From: Candidatus Pacearchaeota archaeon
GTDB taxonomy: Archaea > Nanobdellota > Nanobdellia > UBA10117 > JAFCGI01
Assembly (NCBI GenBank): GCA_017608235.1
Contig: JAFCGI010000001.1
Span: 74,651 to 138,650, forward strand
Reading direction: 5' to 3'
DNA: 64,000 bases
Positions 1 to 64,000 of the stretch are shown here, in pieces. A program made the translations under genes and the position numbers. How positions within the stretch are numbered: the first letter of the stretch is position 1; the number at the start of each line of letters is the position of its first letter. A model generated the notes under the pieces. The model searched no databases. It saw only the letters and a list, made by a program, of their open reading frames with translations, and had not been told where the DNA came from.

Positions 1-861
1 TTTTCTTTTCTTAAGTATTTCTTCAATTTTTTTTAATTGTTCTAATCCCACTTTAGCTTGTAAATTTGTCAGGAAAGTAAAATTATCAGATGGTAAATTT
101 ATTTTATTTAAATTCCAATTTTCAAATTTGGTTTTTCTTTTAAAGAATGAAGATTTATTTCTAAATTTTTGAATTAAACCATATAACGCGTTATTATATA
201 TTAATGGACTTGCTAATAGTAATGCTAAAATTTTTAATTTCTTTTTAAATGGAGCTTTTTTAAATTTTTTATTCCTATATTTTTTTATTTTTTCAAAATA
301 CTCTTTATTGTTTGTAACCACTATCCCACCATCAAATGTAGTTATTTGTTTTGATATGTTAAAACTAAAAAAAGCTAAATCACCTAAAGTTCCTATTTTT
401 TTATTATTTATTTCAGATAATAAGCCTAAACAAGCATCCTCAATTATTAATATATTATTCCCAACTATTTTTCTAATTGCTATAATATCCATGGGATATC
501 CATACATATGAGTAGGAATTATAACTTTAGTATTTTTACTAATATTTTCCTTAATTTTTGTGAGTTCCATGTTGAAATTTTTTTTATTGATATCTATAAA
601 TACGGGCTTATTATTAGATAGAACTACAGCATTTGGCACTACAATGCAAGTATATGCAGGCATTAATATTTCTTTATTATTTATTTTAAGTGCTTTGAGA
701 ATTGAAAAAAGCCCAGATCTTCCATATGGAAAAGATATAGCATATTTTGCACCTATTTTATTAGCAAATTTTTGTTCAAATTCTCTGACAGCATTATTAT
801 TAAATTTAAATATAGCTAATATTTCTGAAAGTCCTATATCTGGTTTGATTATTGGATACAT
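1..861 (-). CDS. DegT/DnrJ/EryC1/StrS-family PLP-dependent sugar aminotransferase (runs off window start; not in the ORF track)
   Basis: Manual translation from ATG at 861: MYPIIKPDIG...EFEQKFA...GRSGL...PAYTC...IIPTHMYGYP...IIEDAC...FFSFNISKQITTFDGGIV. Confidence 0.88.
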   Translation of the reverse strand, partial: MYPIIKPDIGLSEILAIFKFNNNAVREFEQKFANKIGAKYAISFPYGRSGLFSILKALKINNKEILMPAYTCIVVPNAVVLSNNKPVFIDINKKNFNMELTKIKENISKNTKVIIPTHMYGYPMDIIAIRKIVGNNILIIEDACLGLLSEINNKKIGTLGDLAFFSFNISKQITTFDGGIVVTNNKEYFEKIKKYRNKKFKKAPFKKKLKILALLLASPLIYNNALYGLIQKFRNKSSFFKRKTKFENWNLNKINLPSDNFTFLTNLQAKVGLEQLKKIEEILKKRK

Positions 862-878
862 TTTTTATTAAATGGTTA

Positions 879-2036
879 CTAATTTTGTTTATTTTTGGTT
901 AAAATATCATCAAATACCTTTTTATGCTTTTTTGTATAAATATTCCACGTATATTTTTTTTCTAGTATTTTTCTTGAGTTTAAACTCATATTCTTTAAAA
1001 GTTTGTGATTATTTAATATTTGGATGATTTTTTTTGCAAATTCTTTATAGTTATGGTTTGTTACGAAACCATTTTTTCTATCTATTATAAAGTCTTTTGC
1101 AGCAGAAGTATTATATGTAACCACTGGAGTTCCTGAAGCTAATGCCTCACAATTTGCTATTCCAAATCCTTCAAATTTTGAAGTTAGAATAAATATATCT
1201 GCAGTTGCGTATAATTTTGGCAGTTCTTTTTCTTCTACAAATCCTAAAAAAATAATATTTTTTTCTAAATTGTATTTTTTAATAAGTAATTTTAGATTGG
1301 TTTCTTCTTTTCCTTTTCCTACTATTAATAGCCTTATATTAGGAAATTTTTTAGTGATTAGGGACATAGCTTTTATTTGGTCTGGTATGTTTTTTCTTTT
1401 ATTTAATCTAGAAACAGTTAATAAAAGGAAATCTTTTATTTTATATTTTTCTTTTATTTTTTTATCATATTTTTTAGGAGAAAAATATTTTTCATCAGTT
1501 CCTTGGAAGGCTATAATAATGTCTTTTCTTTTAGATATTTTTTCGACAAATTTTTTTTGTTCATTGCTAATTGCTATAACTTTATCAGCTTTTTTATATG
1601 CTCGTTTGAGAAAGGGTTTAATATATAATGGATTTTGGTCTTCTTTAATAATATCCATTCCCGTGCCTAAATGAAATTCTGTTATGATTAGGGGACATTT
1701 TGTTTTTTTCTTTAGCCAGCAAGAAATGAAATAGTTTGGAAAACCATAATTAATATGAATTAAATCATATTTTTTTGTTAGTAATAATTTTTTAATTTTT
1801 TTATATTCATACCACTGATATAATATAAATTTTGAAAATTTATTATTTACTTTTTTACCAACCCTATAAATATTTAAGTTATTAATTTTTTCAAATTTAT
1901 TTCCGCCTAAGTTAGGGGTAACTAAATCTATTTGATATTTATATTTATTTAGTCTTTTATAGAGCTCATCTACTGTTCTTTCAGCGCCCCCCATCATTGG
2001 GAAGTATGTTGGAGTGATTGCTAGTATTTTTTTCAT
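879..2036 (-). CDS. GT4 (GT-B) glycosyltransferase
   Basis: GGAE N-terminus, VSRL..RKN, ADIFILTSKFEGFGIANCEALASGTPVV motif. Confidence 0.93.
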   Translation of the reverse strand: MKKILAITPTYFPMMGGAERTVDELYKRLNKYKYQIDLVTPNLGGNKFEKINNLNIYRVGKKVNNKFSKFILYQWYEYKKIKKLLLTKKYDLIHINYGFPNYFISCWLKKKTKCPLIITEFHLGTGMDIIKEDQNPLYIKPFLKRAYKKADKVIAISNEQKKFVEKISKRKDIIIAFQGTDEKYFSPKKYDKKIKEKYKIKDFLLLTVSRLNKRKNIPDQIKAMSLITKKFPNIRLLIVGKGKEETNLKLLIKKYNLEKNIIFLGFVEEKELPKLYATADIFILTSKFEGFGIANCEALASGTPVVTYNTSAAKDFIIDRKNGFVTNHNYKEFAKKIIQILNNHKLLKNMSLNSRKILEKKYTWNIYTKKHKKVFDDILTKNKQN

Positions 2037-3105
2037 TTTTTATTATATCACAAATATATTTTATTTGTTCTTCTTTAAGGTCAATATGTGTTGGCAGTGT
2101 TACTCCTTTTTTTGCGATTATTTCTGAATTTGGAAATTCTGAAGAATCTAAGTATGGGCGCATTTTGTTTAATGGATAGAATACTTTTCTTGTTTCTACT
2201 TCTGCATTTTCTAATTTTTTGATTAAGTTATCTCTAGGTATATTATTTGCTAGTATGGAGAATAGCCAATAGACAGCTTTTGATTTTGAATTTATTTTTT
2301 GAAATTCTATACCAGGTATATTTTCTAATATTTCCTTATATATATGGACTATTTCATTTCTTTTTTTGATAAATTCATTGATTCTTTCTAATTGTGCTAG
2401 TCCGATTGCAGATTGTATATTTGTTAATCTATAATTATATCCAAGGATATCGTGCCAATATCTTTTTTCTTTAGACATCCCATGGTTTTTTAATAAGTTG
2501 ATATTATCAATTATTTCTTTATTATTTGAGGTGCACATTCCTCCTTCGCCAGTTGTTATTATTTTATTACCAAAAAAGCTAAAACATCCAATATGGCCTA
2601 TATTACCTATTTTTTTGTTTTTATATTCTGCACCATGAGCCTCCGCACAGTCTTCAATAATGTATAAGTTATGTTCGTTTGCAATTTCTATTATTTCATC
2701 CATTTCACAAGGATTTCCATAAAGATGTACTGGAATTATTGCTTTTGTTTTAGGAGTGATTTTCTTTTTAATCTCATTTGGACTAATATTCCATGACTTA
2801 CTATCAACATCAGTTAAGATTGGTTTTGCATTACAGTATTTTACTACATTTGCAGTAGTTGCGAAAGTTAGATTTGGTACTATAACTTCATCACTATCTT
2901 TAATATCTAACGCGAGTAATGCAAGATGTAATGCACTAGTTCCGCTGCTACAGCTACTAGCAAATTTACAATCACAAAATTCTGCAAATTTTTTTTCAAA
3001 TTTGCCTACGAATTTTCCATTGGAAGAGATCCAACCAGTATTAATACACTTATTTACATATGCTAATTCATTTCCTCTTAGATTTGGTTTTGCTATTGGA
3101 ATCAT
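1981..3105 (-). CDS. GDP-perosamine synthase-like DegT-family aminotransferase
   Basis: MIPIAKP, SSGTSALHLAL, IIEDCAEAHGA, FSFFGNKIITTGEGG; lies directly downstream of gmd. Confidence 0.9.
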   Translation of the reverse strand: MIPIAKPNLRGNELAYVNKCINTGWISSNGKFVGKFEKKFAEFCDCKFASSCSSGTSALHLALLALDIKDSDEVIVPNLTFATTANVVKYCNAKPILTDVDSKSWNISPNEIKKKITPKTKAIIPVHLYGNPCEMDEIIEIANEHNLYIIEDCAEAHGAEYKNKKIGNIGHIGCFSFFGNKIITTGEGGMCTSNNKEIIDNINLLKNHGMSKEKRYWHDILGYNYRLTNIQSAIGLAQLERINEFIKKRNEIVHIYKEILENIPGIEFQKINSKSKAVYWLFSILANNIPRDNLIKKLENAEVETRKVFYPLNKMRPYLDSSEFPNSEIIAKKGVTLPTHIDLKEEQIKYICDIIKNEKNTSNHSNILPNDGGR

Positions 3106-4157
3106 TTTATATTATTTTTAGAGTGTCTTTTCAAAATAGTTATGTTGTCTGGGAAACTTGGTGCATCCCAAGCAAAACTTTCACCTGCTAAGAAATTCTC
3201 CCATCTTTTTATATCTGCATTGACCATTACTTTTACTAATTCTGCGAAGGTAGTTTTACAATTCCAATTAAGATTATTTTTTATTTTTGAGGGATCTCCA
3301 CATAGAAGGTTGACATCGTGAGGGCGCACAAATATTTTATCAGTTTTAACAAAATCATCAGCGTTTAAATTGGCTTGTTTGAATGCTTCATTGACAAATT
3401 CTCTAACTGAATGAGTTTCACCAGTTGCAACTACAAAATCATCTGGTTTTTCTTGCTGTAACATTCTCCACATAGCCTCAACGTATTCGGGTGCGAAGCC
3501 CCAATCTCTTTTTGCATCTAAATTTCCTAAAACGAGCTCTTTTTGTAAACCTAGTTTTATTTTGGCTACAGCATTAGTTATTTTTCTTGTTACAAATTCT
3601 AATCCTCTTAGGGGTGATTCATGATTAAATAATATACCATTGCACGCAAATAATCCATATCCTTCCCTGTAGATTCTTGTATTATGAAATGATAAGAGTT
3701 TAGCTGCTGCATAAGGAGAATTTGGACAGAAGACTGTATTTTCATTTTGTATGTTTTCGGCTACAGTACCATATAGTTCACTAGTTGATGCCTGGTAAAA
3801 TTTAATGTCTTTATTAATATGTCTTATTATTTCTAATATTCTTGTTGCTCCGCTGCCATCTATTTCAGTAGTTAATAATGGTTGATCAAAAGATGCTCCC
3901 ACATAACTTTGTGCAGCAAGATTATATATTTCATCTGGATCAGATACGCTGATTGCTTCGAATAATGAAGACATGTCTGCCATATCTGCAGGTATTAGTG
4001 TTATTTTATCAAGAACATTAAGATATTGTAATCTCCAAAAGTTAGGACTGGAGACTCTCCTATAAGTTCCATAAACAGAATATCCTTTTTCTATTAATAG
4101 TTTAGCTAGATATGCGCCATCTTGTCCTGTAATACCTGTTATAAGTGCTTTTTTCAT
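3102..4157 (-). CDS. gmd: GDP-mannose 4,6-dehydratase
   Basis: ALITGITGQDGAYLA, YNLAAQSYV, FYQASTSELYG, SPYAAAK, LFNHESPLRG..FVTRKI, GNLDAKRDWG. Confidence 0.97.
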   Translation of the reverse strand: MKKALITGITGQDGAYLAKLLIEKGYSVYGTYRRVSSPNFWRLQYLNVLDKITLIPADMADMSSLFEAISVSDPDEIYNLAAQSYVGASFDQPLLTTEIDGSGATRILEIIRHINKDIKFYQASTSELYGTVAENIQNENTVFCPNSPYAAAKLLSFHNTRIYREGYGLFACNGILFNHESPLRGLEFVTRKITNAVAKIKLGLQKELVLGNLDAKRDWGFAPEYVEAMWRMLQQEKPDDFVVATGETHSVREFVNEAFKQANLNADDFVKTDKIFVRPHDVNLLCGDPSKIKNNLNWNCKTTFAELVKVMVNADIKRWENFLAGESFAWDAPSFPDNITILKRHSKNNIK

Positions 4158-4424
4158 TTTTATTCTCCTGATTGGTTTAATAATTATTAGATGATTTAGA
4201 GAATATGGCTGATATTATAAATATTGTGGTAATTAATTATTTATTATTTTTTAGGACTTATTTCTTTAGTTTATTTATTTTAAGGGTAGTAAATAGGATG
4301 ATTGTGAAAATAAATAAAAAATTCAATTTAAATAAAGATTTTGTATTGAGGATATTATAATATATTTGAAATGTTATGTCAAAATATTTTATTTTTGAAT
4401 GAAATTTTATTATTTTTAATATCA

Positions 4425-4564
4425 TATTTATTATTGGCCGTTTTTTTACAATATATACAAATTAATCTACCTTCAATTATTTCTTTATTATGTGAATAGA
4501 ATTCTTTTATTCTTAGATTTTTTTACATCGAATACAATTAATATTATAGATGTTCTTTTCTCAT
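4425..4564 (-). pseudogene. Decayed Trm112-like (CxxC...CxxC) gene remnant
   Basis: ATG overlaps the asnB stop (ATGA). Pieces read MRKEHL*/NCIRCKK/NLRIKEFYSHNKEIIEGRLICIYCKK/RPIIN, broken by a stop and frameshifts at poly-A runs. Confidence 0.5.
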
Positions 4565-6342
4565 TTTTTTTCAAAAACTTCTTTATACCACATTTCAAAA
4601 ACTAATATACTCCAAAGTTTTTGAGCTAATATAAAATTTAATTTATAATTTTTATTAGATTTTTTTCTGATTTTTTTAATTAAAAAATATATGTATTCTT
4701 TATTATATAACTTATGATTACTTTGGTCTAGTAATTTCTTAAGTTTTAATCCTAGATTATCCTTAAACCAATAGTCAATAGGTACATCGAAACCATGTTT
4801 TTTGCGATTTATAATCTTTTTTGGTAGTTTGTTTTTAAATGTTTGCTTAAGGATATATTTTTCATTTAGTAATTTAAGTTTATATTTTAAAGGAATAGAA
4901 AAAGCAAATTCAACGAGTTCGTGATCTAAGAAGGGAACTCTTTGTTCTAAACCGAATGCAGAGCTCATTTTATCACATTTCATGAAAAAATCATTTGGAA
5001 GAAGAGTATTAATGTCGAATTCTTGTGCATTTATTAAAGAATTTTTATATTTTTCTTTCCAAAATTTATTTCCATTAAATTTTTTTATTTTTAATTTTTC
5101 TAATTCTTCATCATCAAATAATCTGATTACTTCAAAGAAAGCTGCATAATTATTTTTCCCTTCCATTTTTTTAATTCTTTTAAGTATGTCATTTTTGGAG
5201 TTAAACAATGCTAGATTTCTTAATGATAATCCATATTTATATAATTTATATCTATCATATCCACAAAAAACTTCATCTCCGCCATCTCCGCTTAAAACTA
5301 CTTTATTATATTTACTTGTTTCTCTAGATAGGATAAATATAGGTAAAAATCCTGGATCTCCAATAGGTTCATCCATATAATAAATCATTTGTTCTAAGTA
5401 ATCTAGCATATTTAGTTTATTTATTTTAAATTCATAATGTTGTGTATTTAAGTGATTAGAAATTATTTTTGCAAAAGGAAGCTCATTTGTAGTATCAAAT
5501 CCTATAGAAAAAGTATTTAGCTTTTTATTGTGTTTTTTTGCTAAGTAAGTAATTATTGAACTATCTATCCCTCCAGATAAAAAACAGGCAACAGGGACAT
5601 CAGCAACCATTCTTCGTTTAATTGATTTTTCAAATGTTTTTTCTAGTTTATTTTCATAATATTTTAGTGGTTTATTTTTAATTATCTGTTTTTTTAGCCA
5701 ATAATATTTAGAATATTTTTTTATTTTTTTATTTTTAAGATCATATATCATATAATATGCTGGTTTAAATTTTAAAATATCTTTTATAAGTGTTTTTTCT
5801 CCCAGTGTAAATCTAAAGTTAAAGAATTGACTTAGTGCTTCTTTGTCTATTTCTTTTTTATCTAAGAAGTCTAATAATGCTTTTATTTCAGAACTAAAAA
5901 TAATTTTTTTGTTTTTGTTAATAAAATACAAGGGTTTAATTCCGAATCTATCTCTTGCTAAAAATAGCTCTTTTTTATTTTTATTATATATGCAGAAAGC
6001 AAATTGTCCATTAAATTTGTTTAAACATGTACTTCCCCATTTATCATAAGCAGCTAGGATAACTTCGGTGTCTGATTTAGATTTGAATTTATATTCTTGC
6101 AGATCTTTTTTTAATTCTTTATAATTATATATTTCACCATTAAATGAAATAACATACCCAAATGCAGACATAGGTTGGTGACCTTTTTTAGACAGATCTA
6201 TTATTGATAATCTTGTGTGGCCTAAGCTAATATTATTATCTGTAAAACTTCCAATATCATCTGGACCCCTATGTATTAATATTTTTGTTTGTTTATTAAT
6301 TAATTTAGAGTTTTTCCAATTAAAGCCAATTATACCACACAT
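4561..6342 (-). CDS. asnB: Glutamine-hydrolysing asparagine synthase-family amidotransferase (likely sugar amidation)
   Basis: MCGI Ntn N-terminus, HRGPD, FNGEIYN, RDRFGIKPLY, LSGGIDSS, LSGDGGDE, RVPFLD. Confidence 0.92.
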   Translation of the reverse strand: MCGIIGFNWKNSKLINKQTKILIHRGPDDIGSFTDNNISLGHTRLSIIDLSKKGHQPMSAFGYVISFNGEIYNYKELKKDLQEYKFKSKSDTEVILAAYDKWGSTCLNKFNGQFAFCIYNKNKKELFLARDRFGIKPLYFINKNKKIIFSSEIKALLDFLDKKEIDKEALSQFFNFRFTLGEKTLIKDILKFKPAYYMIYDLKNKKIKKYSKYYWLKKQIIKNKPLKYYENKLEKTFEKSIKRRMVADVPVACFLSGGIDSSIITYLAKKHNKKLNTFSIGFDTTNELPFAKIISNHLNTQHYEFKINKLNMLDYLEQMIYYMDEPIGDPGFLPIFILSRETSKYNKVVLSGDGGDEVFCGYDRYKLYKYGLSLRNLALFNSKNDILKRIKKMEGKNNYAAFFEVIRLFDDEELEKLKIKKFNGNKFWKEKYKNSLINAQEFDINTLLPNDFFMKCDKMSSAFGLEQRVPFLDHELVEFAFSIPLKYKLKLLNEKYILKQTFKNKLPKKIINRKKHGFDVPIDYWFKDNLGLKLKKLLDQSNHKLYNKEYIYFLIKKIRKKSNKNYKLNFILAQKLWSILVFEMWYKEVFEKK

Positions 6343-7451
6343 TCTAAAATTACCTTATATTTTTTAATTGTATTTTTCCAAGAAAATTTTTTGAGATTTA
6401 TTTTATATTTTTTATTACTTTTTAATATGTTTTTTATATGATCTCCATATTTTTTAATTGATGATGTGTTTTTTATTATTTCATTTGCACCCTCATGTTC
6501 TGTTGCTATAGGAGTACATCCACAATATATTGCTTGAAGTAAGGAATTTGATAGACCTCCTCCAGGATAAGAGGAATGAAGATAATAATCACATGATTTC
6601 ATTATACTTATGGTTTCTTTGAATTTTTTTTTGCCTAGAAAGAAAATTGTTTTATTTAATTCTTTATTTGCAAGTTTCTTTAGTCTTTTTTCATCTTCAC
6701 CATATCCTATAATTAGAAATACTATCTTTTTGCTTATATTTTCAGGTAGATTTTTTATTGCAGATATAGAATTTTCTACTCCTTTCCATTTATATAATCT
6801 TCCTGCGAATAATAATTTTATTTTATTTTTATATTTTTCATTGATTTCTTTATTTGGTGTAATCTTGTCTATGTATTTGAAGTCTATACCTCTATAAATT
6901 AAATGTGTTTTTTTGTTTTTAACAAATTTTTTAACAAATTTTTTAACAGCTTTTGATATTACGATTATTTTGTCTGCTTTTTTAAATATTAATTTTCCAA
7001 TTATTAAATCATAATATTTAGCAAGAAAATTTTTTATTTTTGAGTCTAATTGTATAAAACTACTTCCATGCTCAACATGGATTAATTTTGTTTTGTCTAG
7101 TTTCCATTTAGCAAGAATATATCCAAGGAAAGTATTTGAAAAAAATCTTGTTCTAGTCATTACAATATCAAATTTTTCTTTTTTTATGTTTTTCCATGTT
7201 TTCCAAAATTTTACACTCCAGAATTTTGGAATTGGATAGTTTGAAATTAATTCAAATGCAGGATATCGTATTATATTTACTTTATCCCATCTTATTTCTT
7301 TTTCTTTTGCATATTTTGGAATTTTAGGAGCAAATATTGTTATTTTATAATTTTTATATTTTGATAGGTATTTTGTAAATTCATCAACATGGGTTTCTAA
7401 TCCACCAATATGGGGAATATAATATCCTGGAAAAATTATTAGTTTAATCAT
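6330..7451 (-). CDS. GT4 glycosyltransferase
   Basis: PHIGGLE, FAGRLYKWKG; variant donor motif SSYPGGGLSNSLLQA. Confidence 0.85.
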   Translation of the reverse strand: MIKLIIFPGYYIPHIGGLETHVDEFTKYLSKYKNYKITIFAPKIPKYAKEKEIRWDKVNIIRYPAFELISNYPIPKFWSVKFWKTWKNIKKEKFDIVMTRTRFFSNTFLGYILAKWKLDKTKLIHVEHGSSFIQLDSKIKNFLAKYYDLIIGKLIFKKADKIIVISKAVKKFVKKFVKNKKTHLIYRGIDFKYIDKITPNKEINEKYKNKIKLLFAGRLYKWKGVENSISAIKNLPENISKKIVFLIIGYGEDEKRLKKLANKELNKTIFFLGKKKFKETISIMKSCDYYLHSSYPGGGLSNSLLQAIYCGCTPIATEHEGANEIIKNTSSIKKYGDHIKNILKSNKKYKINLKKFSWKNTIKKYKVILECVV

Positions 7452-7492
7452 TTTGTTCTGAAATAAGATAAAATTTAAAAAACCTATGAAAT

Positions 7493-9352
7493 TTAATCTG
7501 TTTTGATTTTATATAATTTTGCTATTTTTTGATTATCTTCTTTATAATTCCATATTTCTTCTAAATATGCATTTAGATTTGGGTTCCAAGGACTAGTAAA
7601 ATTATGATAATTTTCTGGAGAAATATATAGTAATTTTTTCTTTTTCATATGTTCACTATTTCTATTTGCAGGATCATAAGAACCATAATAATTAATATAT
7701 TTTATATTGTATTTTTCTAAAAGCTTTTGGTTTTCTATAGTATCATCTATAACTAATGGATCAAATAAATTTATAATATTTCCTTTTTCATCAAATTGAT
7801 ATTCACTATTTATCCAATAATTATCCCAGTAAAGAAATTTTATATTATTTTTTTTAATTAATTCTAGACTTTTTTGTGTATTATTCCCATAAAGGATAAT
7901 TGCTACTTCTTCTTGAAGAGTTAGATGATCTAAAAAAGGACTTTGATGAGTAGGTCTAAATGCTATTGTTTTTCTTCCGGATAGTGCAAAAACGCTAAAA
8001 CTTAATTCATTAGTTGATAATATAATATCTGTGGTATTTGTATTTTTTTGTAAATAATTTGTTAGTTCTTTATAATGAGTAGGTAATTCGCTTTTTCCTA
8101 CTCTAATCCATTGATTTTCTAATGCTCCATTTATTCCAGATATAATAATTCCTATTACTAGAATTATTAGTCCTATATTTGAAACTATTTTAAATATTTT
8201 AGATTTGTTTGATAATAGTATTAATAATTTATCGAATAAAAAGAACGCACAAAGAAGTATTAATGGACTTAATAATACCATATTCATATAATGTGGTTGA
8301 AAAAGCATGTTAAAGAGAGCTAATGTTACAAAATAATGAAGGAAAATTAAGGTGTTAAGTATTAAGAATAATTTTAAGAATTTTAGCTTTGAATAACTTG
8401 AAATTTGAGTATTAAAAATTTGAGTATCAATGCTATTAGATTTTTTAATTCTGATTATTATTAAACTGAAAAATCCAATACAAATTATTAAAGATATGAT
8501 ACTGCTTTTGAAATTGTTAAAATTGAAAAATATGTTTTTTATTGTATCTGTAAGAAAAACAAATTTGTATGATGCAATATTTAGATATTTATAACTCATA
8601 TCATAAGTTTGAGCTTTATATATTGTTAGTGGTTTGAACCAATATAATAAGCTAATTGGAACTGTAATTAATAAAAATATACTAGTTTTTTTAATAAGTT
8701 CTAAATATATTTGTAAGTCTCTAATTTTGAATTTTTGAGTTTTCTTAATTAGAATGTAGCTAAGGAGAAATATAGTATTAAAAAAAGCCATAATAGCTAA
8801 TGTCCCATGAGCAGTCATAATTATTCCAGTAATTATAGCAAGTTGTATTATATTTTTGTAATTAAATTTAGTGAATAATTTAAACATAGAATAAATAAAT
8901 AGAGGTGTTAAGACAGCTATGGTAAAACTAGTATGTTTCATAATTGGAAAAAAAGAAATGCTTATACTAAGAGCTAATAATATTAATAATTTATTCTTTA
9001 AAAATTGATTATACAACAAGTAGTAAGAAAATAGACTTAATAAAGCCAGTATTAATGAAAAAAAAATTATAGATTTAATGTGTGTTAATCCAAATATAAT
9101 TCCGAATAAGGAAGTTATCCATGCATAAAATGGTAGATATAATGATGGGATATTTTCATTATTACATCCAGAAAAGATATTATGACTATATTGATAGTCT
9201 GCTACGCAACCAGCACTCATATAAATATCTCCACCATATATAGGAGAAGGTAGTTGCTTCATAACGAATATATTAGATATGAAGAAAAAAACCAATATTA
9301 TTATAAGTGGAAGTAATAATATAATTACATTTATTTTGTTATGTTCGTTCAA
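7493..9352 (-). CDS. Polytopic membrane protein, GT-C-like; paralogue of 15823-17664
   Basis: About 11 TM segments, LPSPIYGGDIY loop after TM1, soluble C-terminal domain; located in glycan locus. Confidence 0.55.
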   Translation of the reverse strand: MNEHNKINVIILLLPLIIILVFFFISNIFVMKQLPSPIYGGDIYMSAGCVADYQYSHNIFSGCNNENIPSLYLPFYAWITSLFGIIFGLTHIKSIIFFSLILALLSLFSYYLLYNQFLKNKLLILLALSISISFFPIMKHTSFTIAVLTPLFIYSMFKLFTKFNYKNIIQLAIITGIIMTAHGTLAIMAFFNTIFLLSYILIKKTQKFKIRDLQIYLELIKKTSIFLLITVPISLLYWFKPLTIYKAQTYDMSYKYLNIASYKFVFLTDTIKNIFFNFNNFKSSIISLIICIGFFSLIIIRIKKSNSIDTQIFNTQISSYSKLKFLKLFLILNTLIFLHYFVTLALFNMLFQPHYMNMVLLSPLILLCAFFLFDKLLILLSNKSKIFKIVSNIGLIILVIGIIISGINGALENQWIRVGKSELPTHYKELTNYLQKNTNTTDIILSTNELSFSVFALSGRKTIAFRPTHQSPFLDHLTLQEEVAIILYGNNTQKSLELIKKNNIKFLYWDNYWINSEYQFDEKGNIINLFDPLVIDDTIENQKLLEKYNIKYINYYGSYDPANRNSEHMKKKKLLYISPENYHNFTSPWNPNLNAYLEEIWNYKEDNQKIAKLYKIKTD

Positions 9353-10650
9353 ATATTTTTTTTATTCTTAATAAAAAATAAAAATCTATATCTAGATTTT
9401 AAAGCTAATAAAGTATATTTAATTAATTTAGTTAATCTAAAATAAAAATGTTTCTCCATCATAATTTTTATTTCATAAGGTGATTTTTTCTTAATATCTA
9501 TCATACCTAAACTACTAGAACAATCTAAATTTTCTATTTCTTTTATTTTTTTCTCTTGTCTGAATATAGACCCTAGTCTTGGAACTAAAACATTTATTGA
9601 TAAGTAGTCAGGATCTAATTTAAAAATTAATTTAATAGTTTTTTGAATATTATTATAAGTTTCTGAAGGAAAGCCAAGGATAAAACTATTAAGAGTTTCA
9701 ATTTTCAATTTTTTTGTTAATCTCATTGTTTTAATAGCATTTTCTATTTTAAATCCCTTATGCATTAAATCTAGAGTTTTTTTATTTCCAGATTCAATTC
9801 CATAGAATACCAGATAGCATCCTGCTTTTTTCATTAATTTTAAAATTTTTTGATTAACAGTATCGACTCTTGGCTCACAACTAAATTTAATGTTTATTTT
9901 TTTGTTTATTAAGAAATTTAAAATTTTTTCTGTATTTGGTAATGAAAATGTAAAATCTCTAAAGTAAAATTCTTTTATATTTGTTTTTTTAATATATTCT
10001 ATATCTTTAAATACTTCATCTAAATCTCTATATTTAAATCCTAATTTATTTGAATTACAGAATTTACATCCAAAAGCACATCCATAATTAGTTAATAAAC
10101 AAGTTATAGGATATAATGAATAAGGCATATGATATTTATATTTAATAAATAGCTTATGTTGAGGTATTCCAATTGAAAAAGTTTTATTTTTTCCAAAACC
10201 TATTATTTTCTTTTTATTTTCTTTTTCTATTATCTGTTTAATTTCTTTTTTTTGAGTAAAATCTTGAATGATATAATCTATTTCTTTTATATTAGCAAGT
10301 CTTTTTGGTATAAATGAAGCAATATCTCCAGATACACTGATTTTAGTGTTAATTTCTTTTTTAATTTCTTTTATAATTGAAATATCTTCTTTTTCAGAAA
10401 TTGATGAAATTAGCATGAAAATAAAATCTGGATTAATTTTTTTAATTTTTTTAATTGTAGCAGATATATTTAATTTTTCTTTTATTGCATCAATATAATA
10501 AGTTTTATTTCCTCTTATTATTCCGCTTATAGCTAATAAATCAATTGGGGGCCAGGAATAGTCTCCTTTACAAGAATGAGGACATGAATAATCTCTTAAT
10601 AAATTATTATTTTTTTGTGGAGGATTTAGTAATAATATTTTAGTTTGCAT
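9349..10650 (-). CDS. B12-binding-domain radical SAM protein
   Basis: CAFGCKFC (CxxxCxxC), N-terminal LLLNPP..PPIDL, GIESG, ILGFPSET. Confidence 0.9.
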   Translation of the reverse strand: MQTKILLLNPPQKNNNLLRDYSCPHSCKGDYSWPPIDLLAISGIIRGNKTYYIDAIKEKLNISATIKKIKKINPDFIFMLISSISEKEDISIIKEIKKEINTKISVSGDIASFIPKRLANIKEIDYIIQDFTQKKEIKQIIEKENKKKIIGFGKNKTFSIGIPQHKLFIKYKYHMPYSLYPITCLLTNYGCAFGCKFCNSNKLGFKYRDLDEVFKDIEYIKKTNIKEFYFRDFTFSLPNTEKILNFLINKKINIKFSCEPRVDTVNQKILKLMKKAGCYLVFYGIESGNKKTLDLMHKGFKIENAIKTMRLTKKLKIETLNSFILGFPSETYNNIQKTIKLIFKLDPDYLSINVLVPRLGSIFRQEKKIKEIENLDCSSSLGMIDIKKKSPYEIKIMMEKHFYFRLTKLIKYTLLALKSRYRFLFFIKNKKNI

Positions 10651-10757
10651 TCTTTATATTTTTCATATAGTTAAAGCTATTAAAAGTATTATTAAATTGT
10701 ATTATATGTAATTAATAGTAGAAAATATTAAAAGATTAATCAATCAATCACATATAG

Positions 10758-11435
10758 ATGAAAATAAGTTTTATTATACCTTCACTTAATGAAGAGAAAG
10801 CAATTGGAAAAGTAATTGATGAGATTAAATCTCTTAATTTTAAATCATCAAGTTATGAAATATTAATAATTGATGGTAATAGTGTGGATAATACTAGACA
10901 AATTGCAAAATCTAAAGGAGCCAAGGTTATTATTGAAGCTAGAAAAGGTTATGGTAGAGCATATAAGACTGGTTTTAAAGAAGCTAAAGGAGATATAATA
11001 ATTACAGGTGATGCAGATTGTACATATCCTTTTAAAGATTCTAAAAAATTTATAATGCTGTTAAATAAAAATAATTTGGAATTTATTACCACAAATAGGT
11101 TTTTCTATATGGATAAAAAAGCTATGTCATTATCACATAAATTTGGTAATTTTATTTTAACTTTTGTTTTAAGAGCACTTTTTTTCTTGAATATTAAGGA
11201 TTCTCAAAGTGGAATGTGGATTTTTAAAAAGGAAATATTAAATGATTTAAATTTAACATCAGATGGCATGCCTTTAAGTGAAGAAATTAAAATTGAAGCT
11301 TTTTCTAAAGTAGTATCTAAAGAAATACCAATAATATATAGAGCTAGGGAAGGAGATGTAAAGTTAAATACGCTGAGAGATGGTGCCTTAAATTTATTTT
11401 TTTTATTTAAGAAACGATTTTTATTAAGAAAATAA
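10758..11435 (+). CDS. GT2 polyprenol-phosphate glycosyltransferase (DPM1-like)
   Basis: IIPSLNEE, IDGNSVDNT, GYGRA, DADCTY, DSQSG. Confidence 0.9.
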   Translation: MKISFIIPSLNEEKAIGKVIDEIKSLNFKSSSYEILIIDGNSVDNTRQIAKSKGAKVIIEARKGYGRAYKTGFKEAKGDIIITGDADCTYPFKDSKKFIMLLNKNNLEFITTNRFFYMDKKAMSLSHKFGNFILTFVLRALFFLNIKDSQSGMWIFKKEILNDLNLTSDGMPLSEEIKIEAFSKVVSKEIPIIYRAREGDVKLNTLRDGALNLFFLFKKRFLLRK

Positions 11436-11438
11436 TTA

Positions 11439-11771
11439 TTATTTTTCCTTATTTTTTAATATTGCTATATTTCGTACTATTTTTGTTATATCTTGGTTAG
11501 TTTTTTCTACTTTGACATATGTTTGAAAGATTAAATAAAATAATATTACAATACTACAATATACTATTAGATCTGTAGCTCTAGTAACGCCAGCAATATT
11601 TGCAGCAGCAGTTATTGGTCCAGTAAATATGGATATTGTGATTACAGATATCCAAAAAAGAGCCCATGTTAAAAATTCATTTTTTTTAATTTCTTTTTTT
11701 TTAAATTTTAAAAGTACTGAACTATATGCGAATGATGCAAATATTATTAAAAATAATTGTATGATTTCCAT
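11439..11771 (-). CDS. DUF2304-like small membrane protein (GT2 partner)
   Basis: 3 TM segments, G..R..D motif, C-terminal ITKIVRNIA; coupled to the upstream GT2. Confidence 0.75.
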   Translation of the reverse strand: MEIIQLFLIIFASFAYSSVLLKFKKKEIKKNEFLTWALFWISVITISIFTGPITAAANIAGVTRATDLIVYCSIVILFYLIFQTYVKVEKTNQDITKIVRNIAILKNKEK

Positions 11772-12454
11772 TATGAAATTATTCCTCTGATTATCATTTT
11801 AAATAAGATACGAAATGCATTTAAAGTGCTCTGTCCATGTTGTTTTGAATATTTAGTATATTCTATAGTTACTGGAATTTCTTTATATTTTAATTTATGT
11901 TTTGTAATTTCAGATATTATTTCAGATGCATGTTCCATTCCATCAGATTTGATATTTATTTTTTCAGCAGCATATTTTGAAATTGCTCTAAGACCATTAT
12001 GGGAATCAGTTAGTTTTATCTTATTTGTTTTACTTAAAAGAAATGCTCCTGCTTTTAGAAATATTTTACGGATTAAAGGGGTATTTGACTTTTTGTTTTT
12101 AAATCTTGTACCTAAACTAATTTCTACTTCTTTTTTAATTATTGGTGTTACTAATAATTTTATATCAGATGCTTTATGTTGACCATCAGCATCGAAAGTT
12201 ACTATTATATCTGCACCTTTTTTTAATGCAAACTTTATACCTGTTTGTAATGCTGCACCTTGACCTCTGTTAATTATATGTTTTAAAGTAAATACTTTTC
12301 TTTTTTTAGCTAAATCATATGTATTGTCTGATGAACCATCATCTACTACTATTATGTTTTTATAATTATGTTTTTGTAAGTCTGATATTACTTTTTTTAT
12401 TTTTTTAGATTCATTATATGCAGCTATTACTATGAATATTTTATTTTTTTCCAT
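11771..12454 (-). CDS. GT2 polyprenol-phosphate glycosyltransferase
   Basis: VIAAYNE, VDDGSSDNT, NRGQGAAL, TFDADGQH, TDSHNG. Confidence 0.92.
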   Translation of the reverse strand: MEKNKIFIVIAAYNESKKIKKVISDLQKHNYKNIIVVDDGSSDNTYDLAKKRKVFTLKHIINRGQGAALQTGIKFALKKGADIIVTFDADGQHKASDIKLLVTPIIKKEVEISLGTRFKNKKSNTPLIRKIFLKAGAFLLSKTNKIKLTDSHNGLRAISKYAAEKINIKSDGMEHASEIISEITKHKLKYKEIPVTIEYTKYSKQHGQSTLNAFRILFKMIIRGIIS

Positions 12455-12468
12455 TTTTTAATAAAAAA

Positions 12469-15072
12469 TTAAATTATATAATTTTCTTCAAATTCTTTTG
12501 ATGTAGAAGCCAAAAAGATTGGATCTTCTCTTATATCTTCTGGATAATTTAATTTCCAAATCCTTATTGGACCTATTAAATTACCATTATATATTGCAAG
12601 AGGTAGCTTATCATTATATACCTCTTCAAATTCTGAATAAGTATTATTTAATATGTAAAGTCGTGTGAATAAAGTATCTTTAGTTTTTTCAGATAGGTAA
12701 AATATTGTACCTTCATTATTTATTGTATTTTGATTTGATATTAAAGGTGCTAATTTGATACACCCTCCAATATTACTTGTTATATTAAATTCTTGTTTTT
12801 TGTTTTTTTCATATATACAAGAAATTGGTTCTTCTATTTGTTTTTTATTATAATATATTACTGCAATAGGAGGTTCTGCTATTTTGTTATTTTTATCTCT
12901 AGTTAGTATAAATCCTGCAATTGCTGCCTGTTTTTCTGGAATTATAGCTTTATTGATGGTTATGTCTTTGTCAAGCATCCATCCACCAGTATAGATTTGC
13001 TTTGTTCCATTTCTTACTTCTTTTTCTTCATTTAATGTAAATATTCCTATGGTAGATTCTCTATCAGAGTTTTTGTCTGACCCTAGATAAGAGAATGCAT
13101 GATATTTTCCTATTTCCTCTTTTGAAAATAGTAAATAAGATGTATTATGGCTTTTGAAGTAAGTAAGTGCATTATTGTTATTTATAGCAGTCATTCCATA
13201 TCTTGCTAATGTATAAATCATATAATCTCCACCAGGTTTTCCACCATCTTGTATAGATGCTCTTTCTCCTACTGCTTGGGTCCAGTATCCATAATCCCAC
13301 CAATGTGCAATTATTGAATCTTCTGGAGTGTTAGTTCTGATAAATGTCATTGAGTTATCCCATTGACCTGGTAATCCTGAACCACTATAGCTTGCCTGAA
13401 CAGTACTAGCTTGTCCTATAGTAAAAATTAAGAAAAGAGCTATAATATAGGGAATAGTTGCAGTAATTTTTATTTCGCTTTTATATAATGAATTAGCTAT
13501 AAAATAAATAGTAAATCCAGTAGTTAAGCAAATAAATGGTGCTGCTACAAATGGAAACCTTGCTGCACTTCTTGCTAAATATGCAGATATGAGTATTGCT
13601 ATTAAAGGTAGCAAGTATATTGCTTTTTCTTTATTTATTTGTTTTCTTATTCCAATATATGAAATTAATATTATTGCTACTGAAATTAATTGTATTTCTT
13701 TTGATATATTTGTGAATATAGCTATTGTAGCTAATATAGAAATTATGGAGTTAGTAATTAGCATATATTTTTTATTTTCTATTAAGAGATAGTTTAGTAT
13801 TATTATGCTTAATAAAGCTAAGATAAGAATCCAAGAGAATTCACCCCAAATATTTCTACTACCTCCAATAATTTCGGCAGTTGTAAAAGATACTTTTGAT
13901 GATCCTGCAGGATTTAAAAAAGAAGTTAATAAATTTTTATAATTTTTAAATATTAAGGGAAATCCAATAAATATAGCTATTGGTATAGCAAATAAAGGGT
14001 TCTGTATTTTATCAAATTTTGAAATATTAGTTTTGTTTGATAAATAGATAAGCAATGTATTAATTATGATTAAAAATATAGAAAATATAGGTAATATTAC
14101 TGCAAGATTTGCTAAAGAGAATTTGTAAATAATTATTAATGGAAGATATCCTAACGTCCAGGCTAAGATACCAAAAAAATATTTTTTATTTGTATTTTCT
14201 AATAGAAAATCTATAATTATAAATATAGATATGATAATTATTAATATTAAGAATCCACTCCATAGTAAACCTGCAAATGCAGCAATTATTCCTGAAAGAA
14301 ATCCAAATGTTATTTTGTTTTTAAGATTCAATTCTTTTCTAAATTTGACAAAAAACCAAAGTGAAGCAAATATAAATAACATACAAATTGCTTCGTGATC
14401 AGCAAAGCCAGCCATGTTTCTGTAAAGATATGCTGGAACTACTGCTAGAAATGCTGTAGAAATTATGGCTGATTTTTCATTGAATATTTCCTTTACTAAT
14501 AAGAAGAAAAATATTAAGCCTATTGTGGATATAATTGGAGGATAAATAATATGTGCAAATATTCTTTCTGTATTAGGTGAAATTAGGTGAACAAATTTAT
14601 ACCAATATGCTAAAAAATAAGGAAATAAATCATGATTTCCAAGATAGCTAACGCCTATAGGTGCATTTCTAAATATATCTAGACTTGGAAGGTTGCCCTG
14701 TTCCAAAATAAATCCAGATAATCTATAAAAATGATATGGATCTAATCCTAAAAGATATTTTCCTTGTAAGTTTTCTAAGTTTCGCGTTCTTATGAATAGA
14801 TTAAGTAATAAAATTGGAATTAATAATAAATAATATATAAAATTGTTTTTGAAGATTGTTTTGATATTTTCTATCTTTTTAAAATCTATTTCAAAATCAT
14901 CTAATTCTTTATTTTGAGAATCTATAGGTTTTTTAATTTCTTCAGTTTCTTTTTTTTCTATTTTTGGTTCTGTTTTTGGTTCTGTTTTTGATCCTAAGGA
15001 GGATGTTTTTTTCTTTATAGAAATAGGATTTATTTCATTTAGTGTGTTTTTTAGTTTATCCTTGAAACTCAT
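12469..15072 (-). CDS. aglB: Oligosaccharyltransferase AglB (STT3 family)
   Basis: DPY, GFADHE, TTAE, WWDYG, QDGG and DK-like EEIGK motifs; about 13 TM segments. Confidence 0.95.
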   Translation of the reverse strand: MSFKDKLKNTLNEINPISIKKKTSSLGSKTEPKTEPKIEKKETEEIKKPIDSQNKELDDFEIDFKKIENIKTIFKNNFIYYLLLIPILLLNLFIRTRNLENLQGKYLLGLDPYHFYRLSGFILEQGNLPSLDIFRNAPIGVSYLGNHDLFPYFLAYWYKFVHLISPNTERIFAHIIYPPIISTIGLIFFFLLVKEIFNEKSAIISTAFLAVVPAYLYRNMAGFADHEAICMLFIFASLWFFVKFRKELNLKNKITFGFLSGIIAAFAGLLWSGFLILIIIISIFIIIDFLLENTNKKYFFGILAWTLGYLPLIIIYKFSLANLAVILPIFSIFLIIINTLLIYLSNKTNISKFDKIQNPLFAIPIAIFIGFPLIFKNYKNLLTSFLNPAGSSKVSFTTAEIIGGSRNIWGEFSWILILALLSIIILNYLLIENKKYMLITNSIISILATIAIFTNISKEIQLISVAIILISYIGIRKQINKEKAIYLLPLIAILISAYLARSAARFPFVAAPFICLTTGFTIYFIANSLYKSEIKITATIPYIIALFLIFTIGQASTVQASYSGSGLPGQWDNSMTFIRTNTPEDSIIAHWWDYGYWTQAVGERASIQDGGKPGGDYMIYTLARYGMTAINNNNALTYFKSHNTSYLLFSKEEIGKYHAFSYLGSDKNSDRESTIGIFTLNEEKEVRNGTKQIYTGGWMLDKDITINKAIIPEKQAAIAGFILTRDKNNKIAEPPIAVIYYNKKQIEEPISCIYEKNKKQEFNITSNIGGCIKLAPLISNQNTINNEGTIFYLSEKTKDTLFTRLYILNNTYSEFEEVYNDKLPLAIYNGNLIGPIRIWKLNYPEDIREDPIFLASTSKEFEENYII

Positions 15073-15172
15073 ACTATTTTGGAATAAGAATAAGATATTA
15101 AAAGCTTATTAAAGTCCAATAAATGATAAGATTATGAAAAAGTATTAAAGGTTTTCTAATTAGATTTATTAT

Positions 15173-15830
15173 ATGGGCGTTGTATTTATTATACCTACAT
15201 TAAATGAGGAAAAAGGAATAGCAGAAGTAATAAATCAATGTAAGTCTTTAATGGTAAAAAATTCTTCAATTTTGGTAGTAGATGGTAATTCTAAAGATAG
15301 AACTGTTAATATAGCTAAAAATAATGGTGTCAGAATTTTGATTCAAAAGGGAAAAGGAAAAGGTAATGGTTTGCGACAAGCAGTTGATATTCTTAAAAAT
15401 GAAGATATAGTTGTCATGGTTGATGTAGATAATACTTATTCATTGAATAGAGTTAAGGAAATGATATCTTTAGTTAGGGGATGATTGTCTTGTACAAGGC
15501 AATAGGATTTTTGATAAGTCATCAATGACGTTGTTGAATTAGTTTGGGAATATTTTTTTTGATATGTTAGTAGTATTATTATATAGAAAGCGCGTTTGTG
15601 ATTTATTAACTGGATTAAGGGTATTTAAAGTAAAAACTTTCAAGTTTTTGAATCTTAAGTCTAAGGGATTTGATATTGAGACAGAAATGACATTAAAAGC
15701 TATAAAAAAAGGGATAAAAATAATAGAAATTCCTTGTAAATATAAAGAAAGACTTGGAGAAACAAAATTAAATCCTTTGAAAGATGGGTTTCTTATACTC
15801 ATAAGAATATTTAGTATGTGTATTAGTTAA
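15173..15830 (+). pseudogene. Disrupted GT2 glycosyltransferase
   Basis: N-half IPTLNEE/VDGNSKD/DVDNTY, frameshift at the GGGG run (15477-15480), in-frame TAG at 15540-15542, then C-half DLLTG..GFDIETE..YKERLGETKL. Confidence 0.85.
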
Positions 15831-17664
15831 TATTGAATTTATATAATTTTGCGATTTCTTGATCTTCTGAAGTGTAATCCCAAACCTTATCTAAGTAAGG
15901 ATTTAGATTAGGATTCCATGGATGTGTGGAATTATAATAATTTACTGGAGATATAAAAATCAATTTAAATATTTTATAATTTTCTCCTTTCATTGCAGGA
16001 TCTACCCATGTATTTTCAACAAAATAACTTATATTATTTTCTTGTAGTATTTTTTCTTTTTCTTCAGAATAAAACATTATTAATGGATCAAACCAGCCAG
16101 TTACTCTTCCATTTTTATTAGTATAATATTCTGATTCTATCCAATAATAATCCCAATATAAATAACTAATGTTATATTGTTTAATTAATTCTTTTTTATA
16201 TTCTGTATTATTTCCATAGAGGATTATTGCTTGAGCTAGTTCTCTTGAGTCCATATCTAAGAAAGGATCGTTTTGTGCTCTTCTACATGTTAAAAGTTTT
16301 CTTCCGGTTAATGCATTAACTGCAAAACCAATTTCTTTTGTAGTAAGGATTACATCGTTAACATTACTTTCTTTAACTAAATATTTTTCTAAATTTACTA
16401 ATTGTGCTGGTAATTCATTTTTTCCAGCATTGTACCATACATCATTTATTCTTTGTTGGTATGCTTGGCTCTGACCTAATAATAAGATTAGAATTATTAA
16501 CAAGAAATATAGCTTTTTTGGAATTTTTGATTTTTTAATTATAGAATAACTAAATTTTAATCCGAATATTGTTAAAAGTACTAAAATAGGTGTTAATAAT
16601 AATGTTGCAATATAATTTGGTATAAAATCAAAATCAAATAAATTTCTAGTTATTAAGTAATGAAATGTTATAATGAATGCTGAAACTGTTAAAAAATATA
16701 TATGACTTTGTTCACTAGTTTTTTCATGATCTTTTTTTATTAATAATAGACCAGTAATTCCAAATAATCCAAAAATAGATATTAGCGTAGATCTAATACT
16801 AGAGATATTAAAGAAAGAATTTTTTAATGTGCTAAATAAAAAGCTAATTTGCAATCTTATATCAGCCCAATTTTGGTTATTCCAATCATTATAGTAAAGA
16901 GAAGTATGGCCGTGATAGATAAAAAGAGGTTTATACCACCATAATAATGCTATAGGAATTCCGATTAAAAGGACAAGACTATATGCAAAAAATTCTTTTT
17001 TGATTTTATTAAAATTTATTTTCTTTTCTTTAATATTTATGTTTTGAAATAAGGTATAGTAAATAAATGCTCCAGTAAATAGTAATGAAGCAGATATAAA
17101 TGCTATACTATGTGTTAGTCCAAGTAAACCATAAATTATTCCTAGCTTTATAATATTTTTAATATTTTTTTTAATAATAAAATCATATATTGATAAGAGA
17201 AATAGAGGCATCATTAATATATATGCAAAATCAGTATATTTTAGAATAGGCATTTTAGCTGCGGAAATAAAAATTAAACAAGCTATTAGGGCAAGTTCAT
17301 TATCTTTAAATATTTTTTTTGTTAAAAAGAAAAATATAATAGCTGAAAATAAGATTATTATGTATGAAAAAAAAAATTCTGTTGTTATAGCATCTAATTC
17401 TAAGAATTTAGAAAGATTTCCAGTTATTGTAGAATATAATACAAAATAAATAGGTAACGATCCCTTTATATTTGGTGATTTTAAAGGACTTCCTCCATAT
17501 TTTACGTGATTGGTTGTACCTAGTTGATGATAGTAATCTCCTCCATAAATTGGTGAGGGTAATGAGATTAATGGATTTATGATTAAGTGGTGTATAATTA
17601 GGAAAAATAATATTATAGAAAATATTGTTATATAAGTTCTTTTTTTTTCGATTATTTGATTCAT
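15823..17664 (-). CDS. Polytopic membrane protein, GT-C-like; paralogue of 7493-9352
   Basis: LPSPIYGGDYY, ALTGRK, YLYWDYYWIESEY and PWNPNLNPYL are shared with the paralogue. Confidence 0.55.
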   Translation of the reverse strand: MNQIIEKKRTYITIFSIILFFLIIHHLIINPLISLPSPIYGGDYYHQLGTTNHVKYGGSPLKSPNIKGSLPIYFVLYSTITGNLSKFLELDAITTEFFFSYIIILFSAIIFFFLTKKIFKDNELALIACLIFISAAKMPILKYTDFAYILMMPLFLLSIYDFIIKKNIKNIIKLGIIYGLLGLTHSIAFISASLLFTGAFIYYTLFQNINIKEKKINFNKIKKEFFAYSLVLLIGIPIALLWWYKPLFIYHGHTSLYYNDWNNQNWADIRLQISFLFSTLKNSFFNISSIRSTLISIFGLFGITGLLLIKKDHEKTSEQSHIYFLTVSAFIITFHYLITRNLFDFDFIPNYIATLLLTPILVLLTIFGLKFSYSIIKKSKIPKKLYFLLIILILLLGQSQAYQQRINDVWYNAGKNELPAQLVNLEKYLVKESNVNDVILTTKEIGFAVNALTGRKLLTCRRAQNDPFLDMDSRELAQAIILYGNNTEYKKELIKQYNISYLYWDYYWIESEYYTNKNGRVTGWFDPLIMFYSEEKEKILQENNISYFVENTWVDPAMKGENYKIFKLIFISPVNYYNSTHPWNPNLNPYLDKVWDYTSEDQEIAKLYKFNIN

Positions 17665-17710
17665 TTTTATATATTATCTATTTCTTTTAATATTTCTATT
17701 TTATCATAAT

Positions 17711-18307
17711 TTATTTTTTACAAATAGCAGCTTGGTTTAAACCAAATTGAAAGTATTCATATTTTATTATTTTAAAATTTGCTGCTTTTAGTACTTTAAA
17801 TAATTTTTTTTTATTATAGTAGAGTTTATGATCAAAAATTTCTTTTTTATTGAAAATTCCAAATTTAGCTCCAAATTCTAAAATAGGTTTTGATTTTGGT
17901 GATGGTGTTGTTAGTAATAATGTTCCATTTTTCTTTAAAATCCTATGCATTTCAGAAAGAATATTTGTTGGATTTACTATATGTTCGATTACAGCAAGCA
18001 TTACTATAATATCTATAGAATTATTTTTCAGAGGAATTTTATTTTTTGTTATATCTATATTAAAAAAGACAAGGTTGTCTTGTCTATGATTATTGACTTC
18101 TAGATCAATTCCATAACCTTTTTTAATTTTTTTCTTTAGAGTTTTTAATAATTTAAAACGATAACTGCAACCTACATCTAATAAAATTGAGTTTTTTGGA
18201 ATATATTTTTTAATTTTATTTAATCTTATATTTTCTAAAATTATATCTACAAAATTTACTTTTTTTATTACTTTGAATTTTTTTTTATTTGTTTTTTTCC
18301 AGAACAT
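17711..18307 (-). CDS. Class I SAM-dependent methyltransferase
   Basis: LLDVGC, GIDL, LAVIEH, RILKKNGTLLLTTP. Confidence 0.88.
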   Translation of the reverse strand: MFWKKTNKKKFKVIKKVNFVDIILENIRLNKIKKYIPKNSILLDVGCSYRFKLLKTLKKKIKKGYGIDLEVNNHRQDNLVFFNIDITKNKIPLKNNSIDIIVMLAVIEHIVNPTNILSEMHRILKKNGTLLLTTPSPKSKPILEFGAKFGIFNKKEIFDHKLYYNKKKLFKVLKAANFKIIKYEYFQFGLNQAAICKK

Positions 18308-18357
18308 ATTTAGTATTGGAATAATAATAAGATATTAAAAGATTGTGCAAGTTTAAT

Positions 18358-19206
18358 TTATATTATTTTTATTAATGGAGAGATGTTTGATTCTATTATA
18401 GCTGAGATTATTAGAACTAATATTGCTAGAAGGGTTAGTTTTGCTGCGTCTAAGAGAGTGATTTTGAATTTTTCTGAATTAAATTCATGAGCAATCACCC
18501 CTACAGATATCATTCCTCCAGCAAGCCCGCCAAGGAAGTAAGCAGTTATCTCTGGAATACCATGAATCATATATCTTAATAATCCTAGTGAGATTGCGCT
18601 GAAATATCCAGATACTGCAACTGCCCCAGTTATTGAAGCATAAGTTGCTATAGTAGATCTTATTGCGTTTCCTATTGCTGCAGCTATAACAGATGCGTTC
18701 CATGTAAGTATAAATATTGCACCTGCCCCATATATGAATGAAAACAATATACTGAATGCTAAAACTCGTAGATTATTTAGCAGAATTCTTTGAGTATATG
18801 TTGATGAAGCTATTGCGCCAGATGTTACTGCTATGTTTATTTGTTTTATTGTTGATATTTGGCTGCTAAATAAGAGTCTTACTGTATCTTCAGGTAAGAG
18901 TACAAACCAAGCAACAAATGAAATTACTAACCCAAGAAATAAGAATATAAAGAATGGAATAGCGCGCTCATGAGCTTCTATGTCTCCTTTGTATACATCT
19001 TCTTTATATTTTTCAAATTTAATCATATTGATCATTATTGGAATGCAAGCAGATACAGTTAGAAATACCATTACTATGCTAGCATGTGAGGGGAAAACCC
19101 ATAAAGCTAGGAATACTCCTATTGTAGAATAAAGAATTGCTAGAAGTAGTATATTTAATGGTTTTCTTTCTGCTAATTTTATAGGTAGGAGCGACTCTAA
19201 GACCAT
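18358..19206 (-). CDS. SpoIIM/DUF95-like membrane protein
   Basis: ILLNN, ILTWNA, HGIPEI, SAIIES motifs. Confidence 0.75.
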   Translation of the reverse strand: MVLESLLPIKLAERKPLNILLLAILYSTIGVFLALWVFPSHASIVMVFLTVSACIPIMINMIKFEKYKEDVYKGDIEAHERAIPFFIFLFLGLVISFVAWFVLLPEDTVRLLFSSQISTIKQINIAVTSGAIASSTYTQRILLNNLRVLAFSILFSFIYGAGAIFILTWNASVIAAAIGNAIRSTIATYASITGAVAVSGYFSAISLGLLRYMIHGIPEITAYFLGGLAGGMISVGVIAHEFNSEKFKITLLDAAKLTLLAILVLIISAIIESNISPLIKII

Positions 19207-19440
19207 TTTTTATTTAGTTTTTCCTATTTTTTCTTTAAACAATGTTTTAGTTTTTAGATTATAGCTATAAATAAAACTTTGTTTCTATTTAAATATAAGG
19301 GTTCTATTGAGTTCTATTGAAAGTCGTTTATAATTAGTTCTATTTCTTAAAATTCTTAAGTTATTTTCTATAGAAATTTTGTATGTTGAGATTTTGCTTT
19401 TTTATATGGTTTAAAAATTTCTGAATCTTAATTGGATGAT

Positions 19441-20976
19441 TTACTTTAGCAGAATTTCTATGATTTTTGCATATGCTGGACGTGTTAAGAATACACCAAT
19501 GGTTACTCCTATTGTTGTTGTGATAGCAAATCCTTTTAGTAAACCTGCACCCATCATCCATAGCGGAGCAAGAGCAACAACTGTTGTGAAATATGCAGCC
19601 ATTATGATGAAGAAAGCTTTCTTTATTTTTTCTTTCCAACTGCCAAATGCGGTTTCTCCTCGTAGTATTTCATCTGTTATGACTATTTGAGAATCTACAC
19701 CAGTTCCTACTGCTGCAAGTATTCCTGCTATTGCAGCTAAGTCTAGATTCCATTTTATTAAAGAAGCAACTCCAAAAATTATTATTATTTCACTTAAACC
19801 TGTTAGAATAACTGGCAGAGCGATTTTTAGTTTTCTGTATCTTATAAATATTACAGATGCTACAGCAAGTATTGCTACTATTATAGCCATTATAGCAGAT
19901 TTGAAAAATTCTTCTCCTAGTTTTGGAGAAATTATATCAAGTTTAGCTATGTTGAGCTTTACTGGTAAGGATCCAGTGATTAGAACAGTTTGAAGTTTTT
20001 TCATATTAGTTAAGCCATTGTTTATTGCTTCTTCTCTTGTTCTACCAGTGCCAGATCCTTGTATTACAAAAGATGTTAATTCTTGTCCTTTTAGGTTTTC
20101 AGAGATAAATAAACTATCTACTAGTGCATTATCTAAATAGAGATCTAATTTTTTATCTAGATATCGTTCATTGCCTTCTAAAATTGTGCCAAGTTTACCT
20201 GTTACTTCAGCATGGGTTTTTGCAGATTCTGGACTTACATCTACTTGGAATTGGAATCTACAAGCCCATCCATCTTCGAATTGATCACAACTTCTTATTC
20301 CAGAACAATCTCCAGATCTACATACATATTTTATGTCTGTTCCACCATGAAATACAGTATCATTACCAATTTTTGCTTCGAATTTTCCTTGCTTTTCTAA
20401 AAGATTGATTACTTCTTCTTTGTTTGCACCTGCGATTTCAGTTAGTATGTAAATATTTCCCTCTAGATCTTTGACTTCTCTTACATTTATGTCAGATAAT
20501 CCATATACATTAAGTCTCTTTTTTGTTATTGTGATTATATCTTGAGTTTGCTGTTCAGTTATGGTTTCTTCTGGTTGTAATAGTATTCTGACTCCTCCAG
20601 CAAGATCTAAACCTTTTCTTAGGTTGGAGGTTGGAACTTCCCCTACCTGAATTCCTGTATAAATAGTTCCATTGTAATCTTCAATAAGAATAGAATATTC
20701 TGCTTTGTTTGTTTTTATTTTTGTGATTTCATTTGGAGCTAGAGAAGATATTTTTGAAGAATAATCTTGGGTGCTTAGAACTTTTTCATTGTTTATTTCC
20801 AATATTATTTCTCCAGTGGTTAAGCCGTTTGCTTCTGCACTGCTGTTTTTGTCAATGGTTTTTATTAGAGCGCCGCTTGTATCTAGCTTTGGATTTATAG
20901 CTACTATAGCCATTATTACAAATATAATTAGAATAATTATTCTCCAAGATGTGAATATTTCTTTTAATTTATTCAT
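19441..20976 (-). CDS. secD: Protein translocase subunit SecD with N-terminal PDZ-like domain
   Basis: GLDLAGG, GSLP, AGILAAVGTGVDSQIVITDE, GFAITT. Confidence 0.93.
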   Translation of the reverse strand: MNKLKEIFTSWRIIILIIFVIMAIVAINPKLDTSGALIKTIDKNSSAEANGLTTGEIILEINNEKVLSTQDYSSKISSLAPNEITKIKTNKAEYSILIEDYNGTIYTGIQVGEVPTSNLRKGLDLAGGVRILLQPEETITEQQTQDIITITKKRLNVYGLSDINVREVKDLEGNIYILTEIAGANKEEVINLLEKQGKFEAKIGNDTVFHGGTDIKYVCRSGDCSGIRSCDQFEDGWACRFQFQVDVSPESAKTHAEVTGKLGTILEGNERYLDKKLDLYLDNALVDSLFISENLKGQELTSFVIQGSGTGRTREEAINNGLTNMKKLQTVLITGSLPVKLNIAKLDIISPKLGEEFFKSAIMAIIVAILAVASVIFIRYRKLKIALPVILTGLSEIIIIFGVASLIKWNLDLAAIAGILAAVGTGVDSQIVITDEILRGETAFGSWKEKIKKAFFIIMAAYFTTVVALAPLWMMGAGLLKGFAITTTIGVTIGVFLTRPAYAKIIEILLK

Positions 20977-21865
20977 GTTTCTTTTCTAAATATATTCTTA
21001 GTATTCCAGCATTCATTATCCAAGTATTCATAAAGTCTAATAGTAAACCCATGATTAGGATTAATGCTATTTGTTTTAGCATTAATGCTGGTGAAACTAT
21101 AAAGATAACAGATAGACTTACTAAAGTAGTTATTTCCATTGTAAGTCCAGTTTTTATTGCTCCAAATAATCTTTCTAGTTCAGTTCCTTCTCTTCGTTTT
21201 ATTAGTTTAGTGGTAAGTAGAATGTTGGAATCTACAGAATAACCAATTAACATTAATATGGCTGCTACTCCTGCAGTTGATAGTTTTATATCAAATAAAT
21301 TTATTAGTGCTAGTACTCCTATGATATTTGACATTACTGCTAGAATTATTGATCCTGAGATTAGAGGTTTTCTGAAATAATAGAAGATTACTATTGCCAT
21401 AAAAATAAATGCTAGAGCTATAGCCTTCATTGTGCTGTTCCAGAAAGCTTCTCCTAATCCAGTGGAGATTTCTTCAATAGCATAATTGTCTTCTGTTAAT
21501 TTTATATTTGTAACTTTTTCTATAGCTGCTTTAATGGTTTCAATATCAGAAGGTTCCACCTCAAAAGAATATCCTATGCGCCCGCCACTTATACTTCTAA
21601 GTTCTTTTACTGATAAGCTTAAGTCAAGTTCTTGTTTAAGATTTGTTTCTATTAGAGGAATATCTAGCTGTTCAGAGGTTTGTATTGTTACTAAGTAACC
21701 TCCTTTTAAACTTATATCTTTGCTTATGAATTCTCCTGTGTTTATTTTCCAGAATCCAAGCATACATAATGAAAATATTAAGAAGATTATGGGTAAGAGC
21801 ATTAGTTTCTTATATTTTTCTTCATAAGTTTTTGTGAAGATGTTTTGTTTTTTAGGTTCTTCCAT
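20969..21865 (-). CDS. secF: Protein translocase subunit SecF
   Basis: ISLKGG, AAILMLIGYSVDSNILLT, LLDFMNTW; coupled to secD. Confidence 0.93.
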   Translation of the reverse strand: MEEPKKQNIFTKTYEEKYKKLMLLPIIFLIFSLCMLGFWKINTGEFISKDISLKGGYLVTIQTSEQLDIPLIETNLKQELDLSLSVKELRSISGGRIGYSFEVEPSDIETIKAAIEKVTNIKLTEDNYAIEEISTGLGEAFWNSTMKAIALAFIFMAIVIFYYFRKPLISGSIILAVMSNIIGVLALINLFDIKLSTAGVAAILMLIGYSVDSNILLTTKLIKRREGTELERLFGAIKTGLTMEITTLVSLSVIFIVSPALMLKQIALILIMGLLLDFMNTWIMNAGILRIYLEKKHE

Positions 21866-21919
21866 TTTTTGAATGTTAGCACCGAAAGTTTTAAACTTTG
21901 TGATTTTTTAGTTTTTTGT

Positions 21920-22672
21920 ATGAAGATACGAAAAAATGATAAAGTTTTGTTAATTGGGCCTGAGAATTCAAGATTTATTGTAACTGTTGATAAAAAAGAG
22001 TTTTCTAGTAAATATGGTCAAATAAGTCTAGGTAAATTAATTGGTAGGGATTATGGATTTAAGATTAAAACTCATATTGGAAAAGGATTTATAGTATTGG
22101 AGCCTAGATTTTCTGATTTGCTAGGTAGAGCTAAGAGAGGGCCACAGGCAGTTCTGTTGAAAGATGCTATGGCTATATTAGCATATACTAGCATAGATAA
22201 GGATTCTAGTGTGGTAGATGCAGGATTAGGATCTGGATGGTTAGCTAGTTTTTTGGCAAGATACGTTAAGAAAGTGATTAGTTATGAACGAAGAAAAGAG
22301 TTTGTTAAAATCGCTAAGAAGAACATTGATTTTTTTAATATTAAAAATATTAAAGTAAAAGAAAAGGATGTATATAATGGTATTTCTGAGAAGAATTTAG
22401 ATTTGATTACTTTGGATTTGCCTGAGCCTTGGAAAGTACCAAATATTTCTAAGAATTTGAAATCTGGAGGATATATAGTAGCTTATCTGCCTACGATAAA
22501 TCAAGTTATTGAGTTTAGAAAACATCTAGAGGAAGATAAAAACTTAATGATAGAGAAAGTTATTGATATTTCTGAAGAGTATTGGATAGTTAGCAAGAAA
22601 GTAGTTAGACCAGAGTCTCAAACATTAGGACATACTGCTTTTTTAGTGTTTGTTAGAAAAATTAGTAAATAG
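21920..22672 (+). CDS. trmI: tRNA (adenine57/58-N1)-methyltransferase (start taken at ATG 21920)
   Basis: RGPQAVLLKD, VDAGLGSG, SYERR, LDLPEPW, YLP, RPE...GHTAFL. Confidence 0.92.
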   Translation: MKIRKNDKVLLIGPENSRFIVTVDKKEFSSKYGQISLGKLIGRDYGFKIKTHIGKGFIVLEPRFSDLLGRAKRGPQAVLLKDAMAILAYTSIDKDSSVVDAGLGSGWLASFLARYVKKVISYERRKEFVKIAKKNIDFFNIKNIKVKEKDVYNGISEKNLDLITLDLPEPWKVPNISKNLKSGGYIVAYLPTINQVIEFRKHLEEDKNLMIEKVIDISEEYWIVSKKVVRPESQTLGHTAFLVFVRKISK

Positions 22673-23354
22673 ATCCATTGAATTCTATTTCTTGGGATTT
22701 AAGATATAAAGAATAATTCAAATATTGTTTTGAATCTTGCTCTATTATTGTGTTGTTACAGATGATTTTTATGAATCTCTTGTTATAGAAATCTGTTAAA
22801 TGGCTACATAAATTATTTGGAAAATCTTCTTCTGCTAAGTAAGAAGTAGTTATATTTTCTGAGTTTCCTAATCCAGAGGTTCTGTATGCTGGGACTGTGG
22901 CAGATGCATAGCCATAATAAATATAATATTGTGATAGATTTCCAGTAAAACTAGCTTGGAAACTTATATTACAGGTTGGAGGGTTATCATATGAGATGTT
23001 TGAGTTTATTTCTGTATTATTTAAATCTGTAATTCTTATTTCTTTAGTACAATTTGAAATATGTGCTGCTGGCAGAGTTACTTGGATTTCTATAGGATTT
23101 ATGATTCCATTGGTTTTTGTTATGTTTGCTTGTGTTCTGTAATCCCATGAGAAGTTCCACCAATATTCATCTAACCATAGATTTCTTTCTTTTATAGAAG
23201 TTATAGCATTTTCTAGTTCTTGTGTTGAAGTATAGTGGTCTTCCACAGAAATAAAGCATATTGGTTTTATGTAACTATAGATTGTTATGAATGAGAGAGC
23301 TATCACTAAGATTGTGATTAGGAATATTTGACCTTTTTTTCCTTTTATTTTCAT
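22662..23354 (-). CDS. Class III signal-peptide (pilin-like) protein with DUF2341-like segment
   Basis: KKG|QIFLITILV; WWNFSWDYR...EIRIT...YYIYYG. Confidence 0.65.
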   Translation of the reverse strand: MKIKGKKGQIFLITILVIALSFITIYSYIKPICFISVEDHYTSTQELENAITSIKERNLWLDEYWWNFSWDYRTQANITKTNGIINPIEIQVTLPAAHISNCTKEIRITDLNNTEINSNISYDNPPTCNISFQASFTGNLSQYYIYYGYASATVPAYRTSGLGNSENITTSYLAEEDFPNNLCSHLTDFYNKRFIKIICNNTIIEQDSKQYLNYSLYLKSQEIEFNGSIY

Positions 23355-23791
23355 AGTGCACTCCAAATATATAATTTAATTGTTACAGGATCTGATGATT
23401 TTGAGTATGTGTAAAATATGCTATGTATATTTTTATTATCTAAGTCAGAAGATCCACAACTTCTTCCTATAGAATAACAAGTATCTTGATAATAATATTC
23501 TGTTTCAAACATTATTGTTTTAGGAAGTTCTTTTTGTATGTAAAGATCTATTGTTGTAAAGTTTGAGTTTGTGATATTGTTAGCAAAATTATTTTCTAAT
23601 AAGTGTTCTTTATCAAGATTATATAGTGTATTGTAGCCTATTTTTTTAAGATTCTGAGATTCTGGAATTTTATTTACATCACAAGTTATTGTAAATACAG
23701 ATGCAAATAATGCTAATAACAAGAGAATTACTAATATTTCAATTGTGTAAACATATGCTTTTTTTGTTTTTATTATATTTGTTTTTACCAT
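23351..23791 (-). CDS. Class III signal-peptide pilin-like protein
   Basis: KKA|YVYTIEIL followed by hydrophobic helix; ends LYIW. Confidence 0.7.
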   Translation of the reverse strand: MVKTNIIKTKKAYVYTIEILVILLLLALFASVFTITCDVNKIPESQNLKKIGYNTLYNLDKEHLLENNFANNITNSNFTTIDLYIQKELPKTIMFETEYYYQDTCYSIGRSCGSSDLDNKNIHSIFYTYSKSSDPVTIKLYIWSAL

Positions 23792-25443
23792 GATACTATT
23801 TCTATGTAAGCAGGAAGTGTTTCATTTTCAGTTATTATTCTGCCTTTTGTTCTTAGATTGCAGTAGCTTTGTTTTCTTGGAATAACAGCACCGATTTTTT
23901 CTCTTAACAGAGTGTTTCCTAGGTATATTGGATATTCTCTTCCTGTATTTGGGTCTTCAAAAATCATGTTTCTAATATAGTTTATTTCTGTAGCGTTTTC
24001 AACGACAATTGTGATAGAGTCATTGTCTCCTGCAGGTATATCCCAATCTAAGATTATTGTAGTTCCATTGCTAGTGTATGTGGAGGTGTTAGTATCTTGT
24101 GCTTCTAAGCTGTAGGTATAATTTACAAAAGAAGCATTTGAAAATGGGAAGAAAAGTTCTAGTTTTAGTATGGAATCATAATCTGCATTTCTTCCTGCGA
24201 TTACTGTAAGGTTTGAGTTTGATCCCTGTCTGTATAAATTTGTGGTTGGAAGTATTGGGGAGTATGGTCTGATTACTAAATTGTTGCTTGCTGCTAGTGT
24301 TCCATCAGCACCATCATTAGGAGTTACATCATAGCTCCAAGTTTCCCAGTGATCTGTCATAGAGCTATGTATTTCTGTATTATTTTTATTGTAGAGAGAT
24401 TTTATTTGATCTGCAGTTAGTGCAGTATCCCAAATTCTTACTTCATCTACTGTACCATTAAAATAAAAATTTGGACTAACTGTACACCAGTCTGCAATCA
24501 TTGTTTTTCCTGATGTAATAGATGTCCAACCAGAACCTCTAGTTGAGCTTGATTTATAATTTCCATCTATATAGAAAGTATATTTGCTGTTTGCTTCTTT
24601 ATCATACACAAGAGCTGCATGATGCCAGCCTCCACTTAGTACTCCACCACTTAAATAAAATTCAGTGGATGTGTTACCAACTCTTGCTTCAATGCTTCCT
24701 GTATTAGTTATATATATGAGATATGCGTCGTCAAAACCACTACATCCATTTATTCTGTTTTTACTAATTATTCCGCCCCATGTTCCTGCAGGTCCTAGTT
24801 TTTTGAATCTAAGTGAAACAGTAAATGAGCCTGGAATGTTTGTGCTAGAACCACTAAAGTCAATTCTATCACCATTGCCATCGAATAGATATGCACCTCC
24901 AATATATCCATTAGAAGTCCAAGAAGTATCACCAATTAAAGTACCATTATTTTGGTTTCCAGAATAATCTTTAGCAAGACTTGTTGTATTTGTGTCAAAA
25001 GGTGTGTTTAGTGCTGTTAGAGAATTTCCATTTTTTTTCCAGTTTATTATATGAGTTATGTTATCTCCATCAGGATCTGTGCTTGTAATATATGCAGTTA
25101 GGTTATCTGTTGTTAAATTATATATGGTGGTTGCATTTAGTTTTGCGGAAGTTATTTGTGCTGCTGCAAATCCGGTTAAGAGGTTTTGTTTTGATAATTG
25201 GAAGAAGGAGCTGGGAATTAAACCATCCCAGCTCTTCTCTGCGCCCAATGAGTTTGAGTTTTGATTTAGGGTTAATAATCCTTGAAGTAAAGATATAGAA
25301 TTGCTGTTTGTGTTTAGCTTGTTTTGAATGTTTATTTTTATTATGCTATCTGGAGTTAATTCAGATGCAAGAGATAAAGAATTGAGTAATATGATTAAAG
25401 TTAGGAATGCTATTACTTTTTTTGTTTCTTTTCTGATTTCCAT
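23785..25443 (-). CDS. Secreted LamG/ConA-domain protein (putative pilus adhesin)
   Basis: Signal peptide; DYSGNQNNGT, AYLFDGNGD, WHHAALVYD, FYIDG, FNGTVDEVRIWDTALT. Confidence 0.85.
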   Translation of the reverse strand: MEIRKETKKVIAFLTLIILLNSLSLASELTPDSIIKINIQNKLNTNSNSISLLQGLLTLNQNSNSLGAEKSWDGLIPSSFFQLSKQNLLTGFAAAQITSAKLNATTIYNLTTDNLTAYITSTDPDGDNITHIINWKKNGNSLTALNTPFDTNTTSLAKDYSGNQNNGTLIGDTSWTSNGYIGGAYLFDGNGDRIDFSGSSTNIPGSFTVSLRFKKLGPAGTWGGIISKNRINGCSGFDDAYLIYITNTGSIEARVGNTSTEFYLSGGVLSGGWHHAALVYDKEANSKYTFYIDGNYKSSSTRGSGWTSITSGKTMIADWCTVSPNFYFNGTVDEVRIWDTALTADQIKSLYNKNNTEIHSSMTDHWETWSYDVTPNDGADGTLAASNNLVIRPYSPILPTTNLYRQGSNSNLTVIAGRNADYDSILKLELFFPFSNASFVNYTYSLEAQDTNTSTYTSNGTTIILDWDIPAGDNDSITIVVENATEINYIRNMIFEDPNTGREYPIYLGNTLLREKIGAVIPRKQSYCNLRTKGRIITENETLPAYIEIVSW

Positions 25444-25467
25444 TGGACGCGTTTTAGTTTAAATTAG

Positions 25468-25860
25468 TTATTGTATGGTATCATTTATTCCAAATTTGAA
25501 AGCATAAACCTGATATGAGATTTGGAAGTTTCCATCTATTGGAGTAGAGTTTCTTATTTTTGGATATTTATGTTCCTGGGCTTTTTTCCATTTTTCATAA
25601 GAAATATCATAAAATTTTGAATTATTCATTAATCCAAATCTAGATAATGAAGAGGAATTTTCCCAATTGAATGGTTCTCCTTGTTCTTTAAGAATTATAG
25701 CTTCTAATGTTTCTGATTGTATACATGCTTCTTCTAGGTTTGTGCTTCTTAATTCTGAACTTAGATTTGAGATGAAAGTTATAGAGATGTAGCTGAGTAT
25801 TACTATGAAAAAGAACATTATTACTATGTATTCTATAGAGGTTTGGGCCTTTGATTTCAT
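25468..25860 (-). CDS. Class III signal-peptide pilin-like protein
   Basis: KSKA|QTSIEY (E+5), GEPFNW..GL. Confidence 0.8.
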   Translation of the reverse strand: MKSKAQTSIEYIVIMFFFIVILSYISITFISNLSSELRSTNLEEACIQSETLEAIILKEQGEPFNWENSSSLSRFGLMNNSKFYDISYEKWKKAQEHKYPKIRNSTPIDGNFQISYQVYAFKFGINDTIQ

Positions 25861-25865
25861 TTTAA

Positions 25866-27020
25866 TTATTCTGAGATTATTGATTGTACTATTGTTCGAC
25901 TATAAGTTTCATAATTTACATCAACCTGCAGAGTGAAGTTTCCATATCTTAGTGGTGTTTCAAGTATTTTCTCAAATTTACCATCAGAATCTACCTTTAG
26001 TTTATAGATTTCTTCATCTTCTTCTCCCTTTGGAAAGATAATAGTTATGTCTGCTCCTTCTGAAGGAATTGTTTCAAGATATACATCACCTTTTACTACT
26101 ATTCCTTGTTCTGGAGCTACAGTTGTTGGGGTAATATAAACATCTGCTACGAATTCTGCTGGATATATAAATAGGAAAAATACAAATAATCCTGCTGAGA
26201 GCATTATTCCAATATGTTTAATTCCTGCTTTGACACTATCTTCGGTTATTTGGCCTGAGATTAGTCCTGCACATATTCCTTGAACTAGGATCATTAGCAA
26301 GAATAGATTTTTGAAATCCATTAGAGAAGGCATTTCTCCCCCAGCCATTCCAAAAAGCATTCCTACTCCAGCAATTTGTTGTGTGAATAAAATAGGAACT
26401 AATACTCTTTGTATTGCAATTAAAACGCCAAGGAACAGAATGAAGATAATATACATCATAAACATATGTTGTTTCATTAAAGATCTTCGGTCTGCTTCTA
26501 TTTCTTTTAGAGTTCGAATTTGTTCTGCTAAAGCATTTAAAATATCTACTATGTTTCCGCCAGATATGAAAGCTTCATGAATTATATCGTTTACTCTTTT
26601 GATTAAGTTGCTTTTTCTTAATCTGTATGTAAATTTAGACCAGGCTTCTGGAAAAGGTATGCTCCAAGATAGCCAAATATTTAGTTGATGAATATATTTT
26701 GAGAGTTTTCCATAATTTGTTTTTTCTGCAGTTTTTATTGCTTGAGGCAAAGTCATACCTGCTGCTTTTGATTGAGCAAGATCTCTTATGAATTCTGGAA
26801 AAGTTTGTTCTGCAGCTTCTAATTCTTGAATTTCAAGATATCCTAAAACAGCATAAGGAGCAGCAGAAATTATTCCACCTAGTGTGATTATTAAGATTAT
26901 GAGTGTATTAGGATAGCCTGCTAAGAAAATAAATATACTTATTAATGAAATTATTACTAGTCCTGAAACTAGTATTAATGTTCTTATGTCTATATCTTCA
27001 AGTGTTTTGTTTATTTCCAT
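25866..27020 (-). CDS. Type IV pilus platform protein (T2SS-F/TadC-like) with C-terminal Ig-like extension
   Basis: FPEFIRDLA...GMT...YGKL, SGG, GLISGQI. Confidence 0.88.
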   Translation of the reverse strand: MEINKTLEDIDIRTLILVSGLVIISLISIFIFLAGYPNTLIILIITLGGIISAAPYAVLGYLEIQELEAAEQTFPEFIRDLAQSKAAGMTLPQAIKTAEKTNYGKLSKYIHQLNIWLSWSIPFPEAWSKFTYRLRKSNLIKRVNDIIHEAFISGGNIVDILNALAEQIRTLKEIEADRRSLMKQHMFMMYIIFILFLGVLIAIQRVLVPILFTQQIAGVGMLFGMAGGEMPSLMDFKNLFLLMILVQGICAGLISGQITEDSVKAGIKHIGIMLSAGLFVFFLFIYPAEFVADVYITPTTVAPEQGIVVKGDVYLETIPSEGADITIIFPKGEEDEEIYKLKVDSDGKFEKILETPLRYGNFTLQVDVNYETYSRTIVQSIISE

Positions 27021-27892
27021 GGTGAGGTTTCTTTTATTATCATTATGAATATGAATGTTATTAATGGAATACCAAGTACAACTCCTAAGTATTGCATAAA
27101 TTGTAGTTGAGATAATGGAATTCCTCCCATAGAAGACATTAATGTGCTCATTACTATTAACAATGAGGATCCTACAACTACAAAACCAATATAGATTTGC
27201 ATTATTGTTGAGAGTCTTTTACTATATTCATCAACAACTCTTCTCCTTGCAGCAATTAAACTATGTGCTTTTTCCTCAAGATATGCAGAAATATCTCCGC
27301 CAGTAGTAATTCCAGATTTTAAACCAGAAAGAATTTCTGTCCATTGTGGAGAAGGAGATCTTGCTATTGCTCTTGATAGTGCTTTTGGTAAATCTATTCC
27401 GAGAGCTTCAACATCTTTTGTTATTTTTCCTGATTCTCTTGCAATTTCTTTGTATTCTTTAAATTTTGATAATAATTTGAATGCTTCTTGCGGTGGGAAG
27501 CCAGATCTTGTGATTGTAGATAAATATATTGCAGCAAATATAAGACTATTATCTATGTCACCTCTTCTTTTTTCTGCAAGAGTTTTTGGATAGTAATATG
27601 CTGTTAAAGATGCAATAAATGCTGCGAGTATTGGAATAGTGAATGTGATTATATTGCTTGATGGTCTGAGTTCTGGAAATAATATAAACAGGTAAAAATA
27701 TACAAAAAAAGAAGCAGCTATTAATGTGATTGGAAATACAAAAATAATCATTGCAAGATATTTTTCTGGAGAAACATCTATGTTTGCTGCTTTTAGATTA
27801 TATTTTACAGTAGGAAATATTGGTTCTAATTTTCTTACTATTGGCATAAAGATTTGCGATGCATAGTAATAGATGTCTTTTTTGTTAGCCAT
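27011..27892 (-). CDS. Type IV pilus platform protein (T2SS-F/TadB-like)
   Basis: IDNSL.FA..Y, SG.PP, G.D...AL, RSPS, GGD...YL. Confidence 0.88.
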   Translation of the reverse strand: MANKKDIYYYASQIFMPIVRKLEPIFPTVKYNLKAANIDVSPEKYLAMIIFVFPITLIAASFFVYFYLFILFPELRPSSNIITFTIPILAAFIASLTAYYYPKTLAEKRRGDIDNSLIFAAIYLSTITRSGFPPQEAFKLLSKFKEYKEIARESGKITKDVEALGIDLPKALSRAIARSPSPQWTEILSGLKSGITTGGDISAYLEEKAHSLIAARRRVVDEYSKRLSTIMQIYIGFVVVGSSLLIVMSTLMSSMGGIPLSQLQFMQYLGVVLGIPLITFIFIMIIKETSPWK

Positions 27893-27896
27893 TTTA

Positions 27897-30872
27897 TTAT
27901 TGAATTGTTGTTTTAGTTTGGCGCTTATTTTTTTCTTTTGAAATTTTTATGAGTTTGAATAATTTGTTTTGGTCTATATAGTAGGTATTTATTGTTTTTG
28001 CAGCGTCTAAGAAACTATGTAATTTTTCTTCCTGCATCCATTCTATTATTTTTACTCTTTTGAGAATTTCATTTTCTATTTGTTTTTTAGTCCAACCATG
28101 TTTTTCTGCAATTTTTGCTAGATGATAGCTGTTTTTGCTTATGAATTCATCTGTAGAAGGTTTCCATTTGAATGTCTCATTAGTCTTTATTTCTTTCTTT
28201 ATACGATCATAGCCTTCTAGTTCTATTATACTTCCTACTTTTCTTGTGAAGTGGCCCATTTTTTTTGCTCTTTCAAGAAAAACTATAATATCCAAATTTT
28301 GGAGTAATGATGCTGGAAGATCTATTGGTTTTGTAGTTAGTCTGTCTATAACTGCTTCTACTGTGTCTGCATGTAATGTGGATAAGCCAGGATGGCCCGT
28401 ATTATGCAAAAGTATACCACCAAAACCTCCAATGAAATTTTGTGTTCCTGGAACACAGAGATCATATACTGATTCTTCTTTTGGCAGAGAAATATTGTTT
28501 ATTTCTTTAACGGTATCAAGATATATGTCTTTAATTGTATTTTTATCTTTTTGTTCTTTTTTGTATTTAAATGGATATTTTAATTTTGTATATTTTATGA
28601 ATTCCTCTATGTATTTTGTTTTATAGATGCAAAGATTATAAACTGGAACATTTGTTCCTTTTGTTTTTTTAATATTGCATACAATTCCAAGAGTTAATAA
28701 TAGATATGCTAAATCATTTGCTAATTCTCTTGAAGATGTCCAATAACTAATATTTTTTTTATTTATGCTTCCGTTCCCAAGCCATAGTGCTTTTAGAAAT
28801 TCTCCTATTCTTTGTTTTGAGAGTCCAAATATGAAAAAAGGAATTTTTCTATGTTTACTATTGTCTCCGCAATATTTTTTCAGAAATTCAAATAATACTT
28901 TATTACTGAAACTTAATTCCGTTGATATACCAAAACCCTTTGTTAGTCTTTCTTTTATTTTGCAATCTAATGAATAGATACATTTTTTCATATCTTTTAG
29001 AATAATTGGATTTTTATTATATAGGGCTATTCTATTATTTTTCTTTGCTTTGTTAAGACTTCCTTCTGCGATGAAATAACCTAAGAATCTTAGAAATTCG
29101 TTTGTTATTTTTAATTTTGCAGATAGTGTTTTGCTTTTTTTATCACCTTTTATTTTTAATTTATTTAAATCATATTTGATTTTTGCTAGTTTCATTAGTT
29201 CTTCGAATTTATTAGCTTTGAGTGCTGAGAAGTGTTTTCTTGCGTAACAGTCTGATATTGTTTTTAAATTAGTGATTTTGCATGCTTTTTTATAGCCTAT
29301 TTTTCTAACAGCATCTTTAATTAAACTAGGTGCTATTACTCTGAGATTTGGTAGAAGTTCTATTAAGTTTAGATGTTTTATATTTTTGAAATTGCAAGGA
29401 AGTTTAGCAGGAATTGCTATTTTATCTCCTTTTTTAAGGTTGTCTACTACTACTCCTTTTAATTCGTTATTTTCTATTGTTAAAAGTGAATGATTTATTG
29501 TAGAAATAACTTCTCTACCTGTTTTTGTTTTGATCATAATTAAATTTGATCTTGGGCTGTGACTTTGACAATCTTTTAGGTTAGCTATTGTTATTTCTCC
29601 AGGATTTTCTGAAAAAGTTGGTACTTTGTAATTTTTTGTGTCTTTAATTTGATTTATATTTTGTATTCTTGGAAAGCCTTTGTTATCAATTACGTATGTT
29701 TTTTCGTTGCCTTTAATTGATGCCATAGCCTGGAACATTACAGTTGCTTCTTTGCCTCTGACTTCTCCTACTATTATATAGTCTGGACGTTGTCTCATAG
29801 ATGCTTTTAGTAAATCAAACATGTCTACTTGCCCATAACCTTTTGCTCCAAATCCAGATCTTGCTACTTGTGGTAGCCAGTTGATTCTGGGAATTTGAAG
29901 TTCTGCTGTGTCTTCTATTGAGACTATTTTTAATCCTGGAGCTATAAACAAACATAGACTATTTAGTAAAGTTGTTTTTCCTGTTGCTGTTGATCCTGCT
30001 ATTAAGATAGATTTTTGTTCTTCTATCATTAGCCAAAGATAAGCTAGTATTAAAGGATTAAGAGTTCCGAAGTTCAGAATATCTATAGGTGTTAGTGGAA
30101 TTCTGAAGAACTTTCTGATGCTGAAGTTTGAACCCTTTCTTGCTATGTCTGTACCATATGTTAGTTGAAGTCTTGAGCCATCAGGAAGTGTTGAATCCAA
30201 AAGAGGGGTGGCAACAGAAATAGTTCTTCCAGATTTTTGGGCAAGTTTCATTACAAAAGAATCCATGTCATCCTTTTTTATGAATGATATATTTGTAGGC
30301 ATTTCTGAATATAGTGGATTTCTATGAAATATAAATACAGGAGACTTTATTCCATTGCAACTTATATCTTCTATATTTGGATCATGCATTAAAGCTTCAA
30401 CTCTACCTAAGCCAATAGTGTCTCTGAAAATATAGTATTTTGTTTTAACTATATCTTGAGGCTTTAATTTTATTCCAAGATATTCCCAGATTTCATCTAT
30501 TTTATTATCTATGTAAGTATAGACTTGTTTTTTTATTGCTAAGCTGCTAAAATCTATTTCAAGTCTTTCTTTTAATAATTCGGAAGTTTTGTCTATGATT
30601 TTTCTTAATCTTATATCTATTTTAGGTTCGAGTACTTCATAGATGATATCATTTAATTGCTTATTATAATGTATGTAAGCGAATGCTACAGGGATTACTT
30701 TTTTACCTATTTTTATTTTAATTAAGGGGTAGGTTTCTGAGATGGATTTTATTTTTTTAGAAATATCATCTTTTGCTTCTAGTTCTAGAGCTTTTTTTGT
30801 AGGTAAGCTTATTCTGAATTCTTGGTTTTTTTGTGAATTTGATTTAGCTGTAGCTATATTGGGCGCAGTCAT
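27897..30872 (-). CDS. Type IV pilus assembly ATPase (VirB11/ArlI-like) containing an intein
   Basis: DPNIEDISC, Walker A GSTATGKTT, SIEDTAE, RQRPDYIIVGEVRG, TGH..STLHA. Confidence 0.95.
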   Translation of the reverse strand: MTAPNIATAKSNSQKNQEFRISLPTKKALELEAKDDISKKIKSISETYPLIKIKIGKKVIPVAFAYIHYNKQLNDIIYEVLEPKIDIRLRKIIDKTSELLKERLEIDFSSLAIKKQVYTYIDNKIDEIWEYLGIKLKPQDIVKTKYYIFRDTIGLGRVEALMHDPNIEDISCNGIKSPVFIFHRNPLYSEMPTNISFIKKDDMDSFVMKLAQKSGRTISVATPLLDSTLPDGSRLQLTYGTDIARKGSNFSIRKFFRIPLTPIDILNFGTLNPLILAYLWLMIEEQKSILIAGSTATGKTTLLNSLCLFIAPGLKIVSIEDTAELQIPRINWLPQVARSGFGAKGYGQVDMFDLLKASMRQRPDYIIVGEVRGKEATVMFQAMASIKGNEKTYVIDNKGFPRIQNINQIKDTKNYKVPTFSENPGEITIANLKDCQSHSPRSNLIMIKTKTGREVISTINHSLLTIENNELKGVVVDNLKKGDKIAIPAKLPCNFKNIKHLNLIELLPNLRVIAPSLIKDAVRKIGYKKACKITNLKTISDCYARKHFSALKANKFEELMKLAKIKYDLNKLKIKGDKKSKTLSAKLKITNEFLRFLGYFIAEGSLNKAKKNNRIALYNKNPIILKDMKKCIYSLDCKIKERLTKGFGISTELSFSNKVLFEFLKKYCGDNSKHRKIPFFIFGLSKQRIGEFLKALWLGNGSINKKNISYWTSSRELANDLAYLLLTLGIVCNIKKTKGTNVPVYNLCIYKTKYIEEFIKYTKLKYPFKYKKEQKDKNTIKDIYLDTVKEINNISLPKEESVYDLCVPGTQNFIGGFGGILLHNTGHPGLSTLHADTVEAVIDRLTTKPIDLPASLLQNLDIIVFLERAKKMGHFTRKVGSIIELEGYDRIKKEIKTNETFKWKPSTDEFISKNSYHLAKIAEKHGWTKKQIENEILKRVKIIEWMQEEKLHSFLDAAKTINTYYIDQNKLFKLIKISKEKNKRQTKTTIQ
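28401..29720 (-). mobile_element. 440-aa intein with LAGLIDADG endonuclease domain
   Basis: Interrupts FQAMA|TGH. Starts SIKGNE, block B STINHSL, LAGLIDADG motifs FLGYFIAEG and FLKALWLGNG, block F VYDLCV, ends LHN followed by Thr. Confidence 0.95.
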
Positions 30873-30947
30873 ATCTTAGAAGTATGTATTTTGCATTAAA
30901 AAAGCTTACTTAATGTTTAGAAATCGTAGTTATTATAGAGTAACAAG

Positions 30948-31373
30948 CTAAGATAGAATGATTTTATCTTTTTCAGGAGAATATTCTAGTGAGATTTTTT
31001 GATTTTCTGAAAATGCTAATCCTTGAGTGCTTTTATTCCAGGTTTTTATGTTATGTATTTTGGAGATTGCTTGTGTTCCTCGAATGTCTATTTTAGTTTT
31101 GTTTCCTAATAAGGAAATTTCATAAGAGTCTTTTCCAATTTCTGCTGGAATTGGTTTTGAGATTTTTATATAACCATATTCTGAGAATATTTTTAAATTT
31201 TCTATAGAGTTTTCTAGGTTTTGATTTTCTAGAGAAATTATTTGTTCTCCTGATTTTTCTATAACATTTTTTTCTATTCCTTCATAAGAGATTATTATTA
31301 GTGCAAGTACTGTAATACTTATTATGGAAGAGATTATTAGAAAAAAAGCACTAAAAGCAGTTTTAGATTTCAT
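30948..31373 (-). CDS. Pilin-like protein (class III-like signal)
   Basis: MKSKTA|FSAFF followed by hydrophobic helix; IPAEIG..SY.I. Confidence 0.6.
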   Translation of the reverse strand: MKSKTAFSAFFLIISSIISITVLALIIISYEGIEKNVIEKSGEQIISLENQNLENSIENLKIFSEYGYIKISKPIPAEIGKDSYEISLLGNKTKIDIRGTQAISKIHNIKTWNKSTQGLAFSENQKISLEYSPEKDKIILS

Positions 31374-31893
31374 AGGATTTGACCTCTATTATTTGATAGA
31401 TTGTTTCTGAACATGGAGAGGTGGTTATGTTTTCTTGTTTGTATGAGAGATATATATTATTATAGGTGTTTTTTGATAGAGATAAAGTGTTTTTTAATTG
31501 AATACCATAGCAATTATCTGCTGTAGGATCTTTATATTCTAGGACAACCCTATTAGAGTTTGAACCTATTTTAGATAGGCTATCTTGATAAAAATTAGCA
31601 TAATTAGATTGGGAATTTCGCTTTATGAATTCTATTTTATTTGTGGTGATGATAAGATCTTCATCATCTTCTAGAAAGAATTCATAAGGACCTTTTTTAC
31701 TTTGTTCGCGGGCAGAGTCTTGTATAAGCTGATTTATTTCGTGAAAGTTTAATTCGACTGTATTAAGTCTTTTTTTATCTTGGCTTTCTTTTAGTGTGGT
31801 TCTTGCAAACACTAAAGATATTGTAAGTATGGATATTATCATAATTAATACTAAAAGATATGAGATCATTGCTTGGGCTTTTTTTTTAGCCAT
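31363..31893 (-). CDS. Archaeal-type pilin-like protein
   Basis: KKKA|QAMISYLL followed by hydrophobic helix. Confidence 0.75.
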   Translation of the reverse strand: MAKKKAQAMISYLLVLIMIISILTISLVFARTTLKESQDKKRLNTVELNFHEINQLIQDSAREQSKKGPYEFFLEDDEDLIITTNKIEFIKRNSQSNYANFYQDSLSKIGSNSNRVVLEYKDPTADNCYGIQLKNTLSLSKNTYNNIYLSYKQENITTSPCSETIYQIIEVKSYEI

Positions 31894-31943
31894 ATTAATT
31901 ATATGTGTTTAGAAGTTTAAAAACTTGTAGATTTTGAATAAAA

Positions 31944-32483
31944 TTAGAGTTCTATTGAGGATATTATTTGACCAAATCCGCAAGGAGTATCAAAATAAAT
32001 ATTATAATTTATACTTCCTGATTCTGCGGTTAGAGAACAAGCACTCCCACTTAAATTAAATTTTAATTCTATAGCATTATTAAATGAGGTATTACAACCA
32101 GTTGTACAATCTATGTCACCAGAGACCCCGTTTACAGGCTCATTAAAACATATATCCCAATTATCTAAATAACGTCCGTTTTCGGTTTGTATACTAAAAT
32201 AAGTATCATTATCATTGCTTTCATAAATTGTTTCAGCTGTAGATCTTAGATTTGTTAGTTGGACTGTTAGCACATCTGTGGTGCTATTATATGTATTTCC
32301 TGAAACTAGAAATTTTGAGCACATTCTTGATTGACCTTCTTCATTTATTGTGGATTCTAGTTCTGCTACACTTTCTTTTCCGTATTCTAGAACAACTCTT
32401 GTACCTAGTATAGTTATGAGTAAACTTATGGTTAAGACTGCTAGCATTTCTATTATTGTAAATGCTTTTTTGGAATTAATCAT
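31944..32483 (-). CDS. Pilin with bacterial-type FTxxE N-terminus
   Basis: KKA|FTIIEMLAVL; Cys-rich head. Confidence 0.8.
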   Translation of the reverse strand: MINSKKAFTIIEMLAVLTISLLITILGTRVVLEYGKESVAELESTINEEGQSRMCSKFLVSGNTYNSTTDVLTVQLTNLRSTAETIYESNDNDTYFSIQTENGRYLDNWDICFNEPVNGVSGDIDCTTGCNTSFNNAIELKFNLSGSACSLTAESGSINYNIYFDTPCGFGQIISSIEL

Positions 32484-32556
32484 ATTATTATTTTAGAAAT
32501 TGTTGATATATATTTGTTTTGATATTAGATAAAAGAAAAAGAAAAAATGCATGGGA

Positions 32557-33069
32557 TTATGCTGCATTTGTTATTGCGTTACTTGTTGCATAATTACCAA
32601 GGTTATTTTTATCACATACAACGTCATTACTATCTTGAGCTGCAGTTAATACTACTTTTGTTACATTGTCGCTAAATGTTAAGTCCCATATACCATCATT
32701 ATATGATACACCACCTTGTATCCATACAGATCCATTATATCCTCTTGCGGCACCGCTTCCATTTAATATTGTATATTGTCTAAGTGGACATCCAGAGCTA
32801 GAATCTATTCTCCAACTAGTGTTTACTGTGGTAATACTTACGGTGTTTTGATATTGACCATTTTCACAATTCATTACTGCTGTTGAAAAACCTGAGGACC
32901 AGCTATAACAGCTAGCTGCTTGCGTACCTTGATTTTCAGTTAGTATTAATTGGTCTGGTACAGACTCTAATGCTCCTCTTAAAAAAGTTATAGCTATACT
33001 ACTTAATACTGCTATAATAGTCATAACTACTACTAATTCCATTAATGTAAATGCTTTTTTATTTACCAT
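32557..33069 (-). CDS. Pilin with bacterial-type FTxxE N-terminus; candidate major pilin
   Basis: KKA|FTLMELVVVMTIIAVL; strong GGAGG RBS upstream and T-rich tract downstream. Confidence 0.85.
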   Translation of the reverse strand: MVNKKAFTLMELVVVMTIIAVLSSIAITFLRGALESVPDQLILTENQGTQAASCYSWSSGFSTAVMNCENGQYQNTVSITTVNTSWRIDSSSGCPLRQYTILNGSGAARGYNGSVWIQGGVSYNDGIWDLTFSDNVTKVVLTAAQDSNDVVCDKNNLGNYATSNAITNAA

Positions 33070-33150
33070 TTTTCCTCCTTATTTTTATATAATTCTTAGT
33101 TTAGTATTGAGTAGTTGCTTATTATTTATATATATTTCTCTAGGATTAAA

Positions 33151-33645
33151 CTATACTACTCTTGCTGGAATTTGTCTATATGTATATGTTTCGCATCCAG
33201 ATAGTGTTAGATATAACCATGATGCTTTTTCTTGTGCACATCCAGGTACTTCTGCACTAGTATTTCCTATACAAGCTACTATAGACCCTGTGGCATTCTT
33301 ACATGTTAGATTGGAAGTACATATACTATATTCTGTGCTGCTAGAATTTTTAAGATAATCTATTTCTACAGCATAAGGTTCAGTTAATAATTCAAGACCG
33401 TCTTTAATGGATGGTATAGTGAATGTATAATTATTTGATGTTTCATTATAGGAAACATTAATATTTTCTATATCTTTCATTATTTCTTCAGTATTTTCAT
33501 AGCAATCTGTCTGGTTTGTGGATTTGTCAAGGGTTGTTCGTCCAAATGTTATTACTAATGTATATAGAGTAGCTATTATTATAGTAGTGATTACTAATTC
33601 AATTATTGTAAACGCTTTTTTATTATTCTTTTCTTTTAATTTCAT
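33151..33645 (-). CDS. Pilin with bacterial-type FTxxE N-terminus (start taken at internal ATG 33645)
   Basis: KKA|FTIIELVITTIIIA. Confidence 0.8.
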   Translation of the reverse strand: MKLKEKNNKKAFTIIELVITTIIIATLYTLVITFGRTTLDKSTNQTDCYENTEEIMKDIENINVSYNETSNNYTFTIPSIKDGLELLTEPYAVEIDYLKNSSSTEYSICTSNLTCKNATGSIVACIGNTSAEVPGCAQEKASWLYLTLSGCETYTYRQIPARVV

Positions 33646-33649
33646 ATGG

Positions 33650-34168
33650 CTAAAATGTAAATTTGAATACATCAATTTCTTCTCCACAACCTTCTATAAG
33701 TAATAATATTTGTGATGCTTGGTTTCCTCCACATATATTTGTACCATTTATAGTACCTATTTTTCCAGGAGTACATTCAGTAGATCCACATCTAAGGGTT
33801 GCATATTCTTTAATATTATTTTGACATGTTACAATAACATCATTTATTTCATTAGATAGTCTGAAATCTCCTGCTTGAGAATCTGAATAAGGATGTAGTC
33901 CACAACTATTATAATTTGGGATATCGTTAGTGGTATAGATTTTTGTAGAACTGTTATAAGTTATGTTAAGTGCTGGACAGCCTGAGAAGTCTGGAGCTTC
34001 ATTATAAATAATTAGTTGAGCATAATCAAATATACATCCTTGTTGGTTTTTATGTTCTCTAATAGCACCTATTACTTGTGGTGCTGCAGTTGCTATTATT
34101 GTAAATGCAATTGTGATTGCTACCATTAATTCAACTATGAATGATGCTTTTTTGTTTAGGTGCGCCAT
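33650..34168 (-). CDS. Pilin-like protein with E+5
   Basis: KKA|SFIVELMVAI; Cys-rich head. Confidence 0.75.
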   Translation of the reverse strand: MAHLNKKASFIVELMVAITIAFTIIATAAPQVIGAIREHKNQQGCIFDYAQLIIYNEAPDFSGCPALNITYNSSTKIYTTNDIPNYNSCGLHPYSDSQAGDFRLSNEINDVIVTCQNNIKEYATLRCGSTECTPGKIGTINGTNICGGNQASQILLLIEGCGEEIDVFKFTF

Positions 34169-34228
34169 TTTATTATTAGTATTTAGTGTTTTAATTGTTT
34201 ATTATTTTTTTGATTTTGATAGTTATGA

Positions 34229-34663
34229 TTATGAAGGCATTGGTGCTGATGCTGGAAAGCTTATTTTGGAAGGCATTATTAAAACATTAAAGTAAGTTCC
34301 AGTGCAACCACCAGGAATTGTTGTAGAAATAACACATGAAAATGCTGTGCAAATTTGTTCGCTGTTGACATTTGAAGTACATACAATATCTTCATTTTGA
34401 TCAAGTATTTGTACTTCTGATTCTGTAGATATTTTTAGAGTAGGAGCAAATTTTATAAATTCAATACTGAGAGTGTTTCCAATTAAAACCGCACCTTCAT
34501 ATTGTATTCCAGCCATGCTTTGAGCATTATCGCCTATATTTTCATATATTCTTTGAGGATTTTCTCTGAACCAAGGAAGAGATATTGAGATACCAAGCAA
34601 GATTATAATTACTACTATTACGAATGATATATAGTTTGCTAGGGCTTTTGAGTTGTTTTTCAT
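34229..34663 (-). CDS. Pilin-like protein
   Basis: NSKA|LANYISFV followed by hydrophobic helix. Confidence 0.65.
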   Translation of the reverse strand: MKNNSKALANYISFVIVVIIILLGISISLPWFRENPQRIYENIGDNAQSMAGIQYEGAVLIGNTLSIEFIKFAPTLKISTESEVQILDQNEDIVCTSNVNSEQICTAFSCVISTTIPGGCTGTYFNVLIMPSKISFPASAPMPS

Positions 34664-34668
34664 TTTAT

Positions 34669-35181
34669 TTAACGACACCAAAATGGACAGTGAGATCCTC
34701 CATATGCATAAGGTAACCTATAAGTATAATTTGTATTTAGGGGACAATTGGTGAGATTAATTAATCCATTATTTGCGCAATCTGTGCAACTTGCTGTACA
34801 ATATTCTTTAGTTCCATCTGACTTATATACAGTAACTGTGCCACCGTCTTGGATTCTTAATGTAGAGGGTAAAGGATAAGAATCATTTGGCATGTTAAAA
34901 TAACCATCAGAGCAAGTTTCTCCAGTATCTAATATCCAGTTTCTAAATTGTTTTTGTTCATTTGTACATGTTGCAAAATATTGTTGAGTAAGTGGAGGTG
35001 TTATTGTATTTAGTGCAGTGTTTCCTGCAGTAGGAGCTGTTGGATTATATATTCCATTAGTAGTAGCTTTAGTTTTTTCTATAATATCTTCTTTGTATGT
35101 ACGCTCAACAATAGTAGTGCTAGCTAATACAATTAATATTAATACTAAAATAGAGATTATGTTTGATATAGCTTTTTTCAT
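34669..35181 (-). CDS. Archaeal-type pilin-like protein
   Basis: MKKA|ISNIISIL; paralogue of 35237-35719. Confidence 0.75.
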   Translation of the reverse strand: MKKAISNIISILVLILIVLASTTIVERTYKEDIIEKTKATTNGIYNPTAPTAGNTALNTITPPLTQQYFATCTNEQKQFRNWILDTGETCSDGYFNMPNDSYPLPSTLRIQDGGTVTVYKSDGTKEYCTASCTDCANNGLINLTNCPLNTNYTYRLPYAYGGSHCPFWCR

Positions 35182-35236
35182 TGTTTTATATTTTATAATT
35201 AGCTTTTGAATTATTTATTTCTTTTTATTATTATAT

Positions 35237-35719
35237 TTAACATGTGAATTTGCAGGTAGCTTCATTGCCTTCGTAAGTAACTTTATATTTTATAGTGTAA
35301 ATTAGTGAGTTTGCAAGACTGCAGTTAGAGAGATTTAATAAACCATTGTTTCCGCAATCACTACAAGTTACTATGCAGGTTTCAAAAGTCTTATCTGGAT
35401 ATTTAACTATAGTATCACTATTGTTTATAACTTCTCCAGATAAGTATGTGAAGGTTGCAGGAGGCATGTTGAAAGATCCATCATTACATTTTTCATTGTA
35501 TTTTAATTGGTAATCATGAATTGCTGTTATGTCATGAATACAGAGTTCTTTTGCTTTGGTGCTGGGAAATAATGTATCTAAAACTTCTTTGTGTTTTATA
35601 GATGTGTCTGATGCAAACATATCTATGTTTTCTTTATAGTTATTGTAGAGAATTGCTAAGCTTGAAAGTGCTATTAATATTATTATGCTCATAGAAATTA
35701 GATGTGAGGCTTTTTTCAT
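35237..35719 (-). CDS. Pilin-like protein
   Basis: MKKA|SHLISM; shares C.DG.FNMP and C.DC.NNGL.NL.NC with the neighbouring gene. Confidence 0.7.
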   Translation of the reverse strand: MKKASHLISMSIIILIALSSLAILYNNYKENIDMFASDTSIKHKEVLDTLFPSTKAKELCIHDITAIHDYQLKYNEKCNDGSFNMPPATFTYLSGEVINNSDTIVKYPDKTFETCIVTCSDCGNNGLLNLSNCSLANSLIYTIKYKVTYEGNEATCKFTC

Positions 35720-35737
35720 TATGAATCATATGTATTG

Positions 35738-36214
35738 TTAGGCTATAAAGCTTACTGGTACAGAATGTATGTTATTTGGTTGGAAGATTATTTGGGCAGA
35801 TATTTCTCCAAGATTAGTTAGATTGCATACTGGGATTGTAAATTCGTTGAAAGAGTTTTCTTGAATAATTATTTCACCAGTGGTATTACATATTTCTATT
35901 ATACATTCTGTTCTTGTTGTGCTGATATCTTTTAGTATAAGAAGAGATTCTGGATCATAGTTTCTACAAGCAAATAATTTTGTAGTACCTTTATTTTCAG
36001 CTTTAATAGTAAGATTTAATACTGAGGAATCATAAGAAGGATTTGATAATATAATATTGGTTTCTACTTGGGCAAATACATTATCTGCTTGATCTTTGCT
36101 TATGGATGTGAGTTTGTCTCTTTCTATAGCATACCAAACAGAAACTATTGAAAGTAAGAAAACAGTTAATAAAATAATTAAAGAAAGAGAAAGAGTCTGG
36201 GTTGCTTTCATCAC
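35738..36214 (-). CDS. Pilin-like protein
   Basis: MMKA|TQTLSL followed by hydrophobic helix; ENKGTT. Confidence 0.65.
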   Translation of the reverse strand: MMKATQTLSLSLIILLTVFLLSIVSVWYAIERDKLTSISKDQADNVFAQVETNIILSNPSYDSSVLNLTIKAENKGTTKLFACRNYDPESLLILKDISTTRTECIIEICNTTGEIIIQENSFNEFTIPVCNLTNLGEISAQIIFQPNNIHSVPVSFIA

Positions 36215-36714
36215 TCAGATGTTAGATAGAATAGATATCCATCTATATTTGTTGGTTTGAATGTTAATAGTATTTTTGTGTTTACTCCAGATGACACTGC
36301 ATTTATGCTACAGTTTAGATCTCCACTTGCATTAAGTCCACAGCAAGGAAGCGAAATTTCTAGTTTTTCTCCTGAAAGTGCACCATTATGACTAAAATGG
36401 CCATCACAATATACTTGGTCGCCTTCTATTGATACTACTTGGTATGTACTGGCGTTAGAGGAGTCAGCTTTTATTGTTGTAGTGCCTACATTTTTGAAAG
36501 TGATATTTATTGGGTTTACTCCATCTTGAGCTATAACTCTTAATGAGCCAGCTAATGCTTGAGATACTTGTATGTCTGTAGCCTGTGATTGGGCAGCACT
36601 TGTTTTTTCTTGAGATGATTTCCAACTTACTCCTGCTGCTGCTGCAATACCTAAAACTATTAATACTAACATTAATCCGCCTACTAAGTTTGATTGTGCT
36701 TTTTTACTTATCAT
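36211..36714 (-). CDS. Archaeal-type pilin
   Basis: KKA|QSNLVGGLML; NPINITFKNVG, CDGHF. Confidence 0.8.
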   Translation of the reverse strand: MISKKAQSNLVGGLMLVLIVLGIAAAAGVSWKSSQEKTSAAQSQATDIQVSQALAGSLRVIAQDGVNPINITFKNVGTTTIKADSSNASTYQVVSIEGDQVYCDGHFSHNGALSGEKLEISLPCCGLNASGDLNCSINAVSSGVNTKILLTFKPTNIDGYLFYLTSE

Positions 36715-36771
36715 TTTTAATCCTCTTTTTGTTTAAATTAGGAATTGTTCCTTTTTTTATGTTATTTAGTA

Positions 36772-37272
36772 TTATCTGGTGAGGAATATTGATAGAGGAT
36801 ACTTTATTTCTTTTAGTGCTATATAGTCTCCTTGATGAAATCCAAGAATTATGATTACTGTATTATTTACTTGAGAATCTCTGTAAGATGTTAGATCACA
36901 GTCAGAGATTAGTATTGTACCTTTTTGCTGTTTTGGAATTTCTGGGGAATTAAAGTGTCCATCGCATATTTTTTTTTCAGATTCTTGTTTTATGAAGTAT
37001 GTGCTGGATGAGTTTTTAATTTTGATATCTCCTTGATTAAGTATTGTTATATTAATAGGATTTCCTGCGGTTCCTATTCCTGTGATACTTAGTGTTTCAA
37101 GATTGTGAGAAAGATATCCAGCAACTTTTTGATCCACTAGCTGAGTGCCTGCTGCAGTCAAGTCATCTACAGAGTTTTTTTGAGTATCATTAAAAAATAC
37201 AAATATGGAAATCATGATTAAAGTTATGGCTAGAAATCCTAGTGTGTTTGCTGCAGCTTTTTTTGATTTCAT
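36772..37272 (-). CDS. Archaeal-type pilin-like protein
   Basis: KKA|AANTLG; NPINITILNQG, CDGHF (paralogue of 36211-36714). Confidence 0.75.
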   Translation of the reverse strand: MKSKKAAANTLGFLAITLIMISIFVFFNDTQKNSVDDLTAAGTQLVDQKVAGYLSHNLETLSITGIGTAGNPINITILNQGDIKIKNSSSTYFIKQESEKKICDGHFNSPEIPKQQKGTILISDCDLTSYRDSQVNNTVIIILGFHQGDYIALKEIKYPLSIFLTR

Positions 37273-37306
37273 GATATAATGATTAAATAAGAAAAAAGTA
37301 AAAAAT

Positions 37307-37879
37307 TTATGTTGCGTAAGCTATAAACATTGCTGTTGCTTCTACACCATCAGGTTCAAAAGTGGTTTCTACTGTTATTCTCTTATTTATGTTGTTATTT
37401 AGTCCTTCATAACAAGTGGTGTTTGTTAGATTTAGTTTAATTCTTCTAGAATCATGTCCTGGAAGATCTTCACTACAACCTTCATTACATTCTATATAGC
37501 TATTTGATCCATCTCCACACCATTTAACTGCTGAACAAATTGGATCTAAATCTTCATCTAGAATATTTGTACGCGTTGTTGAAATTCCTTCTGCACATAT
37601 GTCTCTAATTTCTCTTAGAGTTGTTCTACCATTATTAACAACTGTGAATTCCATTCCCCCAGAATCATTATCATATACTACATTTTCTATAGTTATTGCT
37701 TTTCCATATTTAGCAGTTTGTGCATCTACTTGTTCAGTACCTGCTGCCTGAAGTCCAGAACTCATTTTTGAGAACCAGATGAATGCTGCTCCAGCAGAAG
37801 CTACAGCTAACATTAGTAATAATAAAACCGCTAAAATTGGAGAGATACCTTTCTTTGATAAAAATAAGTTGCCTTTCAT
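37307..37879 (-). CDS. Archaeal pilin/archaellin-type N-terminus protein; candidate major pilin
   Basis: KKG|ISPILAVLLLLMLAVASAG...W; first gene of the array, followed by a T-rich tract. Confidence 0.85.
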   Translation of the reverse strand: MKGNLFLSKKGISPILAVLLLLMLAVASAGAAFIWFSKMSSGLQAAGTEQVDAQTAKYGKAITIENVVYDNDSGGMEFTVVNNGRTTLREIRDICAEGISTTRTNILDEDLDPICSAVKWCGDGSNSYIECNEGCSEDLPGHDSRRIKLNLTNTTCYEGLNNNINKRITVETTFEPDGVEATAMFIAYAT

Positions 37880-37948
37880 TTTCGGTTTGGTTTCCTTTAT
37901 TGTATTATTGAGTGTATTTGAGCTTTTTATATTTTTCTTTTTAAATTC

Positions 37949-38455
37949 TTAACGATATTGATAGAGATTTAGGAATGATTTTAATTCATTATAGAAGTCC
38001 CAGCCTTCTTTCCAAAGTTCTCCTTTTAGTTGTTCTAGTGTAGATTTATAGAGATATTTATCATAAAAACCTTTTAAGAATTTAAAGAAAGGGCTTTTTT
38101 CCCAAGCATCTTCATAATCAGTTACTATATAAGCAGTTATGAATATATTTATTTCACCTTGATTCATTTTTATGTCTTGGCCTGCCTGCTGTACTTTGAC
38201 GTCATTAATTCCAAAGAGCTGCCATTTAACTTTAATTACAAATCTAGAATATTCATCTATGTCGCGTATAGCTTCCCATTTGATTTCAAATTCTTTGCCT
38301 TGAGGTTTTACTTTTTCTGTATATTTAGCTTCATATACATCATATTTGTACCATTCAAGCCAATTATGAGCATGCTTATATACTTCATCAAAATCAAAGA
38401 TTATATTTTTAACTTGGATTCTTTGATCGGTAAGTAATTCAATCTTTTCAGACAT
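37949..38455 (-). CDS. Hypothetical protein
   Basis: Long ORF with natural composition; no recognised motif. Confidence 0.7.
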   Translation of the reverse strand: MSEKIELLTDQRIQVKNIIFDFDEVYKHAHNWLEWYKYDVYEAKYTEKVKPQGKEFEIKWEAIRDIDEYSRFVIKVKWQLFGINDVKVQQAGQDIKMNQGEINIFITAYIVTDYEDAWEKSPFFKFLKGFYDKYLYKSTLEQLKGELWKEGWDFYNELKSFLNLYQYR

Positions 38456-38570
38456 AGCTAGAACTAAGCTGTAAGGGAATATAAGTTTTTTGTTAGAGTA
38501 AAAAAGCTAGTCGTAAGTTTTTTAAATAATACTGATAACTTTTTGTTATGATTTTAGTGGAGGTGTTAAA

Positions 38571-40211
38571 ATGAATCAAAATCAGATGCAACCTATTTTT
38601 GTGTTACCAGAAGGTACACTAAGAAATTCTGGAAAGAATGCACAGAAGATTAATATAATGGCTGCAAAAGCAGTTGCAGATACTGTTAGAACTACCCTTG
38701 GACCAAAGGGAATGGATAAAATGCTTGTGGATTCTATCGGGGATGTGGTTATTACAAATGATGGTGTTACTATCTTAGATGAGATGGAAATAGATCATCC
38801 TGCCGCTAAAATGATTGTCGAGATTGCTAAGGTGCAAGAAGATGAAGTTGGAGATGGAACTACTACAGCAGTTATTTTGGGAGGAGAGCTATTGAAGAAT
38901 GCTGAAACTCTGATAGATAAGAATATCCATCCAACAGTTATTGCTAATGGATATAAGTTAGCTGCATCTAAGGCACAAGAAATATTACAAAATTTAGGAA
39001 CTGATATTTCAGTAAATGATAAAGATATTCTAAAAAATGTGGCTTTGACTGCTATGACTGGAAAAAATGTAGAGTGGGCAAGAGACAAGCTTGCTCAGAT
39101 TGCAGTAGATGCTATTTTATATGTGGTTGATAAAGAAGACAATAAAAGTGTGATTGATATAGATAATATAAAAATTGAGAAAAAAGAAGGTGGCGGAAGC
39201 AATGACACTGAGTTAGTACAAGGATTAGTAATAGATAAGGAAAGAGTTCATGCAGGAATGCCTAGATCTGTTGAGGATGCTAAGATTTTACTTCTTGATT
39301 CTGCTCTTGAAGTTAAGGAAACAGAAACAGATGCTAAAATAAGCATAACTAGTCCAGATCAGTTGCAAGCATTTATTGATCAGGAAGATAAGATGCTTAG
39401 AAATATGGTTGATAAAGTAGCAGCCACAGGAGTGAATGTTTTATTTTGTCAGAAAGGAATAGATGATATTGCTCAGCATTATTTATCTAAGCAAGGTATT
39501 TTTGCAGCTAGAAGAGTTAAGAAAAGTGATATGGAGAAATTAGCAAGAGCTACTGGAGCAAAAGTTATTACTAATTTAGATGCTATTGAGGAGCAAGATA
39601 TTGGATCTGCTGGCTTGGTTGAAGAGAAGAAGCTTGGTGGAGAAAACATGACTTTTATAAGAAAATGTGAGAATCCTAAGGCAGTTTCTATAGTTATTAG
39701 AGGCGGAACAGAACATGTTGTGGATGAGGTTGAGAGAGCATTAAAGGATGCTGTTGGAGACTTAGCTGCAGCAATTCATGTAGGTAAGTGCGTTTCTGGT
39801 GGTGGAGCCATAGAAGTAGAGCTAGCTAAGAAGCTTAGAGAATTTGCAGAAGGCACTTCCGGAAGAGAACAGCTAGCTGTGCAGGCTTTTGCAGATACTT
39901 TGGAGATAATTCCAAGAACTTTAGCTGAGAATGCAGGTTTAGATCCGATAGATATGCTTACAGATCTAAAATCAAAGCATGATGAAGGTAATGTTTCTGC
40001 AGGATTAGATGTTTTCACAGGGAAAGTTGAGGATATGTGGGCTAAAGGAGTTATTGAACCTTTAAAAATTAAGACTCAAGCCATACAGTCTGCATCAGAA
40101 GCAGCAATTATGCTGTTGAGAATAGATGACATTATTTCAGCAGGAAAACTTGATAAGGATCCTGGAATGGGTGGTGGAATGCCTCCTCAAGGAATGCCTG
40201 GAATGATGTAA
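38571..40211 (+). CDS. ths: Thermosome (group II chaperonin) subunit
   Basis: [25 protein letters not shown] tail; GGAGGTG RBS. Confidence 0.98.
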
Positions 40212-40255
40212 TTTTTTATTTTTTACTATTTTCCTCTTGTTTTAACTTAAATTAT

Positions 40256-40272
40256 CGAAAAGCTTTTAAAGC
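40256..40272 (+). promoter_or_regulatory. BRE-TATA promoter upstream of dnaG
   Basis: CGAAAAG followed by CTTTTAAAG matches the archaeal BRE+TATA consensus. Confidence 0.55.
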
Positions 40273-40454
40273 GAAATAGTTTGAGTTTTAGTGCGAAAAC
40301 AAAAGAAAATCGCGTATTAATTTAACTTTCATCATTTCATTATTTGAAAAAAAAGGAAGGCTAAATAGCCATAATAAAGCTAATAGAGCTTTATCAGAGT
40401 GGAAAGAGCTGTTTAGTAGAGTGTAGATTTCTTTTGTTTTAAGAGGTGATAATA

Positions 40455-41675
40455 ATGGGAAAAATAAGCCCTGTATCAATTAAGTATATTATTCATGCAA
40501 GTATAAAATTGAATGGTTTGATAGATAAACCAGATGTAATTGGTGCTGTTTTTGGCCAAACAGAAGGTTTACTAGGAACTGAATTAGAGTTAAGAGAACT
40601 ACAGAAATCTGGTAGAATTGGAAGAATTGATGTTAAATTAGAAACAAAATCTGGCAATACTGAAGGAGAGATATTTTTACCTAGTTCTATGGGTAAATCT
40701 GAAACTGCTATAATTGCAGCATCTCTTGAAACTATTGAGAGAGTAGGTCCTTGTGATGCTAAGATTAAGGTAACGAATATAGAAGATGTGCGTGTAGCTA
40801 AGAGAAATTTTATTCTTGACAGAGCTAAAGACTTATTAAAAGGATTAGTTGGAGATATGCCAGATTCTCAAGCATTTACCAATCAAGTTACTCAAACTGT
40901 TAGAACATTAGAAATTACAGAATATGGTAAAGATAGGTTACCTGCAGGTCCAAACATAGAAGATGTAGAAGAAATAGTTATAGTTGAAGGTAGAGCAGAT
41001 GTTATTAATTTGCTTAAATATGGCATTAGAAATGTTGTTGGATTAAATGGAGCAACCACTTCTGATAGTATTATTGATTTATTGAAAAAGAAGGTAGTTA
41101 CTTTGTTTGTTGATGGAGATAGAGGTGGAGATTTAATAGTGAGAAAGCTAGCTTCATTAGCAGATATTGATTTTGTGGCAAAGGCTCCAGATGGTAAGGA
41201 AGTTGAAGAGCTTACTCTTAAGGAGATAAATAAGTCTCTTAGAGCTAAGATTGCTTGGGAGCAAGCACAGGAAGAATTTAAGAGTGTTAGCCAATTAAAA
41301 GAAAAGCAGCAAGTTTCAAGAAAGCCACAACAAAGAAAAACATCTAATACTGGTTTTGAAAGGAGAACTAGTGTGGAAGATATTCCAAAAAAGAGTTTGA
41401 AACTTATAAGGCAAATGGCTGAAGAGTTAATTGGTACTAGAGGAGCATTTGTTTTGGATGAGGCTTTGAATATTCTTGGAAAGGTTCCAATAAAAGAATT
41501 GAATGATACTCTGAAAAACATGACAGATGATATATTTGCAATTGTTATGGATGGTACAGCAGATAACAGATTAGCTAAGCTAGCTAATTCAAAAAATGTA
41601 AAATATTTGGTAGCTACTAGTTCTCAAGTTACAGAGAGAGTATCTACAAAGATTTTAATTTCATCTAAGATTTAG
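40455..41675 (+). CDS. dnaG: Archaeal DnaG-type primase/exosome-associated protein
   Basis: KPDVIGAVFGQTEGLLG, TOPRIM VEGRADV and DGDRGG; GAGGTGAT RBS points to ATG 40455. Confidence 0.96.
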   Translation: MGKISPVSIKYIIHASIKLNGLIDKPDVIGAVFGQTEGLLGTELELRELQKSGRIGRIDVKLETKSGNTEGEIFLPSSMGKSETAIIAASLETIERVGPCDAKIKVTNIEDVRVAKRNFILDRAKDLLKGLVGDMPDSQAFTNQVTQTVRTLEITEYGKDRLPAGPNIEDVEEIVIVEGRADVINLLKYGIRNVVGLNGATTSDSIIDLLKKKVVTLFVDGDRGGDLIVRKLASLADIDFVAKAPDGKEVEELTLKEINKSLRAKIAWEQAQEEFKSVSQLKEKQQVSRKPQQRKTSNTGFERRTSVEDIPKKSLKLIRQMAEELIGTRGAFVLDEALNILGKVPIKELNDTLKNMTDDIFAIVMDGTADNRLAKLANSKNVKYLVATSSQVTERVSTKILISSKI

Positions 41676-41720
41676 ATTCTTAGTTTTTCTTTTTTTATTC
41701 TAATTTTGTTTTTTAATTTT

Positions 41721-42359
41721 TTATTTTTTAATTTCTGCAAAGATGTTATTTTCAAATATTTCAGATTTTGTTGTATTTAGGGTTGCATTTTTAATCAGAT
41801 CTAGAAGTTCTTTTTTTGTGAATAAGTGATAGAATCGTTTGTATTTTTTACCCCAAGGCACATAGATATCTCCAAAATCTTTTTTGCCTTTGAGCTTGTC
41901 TTTAAAGAACTCTAAGAAAAATCTTTTTTGCCAGCGCTTCCATGCACTTATTAGTGCTTTTGATTTTGGCTTAAGTATCCTTTTTAGTTCTTTTAGACTT
42001 TTTATTCTTGATTTTTTAGAAGGTAGATGATGTATTGTAGCGATCATTATTCCGGCATCAAATTTATTTGATTTGAAAGGAAGATGTTCAGCATCTCCTT
42101 GTACTAATAATATTTTAGGATAATTTTTTTGAGATTCACTTAATGATTCAAATGAAAAATCAAGTCCAATAAATTTTTGATTTTTTATGTGTTTAATATC
42201 GTTGCAGTTTCCACATCCAATATTTATGATTAGTGAATATGGTTTTAGTGAGTTTAAAAAAGAATTAAGTGGCTTCCAAGTTTTTCGTTTATATCCTTTG
42301 AAGTCTTTAATTATACTGTCATAAGTGTGCATTAGTTCTTTCTTTTTGTTTTTATCCAT
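41721..42359 (-). CDS. Trm9/ALKBH8-like class I SAM methyltransferase
   Basis: YD.I..., IGCGN, IATIHH, RILKP, VPW, RFYHLF. Confidence 0.8.
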   Translation of the reverse strand: MDKNKKKELMHTYDSIIKDFKGYKRKTWKPLNSFLNSLKPYSLIINIGCGNCNDIKHIKNQKFIGLDFSFESLSESQKNYPKILLVQGDAEHLPFKSNKFDAGIMIATIHHLPSKKSRIKSLKELKRILKPKSKALISAWKRWQKRFFLEFFKDKLKGKKDFGDIYVPWGKKYKRFYHLFTKKELLDLIKNATLNTTKSEIFENNIFAEIKK

Positions 42360-43611
42360 TGTAAATTTTTAGTATTTTTACTTTTTTTAACTCTGGATCT
42401 TTTATTAATTTTTTTAGAAGGTTTTCGATTTTTGTATATTTTCTTTTTAGCATTACAAAATATCTTTTATTTTCTTTTTGTATTTTGTATTTTGAATATT
42501 TTTTTTTGAATGCAAGAATATTTTCTTTATTAGCTTTAACTGGTGGACCAAAATGTTTCTTTTGTTTATCTAGATCTTTTTTGTTTGTGATTATATAGAA
42601 AAGTGCTTTTCCTTTTCCGAACCATTGCCATTCAGCTTCTAGTATTTTAAAGTTAGAATCAGATATTTGTTTTTTTAGATATTTGAATTTTTTTAGGAGT
42701 TTTGAACCTATTATATCTTTTTTACCTTTTTCAGGGGTTGCTTCAAAGATTATTAATTTTTTGTTTTTACTTTTTTGCTTAAGATCTTTGATTGAGATTT
42801 CTTGTACTTTGAATTTATCAGGATAGCTAGGTTTGAAGTCTTTGAATTTTGAGATTACTTTTTCAAACTTATCTAAGCTTAGAGCTGCTGCTGCATTTCT
42901 TTCTGGTTGTATTGGATCGATTACAATTAAAGGAGATATTTTTGATTTATTGATTTTTGATAGAGCTTCTTTTTCAGATCTATAATATTTCATAGGATCT
43001 ATTACTTGATTTTTTTTCCATTTTTTTCCTTGAGTTATTAGTTTTTTAAATGATCCATAATATATTGTTAGTATTTCAAGAACATGGCCAGAAAAACCAC
43101 GAATATGACTTTCAGCTCCATATGCATTTATTGATTTGCATAAGGCTTTTGTATATCTGATTTCTTTTTTAAGCTTTGGATTATTTTTTACTTTGGACTT
43201 TACCCAGTTAATATGTAGAGGAGAGATGTCTGTTATGTTTTTTGCTTGTTTTGGAATTGAGATTTTTAGAACTGGTATAATTTCTATATCAAATTTATTT
43301 TTTTTAGTTTGGAAATAATCTCTTGAACCATGAACTCTTTTTATGTTTTTAAGAGAATTTTTCAGAATTTTTTCTGCTATGTTTGAGAGTTTAGTGGATT
43401 TATTTTTATATTGGTTATAATTAAATCTTAGGAAAAAATCGATATCATTTGCTCCTGGTAGCCAAGTATCTTTTGCAATGGAGCCACCAACTATAATATC
43501 TGCAGGAGTTTTTTGTTTTTTAATTTCTTTAGTTATTTTATCTATGATATTTTTAGTTGTAATTTTTATTGAATCATATTCTTTTTTATTAGGAATCACT
43601 TGTATTTCCAT
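42352..43611 (-). CDS. cca: Archaeal class I CCA-adding enzyme
   Basis: GGSIAKDTWL..DIDFF, DIEIIP, YGAE...GFSG...E, IDP....RNAAAA. Confidence 0.95.
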   Translation of the reverse strand: MEIQVIPNKKEYDSIKITTKNIIDKITKEIKKQKTPADIIVGGSIAKDTWLPGANDIDFFLRFNYNQYKNKSTKLSNIAEKILKNSLKNIKRVHGSRDYFQTKKNKFDIEIIPVLKISIPKQAKNITDISPLHINWVKSKVKNNPKLKKEIRYTKALCKSINAYGAESHIRGFSGHVLEILTIYYGSFKKLITQGKKWKKNQVIDPMKYYRSEKEALSKINKSKISPLIVIDPIQPERNAAAALSLDKFEKVISKFKDFKPSYPDKFKVQEISIKDLKQKSKNKKLIIFEATPEKGKKDIIGSKLLKKFKYLKKQISDSNFKILEAEWQWFGKGKALFYIITNKKDLDKQKKHFGPPVKANKENILAFKKKYSKYKIQKENKRYFVMLKRKYTKIENLLKKLIKDPELKKVKILKIYNG

Positions 43612-43701
43612 GCTTTAGAATTATAATTAGTAAGTAATAAGCGTTTCTAAAGCTATTATGTAAAGATTTAAATATCTTTCAAATTTCTAGTTTAATTAGT
43701 T

Positions 43702-44073
43702 ATGGATAAGGTAGTAGTTGGTTTAATTGAAGAGATAGAAATTAGTGGTAGAAATAAGAAGAAGATTTTAGCTAAATTTGATACTGGTGCTACAAGGAGC
43801 GCTGTGGATTTTGAATTAGCATCTGAACTGGAATTAGGACCTGTTGTTGGAAAGACTATTGTTAGAACAAATCATGGTGTGGGTAAGAGAGCAATAGTTA
43901 GGGCTATGCTTAATATATGCGGCAAAGAAATTGAGGCTAATGTTTCTTTATCAGATAGAGAGAAAAATAAATATAAACTGTTAATTGGTAGGGATGTTAT
44001 CCATTCTAATTTTATTATAGATCCAAGCAAGAGTAATTCAAATTTAAAAGAAAGCAGCATATTAGAAAAATGA
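43702..44073 (+). CDS. Retropepsin-like aspartic protease (RimB/RimK-associated type)
   Basis: VGLIE, AKFDTGATRS, L.DR...Y.LLIGRD, F.IDP. Confidence 0.88.
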   Translation: MDKVVVGLIEEIEISGRNKKKILAKFDTGATRSAVDFELASELELGPVVGKTIVRTNHGVGKRAIVRAMLNICGKEIEANVSLSDREKNKYKLLIGRDVIHSNFIIDPSKSNSNLKESSILEK

Positions 44074-45164
44074 AATTAGCAATTGTTAGTTTAAAAAGTG
44101 CAAGTACTAAACAAATACTTAATGAAGCAACCAGGTATTTTGATAAAGTAGATTTATGTCATATAAAGAAAGTAAGATTAGAAGCTAACTCTGATTTGGA
44201 TGTTGTTTGTGAAGGAGCTAAGTTATCTGATTATGATGCAGTTCATTTGCGTGGGTCTTTTCGATATGATATTTTTCTTTATTCTATTGCAAAGATATTA
44301 GAGAAAAAAGGAGTTTATATTGGTGCAGATCCTAGCTTTTTTAAGATCGCACATCATAAGTTTTTAACTAGCATTGTTTTAGCTAGACATAATATACCTA
44401 TTCCTAAAACATATTTGAGTAATACTGTAGGTGCTGCTAAGGAAATTTTAAATGAAACTATATATCCGATTGTTATTAAACTTCCTGGAGGCACTCATGG
44501 CAAGGGAGTTATGTTTGCAGATTCTAGGTCTAATGCAAGCGCGATATTAGATACTTTAGAAATTCTTAAACAACCAATTTTGATTCAGGAGTATTTAGAT
44601 TGTGATGGTGAGGATATTAGAGCAATTGTTGTAGGGGATAAGGTTGTTGCTGCAATGAAACGGATTGCAGAATTAGGTGGTAAGAAAAGTAATATTCATG
44701 CTGGAGGTAGGGGAGAACCAGTATCAGTAACTAAAGAGCTTGAAGAAGTTGCGGTGGCTGCAGCAAAAGCTCTGGGTGCAGATGTTTGTGCTGTTGATTT
44801 GATAGAACATATCAAAGGCTATAAAGTTATTGAGGTTAATGTTTCTGCAGGCTTGCAAGGAATTACAGAGGCAACTAAAATAAATGTTGCAGGCAAGATT
44901 GCAGAATTTATTTATAATCAGACTAAGAAAAAGAAAAGTGTAGCAGACGAGAAAACTTATACTAAATTATCAAAAGAACTTGGTCTTAAAACAAAAGAAG
45001 ACAGATTAGGTAGATCTTTATATTCTCTTGAAGCTAGCTTTGCAGGAAGCAAGCTAGTGATTCCAGATTCTATTTCAAAATATTTAAAAGTTAAAAAAGG
45101 AGAAGAGCTTTATTTTAAAGTAGGAAAAAATCGGATAGAAGTTATTAATCCTAGAAAAGAATGA
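44070..45164 (+). CDS. rimK: RimK/LysX-family ATP-grasp peptide ligase with C-terminal AbrB-like domain
   Basis: IPIPKT, KLPGGTHGKGV, IQEY, DIR..VVG, SNIHAGG, AVD, EVN. Confidence 0.9.
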   Translation: MKLAIVSLKSASTKQILNEATRYFDKVDLCHIKKVRLEANSDLDVVCEGAKLSDYDAVHLRGSFRYDIFLYSIAKILEKKGVYIGADPSFFKIAHHKFLTSIVLARHNIPIPKTYLSNTVGAAKEILNETIYPIVIKLPGGTHGKGVMFADSRSNASAILDTLEILKQPILIQEYLDCDGEDIRAIVVGDKVVAAMKRIAELGGKKSNIHAGGRGEPVSVTKELEEVAVAAAKALGADVCAVDLIEHIKGYKVIEVNVSAGLQGITEATKINVAGKIAEFIYNQTKKKKSVADEKTYTKLSKELGLKTKEDRLGRSLYSLEASFAGSKLVIPDSISKYLKVKKGEELYFKVGKNRIEVINPRKE

Positions 45165-46252
45165 ATCTGGAAAAATTAAGATTAATTGATTTGAAGTTAG
45201 CTAGTATTTATTACTGTGGGTCTAGAGAGCAGGATAGATTTAATTTTTTTACTCATTTAACTCCAATAAATTTGGATGTTGAGAAAGCTAAATTCTTTAA
45301 GGTGTTTGAGAAAGGCAAAGATTATGATCCTAAGTTTAGATATATGCCTCTAAGTAGGGAGCTTGCATTTACTAAGAAAAAATTAGAGAAGTTAGAAATA
45401 GATCATAGCTCTTTAGGAAGGATATTAGATAAGAAAAAGCATGAATTGCTTTCTAAAATTAAGATTGTGGAAAATATAGGAAAACCTGGCTTTACAAATG
45501 CTGCGCAAGAATTATTTCCCTTGCCTACTAAGTCTTTATTGAGTTTTGCAGACAAGCATATTAATCTAAGAGTAAGGGAGGAAATTCAGAATCTTAGTGC
45601 TGTAGATGCAGCTAAATTATTATCTAAAGTGCTTAAGAAATATTATTTGAATTGGAAAGTTTCTGTTGCAACTATAAGTGCTAATATGAATGTTAATCAA
45701 TATAACAAGACTTTGACTATCAATAAGGATGCTAGGTTTTCAGAAAAAGAACTTAGAAGTTTAATTGTTCATGAAATAGGTACACATATTCTTAGAAGCG
45801 AGAATGCTAGAACTCAGCCATATAATATTTTTATTGCTTTTCCAAATTATCTAACTACAGAAGAAGGATTAGCGATTGTTAACGAAGAGAATGCAAGGTG
45901 TTTAAGTTTGCAAAGAGCAAAGGTTCTTTCAGGAAGAGTGTTTGCTTCAGATTTTGCACTAAAGCATTCTTTTTCAGAAACTGTAAATAGGCTTCTTAGA
46001 TTTGGTTTCCATCCGCAAGATGTTTGGAATATTGTGTCTAGAACCAAGAGAGGATTAACAGATACATCTAAGCCAGGAGTTTTCGCTAAGGATATAGCAT
46101 ATTTGGATGGTGTAATGAAAGTTAAGAGGTTTATTAGGTCTGGTGGAAATCTTAGAGATTTATATTATGGAAAAATAGGAATACATGATATTCATATAAT
46201 AAAAGAGATTAGTTTTTTGAATAAGAAGCTCTATATACCTTCTTTTATTTAG
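45161..46252 (+). CDS. DUF1704/MATCAP-like (QEGLA-motif) gluzincin metallocarboxypeptidase
   Basis: HEIGTH (HExxxH), TEEGLA, RTKRG, KD..YL.G, LYYGKI. Confidence 0.85.
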   Translation: MNLEKLRLIDLKLASIYYCGSREQDRFNFFTHLTPINLDVEKAKFFKVFEKGKDYDPKFRYMPLSRELAFTKKKLEKLEIDHSSLGRILDKKKHELLSKIKIVENIGKPGFTNAAQELFPLPTKSLLSFADKHINLRVREEIQNLSAVDAAKLLSKVLKKYYLNWKVSVATISANMNVNQYNKTLTINKDARFSEKELRSLIVHEIGTHILRSENARTQPYNIFIAFPNYLTTEEGLAIVNEENARCLSLQRAKVLSGRVFASDFALKHSFSETVNRLLRFGFHPQDVWNIVSRTKRGLTDTSKPGVFAKDIAYLDGVMKVKRFIRSGGNLRDLYYGKIGIHDIHIIKEISFLNKKLYIPSFI

Positions 46253-48056
46253 CTATTGATGATTTTCCAGCAGGTAAAACCTGCATTATTTTATCTAGGA
46301 GTTTTTTATTGATTTTTAATTTCTTTATTATTTTTTGAGCTATCTCAGATTTTTTTTGCCAGCCAGGAGATATTACTATATAGTTTTTAGTTTGTTTTTT
46401 AATTGCAGATTCTGGGCCTGCAATTATTTTTCCTTTGAATCCTATTGCTAATTTTAGTATGGCGTTTCTTTGATGATTTTTCTTGCCATATATCATGAAT
46501 GCACCTTTTCCTATGTACTGTCCAGAAGGAGCTTTTTTGGATACTTGATCTGGATTTATATAATATGTATCTACATTTCCTACTCCAGATTTCCAAGCTT
46601 TAGAATATGAAGCTGTTGCGATTGCTACTTCTTCTAAAGTGGCTTTTGGAATTTTTTTGTTTTCAGGATTTTTTATTATAAAAAAAGGAGATCCTGTTAT
46701 TTCTGTATGGAATACAAGATCATTTTTTTCTGTGTATTTTTTGATTATAATCTCATTGGAAGTCGCATCTTTTCCTCCTACTGCTAAGAATCCATCGCTA
46801 GAATAAAACCAATGGAATTTTTCATACCATTTTTTCTTGGTTTTGATTATTTTTTCTGGTTCCTTGAATTTAATTTGAGTTTTTTCTTTATCTAAATTTT
46901 TTATTTTCTCAAGAGTTTGATTTATGATTTTTTCTGCACCAGAAATTTTCTTCTTGATTTGCTTTGCAGTATCATAGTATTTTGAAGCATTTTCTTCTAA
47001 TGATTTTTTTGGATTTAATTTTATGTTTTTTATTTTATCTTTGCCTTCTTTTAGATATTTAGAAACTAATGAGTAATTTGTATAGAGAAAATCCCCAATT
47101 TCTTTATTTTTTTGATATAGTTTTTTATAGTTGTCTAGGGATTCTTTTTGAGTTTCATATATTTTTTTTAATTTAGTTATTTTAGCAAGATAGTTTGCTT
47201 CCAGTTTTGTTTTTATTTCTTGAGATAGCAATTCTGTGAAATAGATATCTAAGGCAGTATTAAAATTATCTACTTTTTTTTGATCATATTTTTTGTATAT
47301 TTTTAGTTTTATTGGCGTTACGTCAATTATTTTTTTATCTTTATAGATTAGATAAGGTGTTGGTTTTTTTGTTTTGGTTAGAAAGGTTTCTATTTCAGAA
47401 ATAATTGTATTAGTTTCTTTATCTGTTAGATTTTTTGAAATTTTGTTTTTACTTATTTTTGAATTATAGCAGATTTCTTCTGCAAAGATTCCTCCAAGAG
47501 AAAATTCTGTTGCAAGGGTTTTTACTATTTCTTTGCCTGATTTTTTAATTATGTTTTGAATTTCTGATTTTCTTAATCTAAATATATTTAGGTTTTCAGG
47601 AGGGTATTTGTAAGTATGATTTACTTTTAGAGTACGAGTTTTCCATTGCTCTGGTTTTGCTAGTGCAATTATTTTATAATTTTCATCAGTTAGAATAAAA
47701 TTTCCTTTTGAAAATAATTCGCAGATTAATATGCGATCTAAGAAATTTATTTCTATGATTCTTTCTAGGTTTTTTTGAGATATGTTTTTTATGATTTTAT
47801 TACCTAGATTTTTTCTTAGAGTTGTACAGAAAGTATTTGGTTTTTCTGGAAGATCTATTTTGTGCTCTGTTAGATATATTCCTATGCCTGAGTCTATTTT
47901 AAGAAGTATTTCACCTACCTGAGATTTATATATTTTGAGAAGTATTTGTTTTGAATTTGGTTGATATATTTGGTTTATTTTTGTGTCTATTATTTTTTCT
48001 TTTATTTCTTTTATTGCTGTAGCTAATTCTAGGGAGCTTAGTTTTTTGATTTTCAT
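46245..48056 (-). CDS. rqcH: Ribosome quality-control protein RqcH/Rqc2 (NFACT family)
   Basis: ERII, ELFSKGN.IL, NA..YY, WYEKFHWF.SSDG, GKDATSNE, QVSK....G.Y...GAFMIYG. Confidence 0.93.
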   Translation of the reverse strand: MKIKKLSSLELATAIKEIKEKIIDTKINQIYQPNSKQILLKIYKSQVGEILLKIDSGIGIYLTEHKIDLPEKPNTFCTTLRKNLGNKIIKNISQKNLERIIEINFLDRILICELFSKGNFILTDENYKIIALAKPEQWKTRTLKVNHTYKYPPENLNIFRLRKSEIQNIIKKSGKEIVKTLATEFSLGGIFAEEICYNSKISKNKISKNLTDKETNTIISEIETFLTKTKKPTPYLIYKDKKIIDVTPIKLKIYKKYDQKKVDNFNTALDIYFTELLSQEIKTKLEANYLAKITKLKKIYETQKESLDNYKKLYQKNKEIGDFLYTNYSLVSKYLKEGKDKIKNIKLNPKKSLEENASKYYDTAKQIKKKISGAEKIINQTLEKIKNLDKEKTQIKFKEPEKIIKTKKKWYEKFHWFYSSDGFLAVGGKDATSNEIIIKKYTEKNDLVFHTEITGSPFFIIKNPENKKIPKATLEEVAIATASYSKAWKSGVGNVDTYYINPDQVSKKAPSGQYIGKGAFMIYGKKNHQRNAILKLAIGFKGKIIAGPESAIKKQTKNYIVISPGWQKKSEIAQKIIKKLKINKKLLDKIMQVLPAGKSSIAK

Positions 48057-48080
48057 TGATCAAAAATAAGAAATATTGGA

Positions 48081-48584
48081 TTAAATATCTGTTGTTTCTT
48101 CTGTTTCTTCATGCAGTTCTATTTTTTCTCCTTCTTTAAGTTTGAAGTATTCATAAAATTTCTTTGTAGGTTTTAGTCTTTTAGTTTGGCCATGTGGTTC
48201 TGCAGAAATAAATCCTAATTCAACTAGTTTTTTAACATGTGCATATGCTTTATTGCTTCTTGCTTTTATTAAACTGGATTGTAATATTTTTTTTCTCCAT
48301 GCAATATAGCCAAGAGTTTCTAGCACAGATTTTTCTATTTCTGGTTCTGCTGCCTCTTTGACATAGTTTAGATATTCTTCTTTTACCTCGAATTTCCATT
48401 CACCATTTTTTTCTACTATTCTTATTCCTGCACCCCTGTTTTCATATTCCTGTTGCATTTCATTTAGTATTCTTTTCACGAATCCAGGCGAACCTATGTT
48501 TAATGTGGTAGCTATTTTTCTTGCACTAACTCCATGAGTTATACAATAAAGTATTGCTTCAATTTTTGCTTTTGATTCATCCAT
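48081..48584 (-). CDS. scpB: SMC-Scp complex subunit ScpB
   Basis: IEAILY, LETLGYIAW, HVK.L...G.I, T.KF.EYF. Confidence 0.9.
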   Translation of the reverse strand: MDESKAKIEAILYCITHGVSARKIATTLNIGSPGFVKRILNEMQQEYENRGAGIRIVEKNGEWKFEVKEEYLNYVKEAAEPEIEKSVLETLGYIAWRKKILQSSLIKARSNKAYAHVKKLVELGFISAEPHGQTKRLKPTKKFYEYFKLKEGEKIELHEETEETTDI

Positions 48585-49380
48585 TTTTTGCTTTTATTAT
48601 ATCCTGGCTTATATTTTTTTCTTTGATTCTAATTGATATTTCTCCAAAATGTTCTTTTTGAGATAGTTCTATTTTGTCTTGATTTGCAAGATGCAATAAT
48701 GGAACAAAAGTCCAAATTATGTCTTTTTTTTCGTTACTAGGAATTATTTGGTTGAATTCAACAACTGGTTGTCGCGTCTTTTTTAAATATTCTATAAGAG
48801 TATTATATACATTTTTTATTTTTTCAAAAATATCTACTTTTTTTCTTAGTTTTGGAGGCTCAGGACGTGGAGCATTTTTAATTAATTCATGCCGCTTTAC
48901 TCTTTTTTCTTCAACATCCATTGCTTTTTTAAGAGCATCCATTAATTCAAATACAGTTACTTTTCTTTTTCTTATACCAGGAATTCTTGTTGTTAGTTCT
49001 TTGCCTTTTCTTTTTCTGGTTTTTCCAGATTCTAATGCTATATTTTCTAAGTCTCCATCTTCAAAACCCATAGAATTTAGTTCTAAGCTAAGATCATCTT
49101 CTAAATCATCTGTATTTGTTAATGCTAGAAACTTATCTAAGCCCATATATTTTGTTTTTAATTTTAGAAGTATTGCTGCAGCAAGTATAACTTTTCCAGA
49201 TAGCCTGAAGTTTAGATTTTTTAGTTGTTTTATTATAGTAAGATATTCTTTAGAAAGATGAGAAATATCTAAGTCCCAAGGATCTATTTTTTTTGATCTT
49301 ACTAATTCATATATAACAGTTTGCCATTTAATATCATCTTCTTGAAATAAAATATCATATATTTGCTGATTTTTTTTCAT
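48577..49380 (-). CDS. scpA: Kleisin ScpA
   Basis: IDPWDLDI, SG..IL.AAILL.LK, VT..ELM.AL, F..LLHLA, Q...FGEI. Confidence 0.92.
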   Translation of the reverse strand: MKKNQQIYDILFQEDDIKWQTVIYELVRSKKIDPWDLDISHLSKEYLTIIKQLKNLNFRLSGKVILAAAILLKLKTKYMGLDKFLALTNTDDLEDDLSLELNSMGFEDGDLENIALESGKTRKRKGKELTTRIPGIRKRKVTVFELMDALKKAMDVEEKRVKRHELIKNAPRPEPPKLRKKVDIFEKIKNVYNTLIEYLKKTRQPVVEFNQIIPSNEKKDIIWTFVPLLHLANQDKIELSQKEHFGEISIRIKEKNISQDIIKAKNG

Positions 49381-49381
49381 T

Positions 49382-52300
49382 TTATATTTTTAGACTGACA
49401 ATATTTGATTCTCCAGTTTTTGGAGTCATAGATACACCATAGATTGTATCTGCTTCAGAGATTATTGCATCATTATGACTTATGATTATTACTTGTGCTT
49501 TTTGAGAATATTCTTTTAGTAGTTGAGCTACCTTTTCAGAGTTTACTTTGTCTAGAGCAGCATCGATTTCATCTAAGATATAAAATGGTGCTGGTGAAAA
49601 TTCTTGTATAGAAAATATGAATGATAATGCCACCAATACTTTTTCTCCCCCGGATAAGGAAGCAAGAGATATATGTTTTCCTTCTTTATCAATTATTCTT
49701 ACAGTTATTCCACCATCAAATGGATTTTCTTCATTTTCAAGGATTAGTTCTGCTTCTGCTTTTTCAGTCATCTTTGAGAATATTCTTGTAAAATTAGATT
49801 TAACCTTATTATAGGTTTCGAGAAAGCTATCTTTCTTTTTAGATTCAATTTCTTCAATTACTTCTAAAATATCTTGTCTTTCAGTGCCTAGTTTACTAGT
49901 TTTCCAAGTTAGTTCTTCAAATTCTTTCTTTACAGAATCATAGATTTCTAAAGCTCTCATGTTAACGTTTCCCATTTGCTCTAGTTTGTTAGAAAGATAT
50001 CTTGCTTTTTTCTTAGCTTCTTCTATTGAAGTTATTTCTAGGATTTTTATTTTTTCAAAATCTTTGAATTCTTCTTTTAGGCCTGCAAGTTCAGACTCAA
50101 ATTTAGCTTTTTCAATGGCTAAGAAATTCTTTTCTCGTTCTTTAATATCTATATCTTCTTTGATAGTATAGTATTTCTTTTCAATATCATCAAGTTTTTT
50201 GCTTTTGCTAGATTTTTCTTTGAATAATTCCCTTAATTTTCCTCTGAATTTTTCTTCTTCTAATTCTTTATTTTTAAGGTCTGATTTTAATTTTGTGATT
50301 CTAATCTCTTCTTGTTTTTCTTGTTTTTTGAACTTTATTTTTTCTTTTTCAAGTTCTTTTACAACATAAGAAATATTTTTTCTTTCTGGTTCTAATGCAT
50401 TATCTATTGTTGCATTTATACTGCTTATCTTAGCATCTATTTCAGAAAGACTGTTTTTTATTTCATCTATTTCTTGTTTCTTTTCTCCAAATCTTAATTC
50501 TTTGATTTTTAATTTTAGAGCATTCTTTTCTACTGTTTTTTTGTTTATTTTGTTTTCCAGATCTTTTAGTAGTTTGTTTGAGTTGGTTTTTTCTTTGTTT
50601 GTTATTTCTAGCTTCTTTAGAATTTCAGATTTTTCTTTTTCTATGTTGTCTAAGCTTATCTTACCCATAGCATCTAAACTTCCTTCTAATTCTGCTTTCT
50701 TTCGTCTTAGATCTATGAGTTTTGTTTCAAGTTCGATTCTTTCAGTTTCGGTTCTTTTGATTTCGTTTTTTAGAGCAGTTATTTCAATAGTTTTTGTATC
50801 TATGGTAGATCTTAATTCTGCTTCTTTGAATTTTATACCTAAGTTTTTATGCCTGTATCCGCCAGTTATTGCTCCAGATCTGTCAAATATATCTCCAGAG
50901 AGAGTTACCATTCTGTATTTTGCTATGCCTAGTTTTTTAGCAGTTTCAACATTTTCTATAATTAGTGTATTTTGGAATATGTATTTGAATAATGGCTTGA
51001 GTTTTTTGTCACAAGAGATTAAATCAGATGCTAAACCGTAGACTCCTGCTTGGGATTTAGCTTTATTTATTTCAGGATTTTCTATAACAGTTCTTATTTT
51101 TGATAATGGTAGGAAAGTTGCTATTCCTATTTTAGATTCTTTTAGAATGTTAAGACATTTTATTGCGGTGTCTGGATTGTCTACAGCAATGTTTTTCATT
51201 CTTGCTCCAGCAGCAACCTGTAGTGCTGTTGAGAATTTTGGAGAAACTTTACCTAGTTCTGATATGGTTCCAAATATGCCTTTATTTGTTTTTTTAAGTT
51301 CAAGAATTTTCTTGATCCCACGATCTCTTAATAGCATTTCTTCAGAAGAACCATAAGTTATTTTTTCTTTAGCAAGTTCTTCTTGTTTTTGTATTAATTT
51401 TTTTCTTAGGTCTCCAATTTTTAGTGCTATTTTTGAATCCTTGTTTGCTAGAGAACTAATTTCTTGAATTATTTTTTTATAATTGCTTTTTTGATCTTTA
51501 GTACTTTTACTTTTCTTTCCTAAATTAGAAAGTTTAGAATTTATTTCAGATATTTTGAATTCATTTATTTTATAATCACTTTCTATTTTTTGTATTTTTT
51601 CAATAAGTTTTGATTTTTGTGTTTGAAGGTCATCTAAGGCTTTTTCTTCTAGTTCTAAGTCAGATTCTAGTTTTTTGAAATCACCAGAGACTCCTAGATC
51701 TTTTTTTATTTTTGCTTCTTTTTTTAGAATTATAGTTTTATTTTTTTCTAGCTCAGCTTTTTCTTTATTTTGTGAATTTATTTTGGATTCTATGTTTTTT
51801 AAATTATCTGCTAGCTGTTTTTTTCTATTCTCTATTCTCTGCATCTCGTTTTTAGAGCTAATTACTAAATTTTTTGAGGTTTCTATACTTACTTTTAAGT
51901 TTTCAATTTGTTTTTGTAGAACTAATTGTTCTTCTCCACCTTTCTTTTCTATATCTTTTTCTAGTTTGTTTATTTTATTTTTTAGATTTTCTATATCTTT
52001 TTCCGAGTTGGAGAAGTCTTTTTGCAGTTTGATTTTTTCTTGATCTAAATTATTTATTTTTTTTTCTGCATTATTTTTTCTTTGATTTGCAAGATTTATT
52101 TTTAAGTGTAATTCTGTAGCTTCTGCACTTTTGATTTCAGATTCTATGTTTTTGTATTTTTCTGCATCTGCTTTTTCTGATTCTAGGGATTTAAGATAAG
52201 TTTCTTTTTCAGTAAGGATGATTTCTATTTCTTTTAGCTTGGCTTCTACTTTGGCAAGTTCCTTAAGAGTTTGTTCTTTTCTGTTTTCGTAAATGCTAAT

Positions 52301-52798
52301 ACCTGCAACTTCTTCAATAAGAAGTCTTTTATCTACTGGTCTCATGTCTACAAAAGAGTTTATGTCACCTTGAAGTATGATGTTATGACCATCTGGGCTT
52401 ACTTTTACTGTTGAAAGAAGTTCCAGAGCTTGTTGTCTTGATGCATTTCTTCCATTTATTTTATATTGAGCTTGCCCATTTTTTTTGATTTTTCTTAGTA
52501 TTTCTATTTTATCAGTGTCATAAGGAAATACTTTAGAAGAATTGTCTAAAGAGAATTTAACTTCTGCTTCTCCTAATTTTTTTTTATCTTTTTTTCTGAA
52601 AACTAATTCAGAGTAATTATCTGCTCTTAGACTTTTTGTACCCATTCGTCCAAGAACAAAACATAGACTATCTAGAACATTAGATTTTCCAGATCCATTT
52701 GCGCCTACTATGCAAGAAAGTCCAGGACCAAATTTTAGTTCGGTTTTTTTATTAAATGACTTAAACCCGCGTAGATGTAGATCCTTAATATAGGTCAT
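49382..52798 (-). CDS. smc: Chromosome segregation protein SMC
   Basis: GFKSF, GANGSGKSN, hinge GDIF..SGAITGG, LSGGEK, DEIDAALD. Confidence 0.97.
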   Translation of the reverse strand: MTYIKDLHLRGFKSFNKKTELKFGPGLSCIVGANGSGKSNVLDSLCFVLGRMGTKSLRADNYSELVFRKKDKKKLGEAEVKFSLDNSSKVFPYDTDKIEILRKIKKNGQAQYKINGRNASRQQALELLSTVKVSPDGHNIILQGDINSFVDMRPVDKRLLIEEVAGISIYENRKEQTLKELAKVEAKLKEIEIILTEKETYLKSLESEKADAEKYKNIESEIKSAEATELHLKINLANQRKNNAEKKINNLDQEKIKLQKDFSNSEKDIENLKNKINKLEKDIEKKGGEEQLVLQKQIENLKVSIETSKNLVISSKNEMQRIENRKKQLADNLKNIESKINSQNKEKAELEKNKTIILKKEAKIKKDLGVSGDFKKLESDLELEEKALDDLQTQKSKLIEKIQKIESDYKINEFKISEINSKLSNLGKKSKSTKDQKSNYKKIIQEISSLANKDSKIALKIGDLRKKLIQKQEELAKEKITYGSSEEMLLRDRGIKKILELKKTNKGIFGTISELGKVSPKFSTALQVAAGARMKNIAVDNPDTAIKCLNILKESKIGIATFLPLSKIRTVIENPEINKAKSQAGVYGLASDLISCDKKLKPLFKYIFQNTLIIENVETAKKLGIAKYRMVTLSGDIFDRSGAITGGYRHKNLGIKFKEAELRSTIDTKTIEITALKNEIKRTETERIELETKLIDLRRKKAELEGSLDAMGKISLDNIEKEKSEILKKLEITNKEKTNSNKLLKDLENKINKKTVEKNALKLKIKELRFGEKKQEIDEIKNSLSEIDAKISSINATIDNALEPERKNISYVVKELEKEKIKFKKQEKQEEIRITKLKSDLKNKELEEEKFRGKLRELFKEKSSKSKKLDDIEKKYYTIKEDIDIKEREKNFLAIEKAKFESELAGLKEEFKDFEKIKILEITSIEEAKKKARYLSNKLEQMGNVNMRALEIYDSVKKEFEELTWKTSKLGTERQDILEVIEEIESKKKDSFLETYNKVKSNFTRIFSKMTEKAEAELILENEENPFDGGITVRIIDKEGKHISLASLSGGEKVLVALSFIFSIQEFSPAPFYILDEIDAALDKVNSEKVAQLLKEYSQKAQVIIISHNDAIISEADTIYGVSMTPKTGESNIVSLKI

Positions 52799-52869
52799 TG
52801 TCTTTACTCCTGTCTTTCATATTTGTATTAAGAATATAAAAACTTTGTTGCTTTATAGAAATTATTAGT

Positions 52870-54162
52870 CTAAGGGCTTATTCTTTCTGGATCTCTTGGA
52901 AACATTACAGTTTCTCTTAGATTTTCTAGATTAAGGATTTGTTTTACTATTCGTCCAATTCCAGTTCCCATGCCTCCATGTGGAGCAACCCCATATTTGA
53001 ATTGTTCAAAGTACCAAGGGTTGTCTTTTTCTGAGACACCTTTTTCTTTAGCTTGCTTTTTTAATATAGAATATCGGTGCTCTCTCTGAGCGCCAGTTGT
53101 GATTTCTAATCCTTTGTAAAGTAAATCAAATGAGAAAGTAGTGTTTTTATCTTTTAGCATGTGATAGAATGGACGGACTGCAAATGGGAATTCTGTTAAA
53201 AATACAAATTCATGTTTGTATTTTTTTTTGATATAGTCTGCAAGTATTATTTCTTCTTTATCATTTAGATCTTCTGAATCTGGAGAAGATATTTTTATGG
53301 CTTTTTTTGCTTCTCTCATTGTAATTCTAGGGAAAGGTTTCTTTGGGATCTCAACTTTTGCATCAAATAGCTTAAGTTCGTCTTTACATTCTTCTTTTAT
53401 AGTTTTTAGTATGAAGATCATAAGATCCTCCATAATATTCATTATATCTTCATAGTTTTTTATGAATGCTATTTCGAAATCTAGAGAAGTATATTCACAT
53501 AAGTGCCGAGTAGTATGGTGTTTTTCAGCTCTGAATACTTCTCCTATTTCAAACACTTTATCTAAACCAGATACAAGTGCTGCTTGCTTATAGAACTGTG
53601 GACTTTGTGCTAGGAATGCTTTTTTGTTAAAGTAAGCTAGCTCGAACACATTTGCTCCAGATTCTGAAGCAGATCCTAATATTTTTGGAGTATGTATTTG
53701 CATGAATCCAGAATTGGTAAAAAAATCTTCTGAAGCTTTAGTTACTACAGATCTAATTTTGAATATTGCTTGTGTTTTTGGATTTCTTAAATCTAAATAT
53801 CTATAATCAAGTCTTTTATCTAAACCAGTTTCAATATCTTTATCTAAAAATTCTATAGGTAATTTTTCTGCGGTTGTTAAAACTTCAAGATCTTTAAGTA
53901 TTAATTCAAGAGCGCCAGACTTTTGCTTGCCTTTTTGCATCTTTCCTTTAGCAAGAATTACAGATTCTTTTGTAAGACTATCTAGCTTTTTGATTAGAGC
54001 TTTGTCTAGAATGGTGATTTGTAAAGTGCCTGAGTTATCTCTTAAGATTATGAAGGCTATTTTTCCTAGAGTTCGGATTTCTTGAGCCCAGCCCCCAATT
54101 ATAATTTCTTTTCCTTCTTTTCCTAGAGCTTCTTTGATTAAGATTCTTTTTGAGATATCCAT
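52870..54162 (-). CDS. aspS: Archaeal-type aspartyl-tRNA synthetase
   Basis: RLDYRYLDLR, LAQSPQFYKQ, FRAE, GAQREH, PHGG, FPRD. Confidence 0.95.
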   Translation of the reverse strand: MDISKRILIKEALGKEGKEIIIGGWAQEIRTLGKIAFIILRDNSGTLQITILDKALIKKLDSLTKESVILAKGKMQKGKQKSGALELILKDLEVLTTAEKLPIEFLDKDIETGLDKRLDYRYLDLRNPKTQAIFKIRSVVTKASEDFFTNSGFMQIHTPKILGSASESGANVFELAYFNKKAFLAQSPQFYKQAALVSGLDKVFEIGEVFRAEKHHTTRHLCEYTSLDFEIAFIKNYEDIMNIMEDLMIFILKTIKEECKDELKLFDAKVEIPKKPFPRITMREAKKAIKISSPDSEDLNDKEEIILADYIKKKYKHEFVFLTEFPFAVRPFYHMLKDKNTTFSFDLLYKGLEITTGAQREHRYSILKKQAKEKGVSEKDNPWYFEQFKYGVAPHGGMGTGIGRIVKQILNLENLRETVMFPRDPERISP

Positions 54163-54231
54163 ATCTGTTTTAACAAGCTTATGCTTGAATTTAAAGTTTG
54201 CTAATTATTTACTAATTGTTTATTTTTTGAT

Positions 54232-54906
54232 TTAGAATTTAGATAAATCAGTTTGAGCTTTTTTTGCTTTCATGTTTTTGAAAGTAGCCCAAGTTCTTCG
54301 TATGTATTTGCAGAAGATTTTGTATTGTTCATTTTCTTCGCAGCTACCTAGAAATTTCTTGGTTTCAGGGTCTGCTGGGTATCCAGAACCGATAGTAGTT
54401 CCGATTTCTTTTTCAATTTCTTTCATGGCTCTATCTCTAGTTACTTTTGCTATGATAGATGCAGCTGCAACTTCTGGATGTTTTGTATCTGCTTTGTGTT
54501 CTGAAATTATTTCTGTATTTACTGGGTTTTCAATGAATCCCTGAATCATTAATGTAAATTTTGCTCCATCTGGGGATACAGGGCTATCAACATAAATTGT
54601 ATTTGGTTTTAATGCTGTAATAATCTCAGATATTTTTAGAGCTTCTAGCTGATTAAGATTAAGTCCTATAGATGATCTTGAATCTATTTCTTCAGCAGAA
54701 ATATTTATTATATGAGAATCATGAGCTAAGTCTAGAATTTTGTCAAAAAGATTTTCTCTTTGCTTTTCTGTTAAAAGTTTAGAGTCTTTTACACCAAGAG
54801 CCTTAAGTGCATCTAGATTTTCTTCTTTAAATGAGACTCCTGCGATGACTAGAGGTCCTAATACTGGACCCCTGCCGGCTTCATCTGTTCCACAAATTAT
54901 TTTCAT
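54232..54906 (-). CDS. rnhB: Ribonuclease HII
   Basis: GTDEAGRGPVLGP, DSK, HKAD, AASIIAKV, GSGYP.D. Confidence 0.97.
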   Translation of the reverse strand: MKIICGTDEAGRGPVLGPLVIAGVSFKEENLDALKALGVKDSKLLTEKQRENLFDKILDLAHDSHIINISAEEIDSRSSIGLNLNQLEALKISEIITALKPNTIYVDSPVSPDGAKFTLMIQGFIENPVNTEIISEHKADTKHPEVAAASIIAKVTRDRAMKEIEKEIGTTIGSGYPADPETKKFLGSCEENEQYKIFCKYIRRTWATFKNMKAKKAQTDLSKF

Positions 54907-55018
54907 TGTTCTTTAAACTTATTTGGACTTAAAAAGGTTTACTGCTAATTCTAAATTAAAAATGTGGACCTAGACAATTGCGTGTAGGATATATAAATAA
55001 ATATTTCCTTTTTATTTT

Positions 55019-55270
55019 ATGAAATTTCCAAATATAGATGACCCTAAATTTTCAGAATTTATTGGTATTTTGTTAGGAGATGGATCTATTTGTGATATTA
55101 TAGACAATATAGAATAAAAATATCTTTTAATTTTGTTGATGATATAGAATATATTAGATATGTAAAAAATATGATTATTGATTTATTTGGAATAACACTT
55201 ATTTGTAAGAAAAGATAAAATGAAAATGCTTCTGATTTATTTATATTTAGAAAAGCTAATTTTATTTTAA
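55019..55270 (+). pseudogene. Decayed LAGLIDADG homing endonuclease
   Basis: MKFPNIDDPKFSEFIGILLGDGSI, then a frameshift to YRIKISFN..DDIEY..YVKNMIIDLFG..KR*NENASDLFI; truncated just before the tRNA 3' end. Confidence 0.75.
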
Positions 55271-55280
55271 ATAAAAATAA

Positions 55281-55419
55281 TAGCGGGAATAGGATTTGAA
55301 CCTATGGCCTCAGGGTATCCCTAAATCCCAAAAGTCTGTTGAAACTTTTATGGGCTTCGCCAAAAGCTAGCAAATAACTAGCAATTTCCTGCGGGCACTC
55401 CAGACTGCCCCATCCCGCT
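55281..55419 (-). tRNA. Initiator tRNA-Met(CAT) with two introns (55356-55387 at 30/31; 55317-55348 at 37/38)
   Basis: Spliced form AGCGGGA-TG-GGGC-AGTCTGGAGT-GCCC-G-CAGGG-CC-CAT-AA-CCCTG-AGGCC-ATAGG-TTCAAAT-CCTAT-TCCCGCT-A; A1-U72 pair and three G-C pairs in the anticodon stem. Confidence 0.85.
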
Positions 55420-55599
55420 GTTTTTCAGTTGATTTTGAGGCTTTTTATAGTTTACGAAAGGAGTGTATTGTTGTATTTATGGGACTTTTACATGATAGAA
55501 TAAAGTGGTAAGAAGGAAGAAATAATTTTTCTATTTGATCCAAGGTCCTGACAATGCAATAATATGAAAGAAGAAACCTTTTTAAATAGCTCAGATTAG

Positions 55600-55977
55600 A
55601 TGATTTTTATGATAGAAGATGAAGAAAAAAGAGTAGCTATGAGGATTTCAGGAGATCTTTATGCTAAATTAGTTGAACAATCTAAGAAAAGAAAGAAAAG
55701 CATATCAGAAATAATTAGGGGTAGCTTGCAAGATTATTTTCATTTCATGGAGCCAAATATGGAACCTGCTATGTTTATGAGATTTCTTGGAAATATGTAT
55801 GATCGTGGAATGTCTGAAGACGAAATTATGACTATTGTTAAAGGTTATTATGTGCTTAGAAAAGCATTAGGATTACCTCGTAAAGTAAAAATTAATAGTG
55901 GTTATTTACCATATCTTTTTACTGATAAAAGGATAGGCAGTTTGATTGATCTTATTAATTCTAAAACTAGAGAATAG
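55600..55977 (+). CDS. Ribbon-helix-helix (CopG-like) DNA-binding protein
   Basis: RVAMRISGDLYAKL...KKSISEIIRGSL. Confidence 0.7.
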   Translation: MIFMIEDEEKRVAMRISGDLYAKLVEQSKKRKKSISEIIRGSLQDYFHFMEPNMEPAMFMRFLGNMYDRGMSEDEIMTIVKGYYVLRKALGLPRKVKINSGYLPYLFTDKRIGSLIDLINSKTRE

Positions 55978-56042
55978 TAATTGTTTATTTTTAATGATTG
56001 AAAAGCTTTATATAATCTTGTTAGTTTGTTTTTAAAGGGGAT

Positions 56043-56519
56043 ATGGCAAGGGCTAAAGGCTTAACAAAGAGAGAAATTTCTGAAATTGTTGCTTCTGAGT
56101 TAGAGGAGAAACAAAAGGAATTAGAGCTAGCTAACAGGAAATTTCTAAGAAATCTTACTTTAGATCTTGAAAAGAAAACTAAAAAAAGAGAAGAAGCAAT
56201 GGTTCTTGGTTTTCAGGATTTTATAGAAAGAGCAGATATTATGTTAAGAGATATTGATTTAAGATTAGCTGACCTAGAAAGCAATTTTAAGTTTGGAAAA
56301 GATTCAGAAAAACTTCAAAAAAGTATTGCTCTCATTGACAGGGAAATTAAAACTAGTAGAGAAAGATTTAGCATGATGCTTAGTGAGTTTCAAGGAATGA
56401 GGCAACATTTATCTAATGTAAATTATTCAGTAATTGAATCAAGATTAAACAAATTAGAACTTTCTTATGCACATTTATTTAATATATACAATCATGTAAT
56501 AAGAGGAAACAAAGGGTAA
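56043..56519 (+). CDS. Coiled-coil hypothetical protein
   Basis: Heptad-rich ORF with its own TATA (TTTATATA) and GGGG RBS. Confidence 0.65.
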   Translation: MARAKGLTKREISEIVASELEEKQKELELANRKFLRNLTLDLEKKTKKREEAMVLGFQDFIERADIMLRDIDLRLADLESNFKFGKDSEKLQKSIALIDREIKTSRERFSMMLSEFQGMRQHLSNVNYSVIESRLNKLELSYAHLFNIYNHVIRGNKG

Positions 56520-56536
56520 TTATAGAGTAATTATAT

Positions 56537-56574
56537 AGATATAGAATACTCGTAAAGATATAGAATACTCGTAA
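56537..56574. repeat. Perfect 19-bp tandem duplication AGATATAGAATACTCGTAA x2
   Basis: Seen directly between two convergent genes. Confidence 0.9.
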
Positions 56575-56575
56575 A

Positions 56576-57376
56576 TTATATTTGTATTATTTTTATTATG
56601 CCTTCTATAGATTTCATAAATTGTTCTGCAGGCTTACTTATCTTTCCATTTGTTACTAAGATAATAGGCATTTTTGTTTCAATTGATTTTGAATAAATTA
56701 AGGATAGGTCTCCTTCATTGATTCTTTTTTTGTTTTTTATGACTATTAAATATTTAAATGATCCTAGAGGAGTAGGTATATTTATTTTGAGTTCTTTTGC
56801 TTGTGAGTTTTGATATAGAATTTCAATATTTTTTTGTTTTAAAATTTCAATGGTTTTTTTATAGAGATTTTCTTTTGGTTCCTTGAAGGGAGATATTTTT
56901 TGCAGTATTTTTTTAGTTATAGCTGGGAAGGTAGTTTTTTCTTCCTTTTTTTCTTGTGGTGATTCTTTGATTATTTCTATTTTAGGAGAGAAAGGTTTTG
57001 ATTTTTCAATAGTGTGATATGGAGCGGGAGCAGGTTCTTTTTCAGATTCATCTATTAATGGTTTGAATCTTTCTGCGAATTTTTCTCTTTTTTTCTTTAG
57101 TTCTGGACTTACATGAAATTGCTTTCCATATTGTTGTAGGGTTTGTTTTTGATTTTTTATTTGTTCTATGCGAGATTTAACTGCTTCTTCTTGTCCTGGA
57201 ACATAGAAAAGGAATGCATTACCTATTTTTTCAGGGCTTGTTTTTATTTCTCCAGAAGATTGTAGTTCTGATAGGAAAGCATTTGCTAGAAAGCTATCTA
57301 TATTTAATCTTGATCCTATTTCTATAGGAAGCATAGGACCATTTGCTCTTAATGTAGATAGGATTTTGTCCTTCAT
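56576..57376 (-). CDS. Hypothetical protein: N-terminal winged-helix-like domain, C-terminal nuclease-fold-like domain
   Basis: GPMLPIEI...LSEL...YVPGQE; C-terminal KNKKRINEGDL...PIILVTNG. Confidence 0.55.
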   Translation of the reverse strand: MKDKILSTLRANGPMLPIEIGSRLNIDSFLANAFLSELQSSGEIKTSPEKIGNAFLFYVPGQEEAVKSRIEQIKNQKQTLQQYGKQFHVSPELKKKREKFAERFKPLIDESEKEPAPAPYHTIEKSKPFSPKIEIIKESPQEKKEEKTTFPAITKKILQKISPFKEPKENLYKKTIEILKQKNIEILYQNSQAKELKINIPTPLGSFKYLIVIKNKKRINEGDLSLIYSKSIETKMPIILVTNGKISKPAEQFMKSIEGIIKIIQI

Positions 57377-57589
57377 AGCTATAAAGAAAACCTATAGGTT
57401 TATTTATTTTATTATACTTAATATTGTTATATAATAATTATATAATAATTATATAATATATAATATTTATAATAATATGTTTATAATAATATAATATAGA
57501 AATTATACAGAAATAAGGTTATAAAAATAAATTATAAATTAAAATTATAGATTATAAATTAAGATAAACAATTAAAAATAAAATGAAAT

Positions 57590-58366
57590 TTAATATTCAA
57601 TTATGTTATCTGGTTTATCTTTTCCTAGCAAGGCGTTTGCTATTTTAATTCCACCAGCAACTTCTGGAAGTATTACATAATCTGCTCCAGCATTTTTCAA
57701 TTTATTTACGATTATTTTGTTGCTGGCTCTTGCTGCGATTTTTATTTTTGGGTTTAGTTCTTTTGCAGTTAAAATCAGTAAAAGATTATCTCCATCATTA
57801 GGCATTACTGCGGCTAGTGCTTTAGCTTTTTTTATGCCTGCTTGAAGTAGTGTATCTTCTTCTAGGGCATCATCATTTATAGCAAGAAATCCTAGTCCTT
57901 TTCTTTTGTTTATTGTTTCTTCATCTTTGTCAACAAATAATATGCTTTTCTTTGATTTCTTTAGTGTATCTCCAAGATATTTTCCAACTCTTCCAGATCC
58001 GCAAATAATATAATGATTTTTTAGTTCTTTGATTTTTTTCATTTCTTTTTTTCCTCCAAGATAATATCCTATATTTCCAGAAAGCATGACTTCAAAAGTT
58101 ATATAAAAAATATAAAAAGCTAATACTCCTCCTGCGAACGATAATGAAAGCAGGGTTGTTTTAAGGCCAGTACTAGCTTGGGATAATGTAGCTAGGTCAG
58201 CATGTGTTACAAATGCTAATGCTACTATGGTTGCATCTCCTATAGGCATTGAAGACATTCTTGTGATTACTGTTGCTGCTAGTACTATGAAAGTTAGAAG
58301 CATTAGAACTGCTAAGAAAATTTTTTGTGGAAATTCTTCTAACTGCGGCACATTAACCTTTCCCAT
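57590..58366 (-). CDS. 2-TM channel-like protein with RCK/TrkA-N domain, lacking the K+ filter motif
   Basis: NHYIICGSGRVG, AGI..AK, D.DN, A.ELNP, AGADYVI.PE..GG. Confidence 0.85.
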   Translation of the reverse strand: MGKVNVPQLEEFPQKIFLAVLMLLTFIVLAATVITRMSSMPIGDATIVALAFVTHADLATLSQASTGLKTTLLSLSFAGGVLAFYIFYITFEVMLSGNIGYYLGGKKEMKKIKELKNHYIICGSGRVGKYLGDTLKKSKKSILFVDKDEETINKRKGLGFLAINDDALEEDTLLQAGIKKAKALAAVMPNDGDNLLLILTAKELNPKIKIAARASNKIIVNKLKNAGADYVILPEVAGGIKIANALLGKDKPDNIIEY

Positions 58367-58420
58367 TTGTTAATACTAATATTGTTTTGAAGTTAAAAAC
58401 AGTTTCGATACTTTGAGAAG

Positions 58421-58504
58421 TGCAGGGGACAGGATTCGAACCTGCGTAGGCACTAAGCCAAAAGATCTTGAGTCTTTCCCGTTTGGCCACTCCGGCACCC
58501 CTGC
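58421..58504 (-). tRNA. tRNA-Leu(CAA)
   Basis: GCAGGGGTGCCGGAGTGGCCAAACGGG-AAAGA-CT-CAA-GA-TCTTT, long variable arm, GCAGGTTCGAATCCTGT-CCCCTGCA. Confidence 0.96.
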
Positions 58505-58558
58505 CTGTTAAATTGATATTATTTAGGGTTTAAAAAGTTGTTTGTACGGGGCTTTAAG

Positions 58559-58725
58559 TTAATATTAATTATATGAGTTTGAATTAATATTATTTGTATT
58601 AGTTTTAAGTTATAATATTAATTTTAATATTATTTATACTATTAATTATCATATTATACTATTAATTTTAATATTTATTATAATATTATACTATTATTTT
58701 TAATATTTAATTTAATATTAATTCT
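58559..58725. repeat. Extremely AT-rich low-complexity tract with many TAATATT / TATACTATT units
   Basis: Seen directly in the sequence. Confidence 0.7.
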
Positions 58726-58817
58726 TTAAATCGTTTAAAAAGGAAAGTTTTTAATAGTAAAACTACTATTATTTCTAATAATTGTTTTAATATTCGTGGG
58801 AAAGGAAGGAAAACAAA

Positions 58818-59006
58818 TTGGCTAAGAAAGCAATAGTGCAGAAGACTAGCAATAACCAGTATATTGTAACTATTCCTAAACAGATTGCAGAGTTTAAAGG
58901 GATAGAGAAGGGTACAATACTTTACTGGGCTGAGGATTCTGAAGGAAATCTTGTACTGAAACGTAATATAAAAAAGAAGGAGGGAAGCAGTGATGACATT
59001 GAATAA
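58818..59006 (+). CDS. AbrB/MazE-like small DNA-binding protein (TTG start)
   Basis: VQKT...QYIVTIPKQIAE..GIEKG..L.W......LVL. Confidence 0.75.
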   Translation: MAKKAIVQKTSNNQYIVTIPKQIAEFKGIEKGTILYWAEDSEGNLVLKRNIKKKEGSSDDIE

Positions 59007-62000
59007 AGAGTTTAGAGTTTTAGTTTTAGTATTATTGTTAGTGATAGGTTCTGCATTGTTTTCTATAGATAGACTTTCTTTGGATAAAGGCATAACAGAA
59101 CAAGTAACAAGATCAGAGATAACTGGGTTTGCAAGTTACAATTATGGAGATTGTGATGATGATAATCATGCATTCTGTACTTTGTATGGTGTGCCATGTA
59201 GGATAAGCTATAATGGAGATAAACATTGTGCTTTAGACGCTAATGATTGTGTAGATGGAGATTATAGTTATGAGCATAATGCTACTAATTTTGAAACTAA
59301 TATAGCAGATGCAGATACTACTGGATATTTGTGTAGGTATGGGCATTGGGGAGAAGATCCATTTGATAGTGCTACACCTGAAGAAACATTTATTGAATAT
59401 CAGTTTACAACCAGCGGAGAAAAAGGAGTTGGAAGTATTATTGTTCCAAGGGGCGCAGAAGTGTATCATGCTAGTATGAGTATTGCTGGGCCAACAGAGA
59501 GTCCTGTACCGCTAGCTCCTGGAATTGATATTGGATATGATGATGAGTATGAATATAGTAGTTTCTATGATTTGATTGTAGAGAACGGAGATGAGAAATT
59601 AGATGGCTATGATTTTGTTTTTGTTGGCGATTATGATTCTGAGGAGTATGGGTATAATTTATGGTTTACTCCAATAACTAGCTTTGCTATGAAAGGCATT
59701 ATCTTAAATGCAAAAAGAATAGGCACATTTAGCCCAGCAACAGGAACTTTGGAGGTTTGTAAAGTAAGTTCAAAATGGACTGATTCTTGTTATACAAATA
59801 GCAATACTAGCTTTACTTTAAATTATAGCAATATTGGCACTAGTGAGAATTATTATTATGTGCCTTTTGATGGAGGAGGTAGCTATACATTTAGTCAGGG
59901 TGATACTTTCTATTTGAAGTTTAAATTCCCAGATTGGGCAGATGGATCTGGTAATGATTATATTTTGATAGATGCAGGATCTCCTGTAAATCAACATGGC
60001 AGCTTATATACTTCGAGTAGTGGTTTAGCTGATTATAAAACATATATTCCAGAAATTAGATTTATACATGATATAGATGGAGTTACTGGAACAAAAGGAG
60101 TTTATCTAACTAAAGAAAAATCTCCAGAATCTTTTACATTTACAGAAACACTTGATGAATTAGTAGATGCATGTAATTGTACTGCTTGTACACTTACTGG
60201 TGGAGGAGAATATTGTTCTGTTCCAATAAAAGTTATTAATCATAATACTGGAAATATTACATTATATAATTTAAATATTGGATATACTGTATTGGGTATA
60301 GCTTTAGATGATGCTAATGTTACTATTGATACTCCTGTTACTCTTACAACAAATAGAGCAAATACTTATGTGAATATAACTGGACCAAATAATTTTAGTT
60401 ATGCAGATAAATTTTCAGGATCGCTAACATTTGTTCCGAGAAATGTTGGAACTTATAATATAGATGGATATATTACTTTAGATGGTACTTCAGGCGGGGA
60501 AATTATAGATGAGTATAGTACTAATATAAATGTTACTTATGAACCTAATATTGATTTAGAAATTTCTCCAAGATATGGAGTTAAAAATTCTTGGGTTACA
60601 TTATCTGTGGATACAGATGTAAAGTATCCAGCAAATATTACTGGAGAGGTAGATGGTGATGTTATAAATATAGAAGAGATTACTGGTAGTTGTACTAATA
60701 AAACAGATAGCATGACTGGAGAAGAATATGAAGAATGTATACTATCTGAAACTGGTAGTGGATTTGTTACAAGTGATACTGCTAGTGTAAAAAGCTATCT
60801 TGCTGAAGTAACTCTTTTAGATAGTAAATATGGAGTTACAGCATATGAGAATAAAACTTTCTATATATATGATGAAAAAAATATAACATTCAGAGTAGAA
60901 GATGGTAATGATAGTGATGTTACAAGAGAAATTGGTTTTGGAATAGATACAGAAGATTCCAGTGAGACAGGGTTGTTAGAAAATATAACTGGTACTAAAG
61001 TAATAAATATTGCAGATGTAGCAGGAGTTGATTATTCTGTTGAATTGATTAGGACTGGAAATCCAGAAATGAAAGTTGTGTTTAATGAAGTGACTATTGC
61101 AGATAATATGGAGATTGTAACAGAATACCTAACAGATAAACAAGAAGGAGAATCTTTGTTATTACATAATATATTAACCTTTAATCCAGACTTTACATAT
61201 TCTAATTTCAATTTATATGTAGATTATGATAATGTGTCTAGTAGTATAGAGTTAGATGATGTTGACTTGTATGGATGCAGTGATTGGAGCTATACTGGAG
61301 ATTATTGTGTTAATTCTTGGACTAAATTGTCTGGAGTTAAGCAGACAAGCGGAGATGATATTGTAATTACAAAATCAGGAGTTACTGGATATGAAGCATT
61401 TGCATTTGCTGAAGAATTCTCAGACTCTGATGCGCCTAGTGTAACTTTAACTTCACCAACTGATGCATCTACATATAATTCGAAACAAGTAACATTGCAA
61501 TTTAGTGTTTCAGATAATCGTGATACTGCACCAGAATGTAAATATTATATAAATAATGTTGAAACTGATGCTGGGGAGATTAGTAGTGGCTCATTTTCAA
61601 CTACTTTATTATTAGAGGATGGATCTAGTTATAATGCATATGTTAAGTGTACTGATGATTCTAATAATGAAGGAACATCTAATTTAGTATTCTTTGATAT
61701 TAATACTACATTTATTTGTGATATTGGAGAATTAGAGATTGTAGATGTTGATCTATCTACTAATTATGATTCTTTAACTCCAGGGGATATTTTAGACATA
61801 GAAGCACAAGTAGAAAATACTTGGGACAGAGATATGGATGTTAGATTATTTGCTGAATTATTTGATACTACAGATGGAATTGTTATTGGTGATGATAATA
61901 AGACTGAAAAAATTGAAATTAATGAAGATGATGAAGAAACTCTGGAGCTAAGTTTAGAAGTTCCTATTGATATTAATGAAGATCATGAATATACTGTAAG

Positions 62001-63579
62001 ATTAAAAGCTTACAAATCTGGTGATGAAAATGAACATTGTGATGGAAGAACAATCTGGGTTGATATTGAAAGAGAAGAATATGATATTTTAATTGATGAA
62101 ATAGAGATGGATCCTTCTGAACCTTACTGTGGACAGTACTTTGATTTAAAAGTGCAAGTGATTAATACTGGAGATAAAAGAGCAGAAGATATTGTAGTGG
62201 ATGTTTATTCAACGGAACTAGGAATAGGGGATGCAACTGATGAGTTTAATCTTGGTTCTGGAAGTACCAAAACTGCTAAGTTTGAAGACTTTAGAATTCC
62301 AGATGATGTGGAAGGAGGAGAATATTCATTTAGTATCAAAGCAGAATTTAATGAAACATTTGATTCTGAAATATTCTATTTTGATGTTGATGAATGTATT
62401 ACAGGAACAGCAATATCTACAGAACAGGAATTTAATAATATTGATTTCACAGCAGATCGTGGAAAGCAATTAACTCTTAGTAAGAGTGATATTCCTATTA
62501 CTAAAGTTACTATAATTCCTTTAGCTAGTTATAATGATGTAGATATTAAGATATCATCATTATTTGGAAGGCCAAGCAATATTCCTTTACCTAGCGGAGA
62601 GATCTATAGATACATCAAGACATTTAGTGATATTCCTGATTCTAAGATCAAGAATGTGAAATTTGAATTTAGGATTAAGAAGTCTTGGGCTATCCTGAAG
62701 AATATTGATAAGAATTCAGTGATCTTGAAGAGATATTATTCTGGGGCTTGGTCATCATTATCAACAACTCTGGAGAGAGAGGATACAAGTTATTATTATT
62801 ATAGTGCAGAGAGTCCAGGAATGAGTGTGTTTGCTATTTCAGCAGCTACAACAGGAGTGGCTTGTGGAAACAACATAAAAGAATCTGGTGAGGATTGTGA
62901 TGGTACAGATGATGCTGCTTGTCCAGGAAAATGTAGATCAGATTGTACTTGCTCTTTGATTACTGGTGTGGGAGTTTGTGGAAATAACATAAAAGAATCT
63001 GGTGAAGAATGTGATGGTCTAGATGATTTTAATTGTCCAGGAAAATGTTTGGATGATAAATGTATTTGCAGCACAGCACCAAGCGTATGTGGAAACAACA
63101 TTCAAGAATCTGGCGAAGAATGTGATGGAACAGATTCCAGATTGTGTCCAGGAGCTTGTACTCCATCGTGCAATTGTCTATATGTGTGTGGAGATGGAGT
63201 TTGTGAGAGCGGTGCTGGAGAAACTACTAGTAATTGCCCATCAGACTGTAAAGGGTTAGGTTTTAGTTTCTGGCTGATAACAGTATTGGTGATGCTAGCA
63301 GGATTAGGTGCTGGTGGATACTATGTATATGACAAGTTCTTCAGAGGCATGGGAAAGATGGAGGAAATGTCTTTGACTGGCATGCCTGGAGCTGTTTCAA
63401 AAAGAATGCCTGGCCGTACAGTTAAGGAAGAAGGACTTGATACTCAGCAGATGAGTAATTATATTGAAAGTACTAGAAGGCAAGGCTATACTGGTGCTCA
63501 GATCAAGGAAGCATTATTGAAAGCTGGCTGGGATCCAAAGATAGTAGATTTAGAGCTTAGAAAAAGGAGGTTATTATGA
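58990..63579 (+). CDS. Large acidic cell-surface glycoprotein: Ig/CARDB-like domains, PGF-pre-PGF-like domain, Cys-rich repeats, C-terminal TM anchor
   Basis: N-terminal hydrophobic segment, DAPSVTLTSP, VINTG..AEDI, F.I.KSW...Y.AESPGMSVFAI, CGNN repeats, C-terminal TM. Confidence 0.8.
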   Translation: MMTLNKEFRVLVLVLLLVIGSALFSIDRLSLDKGITEQVTRSEITGFASYNYGDCDDDNHAFCTLYGVPCRISYNGDKHCALDANDCVDGDYSYEHNATNFETNIADADTTGYLCRYGHWGEDPFDSATPEETFIEYQFTTSGEKGVGSIIVPRGAEVYHASMSIAGPTESPVPLAPGIDIGYDDEYEYSSFYDLIVENGDEKLDGYDFVFVGDYDSEEYGYNLWFTPITSFAMKGIILNAKRIGTFSPATGTLEVCKVSSKWTDSCYTNSNTSFTLNYSNIGTSENYYYVPFDGGGSYTFSQGDTFYLKFKFPDWADGSGNDYILIDAGSPVNQHGSLYTSSSGLADYKTYIPEIRFIHDIDGVTGTKGVYLTKEKSPESFTFTETLDELVDACNCTACTLTGGGEYCSVPIKVINHNTGNITLYNLNIGYTVLGIALDDANVTIDTPVTLTTNRANTYVNITGPNNFSYADKFSGSLTFVPRNVGTYNIDGYITLDGTSGGEIIDEYSTNINVTYEPNIDLEISPRYGVKNSWVTLSVDTDVKYPANITGEVDGDVINIEEITGSCTNKTDSMTGEEYEECILSETGSGFVTSDTASVKSYLAEVTLLDSKYGVTAYENKTFYIYDEKNITFRVEDGNDSDVTREIGFGIDTEDSSETGLLENITGTKVINIADVAGVDYSVELIRTGNPEMKVVFNEVTIADNMEIVTEYLTDKQEGESLLLHNILTFNPDFTYSNFNLYVDYDNVSSSIELDDVDLYGCSDWSYTGDYCVNSWTKLSGVKQTSGDDIVITKSGVTGYEAFAFAEEFSDSDAPSVTLTSPTDASTYNSKQVTLQFSVSDNRDTAPECKYYINNVETDAGEISSGSFSTTLLLEDGSSYNAYVKCTDDSNNEGTSNLVFFDINTTFICDIGELEIVDVDLSTNYDSLTPGDILDIEAQVENTWDRDMDVRLFAELFDTTDGIVIGDDNKTEKIEINEDDEETLELSLEVPIDINEDHEYTVRLKAYKSGDENEHCDGRTIWVDIEREEYDILIDEIEMDPSEPYCGQYFDLKVQVINTGDKRAEDIVVDVYSTELGIGDATDEFNLGSGSTKTAKFEDFRIPDDVEGGEYSFSIKAEFNETFDSEIFYFDVDECITGTAISTEQEFNNIDFTADRGKQLTLSKSDIPITKVTIIPLASYNDVDIKISSLFGRPSNIPLPSGEIYRYIKTFSDIPDSKIKNVKFEFRIKKSWAILKNIDKNSVILKRYYSGAWSSLSTTLEREDTSYYYYSAESPGMSVFAISAATTGVACGNNIKESGEDCDGTDDAACPGKCRSDCTCSLITGVGVCGNNIKESGEECDGLDDFNCPGKCLDDKCICSTAPSVCGNNIQESGEECDGTDSRLCPGACTPSCNCLYVCGDGVCESGAGETTSNCPSDCKGLGFSFWLITVLVMLAGLGAGGYYVYDKFFRGMGKMEEMSLTGMPGAVSKRMPGRTVKEEGLDTQQMSNYIESTRRQGYTGAQIKEALLKAGWDPKIVDLELRKRRLL
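62863..63250 (+). repeat. Three intragenic Cys-rich repeats (CGNNIxESGExCDG...CPGxC) plus one CGDGVC..GE...CPSDC
   Basis: Visible at both protein and DNA level (TGTGGAAAYAACAT..AAGAATCTGG). Confidence 0.9.
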
Positions 63580-63665
63580 GCAATTGTTCTATTTTTATGA
63601 GTGAAAGAGAAAAAGAAGTAGACTATTTGTTGAACAATTGTTCTATTTTTGGATATGTTTGTTAA
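63576..63665 (+). CDS. Putative 29-aa small ORF MSNCSIFMSEREKEVDYLLNNCSIFGYVC
   Basis: ATGA overlap with the upstream stop; GGAGG 5 nt before the ATG. Confidence 0.3.
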   Translation: MSNCSIFMSEREKEVDYLLNNCSIFGYVC

Positions 63666-63843
63666 GAGCTTTTTGAAGATCTTTAGATCATTAGATATGG
63701 AAAATGGAGATAGATATAGATTGAAATGGTATATTCAAAAATAAAAAGGTTACAATCTCAAATGAAATCATATAGGAAGTATAAAGATAAATATCTTTAT
63801 ATATACAAGAATAATAATAGTAAAGGAGGCACTCAAATCGAAA

Positions 63844-64000
63844 ATGGTTAGTAAGCAGGCTGTAAATATATCTATAGTTATAATAGGATTCTTTATGCTG
63901 TTTTTAATAATAGCTTTGCCAAGCGTAATTGCAGATGTTCCAAGGACTTTTTCTTTGCAAGGAAGATTAACTGATTCTAGTGGGTTAGCCTTGAATGGAA
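63844..64000 (+). CDS. Secreted protein, N-terminal fragment (runs off window)
   Basis: GGAGG upstream; signal peptide then ADVPRTFSLQGRLTDSSG. Confidence 0.7.
   Translation, partial: MVSKQAVNISIVIIGFFMLFLIIALPSVIADVPRTFSLQGRLTDSSGLALNG

What the first reader, a model, noticed from the sequence alone, without database searches (positions are those of the whole stretch)
30948..37879. Tandem array of 13 divergent pilin-like genes upstream of one pilus ATPase
Seen: 13 consecutive co-oriented ORFs of about 140-190 aa, each with a short basic leader, a K-A/G-type cleavage site, a hydrophobic helix and a variable head, mostly Cys-rich with N-x-S/T sequons. Three more such genes plus a LamG protein follow the platform genes. 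Characterised archaeal pilus loci have far fewer pilins. Inference: a diversified adhesin repertoire for host recognition or virus evasion in a probable episymbiont. No prepilin peptidase is in the window.
Basis: partly seen in the sequence, partly recalled or inferred. Interest (0 to 1): 0.8.

Follow-up and report, generated by a model that had tools for sequence, protein, structure and literature searches.

The report
Expanded pilin array, DPANN pilus operon
A tiny, probably host-dependent archaeon carries the usual pilus (surface filament) operon of its relatives, but its block of filament-subunit genes has grown to 13 very different copies, about twice the largest number seen in related genomes, which probably gives the filament a varied sticky surface.

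Summary
Thirteen co-oriented ORFs (141-190 aa, window 30948-37879) all start with a prepilin-type (class III) leader and a hydrophobic helix. They sit directly upstream of a PilB/FlaI-type ATPase, two platform genes, three more pilin-like genes and a LamG protein. A prepilin peptidase is encoded on another contig.

This is the conserved type IV pilus operon of a Woesearchaeota-type DPANN order, and this scan has already met it in many other genomes. What is new here is the size and make-up of the array:
- Related loci whose upstream run I could close carry 0-7 pilin-like genes (77 loci) or 0-3 (61 more distant loci).
- p12 and p13 are the conserved ATPase-proximal pair.
- p01 is the conserved archaellin/PilA-like pilin. 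Its model has a pilin fold, and its best structural match is an archaeal type IV pilus.
- p02-p04 and p11 are divergent copies of that family.
- p05-p10 have heads with no detectable relative. Five of these six were searched against 1.8-5.8 billion proteins.
- Four genes (p08-p11) carry a bacterial-style F-T-x-x-E N-terminus, found in no other of 38 genomes of the order.

The adhesin or virus-evasion role is plausible but untested. Verdict: a new variant of a known kind, of moderate interest.

The parts
37307..37879 (-). p01: conserved archaellin/PilA-like pilin (family F1), leader MKGNLFLSKKG|ISPILAV; candidate major pilin
   Evidence: TIGR02537 arch_flag_Nterm scores 30.7 bits against a cut-off of 20. 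BLAST finds relatives in 15 of 20 related loci. hhalign to F1 gives 99.7%. The AF2 model has pLDDT 82, with helix 14-59 followed by a beta-sandwich. The best Foldseek hit is 8fk7, the Pyrobaculum archaeal type IV pilus, at E 1.6e-7.
35738..37272 (-). p02 (36772-37272), p03 (36211-36714), p04 (35738-36214): divergent F1-like pilins
   Evidence: Class III-like leaders. hhalign to F1 gives 92, 96.3 and 89.5% full length, and 12, 73 and 46% head-only. p02/p03 are 32% identical. BLAST finds p02 and p03 in 0 of 20 related loci and gives p04 only weak hits.
34669..35719 (-). p05 (35237-35719) and p06 (34669-35181): paralogous pair with 8-Cys orphan heads
   Evidence: 33% identical. A profile of the pair against 1.84 billion representatives finds only themselves plus one 829-aa protein at E 5e-6. 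p06 stands alone in the 5.8-billion set. No relative was found in metagenome contigs. The head-only hhalign score against F1 is at shuffle level. The AF2 model is unusable, pLDDT 47.9.
34229..34681 (-). p07: pilin-like, 4 Cys, no sequon; head of unclear kinship
   Evidence: Leader ...NNSKA|LANYISF. hhalign to F1 gives 71.5% full length but 2.9% head-only. It was not searched in the large protein sets.
31944..34168 (-). p08 (33650-34168), p09 (33151-33687, or 33151-33645 from the ATG), p10 (32557-33069), p11 (31944-32483): four pilin-like genes with K-K-A|(F-T/S-F)-x-x-E, a bacterial-style N-terminus with Glu at +5
   Evidence: E at +5. PF07963 N_methyl: p10 scores 28.5 bits (cut-off 21.2), p09 18.2 and p11 17.8. 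TIGR02532: p10 scores 29.3 and p11 16.3 (cut-off 16.3). The 5' ends form a 4-copy, 50-nt DNA repeat of 68-72% identity. The p11 head is F1-like at 96.6-97%, with the alignment starting at residue 49. p08+p09 and p10 find only themselves in the 5.8-billion set.
31363..31893 (-). p12: conserved accessory pilin, family F2
   Evidence: hhalign to F2 gives 97.7% over 168 columns. F2 is present once in each of 18 loci. 10 of 19 family members match Pfam DUF7289. That family rings only in Haloferax volcanii and Methanosarcina acetivorans among 14 control genomes.
30948..31373 (-). p13: conserved ATPase-proximal accessory pilin, family F3 (leader MKSKTA|FSAFF)
   Evidence: hhalign to F3 gives 98.6% over 141 columns. 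F3 is present in 18 loci. 7 of 18 members match Pfam DUF7266.
27897..30872 (-). PilB/FlaI-type secretion ATPase (991 aa), interrupted by a 440-aa LAGLIDADG intein (residues 385-824)
   Evidence: T2SSE 97.2 bits, LAGLIDADG_3 73.4, Intein_splicing 68.7. The boundaries read ...FQAMA|S...HN|TGH. The nearest solved chain is 2oap (282.7 bits), ahead of FlaI 4ii7 (231.2). Orthologues of 51-64% identity occur in 34 of 40 relatives, with open frames of 429-666 aa.
27011..27892 (-). Platform protein 1 (TadB/PilC-like)
   Evidence: T2SSF 55.1 bits. Orthologues in 19 of 20 loci.
25866..27020 (-). Platform protein 2 (TadC/PilC-like)
   Evidence: T2SSF 51.4 bits. Orthologues in 19 of 20 loci. These two genes are the only T2SSF matches in the genome.
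25468..25860 (-). p14: N-terminal half of the conserved downstream pilin family F4 (leader MKSKA|QTSIEY)
   Evidence: hhalign to F4 gives 99.5%. Class_IIIsignal scores 18.6 bits, below the cut-off of 23.7. It aligns to the first ~130 residues of the 275-360-aa F4 proteins.
23785..25443 (-). LamG-domain protein (552 aa); its last ~150 residues are the C-terminal half of family F4
   Evidence: Laminin_G_3 72 bits, residues 188-348. Residues 403-552 match the C-terminal part of the same F4 proteins that p14 matches. It is in frame with p14 but separated from it by two TAA stops.
23351..23791 (-). p15: conserved downstream pilin-like protein, family F5
   Evidence: hhalign to F5 gives 99.7%. BLAST hits in 13 of 20 loci.
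22662..23366 (-). p16: conserved downstream pilin-like protein, family F6 (11 sequons)
   Evidence: hhalign to F6 gives 99.8%. BLAST hits in 10 of 20 loci. Sequon count.

Best explanation
This is the conserved type IV pilus operon of a Woesearchaeota-type DPANN order.

The ancestral layout, next to the thermosome gene, is: a few archaellin/PilA-like pilins (F1), two accessory pilins (F2, F3), the ATPase, two platform genes, then three further pilin-like genes (F4-F6).

In this genome the F1 block has grown to eleven genes (p01-p11). I infer that this happened by tandem duplication followed by very fast divergence of the heads.

Inferred working:
1. All 13 precursors are cut after the K-[G/A] site by the genome's single FlaK/PibD-type class III signal peptidase.
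2. Their heads are disulfide-bonded and N-glycosylated by the AglB encoded 16 kb away.
3. The one ATPase/platform motor assembles them through their N-terminal helices.
4. p01, the only widely conserved F1 member, is the likeliest main subunit.
5. p12, p13 and p14-p16 are the conserved accessory or priming set.
6. p02-p11 are lineage-specific alternative or low-abundance subunits that vary the exposed surface of the filament, for attachment to cells or surfaces.

Shown: gene content, signals, synteny, family assignments, the p01 fold, the orphan status of five heads, and the peptidase. Inferred: processing, glycosylation, co-assembly and the adhesive role.
For: - Signals: 13 of 13 genes have class III-like signals, against 3.9% of genome ORFs.
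- Motor and platform genes are present.
- Peptidase_A24 is encoded on contig C1. Its sequence contains G-G-G-D-A-K (my reading of it as a catalytic GxGD motif is recalled), and its only PDB relative is FlaK, 3s0x, E 5e-7.
- The same gene order is seen in 20 related loci.
- p13 belongs to F3 (98.6%), p12 to F2 (97.7%) and p01 to F1 (99.7%); p03, p11, p02 and p04 score 96-89% against F1.
- Head-only support for F1 exists for p01, p11, p03 and p04.
- The p01 model is helix plus beta-sandwich. Its best matches are archaeal type IV pili, archaellins and FlaF/FlaG.
- 13 of 18 F1 members match Pfam Arch_flagellin.
- Upstream run sizes are 13 here, against 1-6 (20 loci), at most 7 (77 closed loci) and at most 3 (61 further closed loci).
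- The four F-T-x-x-E genes share a 50-nt repeat at their 5' ends, and p08, p09 and p11 are weakly alike over 95-162 residues. Both point to tandem duplication.
- Cys counts are even in 12 of 12 proteins, Cys is 2.96% against 1.02%, and sequons are 2.02 against 0.63 per 100 aa.
- An STT3/AglB gene lies at 12469-15072.
- All 13 frames are intact.
Against: - There is no expression, proteome or imaging evidence. No sequencing run could be listed.
- PMC13705601 (passages read) says it is unclear whether DPANN type IV filament genes make surface structures at all.
- Six of 13 heads (p05-p10) have no detectable link to F1 or to any fold. The one that was modelled failed. A common origin by duplication is therefore an inference for them, resting on shared N-termini and weak pairwise similarity.
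- Curated pilin models pass for only 3 of the 13 genes.
- The genome holds several clusters of small (90-109 aa) pilin-like genes elsewhere. These could be the real major pilins, as in Methanococcus.
- My pilin flag is a home-made filter. Unflagged ORFs inside some relatives' runs would raise their counts by one, to at most 8.
- No close strain was available, so neither turnover nor selection could be measured.
Confidence: 0.65

Rival explanations
1. The 13 in-operon proteins are all minor pilins or a priming/tip complex. The bulk of the filament is made by small stand-alone pilins encoded elsewhere in the genome, as in the Methanococcus Epd pilus.
For: The genome has clusters of 90-109-aa pilin-like ORFs on contigs C6, C7, C19 (about 189-190 kb), C21 and C45. 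Makarova et al. 2016 (PMC4858521, passages read) describe small, roughly 70-aa stand-alone major pilins alongside many in-locus minor pilins. p12, p13 and p14-p16 are single-copy and conserved, as accessory pilins would be.
Against: F1 (p01's family) is multi-copy, archaellin/PilA-like and has a filament-subunit fold. That fits a major pilin better. The best 80 genome hits of the ATPase include no Methanococcales, Methanobacteriales or Thermococcales. Ten or more minor pilins would itself be unusual.
Confidence: 0.2
2. Most of the lineage-specific members are not filament subunits. They are cell-surface proteins that merely use the class III signal and helix as a membrane or pseudopilus anchor (bindosome-like), for example binding proteins or a surface coat.
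For: PMC13705601 (passages read) describes substrate-binding proteins with class III signals that depend on a type IV filament base. The heads of p05-p10 have no detectable pilin kinship. A LamG lectin-type protein sits in the same operon.
Against: The heads are small (110-150 aa), with no match to any binding-protein family. The genes sit between bona fide pilins inside the pilus operon. p11 combines the same N-terminus type as p08-p10 with a clear pilin head.
Confidence: 0.1
3. The extra copies are evolutionary debris: recent duplicates drifting towards loss, with no distinct function.
For: No homologues were found anywhere for five heads. The genome is the largest of its order in the sample (1.2 Mb against 0.3-1.0 Mb).
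Against: All 13 frames are open, and all keep the leader, cleavage site and helix. Cys counts are even in 12 of 12 proteins, which drift would break. Pairwise identities of 33% or less mean the copies are old and have nevertheless been kept.
Confidence: 0.04
4. The locus encodes an archaellum (motility filament) rather than an adhesive pilus.
For: The best NCBIfam hit of the ATPase is FlaI, at 300.7 bits but below the cut-off of 550. F1 members match Pfam Arch_flagellin (13 of 18). p01 and p04 hit ArlF weakly.
Against: No KaiC-like ArlH gene and no ArlC/D/E/X-like gene lie in the operon. The platform is two T2SSF genes, not one ArlJ. No archaellin in the genome reaches the Pfam cut-off; the best is 20.1 bits on another contig. 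The ATPase is closer to 2oap than to FlaI.
Confidence: 0.01

Closest known systems
Euryarchaeal 'clade 2 / system 2' adhesion pili (Haloferax volcanii PilB-PilC with PilA1-6; Archaeoglobus afGspE-type ATPase), as catalogued by Makarova, Koonin & Albers 2016 (PMC4858521)
   Same: - A FlaI/PilB-type ATPase whose nearest solved relative is 2oap.
- Among the best 80 genome hits of the ATPase, the non-DPANN ones are Halobacteria, Methanomicrobia, Thermoplasmatota and Nitrososphaerota.
- Archaellin/PilA-type N-terminus on p01 (TIGR02537).
- Several paralogous pilins share one motor.
- The accessory pilin families of the relatives match DUF7289 and DUF7266. DUF7289 rings in H. volcanii and M. acetivorans but not in M. 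jannaschii or S. acidocaldarius.
- Two tadC-like genes occur in many clade 2 loci, according to PMC4858521.
   Different: - Thirteen pilin-like genes in one operon upstream of the motor, against six PilA genes, mostly scattered, in H. volcanii.
- Most heads are orphan.
- Four subunits have F-T-x-x-E N-termini.
- PMC13705601 defines system 2 by a single platform gene, whereas this locus has two.
- No ATPase tree was built here, so the clade assignment is only a lead.
Epd pilus / archaeal 'system 1' (Methanococcus maripaludis)
   Same: Two platform genes and a high variety of in-locus pilin-like proteins. PMC13705601 lists Nanobdellati among system 1 holders. The F4 family has the Q-x-x-x-E-[YF] class III motif.
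   Different: - No dedicated peptidase lies in the locus. The genome's only Peptidase_A24 matches FlaK.
- None of the 80 best genome hits of the ATPase is from Methanococcales, Methanobacteriales or Thermococcales.
- The F1 pilins have full heads, unlike the headless EpdE-type major pilin described.
Bacterial type IV pilin sets with minor pilins (G|F-x-x-x-E prepilins; four core minor pilins of T4aP/T2SS) and the pilus-dependent episymbiosis of Saccharibacteria (PMC9894109 and PMC11623550, abstracts only)
   Same: p10 passes and p11 just reaches the bacterial prepilin N-terminal model TIGR02532. In the controls that model rings in 8 bacteria and in 0 of 4 archaea. There are four adjacent genes of this type. 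The biological setting is similar: an ultrasmall, probably host-attached cell.
   Different: The -1 residue is Ala, not Gly. The heads are unrelated to bacterial pilins, and p11's head is archaeal F1. The motor, platform and peptidase are archaeal. N-methylation is unknown.
The same DPANN pilus operon in other genomes of this scan (earlier AI notes e1-3380211, e1-1063455, e1-3523214, e1-905343)
   Same: ATPase look-alikes occur in 37 windows of 37 genomes. Those notes describe the same type of operon with fast-evolving pilins.
   Different: Those notes describe up to nine prepilin-like genes, or a few giant modular pilins. This locus has none above 190 aa in the array, but many small ones. I did not re-check those notes.

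Membership tests
Archaeal type IV pilus / type IV filament superfamily | Secretion ATPase of the PilB/FlaI/VirB11 type | tested here: met
   T2SSE scores 97.2 bits against a cut-off of 24.9. PDB 2oap scores 282.7 bits and FlaI 231.2.
Archaeal type IV pilus / type IV filament superfamily | Polytopic platform protein (PilC/TadC/FlaJ, T2SSF domain) | tested here: met
   Two adjacent genes, T2SSF 55.1 and 51.4 bits against a cut-off of 25.2. They are the only such genes in the genome.
Archaeal type IV pilus / type IV filament superfamily | Subunits with a class III signal peptide (short basic leader, G/A at -1, hydrophobic helix) | tested here: met
   13 of 13 pass my filter, with p13 having K-T-A. 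Curated models pass for p01 and p10, and for p11 exactly at the cut-off. FlaFind, PilFind and SignalP were not available.
Archaeal type IV pilus / type IV filament superfamily | Class III signal peptidase (Peptidase A24) in the genome | tested here: met
   G000:C1:7478-7843, 51.7 bits against a cut-off of 26.5. The 297-aa ORF scores 46.7 bits. It matches FlaK 3s0x at E 5e-7.
Archaeal type IV pilus / type IV filament superfamily | Pilin fold (long N-terminal helix plus beta-rich head) | tested here: inconclusive
   Met for p01 (pLDDT 82; best hit 8fk7, E 1.6e-7). The p06 model was unusable (pLDDT 47.9). The other 11 were not modelled. p02-p04 and p11-p13 are linked to pilin families by profile only.
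Clade 2 / system 2 euryarchaeal-type pili | ATPase groups with clade 2 ATPases | tested here: inconclusive
   The nearest solved chain is 2oap. Halobacteria, Methanomicrobia and Nitrososphaerota are among the best 80 genome hits at 37-45% identity. No phylogeny with arCOG references was made, and the clade of 2oap is recalled, not tested.
Clade 2 / system 2 euryarchaeal-type pili | Single platform gene (criterion of PMC13705601) | tested here: not met
   Two T2SSF genes. PMC4858521, however, says many clade 2 loci have two tadC-like genes.
Clade 2 / system 2 euryarchaeal-type pili | PilA/archaellin-type pilin N-terminus and the clade's accessory pilin families | tested here: met
   p01 passes TIGR02537. 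F2 matches DUF7289 in 10 of 19 members and F3 matches DUF7266 in 7 of 18. DUF7289 rings in H. volcanii and M. acetivorans only, among 14 controls. The window's own p12 and p13 reach these families only through the F2 and F3 profiles.
System 1 / Epd pilus | Two platform genes | tested here: met
System 1 / Epd pilus | Dedicated EppA-type peptidase, usually in the locus | tested here: not met
   No peptidase lies in the window. The genome has a single Peptidase_A24 on another contig, and its best named match is FlaK.
System 1 / Epd pilus | ATPase groups with Methanococcales, Methanobacteriales or Thermococcales (clade 1) | tested here: not met
   0 of the 80 best genome-contig hits carry such a title. 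This rests on a ranking, not a tree.
Archaellum | ArlH, ArlF/G, ArlC/D/E or X and archaellins together with ArlI/ArlJ | tested here: not met
   None of these accessory genes is in the operon. No Arch_flagellin match in the genome exceeds the cut-off. The KaiC-family search is unspecific, since it rings in all 14 controls.
Bacterial type IV prepilins (GFxxxE) | N-terminal cleavage/methylation motif with Gly at -1, Phe at +1 and Glu at +5 | tested here: inconclusive
   TIGR02532 is passed by p10 (29.3 bits) and reached by p11 (16.3, the cut-off). F at +1 occurs in p09-p11, and E at +5 in p08-p11. The -1 residue is Ala in all four. Methylation cannot be tested with these tools.

The most novel reading that the evidence does not exclude
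The array is a hybrid. After a lineage-specific burst of duplication, a four-gene sub-block (p08-p11) replaced the archaeal pilin core helix with a bacterial-style F-T-x-x-E helix while keeping, at least in p11, an archaeal pilin head.

One archaeal motor and one peptidase would then handle two incompatible helix types. They would build either two kinds of filament, or a bacterial-like four-subunit tip/priming complex on an archaeal shaft. The orphan heads p05-p10 would serve as exchangeable host-binding or virus-decoy surfaces.

That would be a new way for an archaeal pilus to be organised. It might also reflect gene-segment capture from bacterial neighbours.
Probability: 0.15. Interest if true: 0.75.

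Novelty: new variant of a known kind. Interest (0 to 1): 0.48.

Why it matters
How DPANN archaea grip partners or surfaces is still unknown. The latest census of archaeal type IV filaments (PMC13705601, passages read) reports that these archaea rarely show an ordered locus and that their pilins look scattered.

This locus shows a fully ordered operon with 16 pilin-like genes. It also shows that most of them escape family-based detection:
- Ten of 13 array genes pass no curated model.
- Five of the heads searched have no relative among billions of proteins.

It offers a natural experiment. One conserved motor is paired with a conserved subunit set and a lineage-specific, fast-diverging subunit set that includes two different core-helix types. 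That could be used to ask what decides which pilins a machine accepts. If the extra subunits are surface-exposed, they are the obvious candidates for host specificity or virus receptor variation in this lineage.

Tried and rejected
- Close strains for array comparison or dN/dS. A metagenome scan with the p05+p06 profile found no relative. The scan with the ATPase gave 80 loci, the best segment identities being 53-68% and none a near strain. The comparison was therefore not possible.
- Sequencing runs for expression or population variation: none was listed, and read laying was not used.
- Structure of an orphan head: the AF2 model of p06 with its paralogue had pLDDT 47.9 and was not searched further.
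- ESM Atlas look-up for p10: only N_methyl clusters at score 0.79, below the level that counts.
- Recombination or cassette mechanism (as in Neisseria pilE/pilS): the only DNA repeats in 30800-38000 are the roughly 50-nt 5' ends of p08-p11 and a few 18-43-nt matches. There are no long repeats or inverted repeats. Rejected.
- Read-through fusion of p14 with the LamG protein: they are in frame, but two TAA codons lie between them. Rejected.
- Foreign origin judged by composition: GC is 0.28-0.32 across the array and similar in its flanks. No signal.
- Shine-Dalgarno check of the start codons: SD-like motifs precede only a few of the 13 starts. Uninformative.
- KaiC/ArlH search: unspecific, as it rings in all 14 control genomes.
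- The 10 other phylum genomes with TIGR02532 hits: similarity to p08-p11 is confined almost entirely to the N-terminal helix. Whether they are real archaeal genes or bin contaminants was not examined.
- Two slips of mine were corrected at once: a DNA reference with stop codons and an over-long search term. One search was an empty script.
- Literature: three searches found no paper describing an expanded in-operon pilin array in DPANN or Woesearchaeota. The supplements of PMC13705601 (S4 and S5 Tables, S10 Fig), which list DPANN filament genes, could not be opened and may bear on this.

Full report
**What is there.** Searches show one long minus-strand gene string, listed here in the direction of transcription:
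- thirteen ORFs of 141-190 aa (p01 = 37307-37879 through p13 = 30948-31373);
- a 991-aa ATPase (27897-30872);
- two membrane proteins (27011-27892 and 25866-27020);
- a 130-aa ORF (p14);
- a 552-aa protein;
- two more small ORFs (p15, p16).

The thirteen ORFs are spaced from -38 to +81 nt (coordinates). Pfam names the ATPase T2SSE (97.2 bits), both membrane proteins T2SSF (55.1 and 51.4 bits) and the 552-aa protein Laminin_G_3 (72 bits). The window is G000:C19:74651-138650 of a 1.2-Mb, 56-contig genome that is 93% complete. Its nearest relatives carry Woesearchaeota or Nanoarchaeota labels.

**Is the pilin signal real and more than chance?**
- All 13 start with a short basic leader ending in G or A, followed by a hydrophobic stretch (mean Kyte-Doolittle 1.8-2.6 over 22 residues for the first twelve; p13).
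- Twelve have K-[GA] at the cut. p13 has K-T-A.
- A loose filter of the same kind flags 76 of 1952 ORFs of at least 70 aa in the whole genome, including all 13. Thirteen in a row is therefore not chance.
- Curated models are less generous. p01 passes TIGR02537 (archaellin/type IV pilin N-terminus). p10 passes PF07963 and TIGR02532. p11 sits exactly at the TIGR02532 cut-off. p09 and p11 fall below the PF07963 cut-off. The other nine match nothing pilin-like.
- The mature proteins have 2.96% Cys against 1.02% in 796 background ORFs, and 2.02 sequons per 100 aa against 0.63.
- All 12 that contain Cys have an even number, against 48% in the background. This fits exported, disulfide-bonded, glycosylated heads.
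- An STT3/AglB gene lies at 12469-15072.

**The missing peptidase.** The genome has one Peptidase_A24 gene on contig C1 (51.7 bits). Its product is 297 aa and contains G-G-G-D-A-K. Its only solved relative is FlaK (3s0x, E 5e-7). The genome has three T2SSE-type ATPases, but T2SSF platform genes occur only in this locus.

**Relatives.**
- The N-extein of the ATPase finds orthologues of 51-64% identity in 34 of 40 same-order or same-class genomes.
- I fetched 20 of these loci and mapped their ORFs with the same filter.
- They share one layout: thermosome, a conserved 140-170-aa non-pilin gene, a run of pilin-like genes, ATPase, two platform genes and three pilin-like genes.
- Clustering the 153 flagged proteins gave several families. 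F1 has 48 members in 14 loci (about 180 aa, some 500-800 aa). F2 and F3 each have 18 members in 18 loci and lie next to the ATPase. F4-F6 lie downstream.
- Profile comparison assigns p13 to F3 (98.6%), p12 to F2 (97.7%), p01 to F1 (99.7%), p14 to F4, p15 to F5 and p16 to F6.
- p03, p11, p02 and p04 score 96.3, 96.6, 92.0 and 89.5% against F1, and p07 scores 71.5%.
- With the N-terminal helix removed, F1 kinship holds for p01 (95.9%), p11 (96.6%), p03 (73%) and p04 (46%). It is weak for p02 (12%).
- For p05-p10 the head-only probabilities are 0.3-2.9%. Their scores (12.7-18.2) barely exceed those of shuffled sequences (up to 16).
- By plain BLAST, p02, p03 and p05-p10 hit nothing in the 20 loci. 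Past residue 70, p02, p03 and p05-p12 hit nothing in 110 loci.

**How unusual is the number?** I counted pilin-like ORFs in the contiguous same-strand run upstream of the ATPase.
- The window has 13.
- The 20 genome loci have 1-6.
- All 77 related loci whose run is closed by another gene have 0-7. The distribution is 0:27, 1:25, 2:10, 3:1, 4:4, 5:6, 6:3 and 7:1.
- Another 61 closed loci from more distant archaea have 0-3. A few records occur in both sets.
- The filter is my own. Unflagged ORFs inside some runs would add one gene.
- Earlier unchecked notes of this scan mention other DPANN arrays of 15-20 pilin-like genes without a motor. Large pilin-like arrays as such are therefore not unique to this genome. 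In this operon type, this is the largest I saw.

**Orphan heads.**
- p06 alone and p10 alone find only themselves among 5.8 billion clustered proteins. So does the p08+p09 profile.
- The p05+p06 profile against 1.84 billion representatives finds the pair plus one 829-aa protein at E 5e-6, which repeats the C-terminal Cys motif.
- p07 was not searched.
- The first three searches use word seeding and a length window. They show "not found at this sensitivity", not absence.

**Fold.**
- With 17 F1 relatives as its alignment, p01 folds with mean pLDDT 82 into a helix (14-59) plus a beta-sandwich.
- Foldseek's best matches are the Pyrobaculum archaeal type IV pilus (8fk7, E 1.6e-7), FlaF/FlaG, archaellins and Sulfolobus pili.
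- 13 of 18 F1 members match Pfam Arch_flagellin.
- p06 could not be modelled.

**Two kinds of N-terminus.**
- p08-p11 read K-K-A|S-F-I-V-E or K-K-A|F-T-x-x-E, with Glu at +5.
- In the 20 related loci, Glu at +5 occurs in 16 of 153 flagged proteins. All 16 are F4, with a different Q-x-x-x-E-[YF] motif.
- The bacterial prepilin model TIGR02532 matches 1 of 39 genomes of the order, namely this one. It matches 11 of 401 sampled genomes of the phylum, this one included. In the controls it matches 8 bacteria and 0 of 4 archaea.
- The p11 head aligns to F1 from residue 49 onward (97%), including the conserved Cys pattern. Its helix is left out of that alignment.
- The 5' ends of the four genes form a 50-nt repeat of 68-72% identity to its reference copy.
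- p08, p09 and p11 are weakly alike over 95-162 residues (E 1e-4 to 4e-3; p09/p11 E 8e-6).
- I read this as one sub-family that arose by tandem duplication from an F1-type gene with a changed helix, and whose heads then diverged. Capture of a bacterial N-terminal segment is possible but not shown.

**Which known system?**
- The ATPase is nearer to 2oap (282.7 bits) than to FlaI (231.2).
- Beyond the DPANN, its best genome hits are Halobacteria, Methanomicrobia, Thermoplasmatota and Nitrososphaerota at 37-45% identity. None of the 80 is from Methanococcales, Methanobacteriales or Thermococcales.
- F2 and F3 members match DUF7289 (10 of 19) and DUF7266 (7 of 18). DUF7289 rings only in Haloferax volcanii and Methanosarcina acetivorans among 14 controls.
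- This points to the euryarchaeal "clade 2" pili of Makarova et al. 2016 (PMC4858521, passages read), which also often have two tadC-like genes.
- PMC13705601 (passages read) instead uses two platform genes as a mark of system 1 and assigns many DPANN pilins to system 1. Earlier notes of this scan are split in the same way.
- I built no tree, so I leave the clade open and call the locus clade-2-like.
- An archaellum is unlikely. The operon has no ArlH or ArlC/D/E/X gene, the platform is split in two, and no archaellin in the genome passes the cut-off.

**Mechanism.**
- Shown: one motor, one platform pair, one peptidase, a conserved accessory set (p12, p13, p14-p16), one conserved filament-type pilin (p01) and ten lineage-specific pilin-like genes kept intact.
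- Inferred: cleavage by the class III peptidase, glycosylation and disulfide formation, and assembly into one filament or a few. I take p01 as the main subunit and p02-p11 as alternative or minor subunits that diversify the exposed surface.
- A role in attachment follows from what type IV pili do in archaea (PMC13705601) and in ultrasmall bacterial episymbionts (PMC9894109 and PMC11623550, abstracts only).
- Virus pressure is plausible, because pilins are virus receptors in Sulfolobus (PMC7217056, abstract only).
- None of this was tested here.

**Novelty.** The machine is a known kind, and the same operon has been met repeatedly by this scan. Four things are new:
- the size of the in-operon array;
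- the fraction of orphan heads;
- the mix of archaeal-type and bacterial-style core helices in one operon;
- the split of F4 around a LamG module.

Three literature searches found no description of such an array in DPANN. The supplements of PMC13705601 could not be read.

Noticed in passing
window 27897-30872 (intein = residues 385-824 of the ATPase): The pilus ATPase is interrupted by a 440-aa LAGLIDADG intein between ...FQAMA and TGH.... None of the 34 orthologues of 51-64% identity found among 40 relatives has an open frame long enough to hold one; theirs are 429-666 aa. Eight of 100 related loci have ATPase ORFs above 700 aa, and I did not examine them.
   Followed up: partly
window 23785-25860: The conserved downstream pilin-like gene F4 (275-360 aa in relatives) is split here. 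p14 matches its first ~130 residues, and the last ~150 residues of the LamG protein match its C-terminal part. About 400 residues, comprising a new signal-like N-terminus and a LamG domain, lie in between. The two ORFs are in frame but separated by two TAA codons.
   Followed up: partly
window 37949-38455: A 168-aa gene with no Pfam match lies between the thermosome gene and the pilin array. It is conserved at 43-54% identity among its six best hits and was found in 11 of 20 related loci, in the same place relative to the pilus operon.
   Followed up: no
G000:C19:181521-196205 (outside the window, same contig): A second T2SSE-type ATPase (758-aa frame) is followed within 15 kb by seven pilin-like ORFs, three of them with K-K-A|Q-I-S leaders. 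No T2SSF platform gene was detected near it. A 750-800-aa ATPase of this type recurs in most relatives.
   Followed up: no
G000 contigs C6, C7, C21, C45: Small clusters of 90-190-aa pilin-like ORFs with near-identical N-termini within each cluster, for example K-Q-G|F-E-L-R on C7 and K-K-A|Q-T-S-G-L on C45. They are possible stand-alone major pilins.
   Followed up: no
window 12469-17664: An STT3/AglB oligosaccharyltransferase (867 aa, with W-W-D-Y-G) lies next to a 613-aa polytopic membrane protein with no Pfam match and to small glycosyltransferase-like ORFs. This is a glycosylation cluster 16 kb from the pilin array.
   Followed up: no
L103-L112 (other genomes of the phylum): Ten of 400 other sampled genomes of the phylum hold ORFs that pass the bacterial prepilin model TIGR02532. 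Some have a textbook R-K-K-G|F-T-V-I-E-L start. I did not check whether these are true archaeal genes or bacterial contigs in the bins.
   Followed up: partly
L005, L012-L015, L020, L021 (related loci): In relatives the F1 position often holds one to four large (476-906 aa) pilin-like proteins instead of many small ones. L005, for example, has four paralogues of 476-490 aa. Relatives seem to enlarge heads where this genome multiplies genes.
   Followed up: no

Follow-up and report, generated by a model that had tools for sequence, protein, structure and literature searches.

Four adjacent Glu5 pilin genes with bacterial-like N-termini in an archaeal type IV filament locus of a Candidatus Pacearchaeota archaeon: probable accessory pilins of mosaic make-up

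We analyzed a 64,000-nucleotide stretch (the window) of contig JAFCGI010000001.1 in the Candidatus Pacearchaeota assembly GCA_017608235.1, in which the open reading frame (ORF) list places four adjacent pilin genes at positions 31944 to 34168, all on the minus strand. We call them the E5 pilins and refer to each gene of the locus by its lower coordinate; a slash marks the assumed cleavage site.

31944..32483, minus strand: E5 pilin 1, 179 aa, MINSKKA/FTIIEMLAVL, a bacterial-like N-helix with an archaeal major-pilin-type head
32557..33069, minus strand: E5 pilin 2, 170 aa, MVNKKA/FTLMELVVVMTIIAVL (KKA/FTLMELV), orphan head
33151..33645, minus strand: E5 pilin 3, 164 aa from the probable start ATG at 33645, MKLKEKNNKKA/FTIIELV
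33650..34168, minus strand: E5 pilin 4, 172 aa, MAHLNKKA/SFIVELM, Ser1 and Glu5, orphan head with 8 Cys

The ORF of pilin 3 is open from a GTG at 33687 (33151-33687), and its N-terminal 44 residues are 48% identical to those of pilin 2. The first-pass annotation had read three adjacent KKA/FTxxE genes and a fourth beginning SFIVELM here, and the ORFs bear this out: with cleavage assumed after K-K-A, Glu stands at +5 in all four proteins, preceded at +1 by Phe in three and by Ser in one. Several other pilins in the locus have Gln at +1, which the four do not. The remainder of the locus comprises the following features.

37307..37879, minus strand: orthologue of the order's major pilin, KKG/ISPILAVLLLL (relatives' major-pilin HMM, E 1.1e-32)
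34229..37272, minus strand: six further lineage-specific pilin genes (34229, 34669, 35237, 35738, 36211 and 36772) with K-[KS]-A type leaders and no E5
30948..31893, minus strand: two conserved minor pilins adjoining the ATPase, 31363-31893 (KKA/QAMISY) and 30948-31373
27897..30872, minus strand: archaeal type IV filament (T4F) assembly ATPase, 991 aa, with T2SSE, Intein_splicing and LAGLIDADG_3 matches
25866..27892, minus strand: split platform protein, two T2SSF genes matching the N-terminal and C-terminal halves of ArlJ/FlaJ
22662..25860, minus strand: downstream conserved pilin-like trio and putative adhesin (family HMMs, domain matches), made up of the next four entries
25468-25860, minus strand: pilin-like, E5-Y6, KSKA/QTSIEY
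23785-25443, minus strand: putative adhesin, Laminin_G_3/TafC-like (TafC, 28.9 bits)
23351-23791, minus strand: pilin-like, E6, KKA/YVYTIEIL
22662-23366, minus strand: pilin-like, KKG/QIFLIT

The E5 pilin genes share their strand with the ATPase and platform genes and are separated from them by short gaps. The core machine is archaeal, with a FlaI-like ATPase, ArlJ-like platform halves and a FlaK_Arch-type peptidase. The ATPase gene is interrupted by a LAGLIDADG intein, and archaeal FlaI gives the best NCBIfam match, with 405 bits against a cut-off of 550 for that model. Orthologues of the first platform gene were found in 36 of the 41 genomes searched (the study genome counted), and the T2SSF platform genes of this genome were found only in the pilus locus. 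The only Peptidase_A24 gene of the genome is archaeal, matching both FlaK_Arch and Peptidase_A24; it resembles FlaK/PibD-type enzymes and has orthologues in 38 of the same 41 genomes. The neighboring pilins are likewise familiar from relatives: the u_QAQ family HMM built from them matches 31363 at E 1.4e-15, and they have genes in the same position, while their family HMMs match the downstream pilin-like trio at E 1e-32, 4e-32 and 3e-29. A profile search showed a weak relation of the heads of 36211, 35738 and 36772 to the major-pilin family. The archaeal starts reported earlier for the flanking genes were recovered at 37307 (KKG/ISP), 36211 (KKA/QSN) and 31363 (KKA/QAM), and all 13 upstream pilin genes have a leader of the K-K-A/G type.

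The leaders of the E5 pilins follow this pattern. Each has Lys at -2 and, at -1, Ala in place of the Gly that characterizes the N_methyl/TIGR02532 class and that is described as near-invariant in bacterial prepilins in the cited passages of a review (PMC4471445). In those of a second review, the rule given for archaeal class III leaders is a charged residue at -2 and G, A or S at -1 (PMC4371748). With Lys at -2 and Ala rather than Gly at -1, the leader is archaeal in style, and each of the four proteins has the other features of an archaeal T4F pilin as well, namely, a hydrophobic stretch after the K-K-A leader, for which about 20 residues are expected in this class, and an archaeal ATPase and platform encoded nearby.

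The helix that follows gave a different picture. Pfam N_methyl (PF07963) scored 28.5 bits with 32557, 17.8 with 31944 and 18.2 with 33151, of which only the first exceeds the gathering score of 21.2. With hmmscan, TIGR02532 (cut-off, 16.3 bits) gave 29.3 for 32557, exactly 16.3 for 31944 and 13.9, under the cut-off, for 33151; in a six-frame search the scores for 31944, 32557 and 33151 were 19.2, 32.1 and 16.7. The bacterial N-terminal models are thus fitted best by 32557, and the expectation of N_methyl/TIGR02532 matches held for one gene with Pfam and for two or three of the four with TIGR02532, depending on the search, but failed for 33650, which neither model matched. The archaeal N-terminal model TIGR02537 matched none of the four, whereas it matched 37307 at 30.7 bits.

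The motif is also rare. The back-translated pattern [KR][GA]F[TS]hhE occurs three times in the 1.2-Mb genome, always in the pilus locus, against one occurrence of the reversed control pattern, and of the 107 class-III-like N-termini scanned across the genome, only members of this locus combine KKA, an aromatic residue or Ser, and E5. The FTxxE motif therefore exceeds chance, and none of 40 order-level relatives was seen to have its full form. Among relatives at the order and class levels, 20 syntenic loci hold 1 to 6 class-III genes in this position, compared with 13 here, and none encodes a pilin with both Phe1 and Glu5, so the four genes represent an addition in this lineage.

Glutamate near the N-terminus, on the other hand, is native to this system, and Glu5 is not an exclusively bacterial mark. 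At the same locus, order-level relatives encode conserved minor pilins of two kinds, m1 ([GA]/xxxxE[YF]) and m2 (G/[YF]xYxIE[IL]), each seen in 8 of the 12 loci; in Methanococcus, the Glu at +5 is conserved among Epd pilins (PMC3875500). TIGR02532 nevertheless matched none of the 19 native Glu-bearing minor pilins, and because the N-helix of the E5 pilins does fit this bacterial model, their N-terminal module may have had a bacterial source. The bacterial character first assigned to the motif thus stands for the fit to the N-terminal models, which TIGR02537 does not share, but it extends neither to Glu5 itself, present also in Epd, m1 and m2 pilins, nor to the leader.

A bacterial signature on four adjacent genes could be taken to mean that the operon received a complete bacterial cassette of four genes for minor pilins or pseudopilins (of the GspH-K, FimU/PilVWX or ComGD-G type), since ameliorated, and some further observations lean in that direction. 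The ComGC, ComGD, GspG and GspH models gave weak matches, the closest clusters in the ESM Atlas have N_methyl (scores of 0.80 to 0.84, which we treat as leads only), and TIGR02532 matches occur in 10 other genomes of the phylum, 6 of which have a candidate prepilin N-terminus of the form G/F[TS]xxE. The family-model matches, however, cover N-terminal stretches only and reach 10 to 19 bits against cut-offs of 49 to 169; no bacterial pilin or pseudopilin family model (GspH-K, ComGD-G) matched the head domain of any of the four. Similarly, the PDB sequence searches with the pilins gave no significant match, those of 32557 being to bacterial pilin N-termini only (best E, 0.0034). The Lys-Ala leaders match those of the other pilins here, and the four genes do not differ from the host genome in GC or in GC3 (the latter 0.13 to 0.16). 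We consider insertion of a whole cassette very improbable, and the head of 31944 counts against it as well.

This head belongs to the archaeal major-pilin family. It scored 30.5 bits with a major-pilin HMM built from relatives only, compared with a maximum of 11.1 for 500 shuffled heads, and hhalign against the relatives' major-pilin alignment without 31944 itself gave a probability of 96.3 and an E value of 1.7e-9 over residues 49-165 only, leaving the N-helix outside the alignment. The C..GC....[IK].NL....C pattern that had been noticed in both 31944 and 37307 is real and is kept across the relatives' major-pilin family, with which the Asn and Cys positions of the 31944 head are conserved. 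An AF2 model, for which the input alignment consisted of archaeal major pilins, has one long helix and seven strands in an all-beta head (pLDDT, 72.9), in agreement with the beta-sandwich head of the archaeal pilin family. Foldseek placed archaeal T4F proteins at the top with E values of 2e-3 or weaker (none at or below 1e-3), and the nearest solved folds, at similarly weak E values, were archaeal FlaG/FlaF, archaellins and archaeal pilins. A homologue search with the head returned the query alone. Because the head is homologous to that of the archaeal major pilin and the N-helix is not aligned with it, we regard 31944 as a mosaic rather than a transferred bacterial gene, which agrees with the earlier preference for N-terminal swapping or convergence over whole-gene transfer.

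The other three heads (32557, 33151 and 33650) had no relative detectable by homologue, profile and PDB sequence searches, so that archaeal origin is shown for 31944 only. For 32557, the homologue search over 78 candidates recovered the query alone, its head showed no kinship with that of the major pilin, and a single-sequence AF2 model (pLDDT, 43.1) was too poor for use. For 33151, a match to the native m2 minor-pilin family reached 16.4 bits, barely above the maximum of 15.3 among 500 head shuffles, and we did not rely on this kinship. The heads of the E5 pilins are Cys-rich and diverse and contain N-X-S/T sequons.

A PilD with a methylase domain, which the first-pass annotation had raised, was not found in fused form in the genome search; what the genome does encode is a stand-alone 111-aa A24_N_bact (PilD N-domain) protein scoring 109.9 bits, with two predicted transmembrane (TM) segments. 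It reads CPVC...GKCRNC, with four Cys and the Gly-Lys before the third Cys intact, and in PilD these Cys and Gly-basic residues are tied to zinc binding and methylation (PMC3584216). The ORF ends after the second TM segment without fusion to Peptidase_A24, the next gene being LSm, and the genome's single peptidase gene lies on a different contig. A search of the genome contigs with the protein found no relative. Its nearest relatives are the N-domains of PilD-length proteins, at 45 to 57% identity. The gene sits between LSm/L37e and S8e in a variable slot that is empty or holds other genes in 19 relatives. Contamination is an unlikely source of this contig, because the neighbors (LSm, L37e, S8e and TFB) are archaeal and S8e gave a single match in the genome and is 45 to 65% identical to the relatives' copies. 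Since GC3 of this gene, as of the four pilin genes, matches that of the genome, we rejected a recent transfer of either.

The domain is rare in the phylum: 3 of 401 sampled genomes have a match, and the other two matches are divergent (56 and 43 bits, with the third Cys shifted), one of them lacking TM1 and a start codon. In the sample of 41 order- and class-level genomes, 3 gave a match at E 1e-3 or better, the study genome among them; one of the other two matches is the Zn-ribbon of a different protein, and the other is under the cut-off and has two stop codons.

These findings raise the possibility of a joint acquisition, or co-option, of the bacterial-like N-terminal module and the stand-alone gene, with the 111-aa protein N-methylating Phe1 in trans after archaeal cleavage, so that two genes would rebuild the two activities of PilD. 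As the first-pass annotation had stated, archaeal prepilin peptidases are not known to N-methylate: according to the cited passages of the two reviews (PMC4371748 and PMC4471445), neither methylated pilins nor a pilin methyltransferase are known from archaea, whose peptidases lack the methylation domain of the bacterial enzymes. The intact methylation-linked residues, the rarity of the gene, its variable slot and its closest relatives fit a split PilD, as does the reported importance of Glu5 for methylation in bacterial pili (PMC4471445, in the passage cited). However, the link is one of co-occurrence in a single genome: the 10 further genomes of the phylum that match TIGR02532 gave no A24_N_bact match, and no FTxxE pilin was found in either of the remaining genomes with A24_N_bact. 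The gene is distant from the pilus locus, the composition of the genes is not foreign, and the part of the PilD N-domain alone in catalysis "remains to be formally demonstrated" in any organism, in the words of one review passage (PMC4471445). Joint acquisition or co-option of the two parts is a tentative reading, and N-methylation of some of this archaeon's pilins, at Phe1 of the four-member Phe1/Glu5 set, is conceivable but rather doubtful.

We favor, at a probability of roughly 0.6, the explanation that the four genes, specific to this lineage, encode accessory (minor) pilins for an archaeal type IV filament and arose within its operon by gene expansion and mosaic evolution, rather than representing a transplanted bacterial pilus. 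The prepilins are layered, with an archaeal leader, a bacterial-like alpha1-N helix and, in 31944 as the sole resolved case, an archaeal beta-sandwich head. The genome's single archaeal A24 peptidase would cleave after K-K-A, and the intein-bearing FlaI-like ATPase with the split ArlJ-like platform would insert the E5 pilins into a filament of the ISP-type major pilin. Glu5 may neutralize the N-terminal amine of the neighboring subunit by a salt bridge, as in bacterial filaments. The four would then form a small Glu5-linked subcomplex (for priming, at the tip or bearing an adhesin) rather than the filament shaft. A point against accessory pilins of archaeal descent is the likeness of this run of four Glu5 pilin genes to bacterial minor-pilin sets, which also comprise four genes.

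The locus has at least 16 pilin-like genes, compared with one recognizable platform pair in the genome, and archaeal T4F bases serving several pilin sets have been discussed (PMC13705601). The four Glu5 proteins might thus build a fiber of their own with the same ATPase, or they might be helix-anchored surface proteins with class III signals that form no filament, like a bindosome, for which Cys-rich, diverse heads with sequons would be expected as exposed binding modules. A second fiber sits poorly with the strong divergence among the four, which is unlike a major shaft subunit, and with the fact that none of them is duplicated as the relatives' major pilins are. The sequences do not separate these alternatives from the minor-pilin reading, and we consider them unlikely.

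The locus shows pilin genes of a single operon evolving as mosaics in which leader, helix and head are the parts, in an archaeon with a small genome and a probable dependence on surface contacts. Since the genome naturally parts the methylation-type domain from the peptidase and encodes four candidate substrates alongside, archaeal pilin methylation becomes testable here; if it does take place, it would be the first such system known in archaea and would show that the N-domain by itself carries methyltransferase activity. It offers a clean system for two questions, namely, methylation by the N-domain alone and the contribution of Phe1/Glu5 to assembly in an archaeal machine.

Among known systems, the m1 and m2 minor pilins of the same order share the setting, with the same operon, the same leaders and an acidic residue at +5 or +6, together with an aromatic +1 in m2. 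They differ in not matching TIGR02532, and only 33151 is marginally akin to m2. The Epd pili of Methanococcus maripaludis, an archaeal T4F of "system 1" whose pilins belong to the system-specific arCOG06620 and are processed by EppA, resemble this locus in their two platform genes and many minor pilins (PMC13705601) and in the conserved Glu at +5 of their pilins (PMC3875500); the system 1 arrangement, in which the locus has two platform genes with a single ATPase (PMC13705601), was also found here. Epd pilins, however, have the Gln at +1 that EppA requires, in contrast to Phe or Ser in the E5 pilins, whose N-helices pass the bacterial N_methyl/TIGR02532 models in one to three of the four cases, depending on the search, and whose peptidase is FlaK/PibD-like. 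Bacterial type IVa pilins and pseudopilins, which are served by the bifunctional PilD, differ by their machinery and leader from what we found, with Ala at -1, archaeal machinery, an archaeal head in the one resolved case and no bacterial family model matched beyond the N-terminus. What the E5 pilins share with them is F-T-hydrophobic-hydrophobic-E-L/M followed by a hydrophobic helix, at up to 29 bits, and the genome shares with bacterial PilD systems a canonical PilD N-domain, encoded here by a separate 111-aa gene rather than fused to the peptidase.

The window was archaeal in content (thermosome, archaeal CCA-adding enzyme, NFACT, SMC/ScpAB), with a GC of ~0.30, and the four genes under study (E5 pilins, named by coordinate) were found within a 15-kb, one-strand type IV filament locus. 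Its features are as follows (bar, predicted cleavage site).

31944-32483, minus strand: E5 pilin, ORF start MINSKKA|FTIIEMLAVL
32557-33069, minus strand: E5 pilin, ORF start MVNKKA|FTLMELVVVMTIIAVL
33151-33687 (probable start ATG 33645), minus strand: E5 pilin, ...MKLKEKNNKKA|FTIIELV
33650-34168, minus strand: E5 pilin, ORF start MAHLNKKA|SFIVELM
30948-37879, minus strand: thirteen pilin genes, the four above among them, all with K-K-A/G-type leaders
27897-30872, minus strand: ATPase, 991 aa, with LAGLIDADG intein; top family match archaeal FlaI, 405 bits, below the equivalog cut-off
Same locus: platform, two T2SSF genes, by model match the N-terminal and C-terminal halves of ArlJ/FlaJ
Downstream part of the locus: three further pilin-like genes and a Laminin_G_3/TafC-like protein

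With a probability of roughly 0.6, we read the four as accessory pilins of an archaeal filament that are specific to this lineage and combine an archaeal leader and a Phe1/Glu5 helix with heads of archaeal type; the native peptidase would cut the prepilins, and the locus's own ATPase and platform would insert them.

The ORFs bore out the first-pass annotation, which had read Phe1/Glu5 starts in three adjacent genes and SFIVELM in a fourth: given the predicted cleavage after K-K-A, Glu lies at +5 in all four. Its comparison with bacterial N-termini held in part. Pfam N_methyl (gathering score, 21.2) gave 17.8, 28.5, and 18.2 bits for 31944, 32557, and 33151, respectively, and TIGR02532 (cut-off, 16.3) gave 16.3, 29.3, and 13.9 bits, so that 32557 is above both and 31944 equals the TIGR02532 cut-off, but 33151 falls below by direct scan and 33650 matched neither model. 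A six-frame TIGR02532 search of the whole genome returned three matches above the cut-off, and [KR][GA]F[TS]hhE, as a degenerate DNA pattern, had three sites in the 1.2-Mb genome (reversed control pattern, one site), every one of both sets at the pilus locus. The archaeal N-terminal model TIGR02537 matched none of the four and gave 30.7 bits for 37307, a flanking orthologue of the order's major pilin with a KKG|ISP start. Over their N-terminal 44 residues, 32557 and 33151 show 48% identity, so an N-terminal module is common to the four.

Of the 41 genomes searched (this one counted), 36 had an orthologue of the platform gene, and 20 syntenic stretches upstream of it were compared across relatives. 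Their order was thermosome, one to three major pilins (K[GA]|[IL]TPIIAV...), at times a large pilin, two pilins (~200 aa, K[GA]|QAQIVGF, then ~145 aa), and ATPase. At least six of the loci retrieved from relatives have the thermosome gene within a few hundred bases of their first pilin gene; in the window, a 168-aa protein of no Pfam family (37949-38455, minus strand) lies between the thermosome gene and the pilin cluster. Class-III genes at this position number 1 to 6 in relatives versus 13 here, none of the N-termini listed for the 20 stretches pairs a +1 Phe with a +5 Glu, and no relative exceeded the TIGR02532 cut-off (at E ≤0.05, 2 of 41 genomes matched, this one and a relative at 15.1 bits). 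By these differences, the four E5 genes and six more pilins (34229 to 37272) are additions in this lineage. A lone "E5" flag among the relatives' N-termini was a product of the scripted cleavage-site choice.

For 31944, the results fit the earlier preference for N-terminal swapping or convergence over whole-gene transfer. The C..GC....[IK].NL....C pattern that it was said to share with 37307 is among the conserved Asn/Cys columns of the major-pilin family, and an HMM of 26 major pilins, from relatives only, matched 37307 (E 1e-32), 31944 (29.4 bits, E 6e-10), and, more weakly, 36211, 35738, and 36772 (E-values for a 16-sequence database). The 31944 head by itself scored 30.5 bits, against a maximum of 11.1 over 500 head shuffles. 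When 31944 was aligned by hhalign to the alignment made without it (probability 96.3, E 1.7e-9), the match covered residues 49-165 only, and the N-helix, the family's most conserved part, lay outside it. By these alignments, 31944 is demonstrably a mosaic. An AF2 model of it (pLDDT 72.9) predicted one long helix and seven strands, with archaeal FlaG/FlaF, archaellins, and Sulfolobus, Haloferax, and Pyrobaculum pilins as the nearest solved structures (E 2e-3 to 4e-2, none ≤1e-3), matches colored by the model's leaning on an archaeal alignment. Homologue, profile, and PDB sequence searches found no relatives for the heads of 32557, 33151, and 33650. GC and GC3 of the four genes equal the genome values. 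Transfer of a bacterial cassette as whole genes, in whose favor stand the bacterial-type N-termini and against which stands the archaeal head of 31944, is in our view very improbable.

The intein, with a LAGLIDADG homing-endonuclease domain, spans ~residues 395-824 of the pilus ATPase; the relatives' ATPases (553-594 aa) appear to lack it. The same contig bears, outside the window (G000:C19:181758-195360, G000 being this genome), another ATPase of T2SSE type (50.8 bits, 758-aa frame), with several KKA|QIS...-type pilin genes within ~7-14 kb after it. By Pfam, no T2SSF platform gene was detected in the genome beyond the main locus. Its single Peptidase_A24 gene (the cleavage domain), on a different contig from the pilus locus, encodes an archaeal FlaK-like protein with a weak archaeal C-terminal domain and has orthologues in 38 of the 41 genomes searched, this one counted. 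That the four form a separate filament or serve a bindosome-like role is, in our judgment, doubtful. Elsewhere in the window, three genes (43702-46252, plus strand) encode a small Zn_protease-like or retropepsin-like protein, a RimK ATP-grasp ligase, and a MATCAP-like carboxypeptidase (E 2e-49), and may be an archaeal peptide-tail adding and trimming pair.

The first-pass annotation had suggested seeking a PilD with a methylase domain. The genome holds no fused PilD, but a stand-alone 111-aa gene matches A24_N_bact, the PilD N-domain (110 bits), with CPVC...GKCRNC between two hydrophobic segments. Four Cys of PilD are reported to bind zinc, needed for methylation but not cleavage, and, in the Pseudomonas enzyme, Gly and a basic residue preceding the third Cys to play a part in methylation (PMC3584216). 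The neighbors of the gene are archaeal (LSm, L37e, S8e, TFB). The slot between the divergent S8e and LSm-L37e is variable in the order (stretches L092-L111): in 19 relatives it is empty or holds unrelated genes (occupants, 100-260 aa), and here it holds the A24_N gene. In a 1.8-billion-protein library, the nearest relatives were N-domains of PilD-length proteins (45-57% identity) and short entries, some probably fragments. At E ≤1e-3, A24_N_bact matched 3 of 41 order- and class-level genomes, this one counted; one other match was merely a Zn-ribbon ending a different protein, and the remaining one, with two TGA stops, was below the cut-off. In the phylum sample, 3 of 401 genomes matched, the other two (L009:1483-1788, minus strand; L010:1501-1674, plus strand) being of a divergent subtype (CENC...[KR]CC, third Cys shifted; 56 and 43 bits), the latter without TM1 and a start codon.

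Methylation by a split PilD, compatible with the accessory-pilin reading, is the interesting part of this picture, and we put it forward as a tentative possibility. A genome picked for its pilins would also hold so rare an A24_N gene by chance in ~2 in 400 cases, if the two are independent. However, neither other A24_N genome (L009, L010) has an FTxxE pilin, and A24_N_bact had no match in the 10 other TIGR02532-positive phylum genomes, although a candidate prepilin N-terminus of the form G|F[TS]xxE occurs in 6 of them. The case for a link comes, therefore, from a single genome. Reviews concur with the earlier remark that archaeal N-methylation is not known, describing it as not observed and the domain as absent from archaeal peptidases (PMC4371748, PMC4471445), and one states that a catalytic role of the PilD N-domain is not yet formally shown (PMC4471445). 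Among the papers listed for A24_N_bact/PF06750, mostly outside subscription journals, none concerned archaea, judged by title and abstract opening. Those six of 400 other phylum genomes (L011, L012, L013, L016, L017, L019) carry single G|F[TS]xxE genes, some with unusually long leaders (~50-70 aa); two of the stretches, with a GC of 0.41 and 0.56, lie well above values typical of the group and could stem from contamination or a recent transfer. By N-termini only, the wider stretches (L071-L076) showed no tandem Glu5 pilin run like the present one; one stretch is near other pilin-like genes.

Glu-bearing minor pilins are native to these loci. Among 12 stretches downstream of relatives' platform genes, eight encode a [GA]|xxxxE[YF] protein of 270-360 aa (the regular expression demanded the acidic residue, so the count reads 8/12 loci, not 8/8), and eight a ~150-aa G|[YFL]x[YF]x[IV]E[IL] protein with an aromatic +1 and Glu +6. 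Family HMMs from relatives matched 25468 (KSKA|QTSIEY; E 1e-32), 23351 (KKA|YVYTIEIL; E 4e-32), and 22662 (E 3e-29) in the window. The window copy of the [GA]|xxxxE[YF] pilin has 130 aa, and 24 bases after it lies the 552-aa Laminin_G_3/TafC-like protein with its own signal-like N-terminus (23785-25860, minus strand); a split of the ancestral gene, or replacement of its head, may account for this. Glu5 is thus not foreign to this pilus system. Of 19 native proteins with such a Glu (16 from relatives, 3 from the window), none gave a TIGR02532 match even at E 10, so the full FTxxE form stands apart from the native ones. Descent of the helix from these minor pilins and its recombination from a bacterial source are both possible origins, between which a stretch of only ~25 residues cannot decide.

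The Methanococcus maripaludis pilin-like proteins studied all have Gln at +1 and, as in the E5 pilins, a conserved Glu at +5 (PMC3875500). The locus has one ATPase and two platform genes, as in the Epd-like archaeal "system 1" that a 2026 census describes as common in DPANN archaea (PMC13705601).

What the first reader, a model, noticed from the sequence alone, without database searches (positions are those of the whole stretch)
43702..46252. Candidate archaeal writer/eraser peptide-tailing operon: retropepsin + RimK ligase + MATCAP-like carboxypeptidase
Seen: three genes joined by ATGA stop/start overlaps (44070-44073, 45161-45164), encoding a DTG aspartic protease, a RimK-type ATP-grasp ligase and an HExxxH...EEGLA metallopeptidase. 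Known: RimK adds C-terminal Glu tails, Pseudomonas RimB (retropepsin-like) trims poly-Glu, and eukaryotic MATCAP/TMCP (DUF1704 family) removes C-terminal residues from tubulin tails. Inference: a reversible C-terminal tailing or poly-amino-acid storage system with one writer and two erasers. The host lacks bacterial S6, so the substrate is unknown. I know of no characterised archaeal three-gene version.
Basis: partly seen in the sequence, partly recalled or inferred. Interest (0 to 1): 0.82.

Follow-up and report, generated by a model that had tools for sequence, protein, structure and literature searches.

The report
Archaeal peptide-tail ligase with two peptidases
A tiny archaeon carries three overlapping genes, an enzyme that probably adds amino-acid tails and two enzymes that probably cut them off, and the same three parts are fused into one protein in some ultra-small bacteria, but what they act on is unknown.

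Summary
Three + strand genes (43702-44073, 44070-45164, 45161-46252) are joined by ATGA overlaps. They encode a DTGA retropepsin (PF05618), a RimK-family ATP-grasp ligase and a MATCAP-family HExxxH/EEG metallopeptidase. The MATCAP model's best PDB match is human MATCAP.

- **Conserved core:** this is the pair retropepsin + RimK. It was adjacent in 30 of 30 best RimK loci of the phylum.
- **MATCAP is usually unlinked:** 0 of 30 phylum loci, 7 of 80 GTDB loci and 19 of 80 metagenome loci have an ATP-grasp gene nearby.
- **The link is still real:** 70 of 71 MATCAP-positive genomes also have RimK. The closest relative (L144) keeps retropepsin-RimK-MATCAP on one strand. L199 holds all three families. 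In CPR bacteria 16 of 19 long homologues fuse ATP-grasp to MATCAP, with a retropepsin-like middle domain; L136 keeps DTGA.

Bacterial S6, LysW and CofE were not found in the genome.

Best reading (0.55): a reversible C-terminal Glu-type tailing module with an endo- and an exo-peptidase, acceptor unknown. It is a new variant of the RimB/RimK kind. No biochemistry exists.

The parts
43667..43674 (+). TTTAAATA, a possible archaeal TATA box about 30 nt upstream of the first ATG. It would give a leaderless or near-leaderless three-gene transcript.
   Evidence: Read. That it acts as a promoter is inferred from recalled knowledge of archaeal promoters and was not tested. The bacterial-type scan is not informative for archaea.
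43702..44073 (+). Retropepsin-like aspartic peptidase, 123 aa. The D-T-G-A catalytic motif is encoded at 43780-43791.
   Evidence: Pfam PF05618 E 4.6e-12. D27, G29, A30 and G96 are invariant in 29 of 29 aligned homologues. Weak matches to the RloA3 and RimB NCBIfam models, far below their cut-offs. PDB 2pma E 0.012.
44070..45164 (+). RimK-family ATP-grasp ligase, 364 aa. The ATP-grasp core is about residues 1-290.
   Evidence: PF08443 E 5.8e-45. TIGR00768 206.8 bits, above the cut-off of 143.4. Best PDB match is E. coli RimK 5zct, E 6.7e-37. The invariant columns of A2 include D243, E255 and N257. Model pLDDT 87.9.
45015..45149 (+). Conserved C-terminal domain of the ligase (residues about 316-360), probably of the AbrB/SpoVT swapped-hairpin type.
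   Evidence: Conserved in 28 of 28 aligned homologues. The model shows strands, one helix, then strands, with pLDDT 76-82. A profile against PDB gave 6 hits at E<=10. Four are AbrB/SpoVT, the best at E 0.051. The profile also finds P0102 (E 1.3e-5), a protein of 5 repeats that Pfam calls PrlF/MazE-AbrB. Pfam itself sees nothing in the window's copy.
45161..46252 (+). MATCAP-family (former DUF1704) zinc metallopeptidase, 363 aa. HExxxH is encoded at 45770-45787 and EEG at 45860-45868.
   Evidence: PF08014 E 2.2e-49. PDB human MATCAP 7z5g E 9.2e-15 by sequence. Model pLDDT 92.1. Foldseek ranks 1-5 are all human MATCAP. H204, E205, H209, E234 and E235 are invariant in 20 of 20 sequences.
44070..44073 (+). 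ATGA stop/start overlap between gene 1 and gene 2.
45161..45164 (+). ATGA stop/start overlap between gene 2 and gene 3.
46270..46294 (+). Terminator-like hairpin followed by a T-rich run, 18 nt after the stop of gene 3. It lies inside the convergent NFACT gene.
   Evidence: Two such sites were found in the region against 1.2 expected from shuffles, so this is weak.

Best explanation
This is a co-translated three-enzyme module for making and removing short C-terminal alpha-linked amino-acid tails, most likely glutamate, on a protein or peptide acceptor that is still unknown.

Proposed steps:
1. **Ligase.** The RimK-family ATP-grasp ligase activates a C-terminal carboxylate with ATP and adds residues one after another. 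Its AbrB-like C-terminal domain serves for oligomerisation or for holding a partner (acceptor or nucleic acid).
2. **Endopeptidase.** The homodimeric DTGA retropepsin cuts inside the tail, as RimB does.
3. **Carboxypeptidase.** The MATCAP-type zinc enzyme nibbles residues from the C-terminal end, as TMCP1/2 do on glutamylated tubulin. It either clears the stubs the endopeptidase cannot cut or exposes the acceptor end.

Shown here: the genes, their overlaps, family membership, intact catalytic motifs, conservation of the pair, and recurrent linkage and fusion of the three domain families.

Inferred: the chemistry, the amino acid added, the order of action and the existence of a protein acceptor.
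For: **Family membership and intact catalytic residues:**

**Translational coupling:** ATGA overlaps.

**The retropepsin-RimK pair is conserved**
- The retropepsin lies directly upstream, on the same strand, in 30 of 30 best RimK loci of the phylum.
- The gaps run from -50 to +58 nt by my first-ATG starts. A 4-nt overlap occurs in 8 of 30.
- RimK occurs in 263 of 401 sampled genomes. Six of those 263 are genomes flagged as unpublished.
- A single-chain retropepsin-RimK-CTD protein exists (P0096).

**MATCAP is tied to ATP-grasp and retropepsin domains**
- 70 of 71 other MATCAP-positive genomes are RimK-positive, against 192 of 329 MATCAP-negative ones (my hand count of the tables).
- 16 of 19 long MATCAP homologues carry PF14397 ATP-grasp plus PF08014 (Pfam re-run on 10 of the 19).
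- The window's retropepsin matches their middle part in 7 of 19.
- L136 has all three domains, with DTGA, in one 800-codon frame.
- L144 holds the closest relatives of both proteins (RimK 54%, MATCAP 43% identity). It has retropepsin, RimK with the CTD, two inserted genes, then MATCAP, all on one strand.
- L199 has a retropepsin next to 2 ATP-grasp and 2 MATCAP genes.
- The window's MATCAP and L144's are sisters (98 SH-aLRT).

**Known chemistry of relatives**
- TMCP1/2, which belong to the MATCAP family, shorten polyglutamate chains (PMC10499314, passages read).
Against: - No biochemical data exist for any archaeal member.
- The ligase is below every equivalog cut-off: RimK PRK10446 148.5 vs 331, LysX 159.5 vs 275.6, MptN 159.4 vs 350. 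The amino acid added is therefore not established.
- The retropepsin is far below the RimB cut-off (28.2 vs 200).
- MATCAP is not adjacent to RimK in most genomes. An ATP-grasp gene lies nearby in 0 of 30 phylum loci, 7 of 80 GTDB loci and 19 of 80 metagenome loci. MATCAP was not found in 40 relatives of the window's order. It may therefore often work on its own.
- 191 of the other 262 RimK-positive genomes lack MATCAP, so MATCAP is dispensable for the pair.
- In 9 of 13 fused or linked loci examined, the retropepsin-like domain has lost the D[TS]G[AS] motif.
- No acceptor was identified. The proteins with acidic C-termini listed are only candidates.
- The co-occurrence counts ignore relatedness among genomes.
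Confidence: 0.55

Rival explanations
1. Free polymer metabolism. The ligase makes free poly-alpha-glutamate (or another homopolymer) without a protein acceptor, as a store of amino acid or charge in a cell that cannot make amino acids. The retropepsin and MATCAP break the polymer down to oligomers and then to monomers.
For: RimK makes free poly-alpha-L-glutamate and RimB stimulates this (PMC11957791, abstract and section 14). No S6, LysW or CofE was found in the genome. An endopeptidase plus an exopeptidase is a typical polymer-degrading pair. The ligase shows weak similarity to cyanophycin synthetase (67.3 bits vs cut-off 850).
Against: Characterised MATCAP-family enzymes act on protein tails (PMC10499314). 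The extra AbrB-like domain and the frequent lysine-tRNA ligase neighbour (14 of 30 loci) hint at a macromolecular partner. Nothing here tells the two readings apart directly.
Confidence: 0.2
2. Only the retropepsin-RimK pair is a unit. The MATCAP gene in this window is a chance neighbour that became overlapped, and it acts on unrelated substrates.
For: 0 of 30 phylum MATCAP loci, 73 of 80 GTDB loci and 61 of 80 metagenome loci show no ATP-grasp gene within the flanks held. 0 of 30 RimK loci have MATCAP downstream. No neighbour is conserved around unlinked MATCAP genes.
Against: The overlap is 4 nt. L144 repeats the linkage in the nearest relative. L199 and L211 have RimK-like and MATCAP genes in one operon. 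16 of 19 long homologues are ATP-grasp/MATCAP fusions. Co-occurrence is 70 of 71.
Confidence: 0.12
3. Small-molecule glutamylation. The ligase extends a cofactor or metabolite, as MptN and CofF do, or loads a carrier protein, as LysX/ArgX do. The peptidases are unrelated to its product.
For: MptN and LysX models score as well as the bacterial RimK model (159 vs 148 bits).
Against: All of these scores are far below their cut-offs. No CofE and no LysW was found in a genome that is 93% complete. The gene is always paired with a peptidase (30 of 30). Methanopterin biosynthesis genes were not searched for.
Confidence: 0.05
4. Regulatory enzyme. The AbrB-like domain binds DNA, and the ligase doubles as a transcription factor that senses glutamate or ATP.
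For: AbrB/SpoVT/MazE domains are DNA-binding in their characterised members (recalled, not tested). The domain is conserved in 28 of 28 homologues.
Against: The AbrB assignment is itself marginal (E 0.051). No operator repeat was looked for. This reading is compatible with the best explanation rather than opposed to it.
Confidence: 0.05

Closest known systems
Pseudomonas RimB-RimK (with RimA) and the bacterial RimBK hybrid (PMC11957791, PMC4741518)
   Same: A retropepsin-like aspartic endopeptidase is encoded directly beside, or fused to, a RimK-family alpha-L-glutamate ligase. The order is the same, with the peptidase first. The catalytic Asp motif is intact. A fused archaeal-type form exists (P0096).
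   Different: The host is an archaeon in which S6 was not found. There is no RimA. Both proteins are far below the RimB and RimK equivalog cut-offs. The ligase has an extra AbrB-like C-terminal domain. A third, MATCAP-type peptidase is coupled to the pair.
Eukaryotic MATCAP1 / TMCP1-TMCP2 (KIAA0895L, KIAA0895; PDB 7z5g, 7z6s; PMC10499314)
   Same: Same Pfam family, same HExxxH...EEG zinc site, same fold. The eukaryotic enzymes remove C-terminal Tyr and Glu and shorten polyglutamate chains written by ATP-grasp ligases (TTLL).
   Different: About 24% identity. Binding to microtubules is not applicable here. The partner ligase is RimK-type, not TTL-type. The substrate is unknown. The survey described in the evolutionary-conservation passage I read covered 22 organisms, eukaryotic groups in that passage. 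The word-start 'prokaryot' occurs 0 times in the main text.
CPR-bacterial ATPgrasp_ST (PF14397) / retropepsin-like / MATCAP fusion proteins of about 785 aa (P0001-P0017; L108, L132, L136)
   Same: The same three domain families occur together, here on one chain. The MATCAP part is 31-38% identical to the window's protein.
   Different: The ATP-grasp is of the PF14397 type, not RimK proper. The order is ligase, retropepsin, MATCAP. The aspartic motif is lost in most copies. There is no AbrB-like domain. These proteins are uncharacterised, and one source names one of them 'alpha-L-glutamate ligase-like protein/uncharacterized protein (TIGR02421 family)'.
Pseudomonas aeruginosa RloA-RloB-RloC operon (PMC11957051)
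   Same: A retropepsin-like peptidase is in an operon with a cytoplasmic ATP-grasp protein. The NCBIfam RloA3 model is the window retropepsin's best NCBIfam match (37.3 bits).
   Different: RloA proteins are secreted, with signal peptides. The operon has a 7-TM inactive transglutaminase and no MATCAP. The window protein is far below the cut-off of 210.
Proteobacterial TIGR02421 'flavohemoglobin expression-modulating QEGLA motif protein'
   Same: Same superfamily and the same metal-binding motifs.
   Different: 167.3 bits against a cut-off of 338.65. The window protein has EEGLA, not QEGLA. The function of that family is not known to me beyond its NCBIfam name.
Archaeal RimK-family enzymes MptN, CofF, LysX/ArgX
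   Same: Same ATP-grasp subfamily (TIGR00768).
   Different: All scores are below the equivalog cut-offs. LysW and CofE were not found in the genome. To my recollection those enzymes are not paired with peptidases; this was not tested here.

Membership tests
RimK family alpha-L-glutamate ligases (TIGR00768 / PF08443) | Profile score above the curated cut-off over the full ATP-grasp domain | tested here: met
   TIGR00768 206.8 bits vs 143.4, model positions 1-276 of 276. PF08443 153.6 bits vs 21.
RimK family alpha-L-glutamate ligases (TIGR00768 / PF08443) | ATP-grasp fold with conserved acidic/Asn metal ligands | tested here: met
   Model pLDDT 87.9. D243, E255 and N257 are invariant in 28 of 28. 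That these are the Mg ligands is recalled from ATP-grasp literature. Best PDB match is E. coli RimK, E 6.7e-37.
RimK family alpha-L-glutamate ligases (TIGR00768 / PF08443) | ATP-dependent addition of L-glutamate to a carboxylate | not testable with these tools
   Needs an enzyme assay.
Ribosomal protein S6--L-glutamate ligase (RimK proper, NF007764) | Equivalog score and presence of the substrate bS6 | tested here: not met
   148.5 bits vs cut-off 331. PF01250 was not found in the genome, which is 93% complete.
RimB retropepsin-like endopeptidase (NF052261) / PF05618 | Family profile above cut-off | tested here: inconclusive
   PF05618 is met (46.5 vs 27). The RimB equivalog is not met (28.2 vs 200).
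RimB retropepsin-like endopeptidase (NF052261) / PF05618 | Catalytic D-T/S-G-A motif and the later conserved Gly of retropepsins | tested here: met
   D27, G29, A30 and G96 are invariant in 29 of 29.
RimB retropepsin-like endopeptidase (NF052261) / PF05618 | Encoded next to rimK | tested here: met
   Window and 30 of 30 loci.
RimB retropepsin-like endopeptidase (NF052261) / PF05618 | Cleaves polyglutamate tails | not testable with these tools
   Needs an assay.
MATCAP / TMCP metallocarboxypeptidases (PF08014) | Profile score above the cut-off | tested here: met
   168.8 bits vs 27.
MATCAP / TMCP metallocarboxypeptidases (PF08014) | HExxxH plus a downstream EEG third ligand | tested here: met
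   H204, E205, H209, E234, E235 and G236 are invariant in 20 of 20. They align to the same motifs of 7z5g. The motif's role is as described in PMC10499314 (passage read).
MATCAP / TMCP metallocarboxypeptidases (PF08014) | MATCAP fold | tested here: met
   Foldseek ranks 1-5 are human MATCAP, E 1.3e-11 to 4.2e-11, TM 0.59-0.66. The next hit is at E 1.3e-3.
MATCAP / TMCP metallocarboxypeptidases (PF08014) | Carboxypeptidase action on acidic C-terminal tails | not testable with these tools
   Needs an assay.
TIGR02421 QEGLA protein | Score above the curated cut-off | tested here: not met
   167.3 vs 338.65.
AbrB/SpoVT/MazE swapped-hairpin domain (PF04014 clan) | Significant profile match | tested here: inconclusive
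   Pfam finds nothing in the window copy; 1 of 28 members matches at E 0.029. A profile against PDB gives AbrB at E 0.051-0.067 and SpoVT at 0.78. There is a transitive link through P0102.
AbrB/SpoVT/MazE swapped-hairpin domain (PF04014 clan) | Strand-strand-helix-strand-strand half-barrel that dimerises | tested here: inconclusive
   The secondary-structure order in the model fits. Dimerisation was not tested, and no fold search of the isolated domain was possible.
Known anti-phage defence systems (PADLOC) | Any model match | tested here: not met
   0 families for the 3 proteins.

The most novel reading that the evidence does not exclude
Ultra-small archaea (DPANN) and bacteria (CPR) share an old, mobile 'tail code' kit, made of an ATP-grasp writer with a retropepsin and a MATCAP eraser, that reversibly tails a conserved cellular protein. 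That protein may belong to the translation apparatus, given the recurrent lysine-tRNA ligase neighbour. On this reading the eukaryotic tubulin detyrosinase/deglutamylase MATCAP descends from this kit, already paired with an amino-acid ligase before tubulin existed.
Probability: 0.3. Interest if true: 0.8.

Novelty: new variant of a known kind. Interest (0 to 1): 0.6.

Why it matters
RimK/RimB is so far a bacterial story tied to ribosomal protein S6. Here the same pair is common in an archaeal phylum (263 of 401 genomes sampled), and bS6 was not found in the window's own genome (not searched in the others). A different, unknown acceptor must therefore exist in organisms with very few genes to spare.

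The MATCAP family is known only as a eukaryotic tubulin-tail eraser. Its prokaryotic members turn out to be operon-linked or fused to amino-acid ligases and to a second peptidase. This gives a testable hypothesis for what they do. It also suggests where the eukaryotic enzyme came from.

The three small soluble proteins are easy to express. The chemistry is directly testable.

Tried and rejected
- **Complex prediction**, RimK (A2) with retropepsin (A4): no answer, score 0.00 against a mark of 0.32. It counts neither for nor against binding.
- **The look-up of sequencing runs**: none was listed and no RNA holder was listed.
- **Iyer et al. 2009** (PMC3268129), the paper most likely to have described such neighbourhoods, is not held. 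Whether it already reports a MATCAP/DUF1704-ATP-grasp linkage is open.
- **Paper searches** for DUF1704+RimK (0 papers), DUF1704 (1 paper, on Plasmodium) and TIGR02421/QEGLA/PF08014 (33 papers; all 15 listed showed 0 occurrences of TIGR02421 and QEGLA and are Plasmodium papers). RimK+DPANN terms gave no listed paper containing RimK. Supplements were closed.
- **First metagenome scan** with the single protein found nothing.
- **Pfam** on the ligase tail alone gave nothing.
- **Recent lateral transfer by composition**: G+C is 0.29-0.33 across the operon against 0.31 for the genome, so there is no signal.
- **NFACT neighbour as a functional partner**: rejected. It is adjacent in 1 of 220 other loci.
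- **Defence system**: no PADLOC match.
- **Candidate acceptors**: listing ORFs with acidic C-termini gave 86 ORFs, among them what look (by recall, not tested) like Spt5, RpoK and a cold-shock-domain protein. Nothing singles one out.
Full report
**1. Observation**

One search lists three + strand ORFs: 43702-44073 (123 aa), 44070-45164 (364 aa) and 45161-46252 (363 aa). One search shows ATGA at 44070-44073 and at 45161-45164, so each stop overlaps the next start.

D-T-G-A is encoded at 43780-43791, H-E-I-G-T-H at 45770-45787, and E-E-G (in TTEEGLA) at 45860-45868.

Upstream, the 90-nt gap to the divergent gene holds TTTAAATA at 43667-43674. I read this, from recalled knowledge of archaeal promoters, as a possible TATA box for a near-leaderless transcript. 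It was not tested.

Downstream, a convergent gene (46245-48056, minus strand) overlaps the last 8 bases.

**2. What the three proteins are**

*Gene 1.* It matches PF05618 (E 4.6e-12, 46.5 bits vs 27) and, weakly, general aspartic-protease families. The NCBIfam models RloA3 and RimB match at 37.3 and 28.2 bits, far under their cut-offs of 210 and 200. In an alignment with 28 homologues, D27, G29, A30 and G96 are invariant. It is therefore an intact retropepsin-type enzyme. It is related to RimB and RloA but is not an equivalog of either.

*Gene 2.* It is a RimK-family ATP-grasp protein (TIGR00768 206.8 bits vs 143.4; PF08443 E 5.8e-45). Its best solved relative is E. coli RimK (E 6.7e-37). It is below every equivalog cut-off:

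| Model | Score (bits) | Cut-off (bits) |
|---|---|---|
| RimK PRK10446 | 148.5 | 331 |
| LysX | 159.5 | 275.6 |
| MptN | 159.4 | 350 |
| CofF | 85.8 | 300 |

After the ATP-grasp core (to about residue 290) and a variable linker comes a roughly 45-residue domain. It is conserved in all 28 aligned sequences. The AlphaFold model (pLDDT 87.9) folds it as strands, one helix, then strands.

Evidence on what this domain is:
- A profile of it against PDB sequences returns 6 hits at E<=10. Four are AbrB or SpoVT N-domains aligned over the same 36 positions, best E 0.051.
- Against 1.84 billion representatives the profile finds only 90 proteins.
- Of the 12 I fetched, most are C-terminal pieces of RimK genes. 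One is a retropepsin-RimK-CTD fusion (P0096). One is a five-repeat protein (P0102, E 1.3e-5) that Pfam assigns to PrlF and MazE/AbrB above cut-off.
- Pfam sees nothing in the window's copy.

I call the domain 'probably AbrB-like'. The assignment is inconclusive.

*Gene 3.* It matches PF08014 MATCAP (E 2.2e-49) and human MATCAP in the PDB by sequence (E 9.2e-15), with HEIGTH and TEEGLA aligned to the same motifs. The model (pLDDT 92.1) has human MATCAP chains as Foldseek ranks 1-5 (E 1.3e-11 to 4.2e-11, TM 0.59-0.66). The next hits are M32-type carboxypeptidases at E 1.3e-3 and worse. The TIGR02421 model is not reached (167.3 vs 338.65).

**3. The host**

The genome holds 1.20 Mb in 56 contigs, with 31% G+C and 93% completeness. 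It belongs to the phylum whose public records are labelled Woesearchaeota, Nanoarchaeota or Nanobdellota (titles).

It has one RimK and one MATCAP gene. Ribosomal protein bS6, LysW and the F420 ligase CofE were not found. The known acceptors of RimK-family enzymes therefore appear to be missing. Methanopterin genes were not searched.

**4. Is the trio conserved?**

In an even sample of 401 genomes of the phylum, counts including the window's genome:
- PF08014 occurs in 72.
- PF08443 occurs in 263. Six of those 263 are genomes flagged as unpublished. Only this tally, and the 192 of 329 derived from it, rest on them.

*The retropepsin-RimK pair.* Around the 30 best RimK matches, the retropepsin lies directly upstream on the same strand in 30 of 30, and MATCAP is not within the flank in any. 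By my first-ATG starts the gaps run from -50 to +58 nt, with a 4-nt overlap in 8 of 30. In 14 of 30 a class II lysine-tRNA ligase gene lies directly upstream of the retropepsin.

*MATCAP neighbourhoods.* Around the 30 best MATCAP matches (1.5-kb flanks), 0 of 30 have a RimK, other ATP-grasp or retropepsin gene, and no neighbour is conserved.

*The window's own order.* MATCAP was not found in 40 relatives. RimK-family matches were weak and rare: 5 of 40, best E 3.3e-30, in a 288-codon frame too short to hold the extra domain. Many of those genomes are incomplete (52-93%).

The conserved unit is therefore the pair. The three-gene form is unusual.

**5. Is MATCAP nevertheless tied to the pair?** Four lines say yes.

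(a) *Co-occurrence.* 70 of the 71 other MATCAP-positive genomes are RimK-positive; G169 is the exception. Among MATCAP-negative genomes the figure is 192 of 329 (my hand count of the tables). Relatedness is not corrected for.

(b) *The nearest relatives.* A metagenome scan with the MATCAP alignment found 366 relatives, and I examined the best 80. L144 is the best MATCAP match (43%) and also holds the best RimK match (54%). It carries a partial retropepsin at the contig edge, then RimK with the same C-terminal domain, then two inserted genes (a winged-helix protein and a nucleotidyltransferase-like protein), then MATCAP, all on one strand. In a tree of 90 MATCAP domains, the window and L144 are sisters (98 SH-aLRT). 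They lie outside the large, mostly unlinked Woesearchaeota clade. The tree used all 30 linked rows and a random 60 of the 165 unlinked rows. The root is at the midpoint, for drawing only.

(c) *Another architecture.* L199 has a retropepsin (with a GNAT gene) divergent from an operon of two ATP-grasp and two MATCAP genes. One of those ATP-grasp proteins is RimK-family, at 151.4 bits vs 143.4. L211 has the same four genes.

(d) *Fusions.*
- Of 19 MATCAP homologues longer than 637 aa, 16 carry PF14397 ATP-grasp plus PF08014 on one chain of about 785 aa. Where sources name them they are CPR bacteria (Pfam re-run on 10 of the 19).
- BLASTP places the window's retropepsin on the middle part of 7 of the 19 (E 7e-12 to 1e-3).
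- In two I inspected, the Asp is kept but T-G is replaced.
- Of 13 fused or linked loci checked, 3 keep D[TS]G[AS]: L136, L201 and L186. L217 has D-T-G-Q. Nine lack the motif.
- L136 holds ATP-grasp, a DTGA retropepsin and MATCAP in one 800-codon frame.

*HMM counts of linkage:*

| Set of MATCAP loci | ATP-grasp nearby | Retropepsin-like nearby | Both |
|---|---|---|---|
| Best 30 of the phylum sample (1.5-kb flanks) | 0 of 30 | 0 of 30 | 0 of 30 |
| Best 80 of GTDB species genomes | 7 of 80 | 4 of 80 | 3 of 80 |
| Best 80 of metagenome contigs | 19 of 80 | 16 of 80 | 15 of 80 |

The GTDB set was drawn from 359 relatives. L144's partial retropepsin was seen only by tblastn.

**6. Mechanism**

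From relatives:
- RimK adds Glu to the C-terminus of S6 and makes free poly-alpha-glutamate.
- RimB cuts polyglutamate tails and internal runs, needs about five Glu, acts as a dimer, and stimulates RimK (PMC11957791: abstract, sections 13 and 14, and passages read).
- TMCP1/2, the MATCAP family, remove C-terminal Tyr and Glu and shorten polyglutamate chains (PMC10499314, passages read).

Put together with the coupling and the fusions, the most economical reading is one writer and two erasers of different reach, acting on a C-terminal tail. The endopeptidase removes long tails. The carboxypeptidase trims what is left or prepares the acceptor end. The AbrB-like domain would hold the enzyme in an oligomer or on a partner.

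None of this chemistry is shown here. A free-polymer role is the main rival. The other rivals are a chance neighbour and a small-molecule product.

**7. Comparison and novelty**

The pair is a member of the RimB/RimK kind in the broad sense, not of their equivalog families. Four things go beyond what I could find in print:
- its abundance in an archaeal phylum (bS6 was searched for, and not found, only in the window's genome);
- the AbrB-like domain;
- the recurrent coupling or fusion with a MATCAP-family peptidase;
- the parallel with the eukaryotic TTLL/MATCAP pair.

The RimB and Rlo papers have 0 occurrences of 'archaea'. The TMCP paper has 0 of 'prokaryot'.

The key 2009 comparative-genomics paper (Iyer et al.) could not be read. 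Supplements were closed. Public databases already show the fusion: one source names it as a glutamate-ligase-like/TIGR02421 protein. I therefore rate the finding as a new variant of a known kind, not a new kind.

**8. Verdict**

Confidence in the tailing-module reading is 0.55. Interest is 0.6.

Noticed in passing
G000 contig C30 (outside the window); L224 = C30:13000-20000: Contig C30 (51 kb) is packed with small paralogous ORFs of 84-230 aa. About 42 of them, by my count of the listing, end in the same C-terminal motif (...FILED or FILDD). Three that I scanned are ankyrin-repeat proteins. This is a striking tandem expansion in a 1.2-Mb genome. The shared acidic C-terminus made me note them as conceivable tail acceptors, but nothing supports that.
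   Followed up: partly
window 46245-48056 (-): A convergent NFACT (Rqc2/RqcH-type) gene overlaps the MATCAP gene's last 8 bases (NFACT_N E 2.3e-60, NFACT-R_1 E 1.8e-36). By recall, NFACT proteins add C-terminal tails to stalled nascent chains, so the neighbourhood is suggestive. The adjacency is not conserved, however: it occurs in 1 of 220 other MATCAP or RimK loci.
   Followed up: yes
L035-L037, L041, L043, L044, L048, L050, L053-L055, L057, L061, L062: In 14 of the 30 best retropepsin-RimK loci a class II lysine-tRNA ligase gene lies directly upstream on the same strand, overlapping or abutting the retropepsin gene. This is not so in the window.
   Followed up: partly
L144 1368-2613: In the closest relative, two genes sit between RimK and MATCAP: a winged-helix protein and a nucleotidyltransferase-like protein. 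Another nucleotidyltransferase-like ORF is convergent downstream. The pair looks like an inserted toxin-antitoxin-type module (the TA reading is from recall).
   Followed up: partly
P0096 (496 aa): A single chain holds retropepsin (DTGA), RimK and the AbrB-like domain. It is the counterpart of the bacterial RimBK hybrid, in the lineage that has the C-terminal domain.
   Followed up: partly
L199 967-6123; L211: An operon of two ATP-grasp and two MATCAP paralogues sits next to a divergent retropepsin + GNAT acetyltransferase pair. The duplication of writer and eraser together suggests two specificities.
   Followed up: partly
G378:C1:199303-201681 (L003); G328:C12:25286-27355: Some genomes of the phylum carry two MATCAP genes side by side.
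   Followed up: no
window 38571-43611 and 48081-52798: The operon sits among housekeeping genes. By their sequences they look like a thermosome subunit, a DnaG-type primase, a methyltransferase, a CCA-adding enzyme, ScpB, ScpA and SMC. These names are my reading of the translations and were not run through any tool.
   Followed up: no
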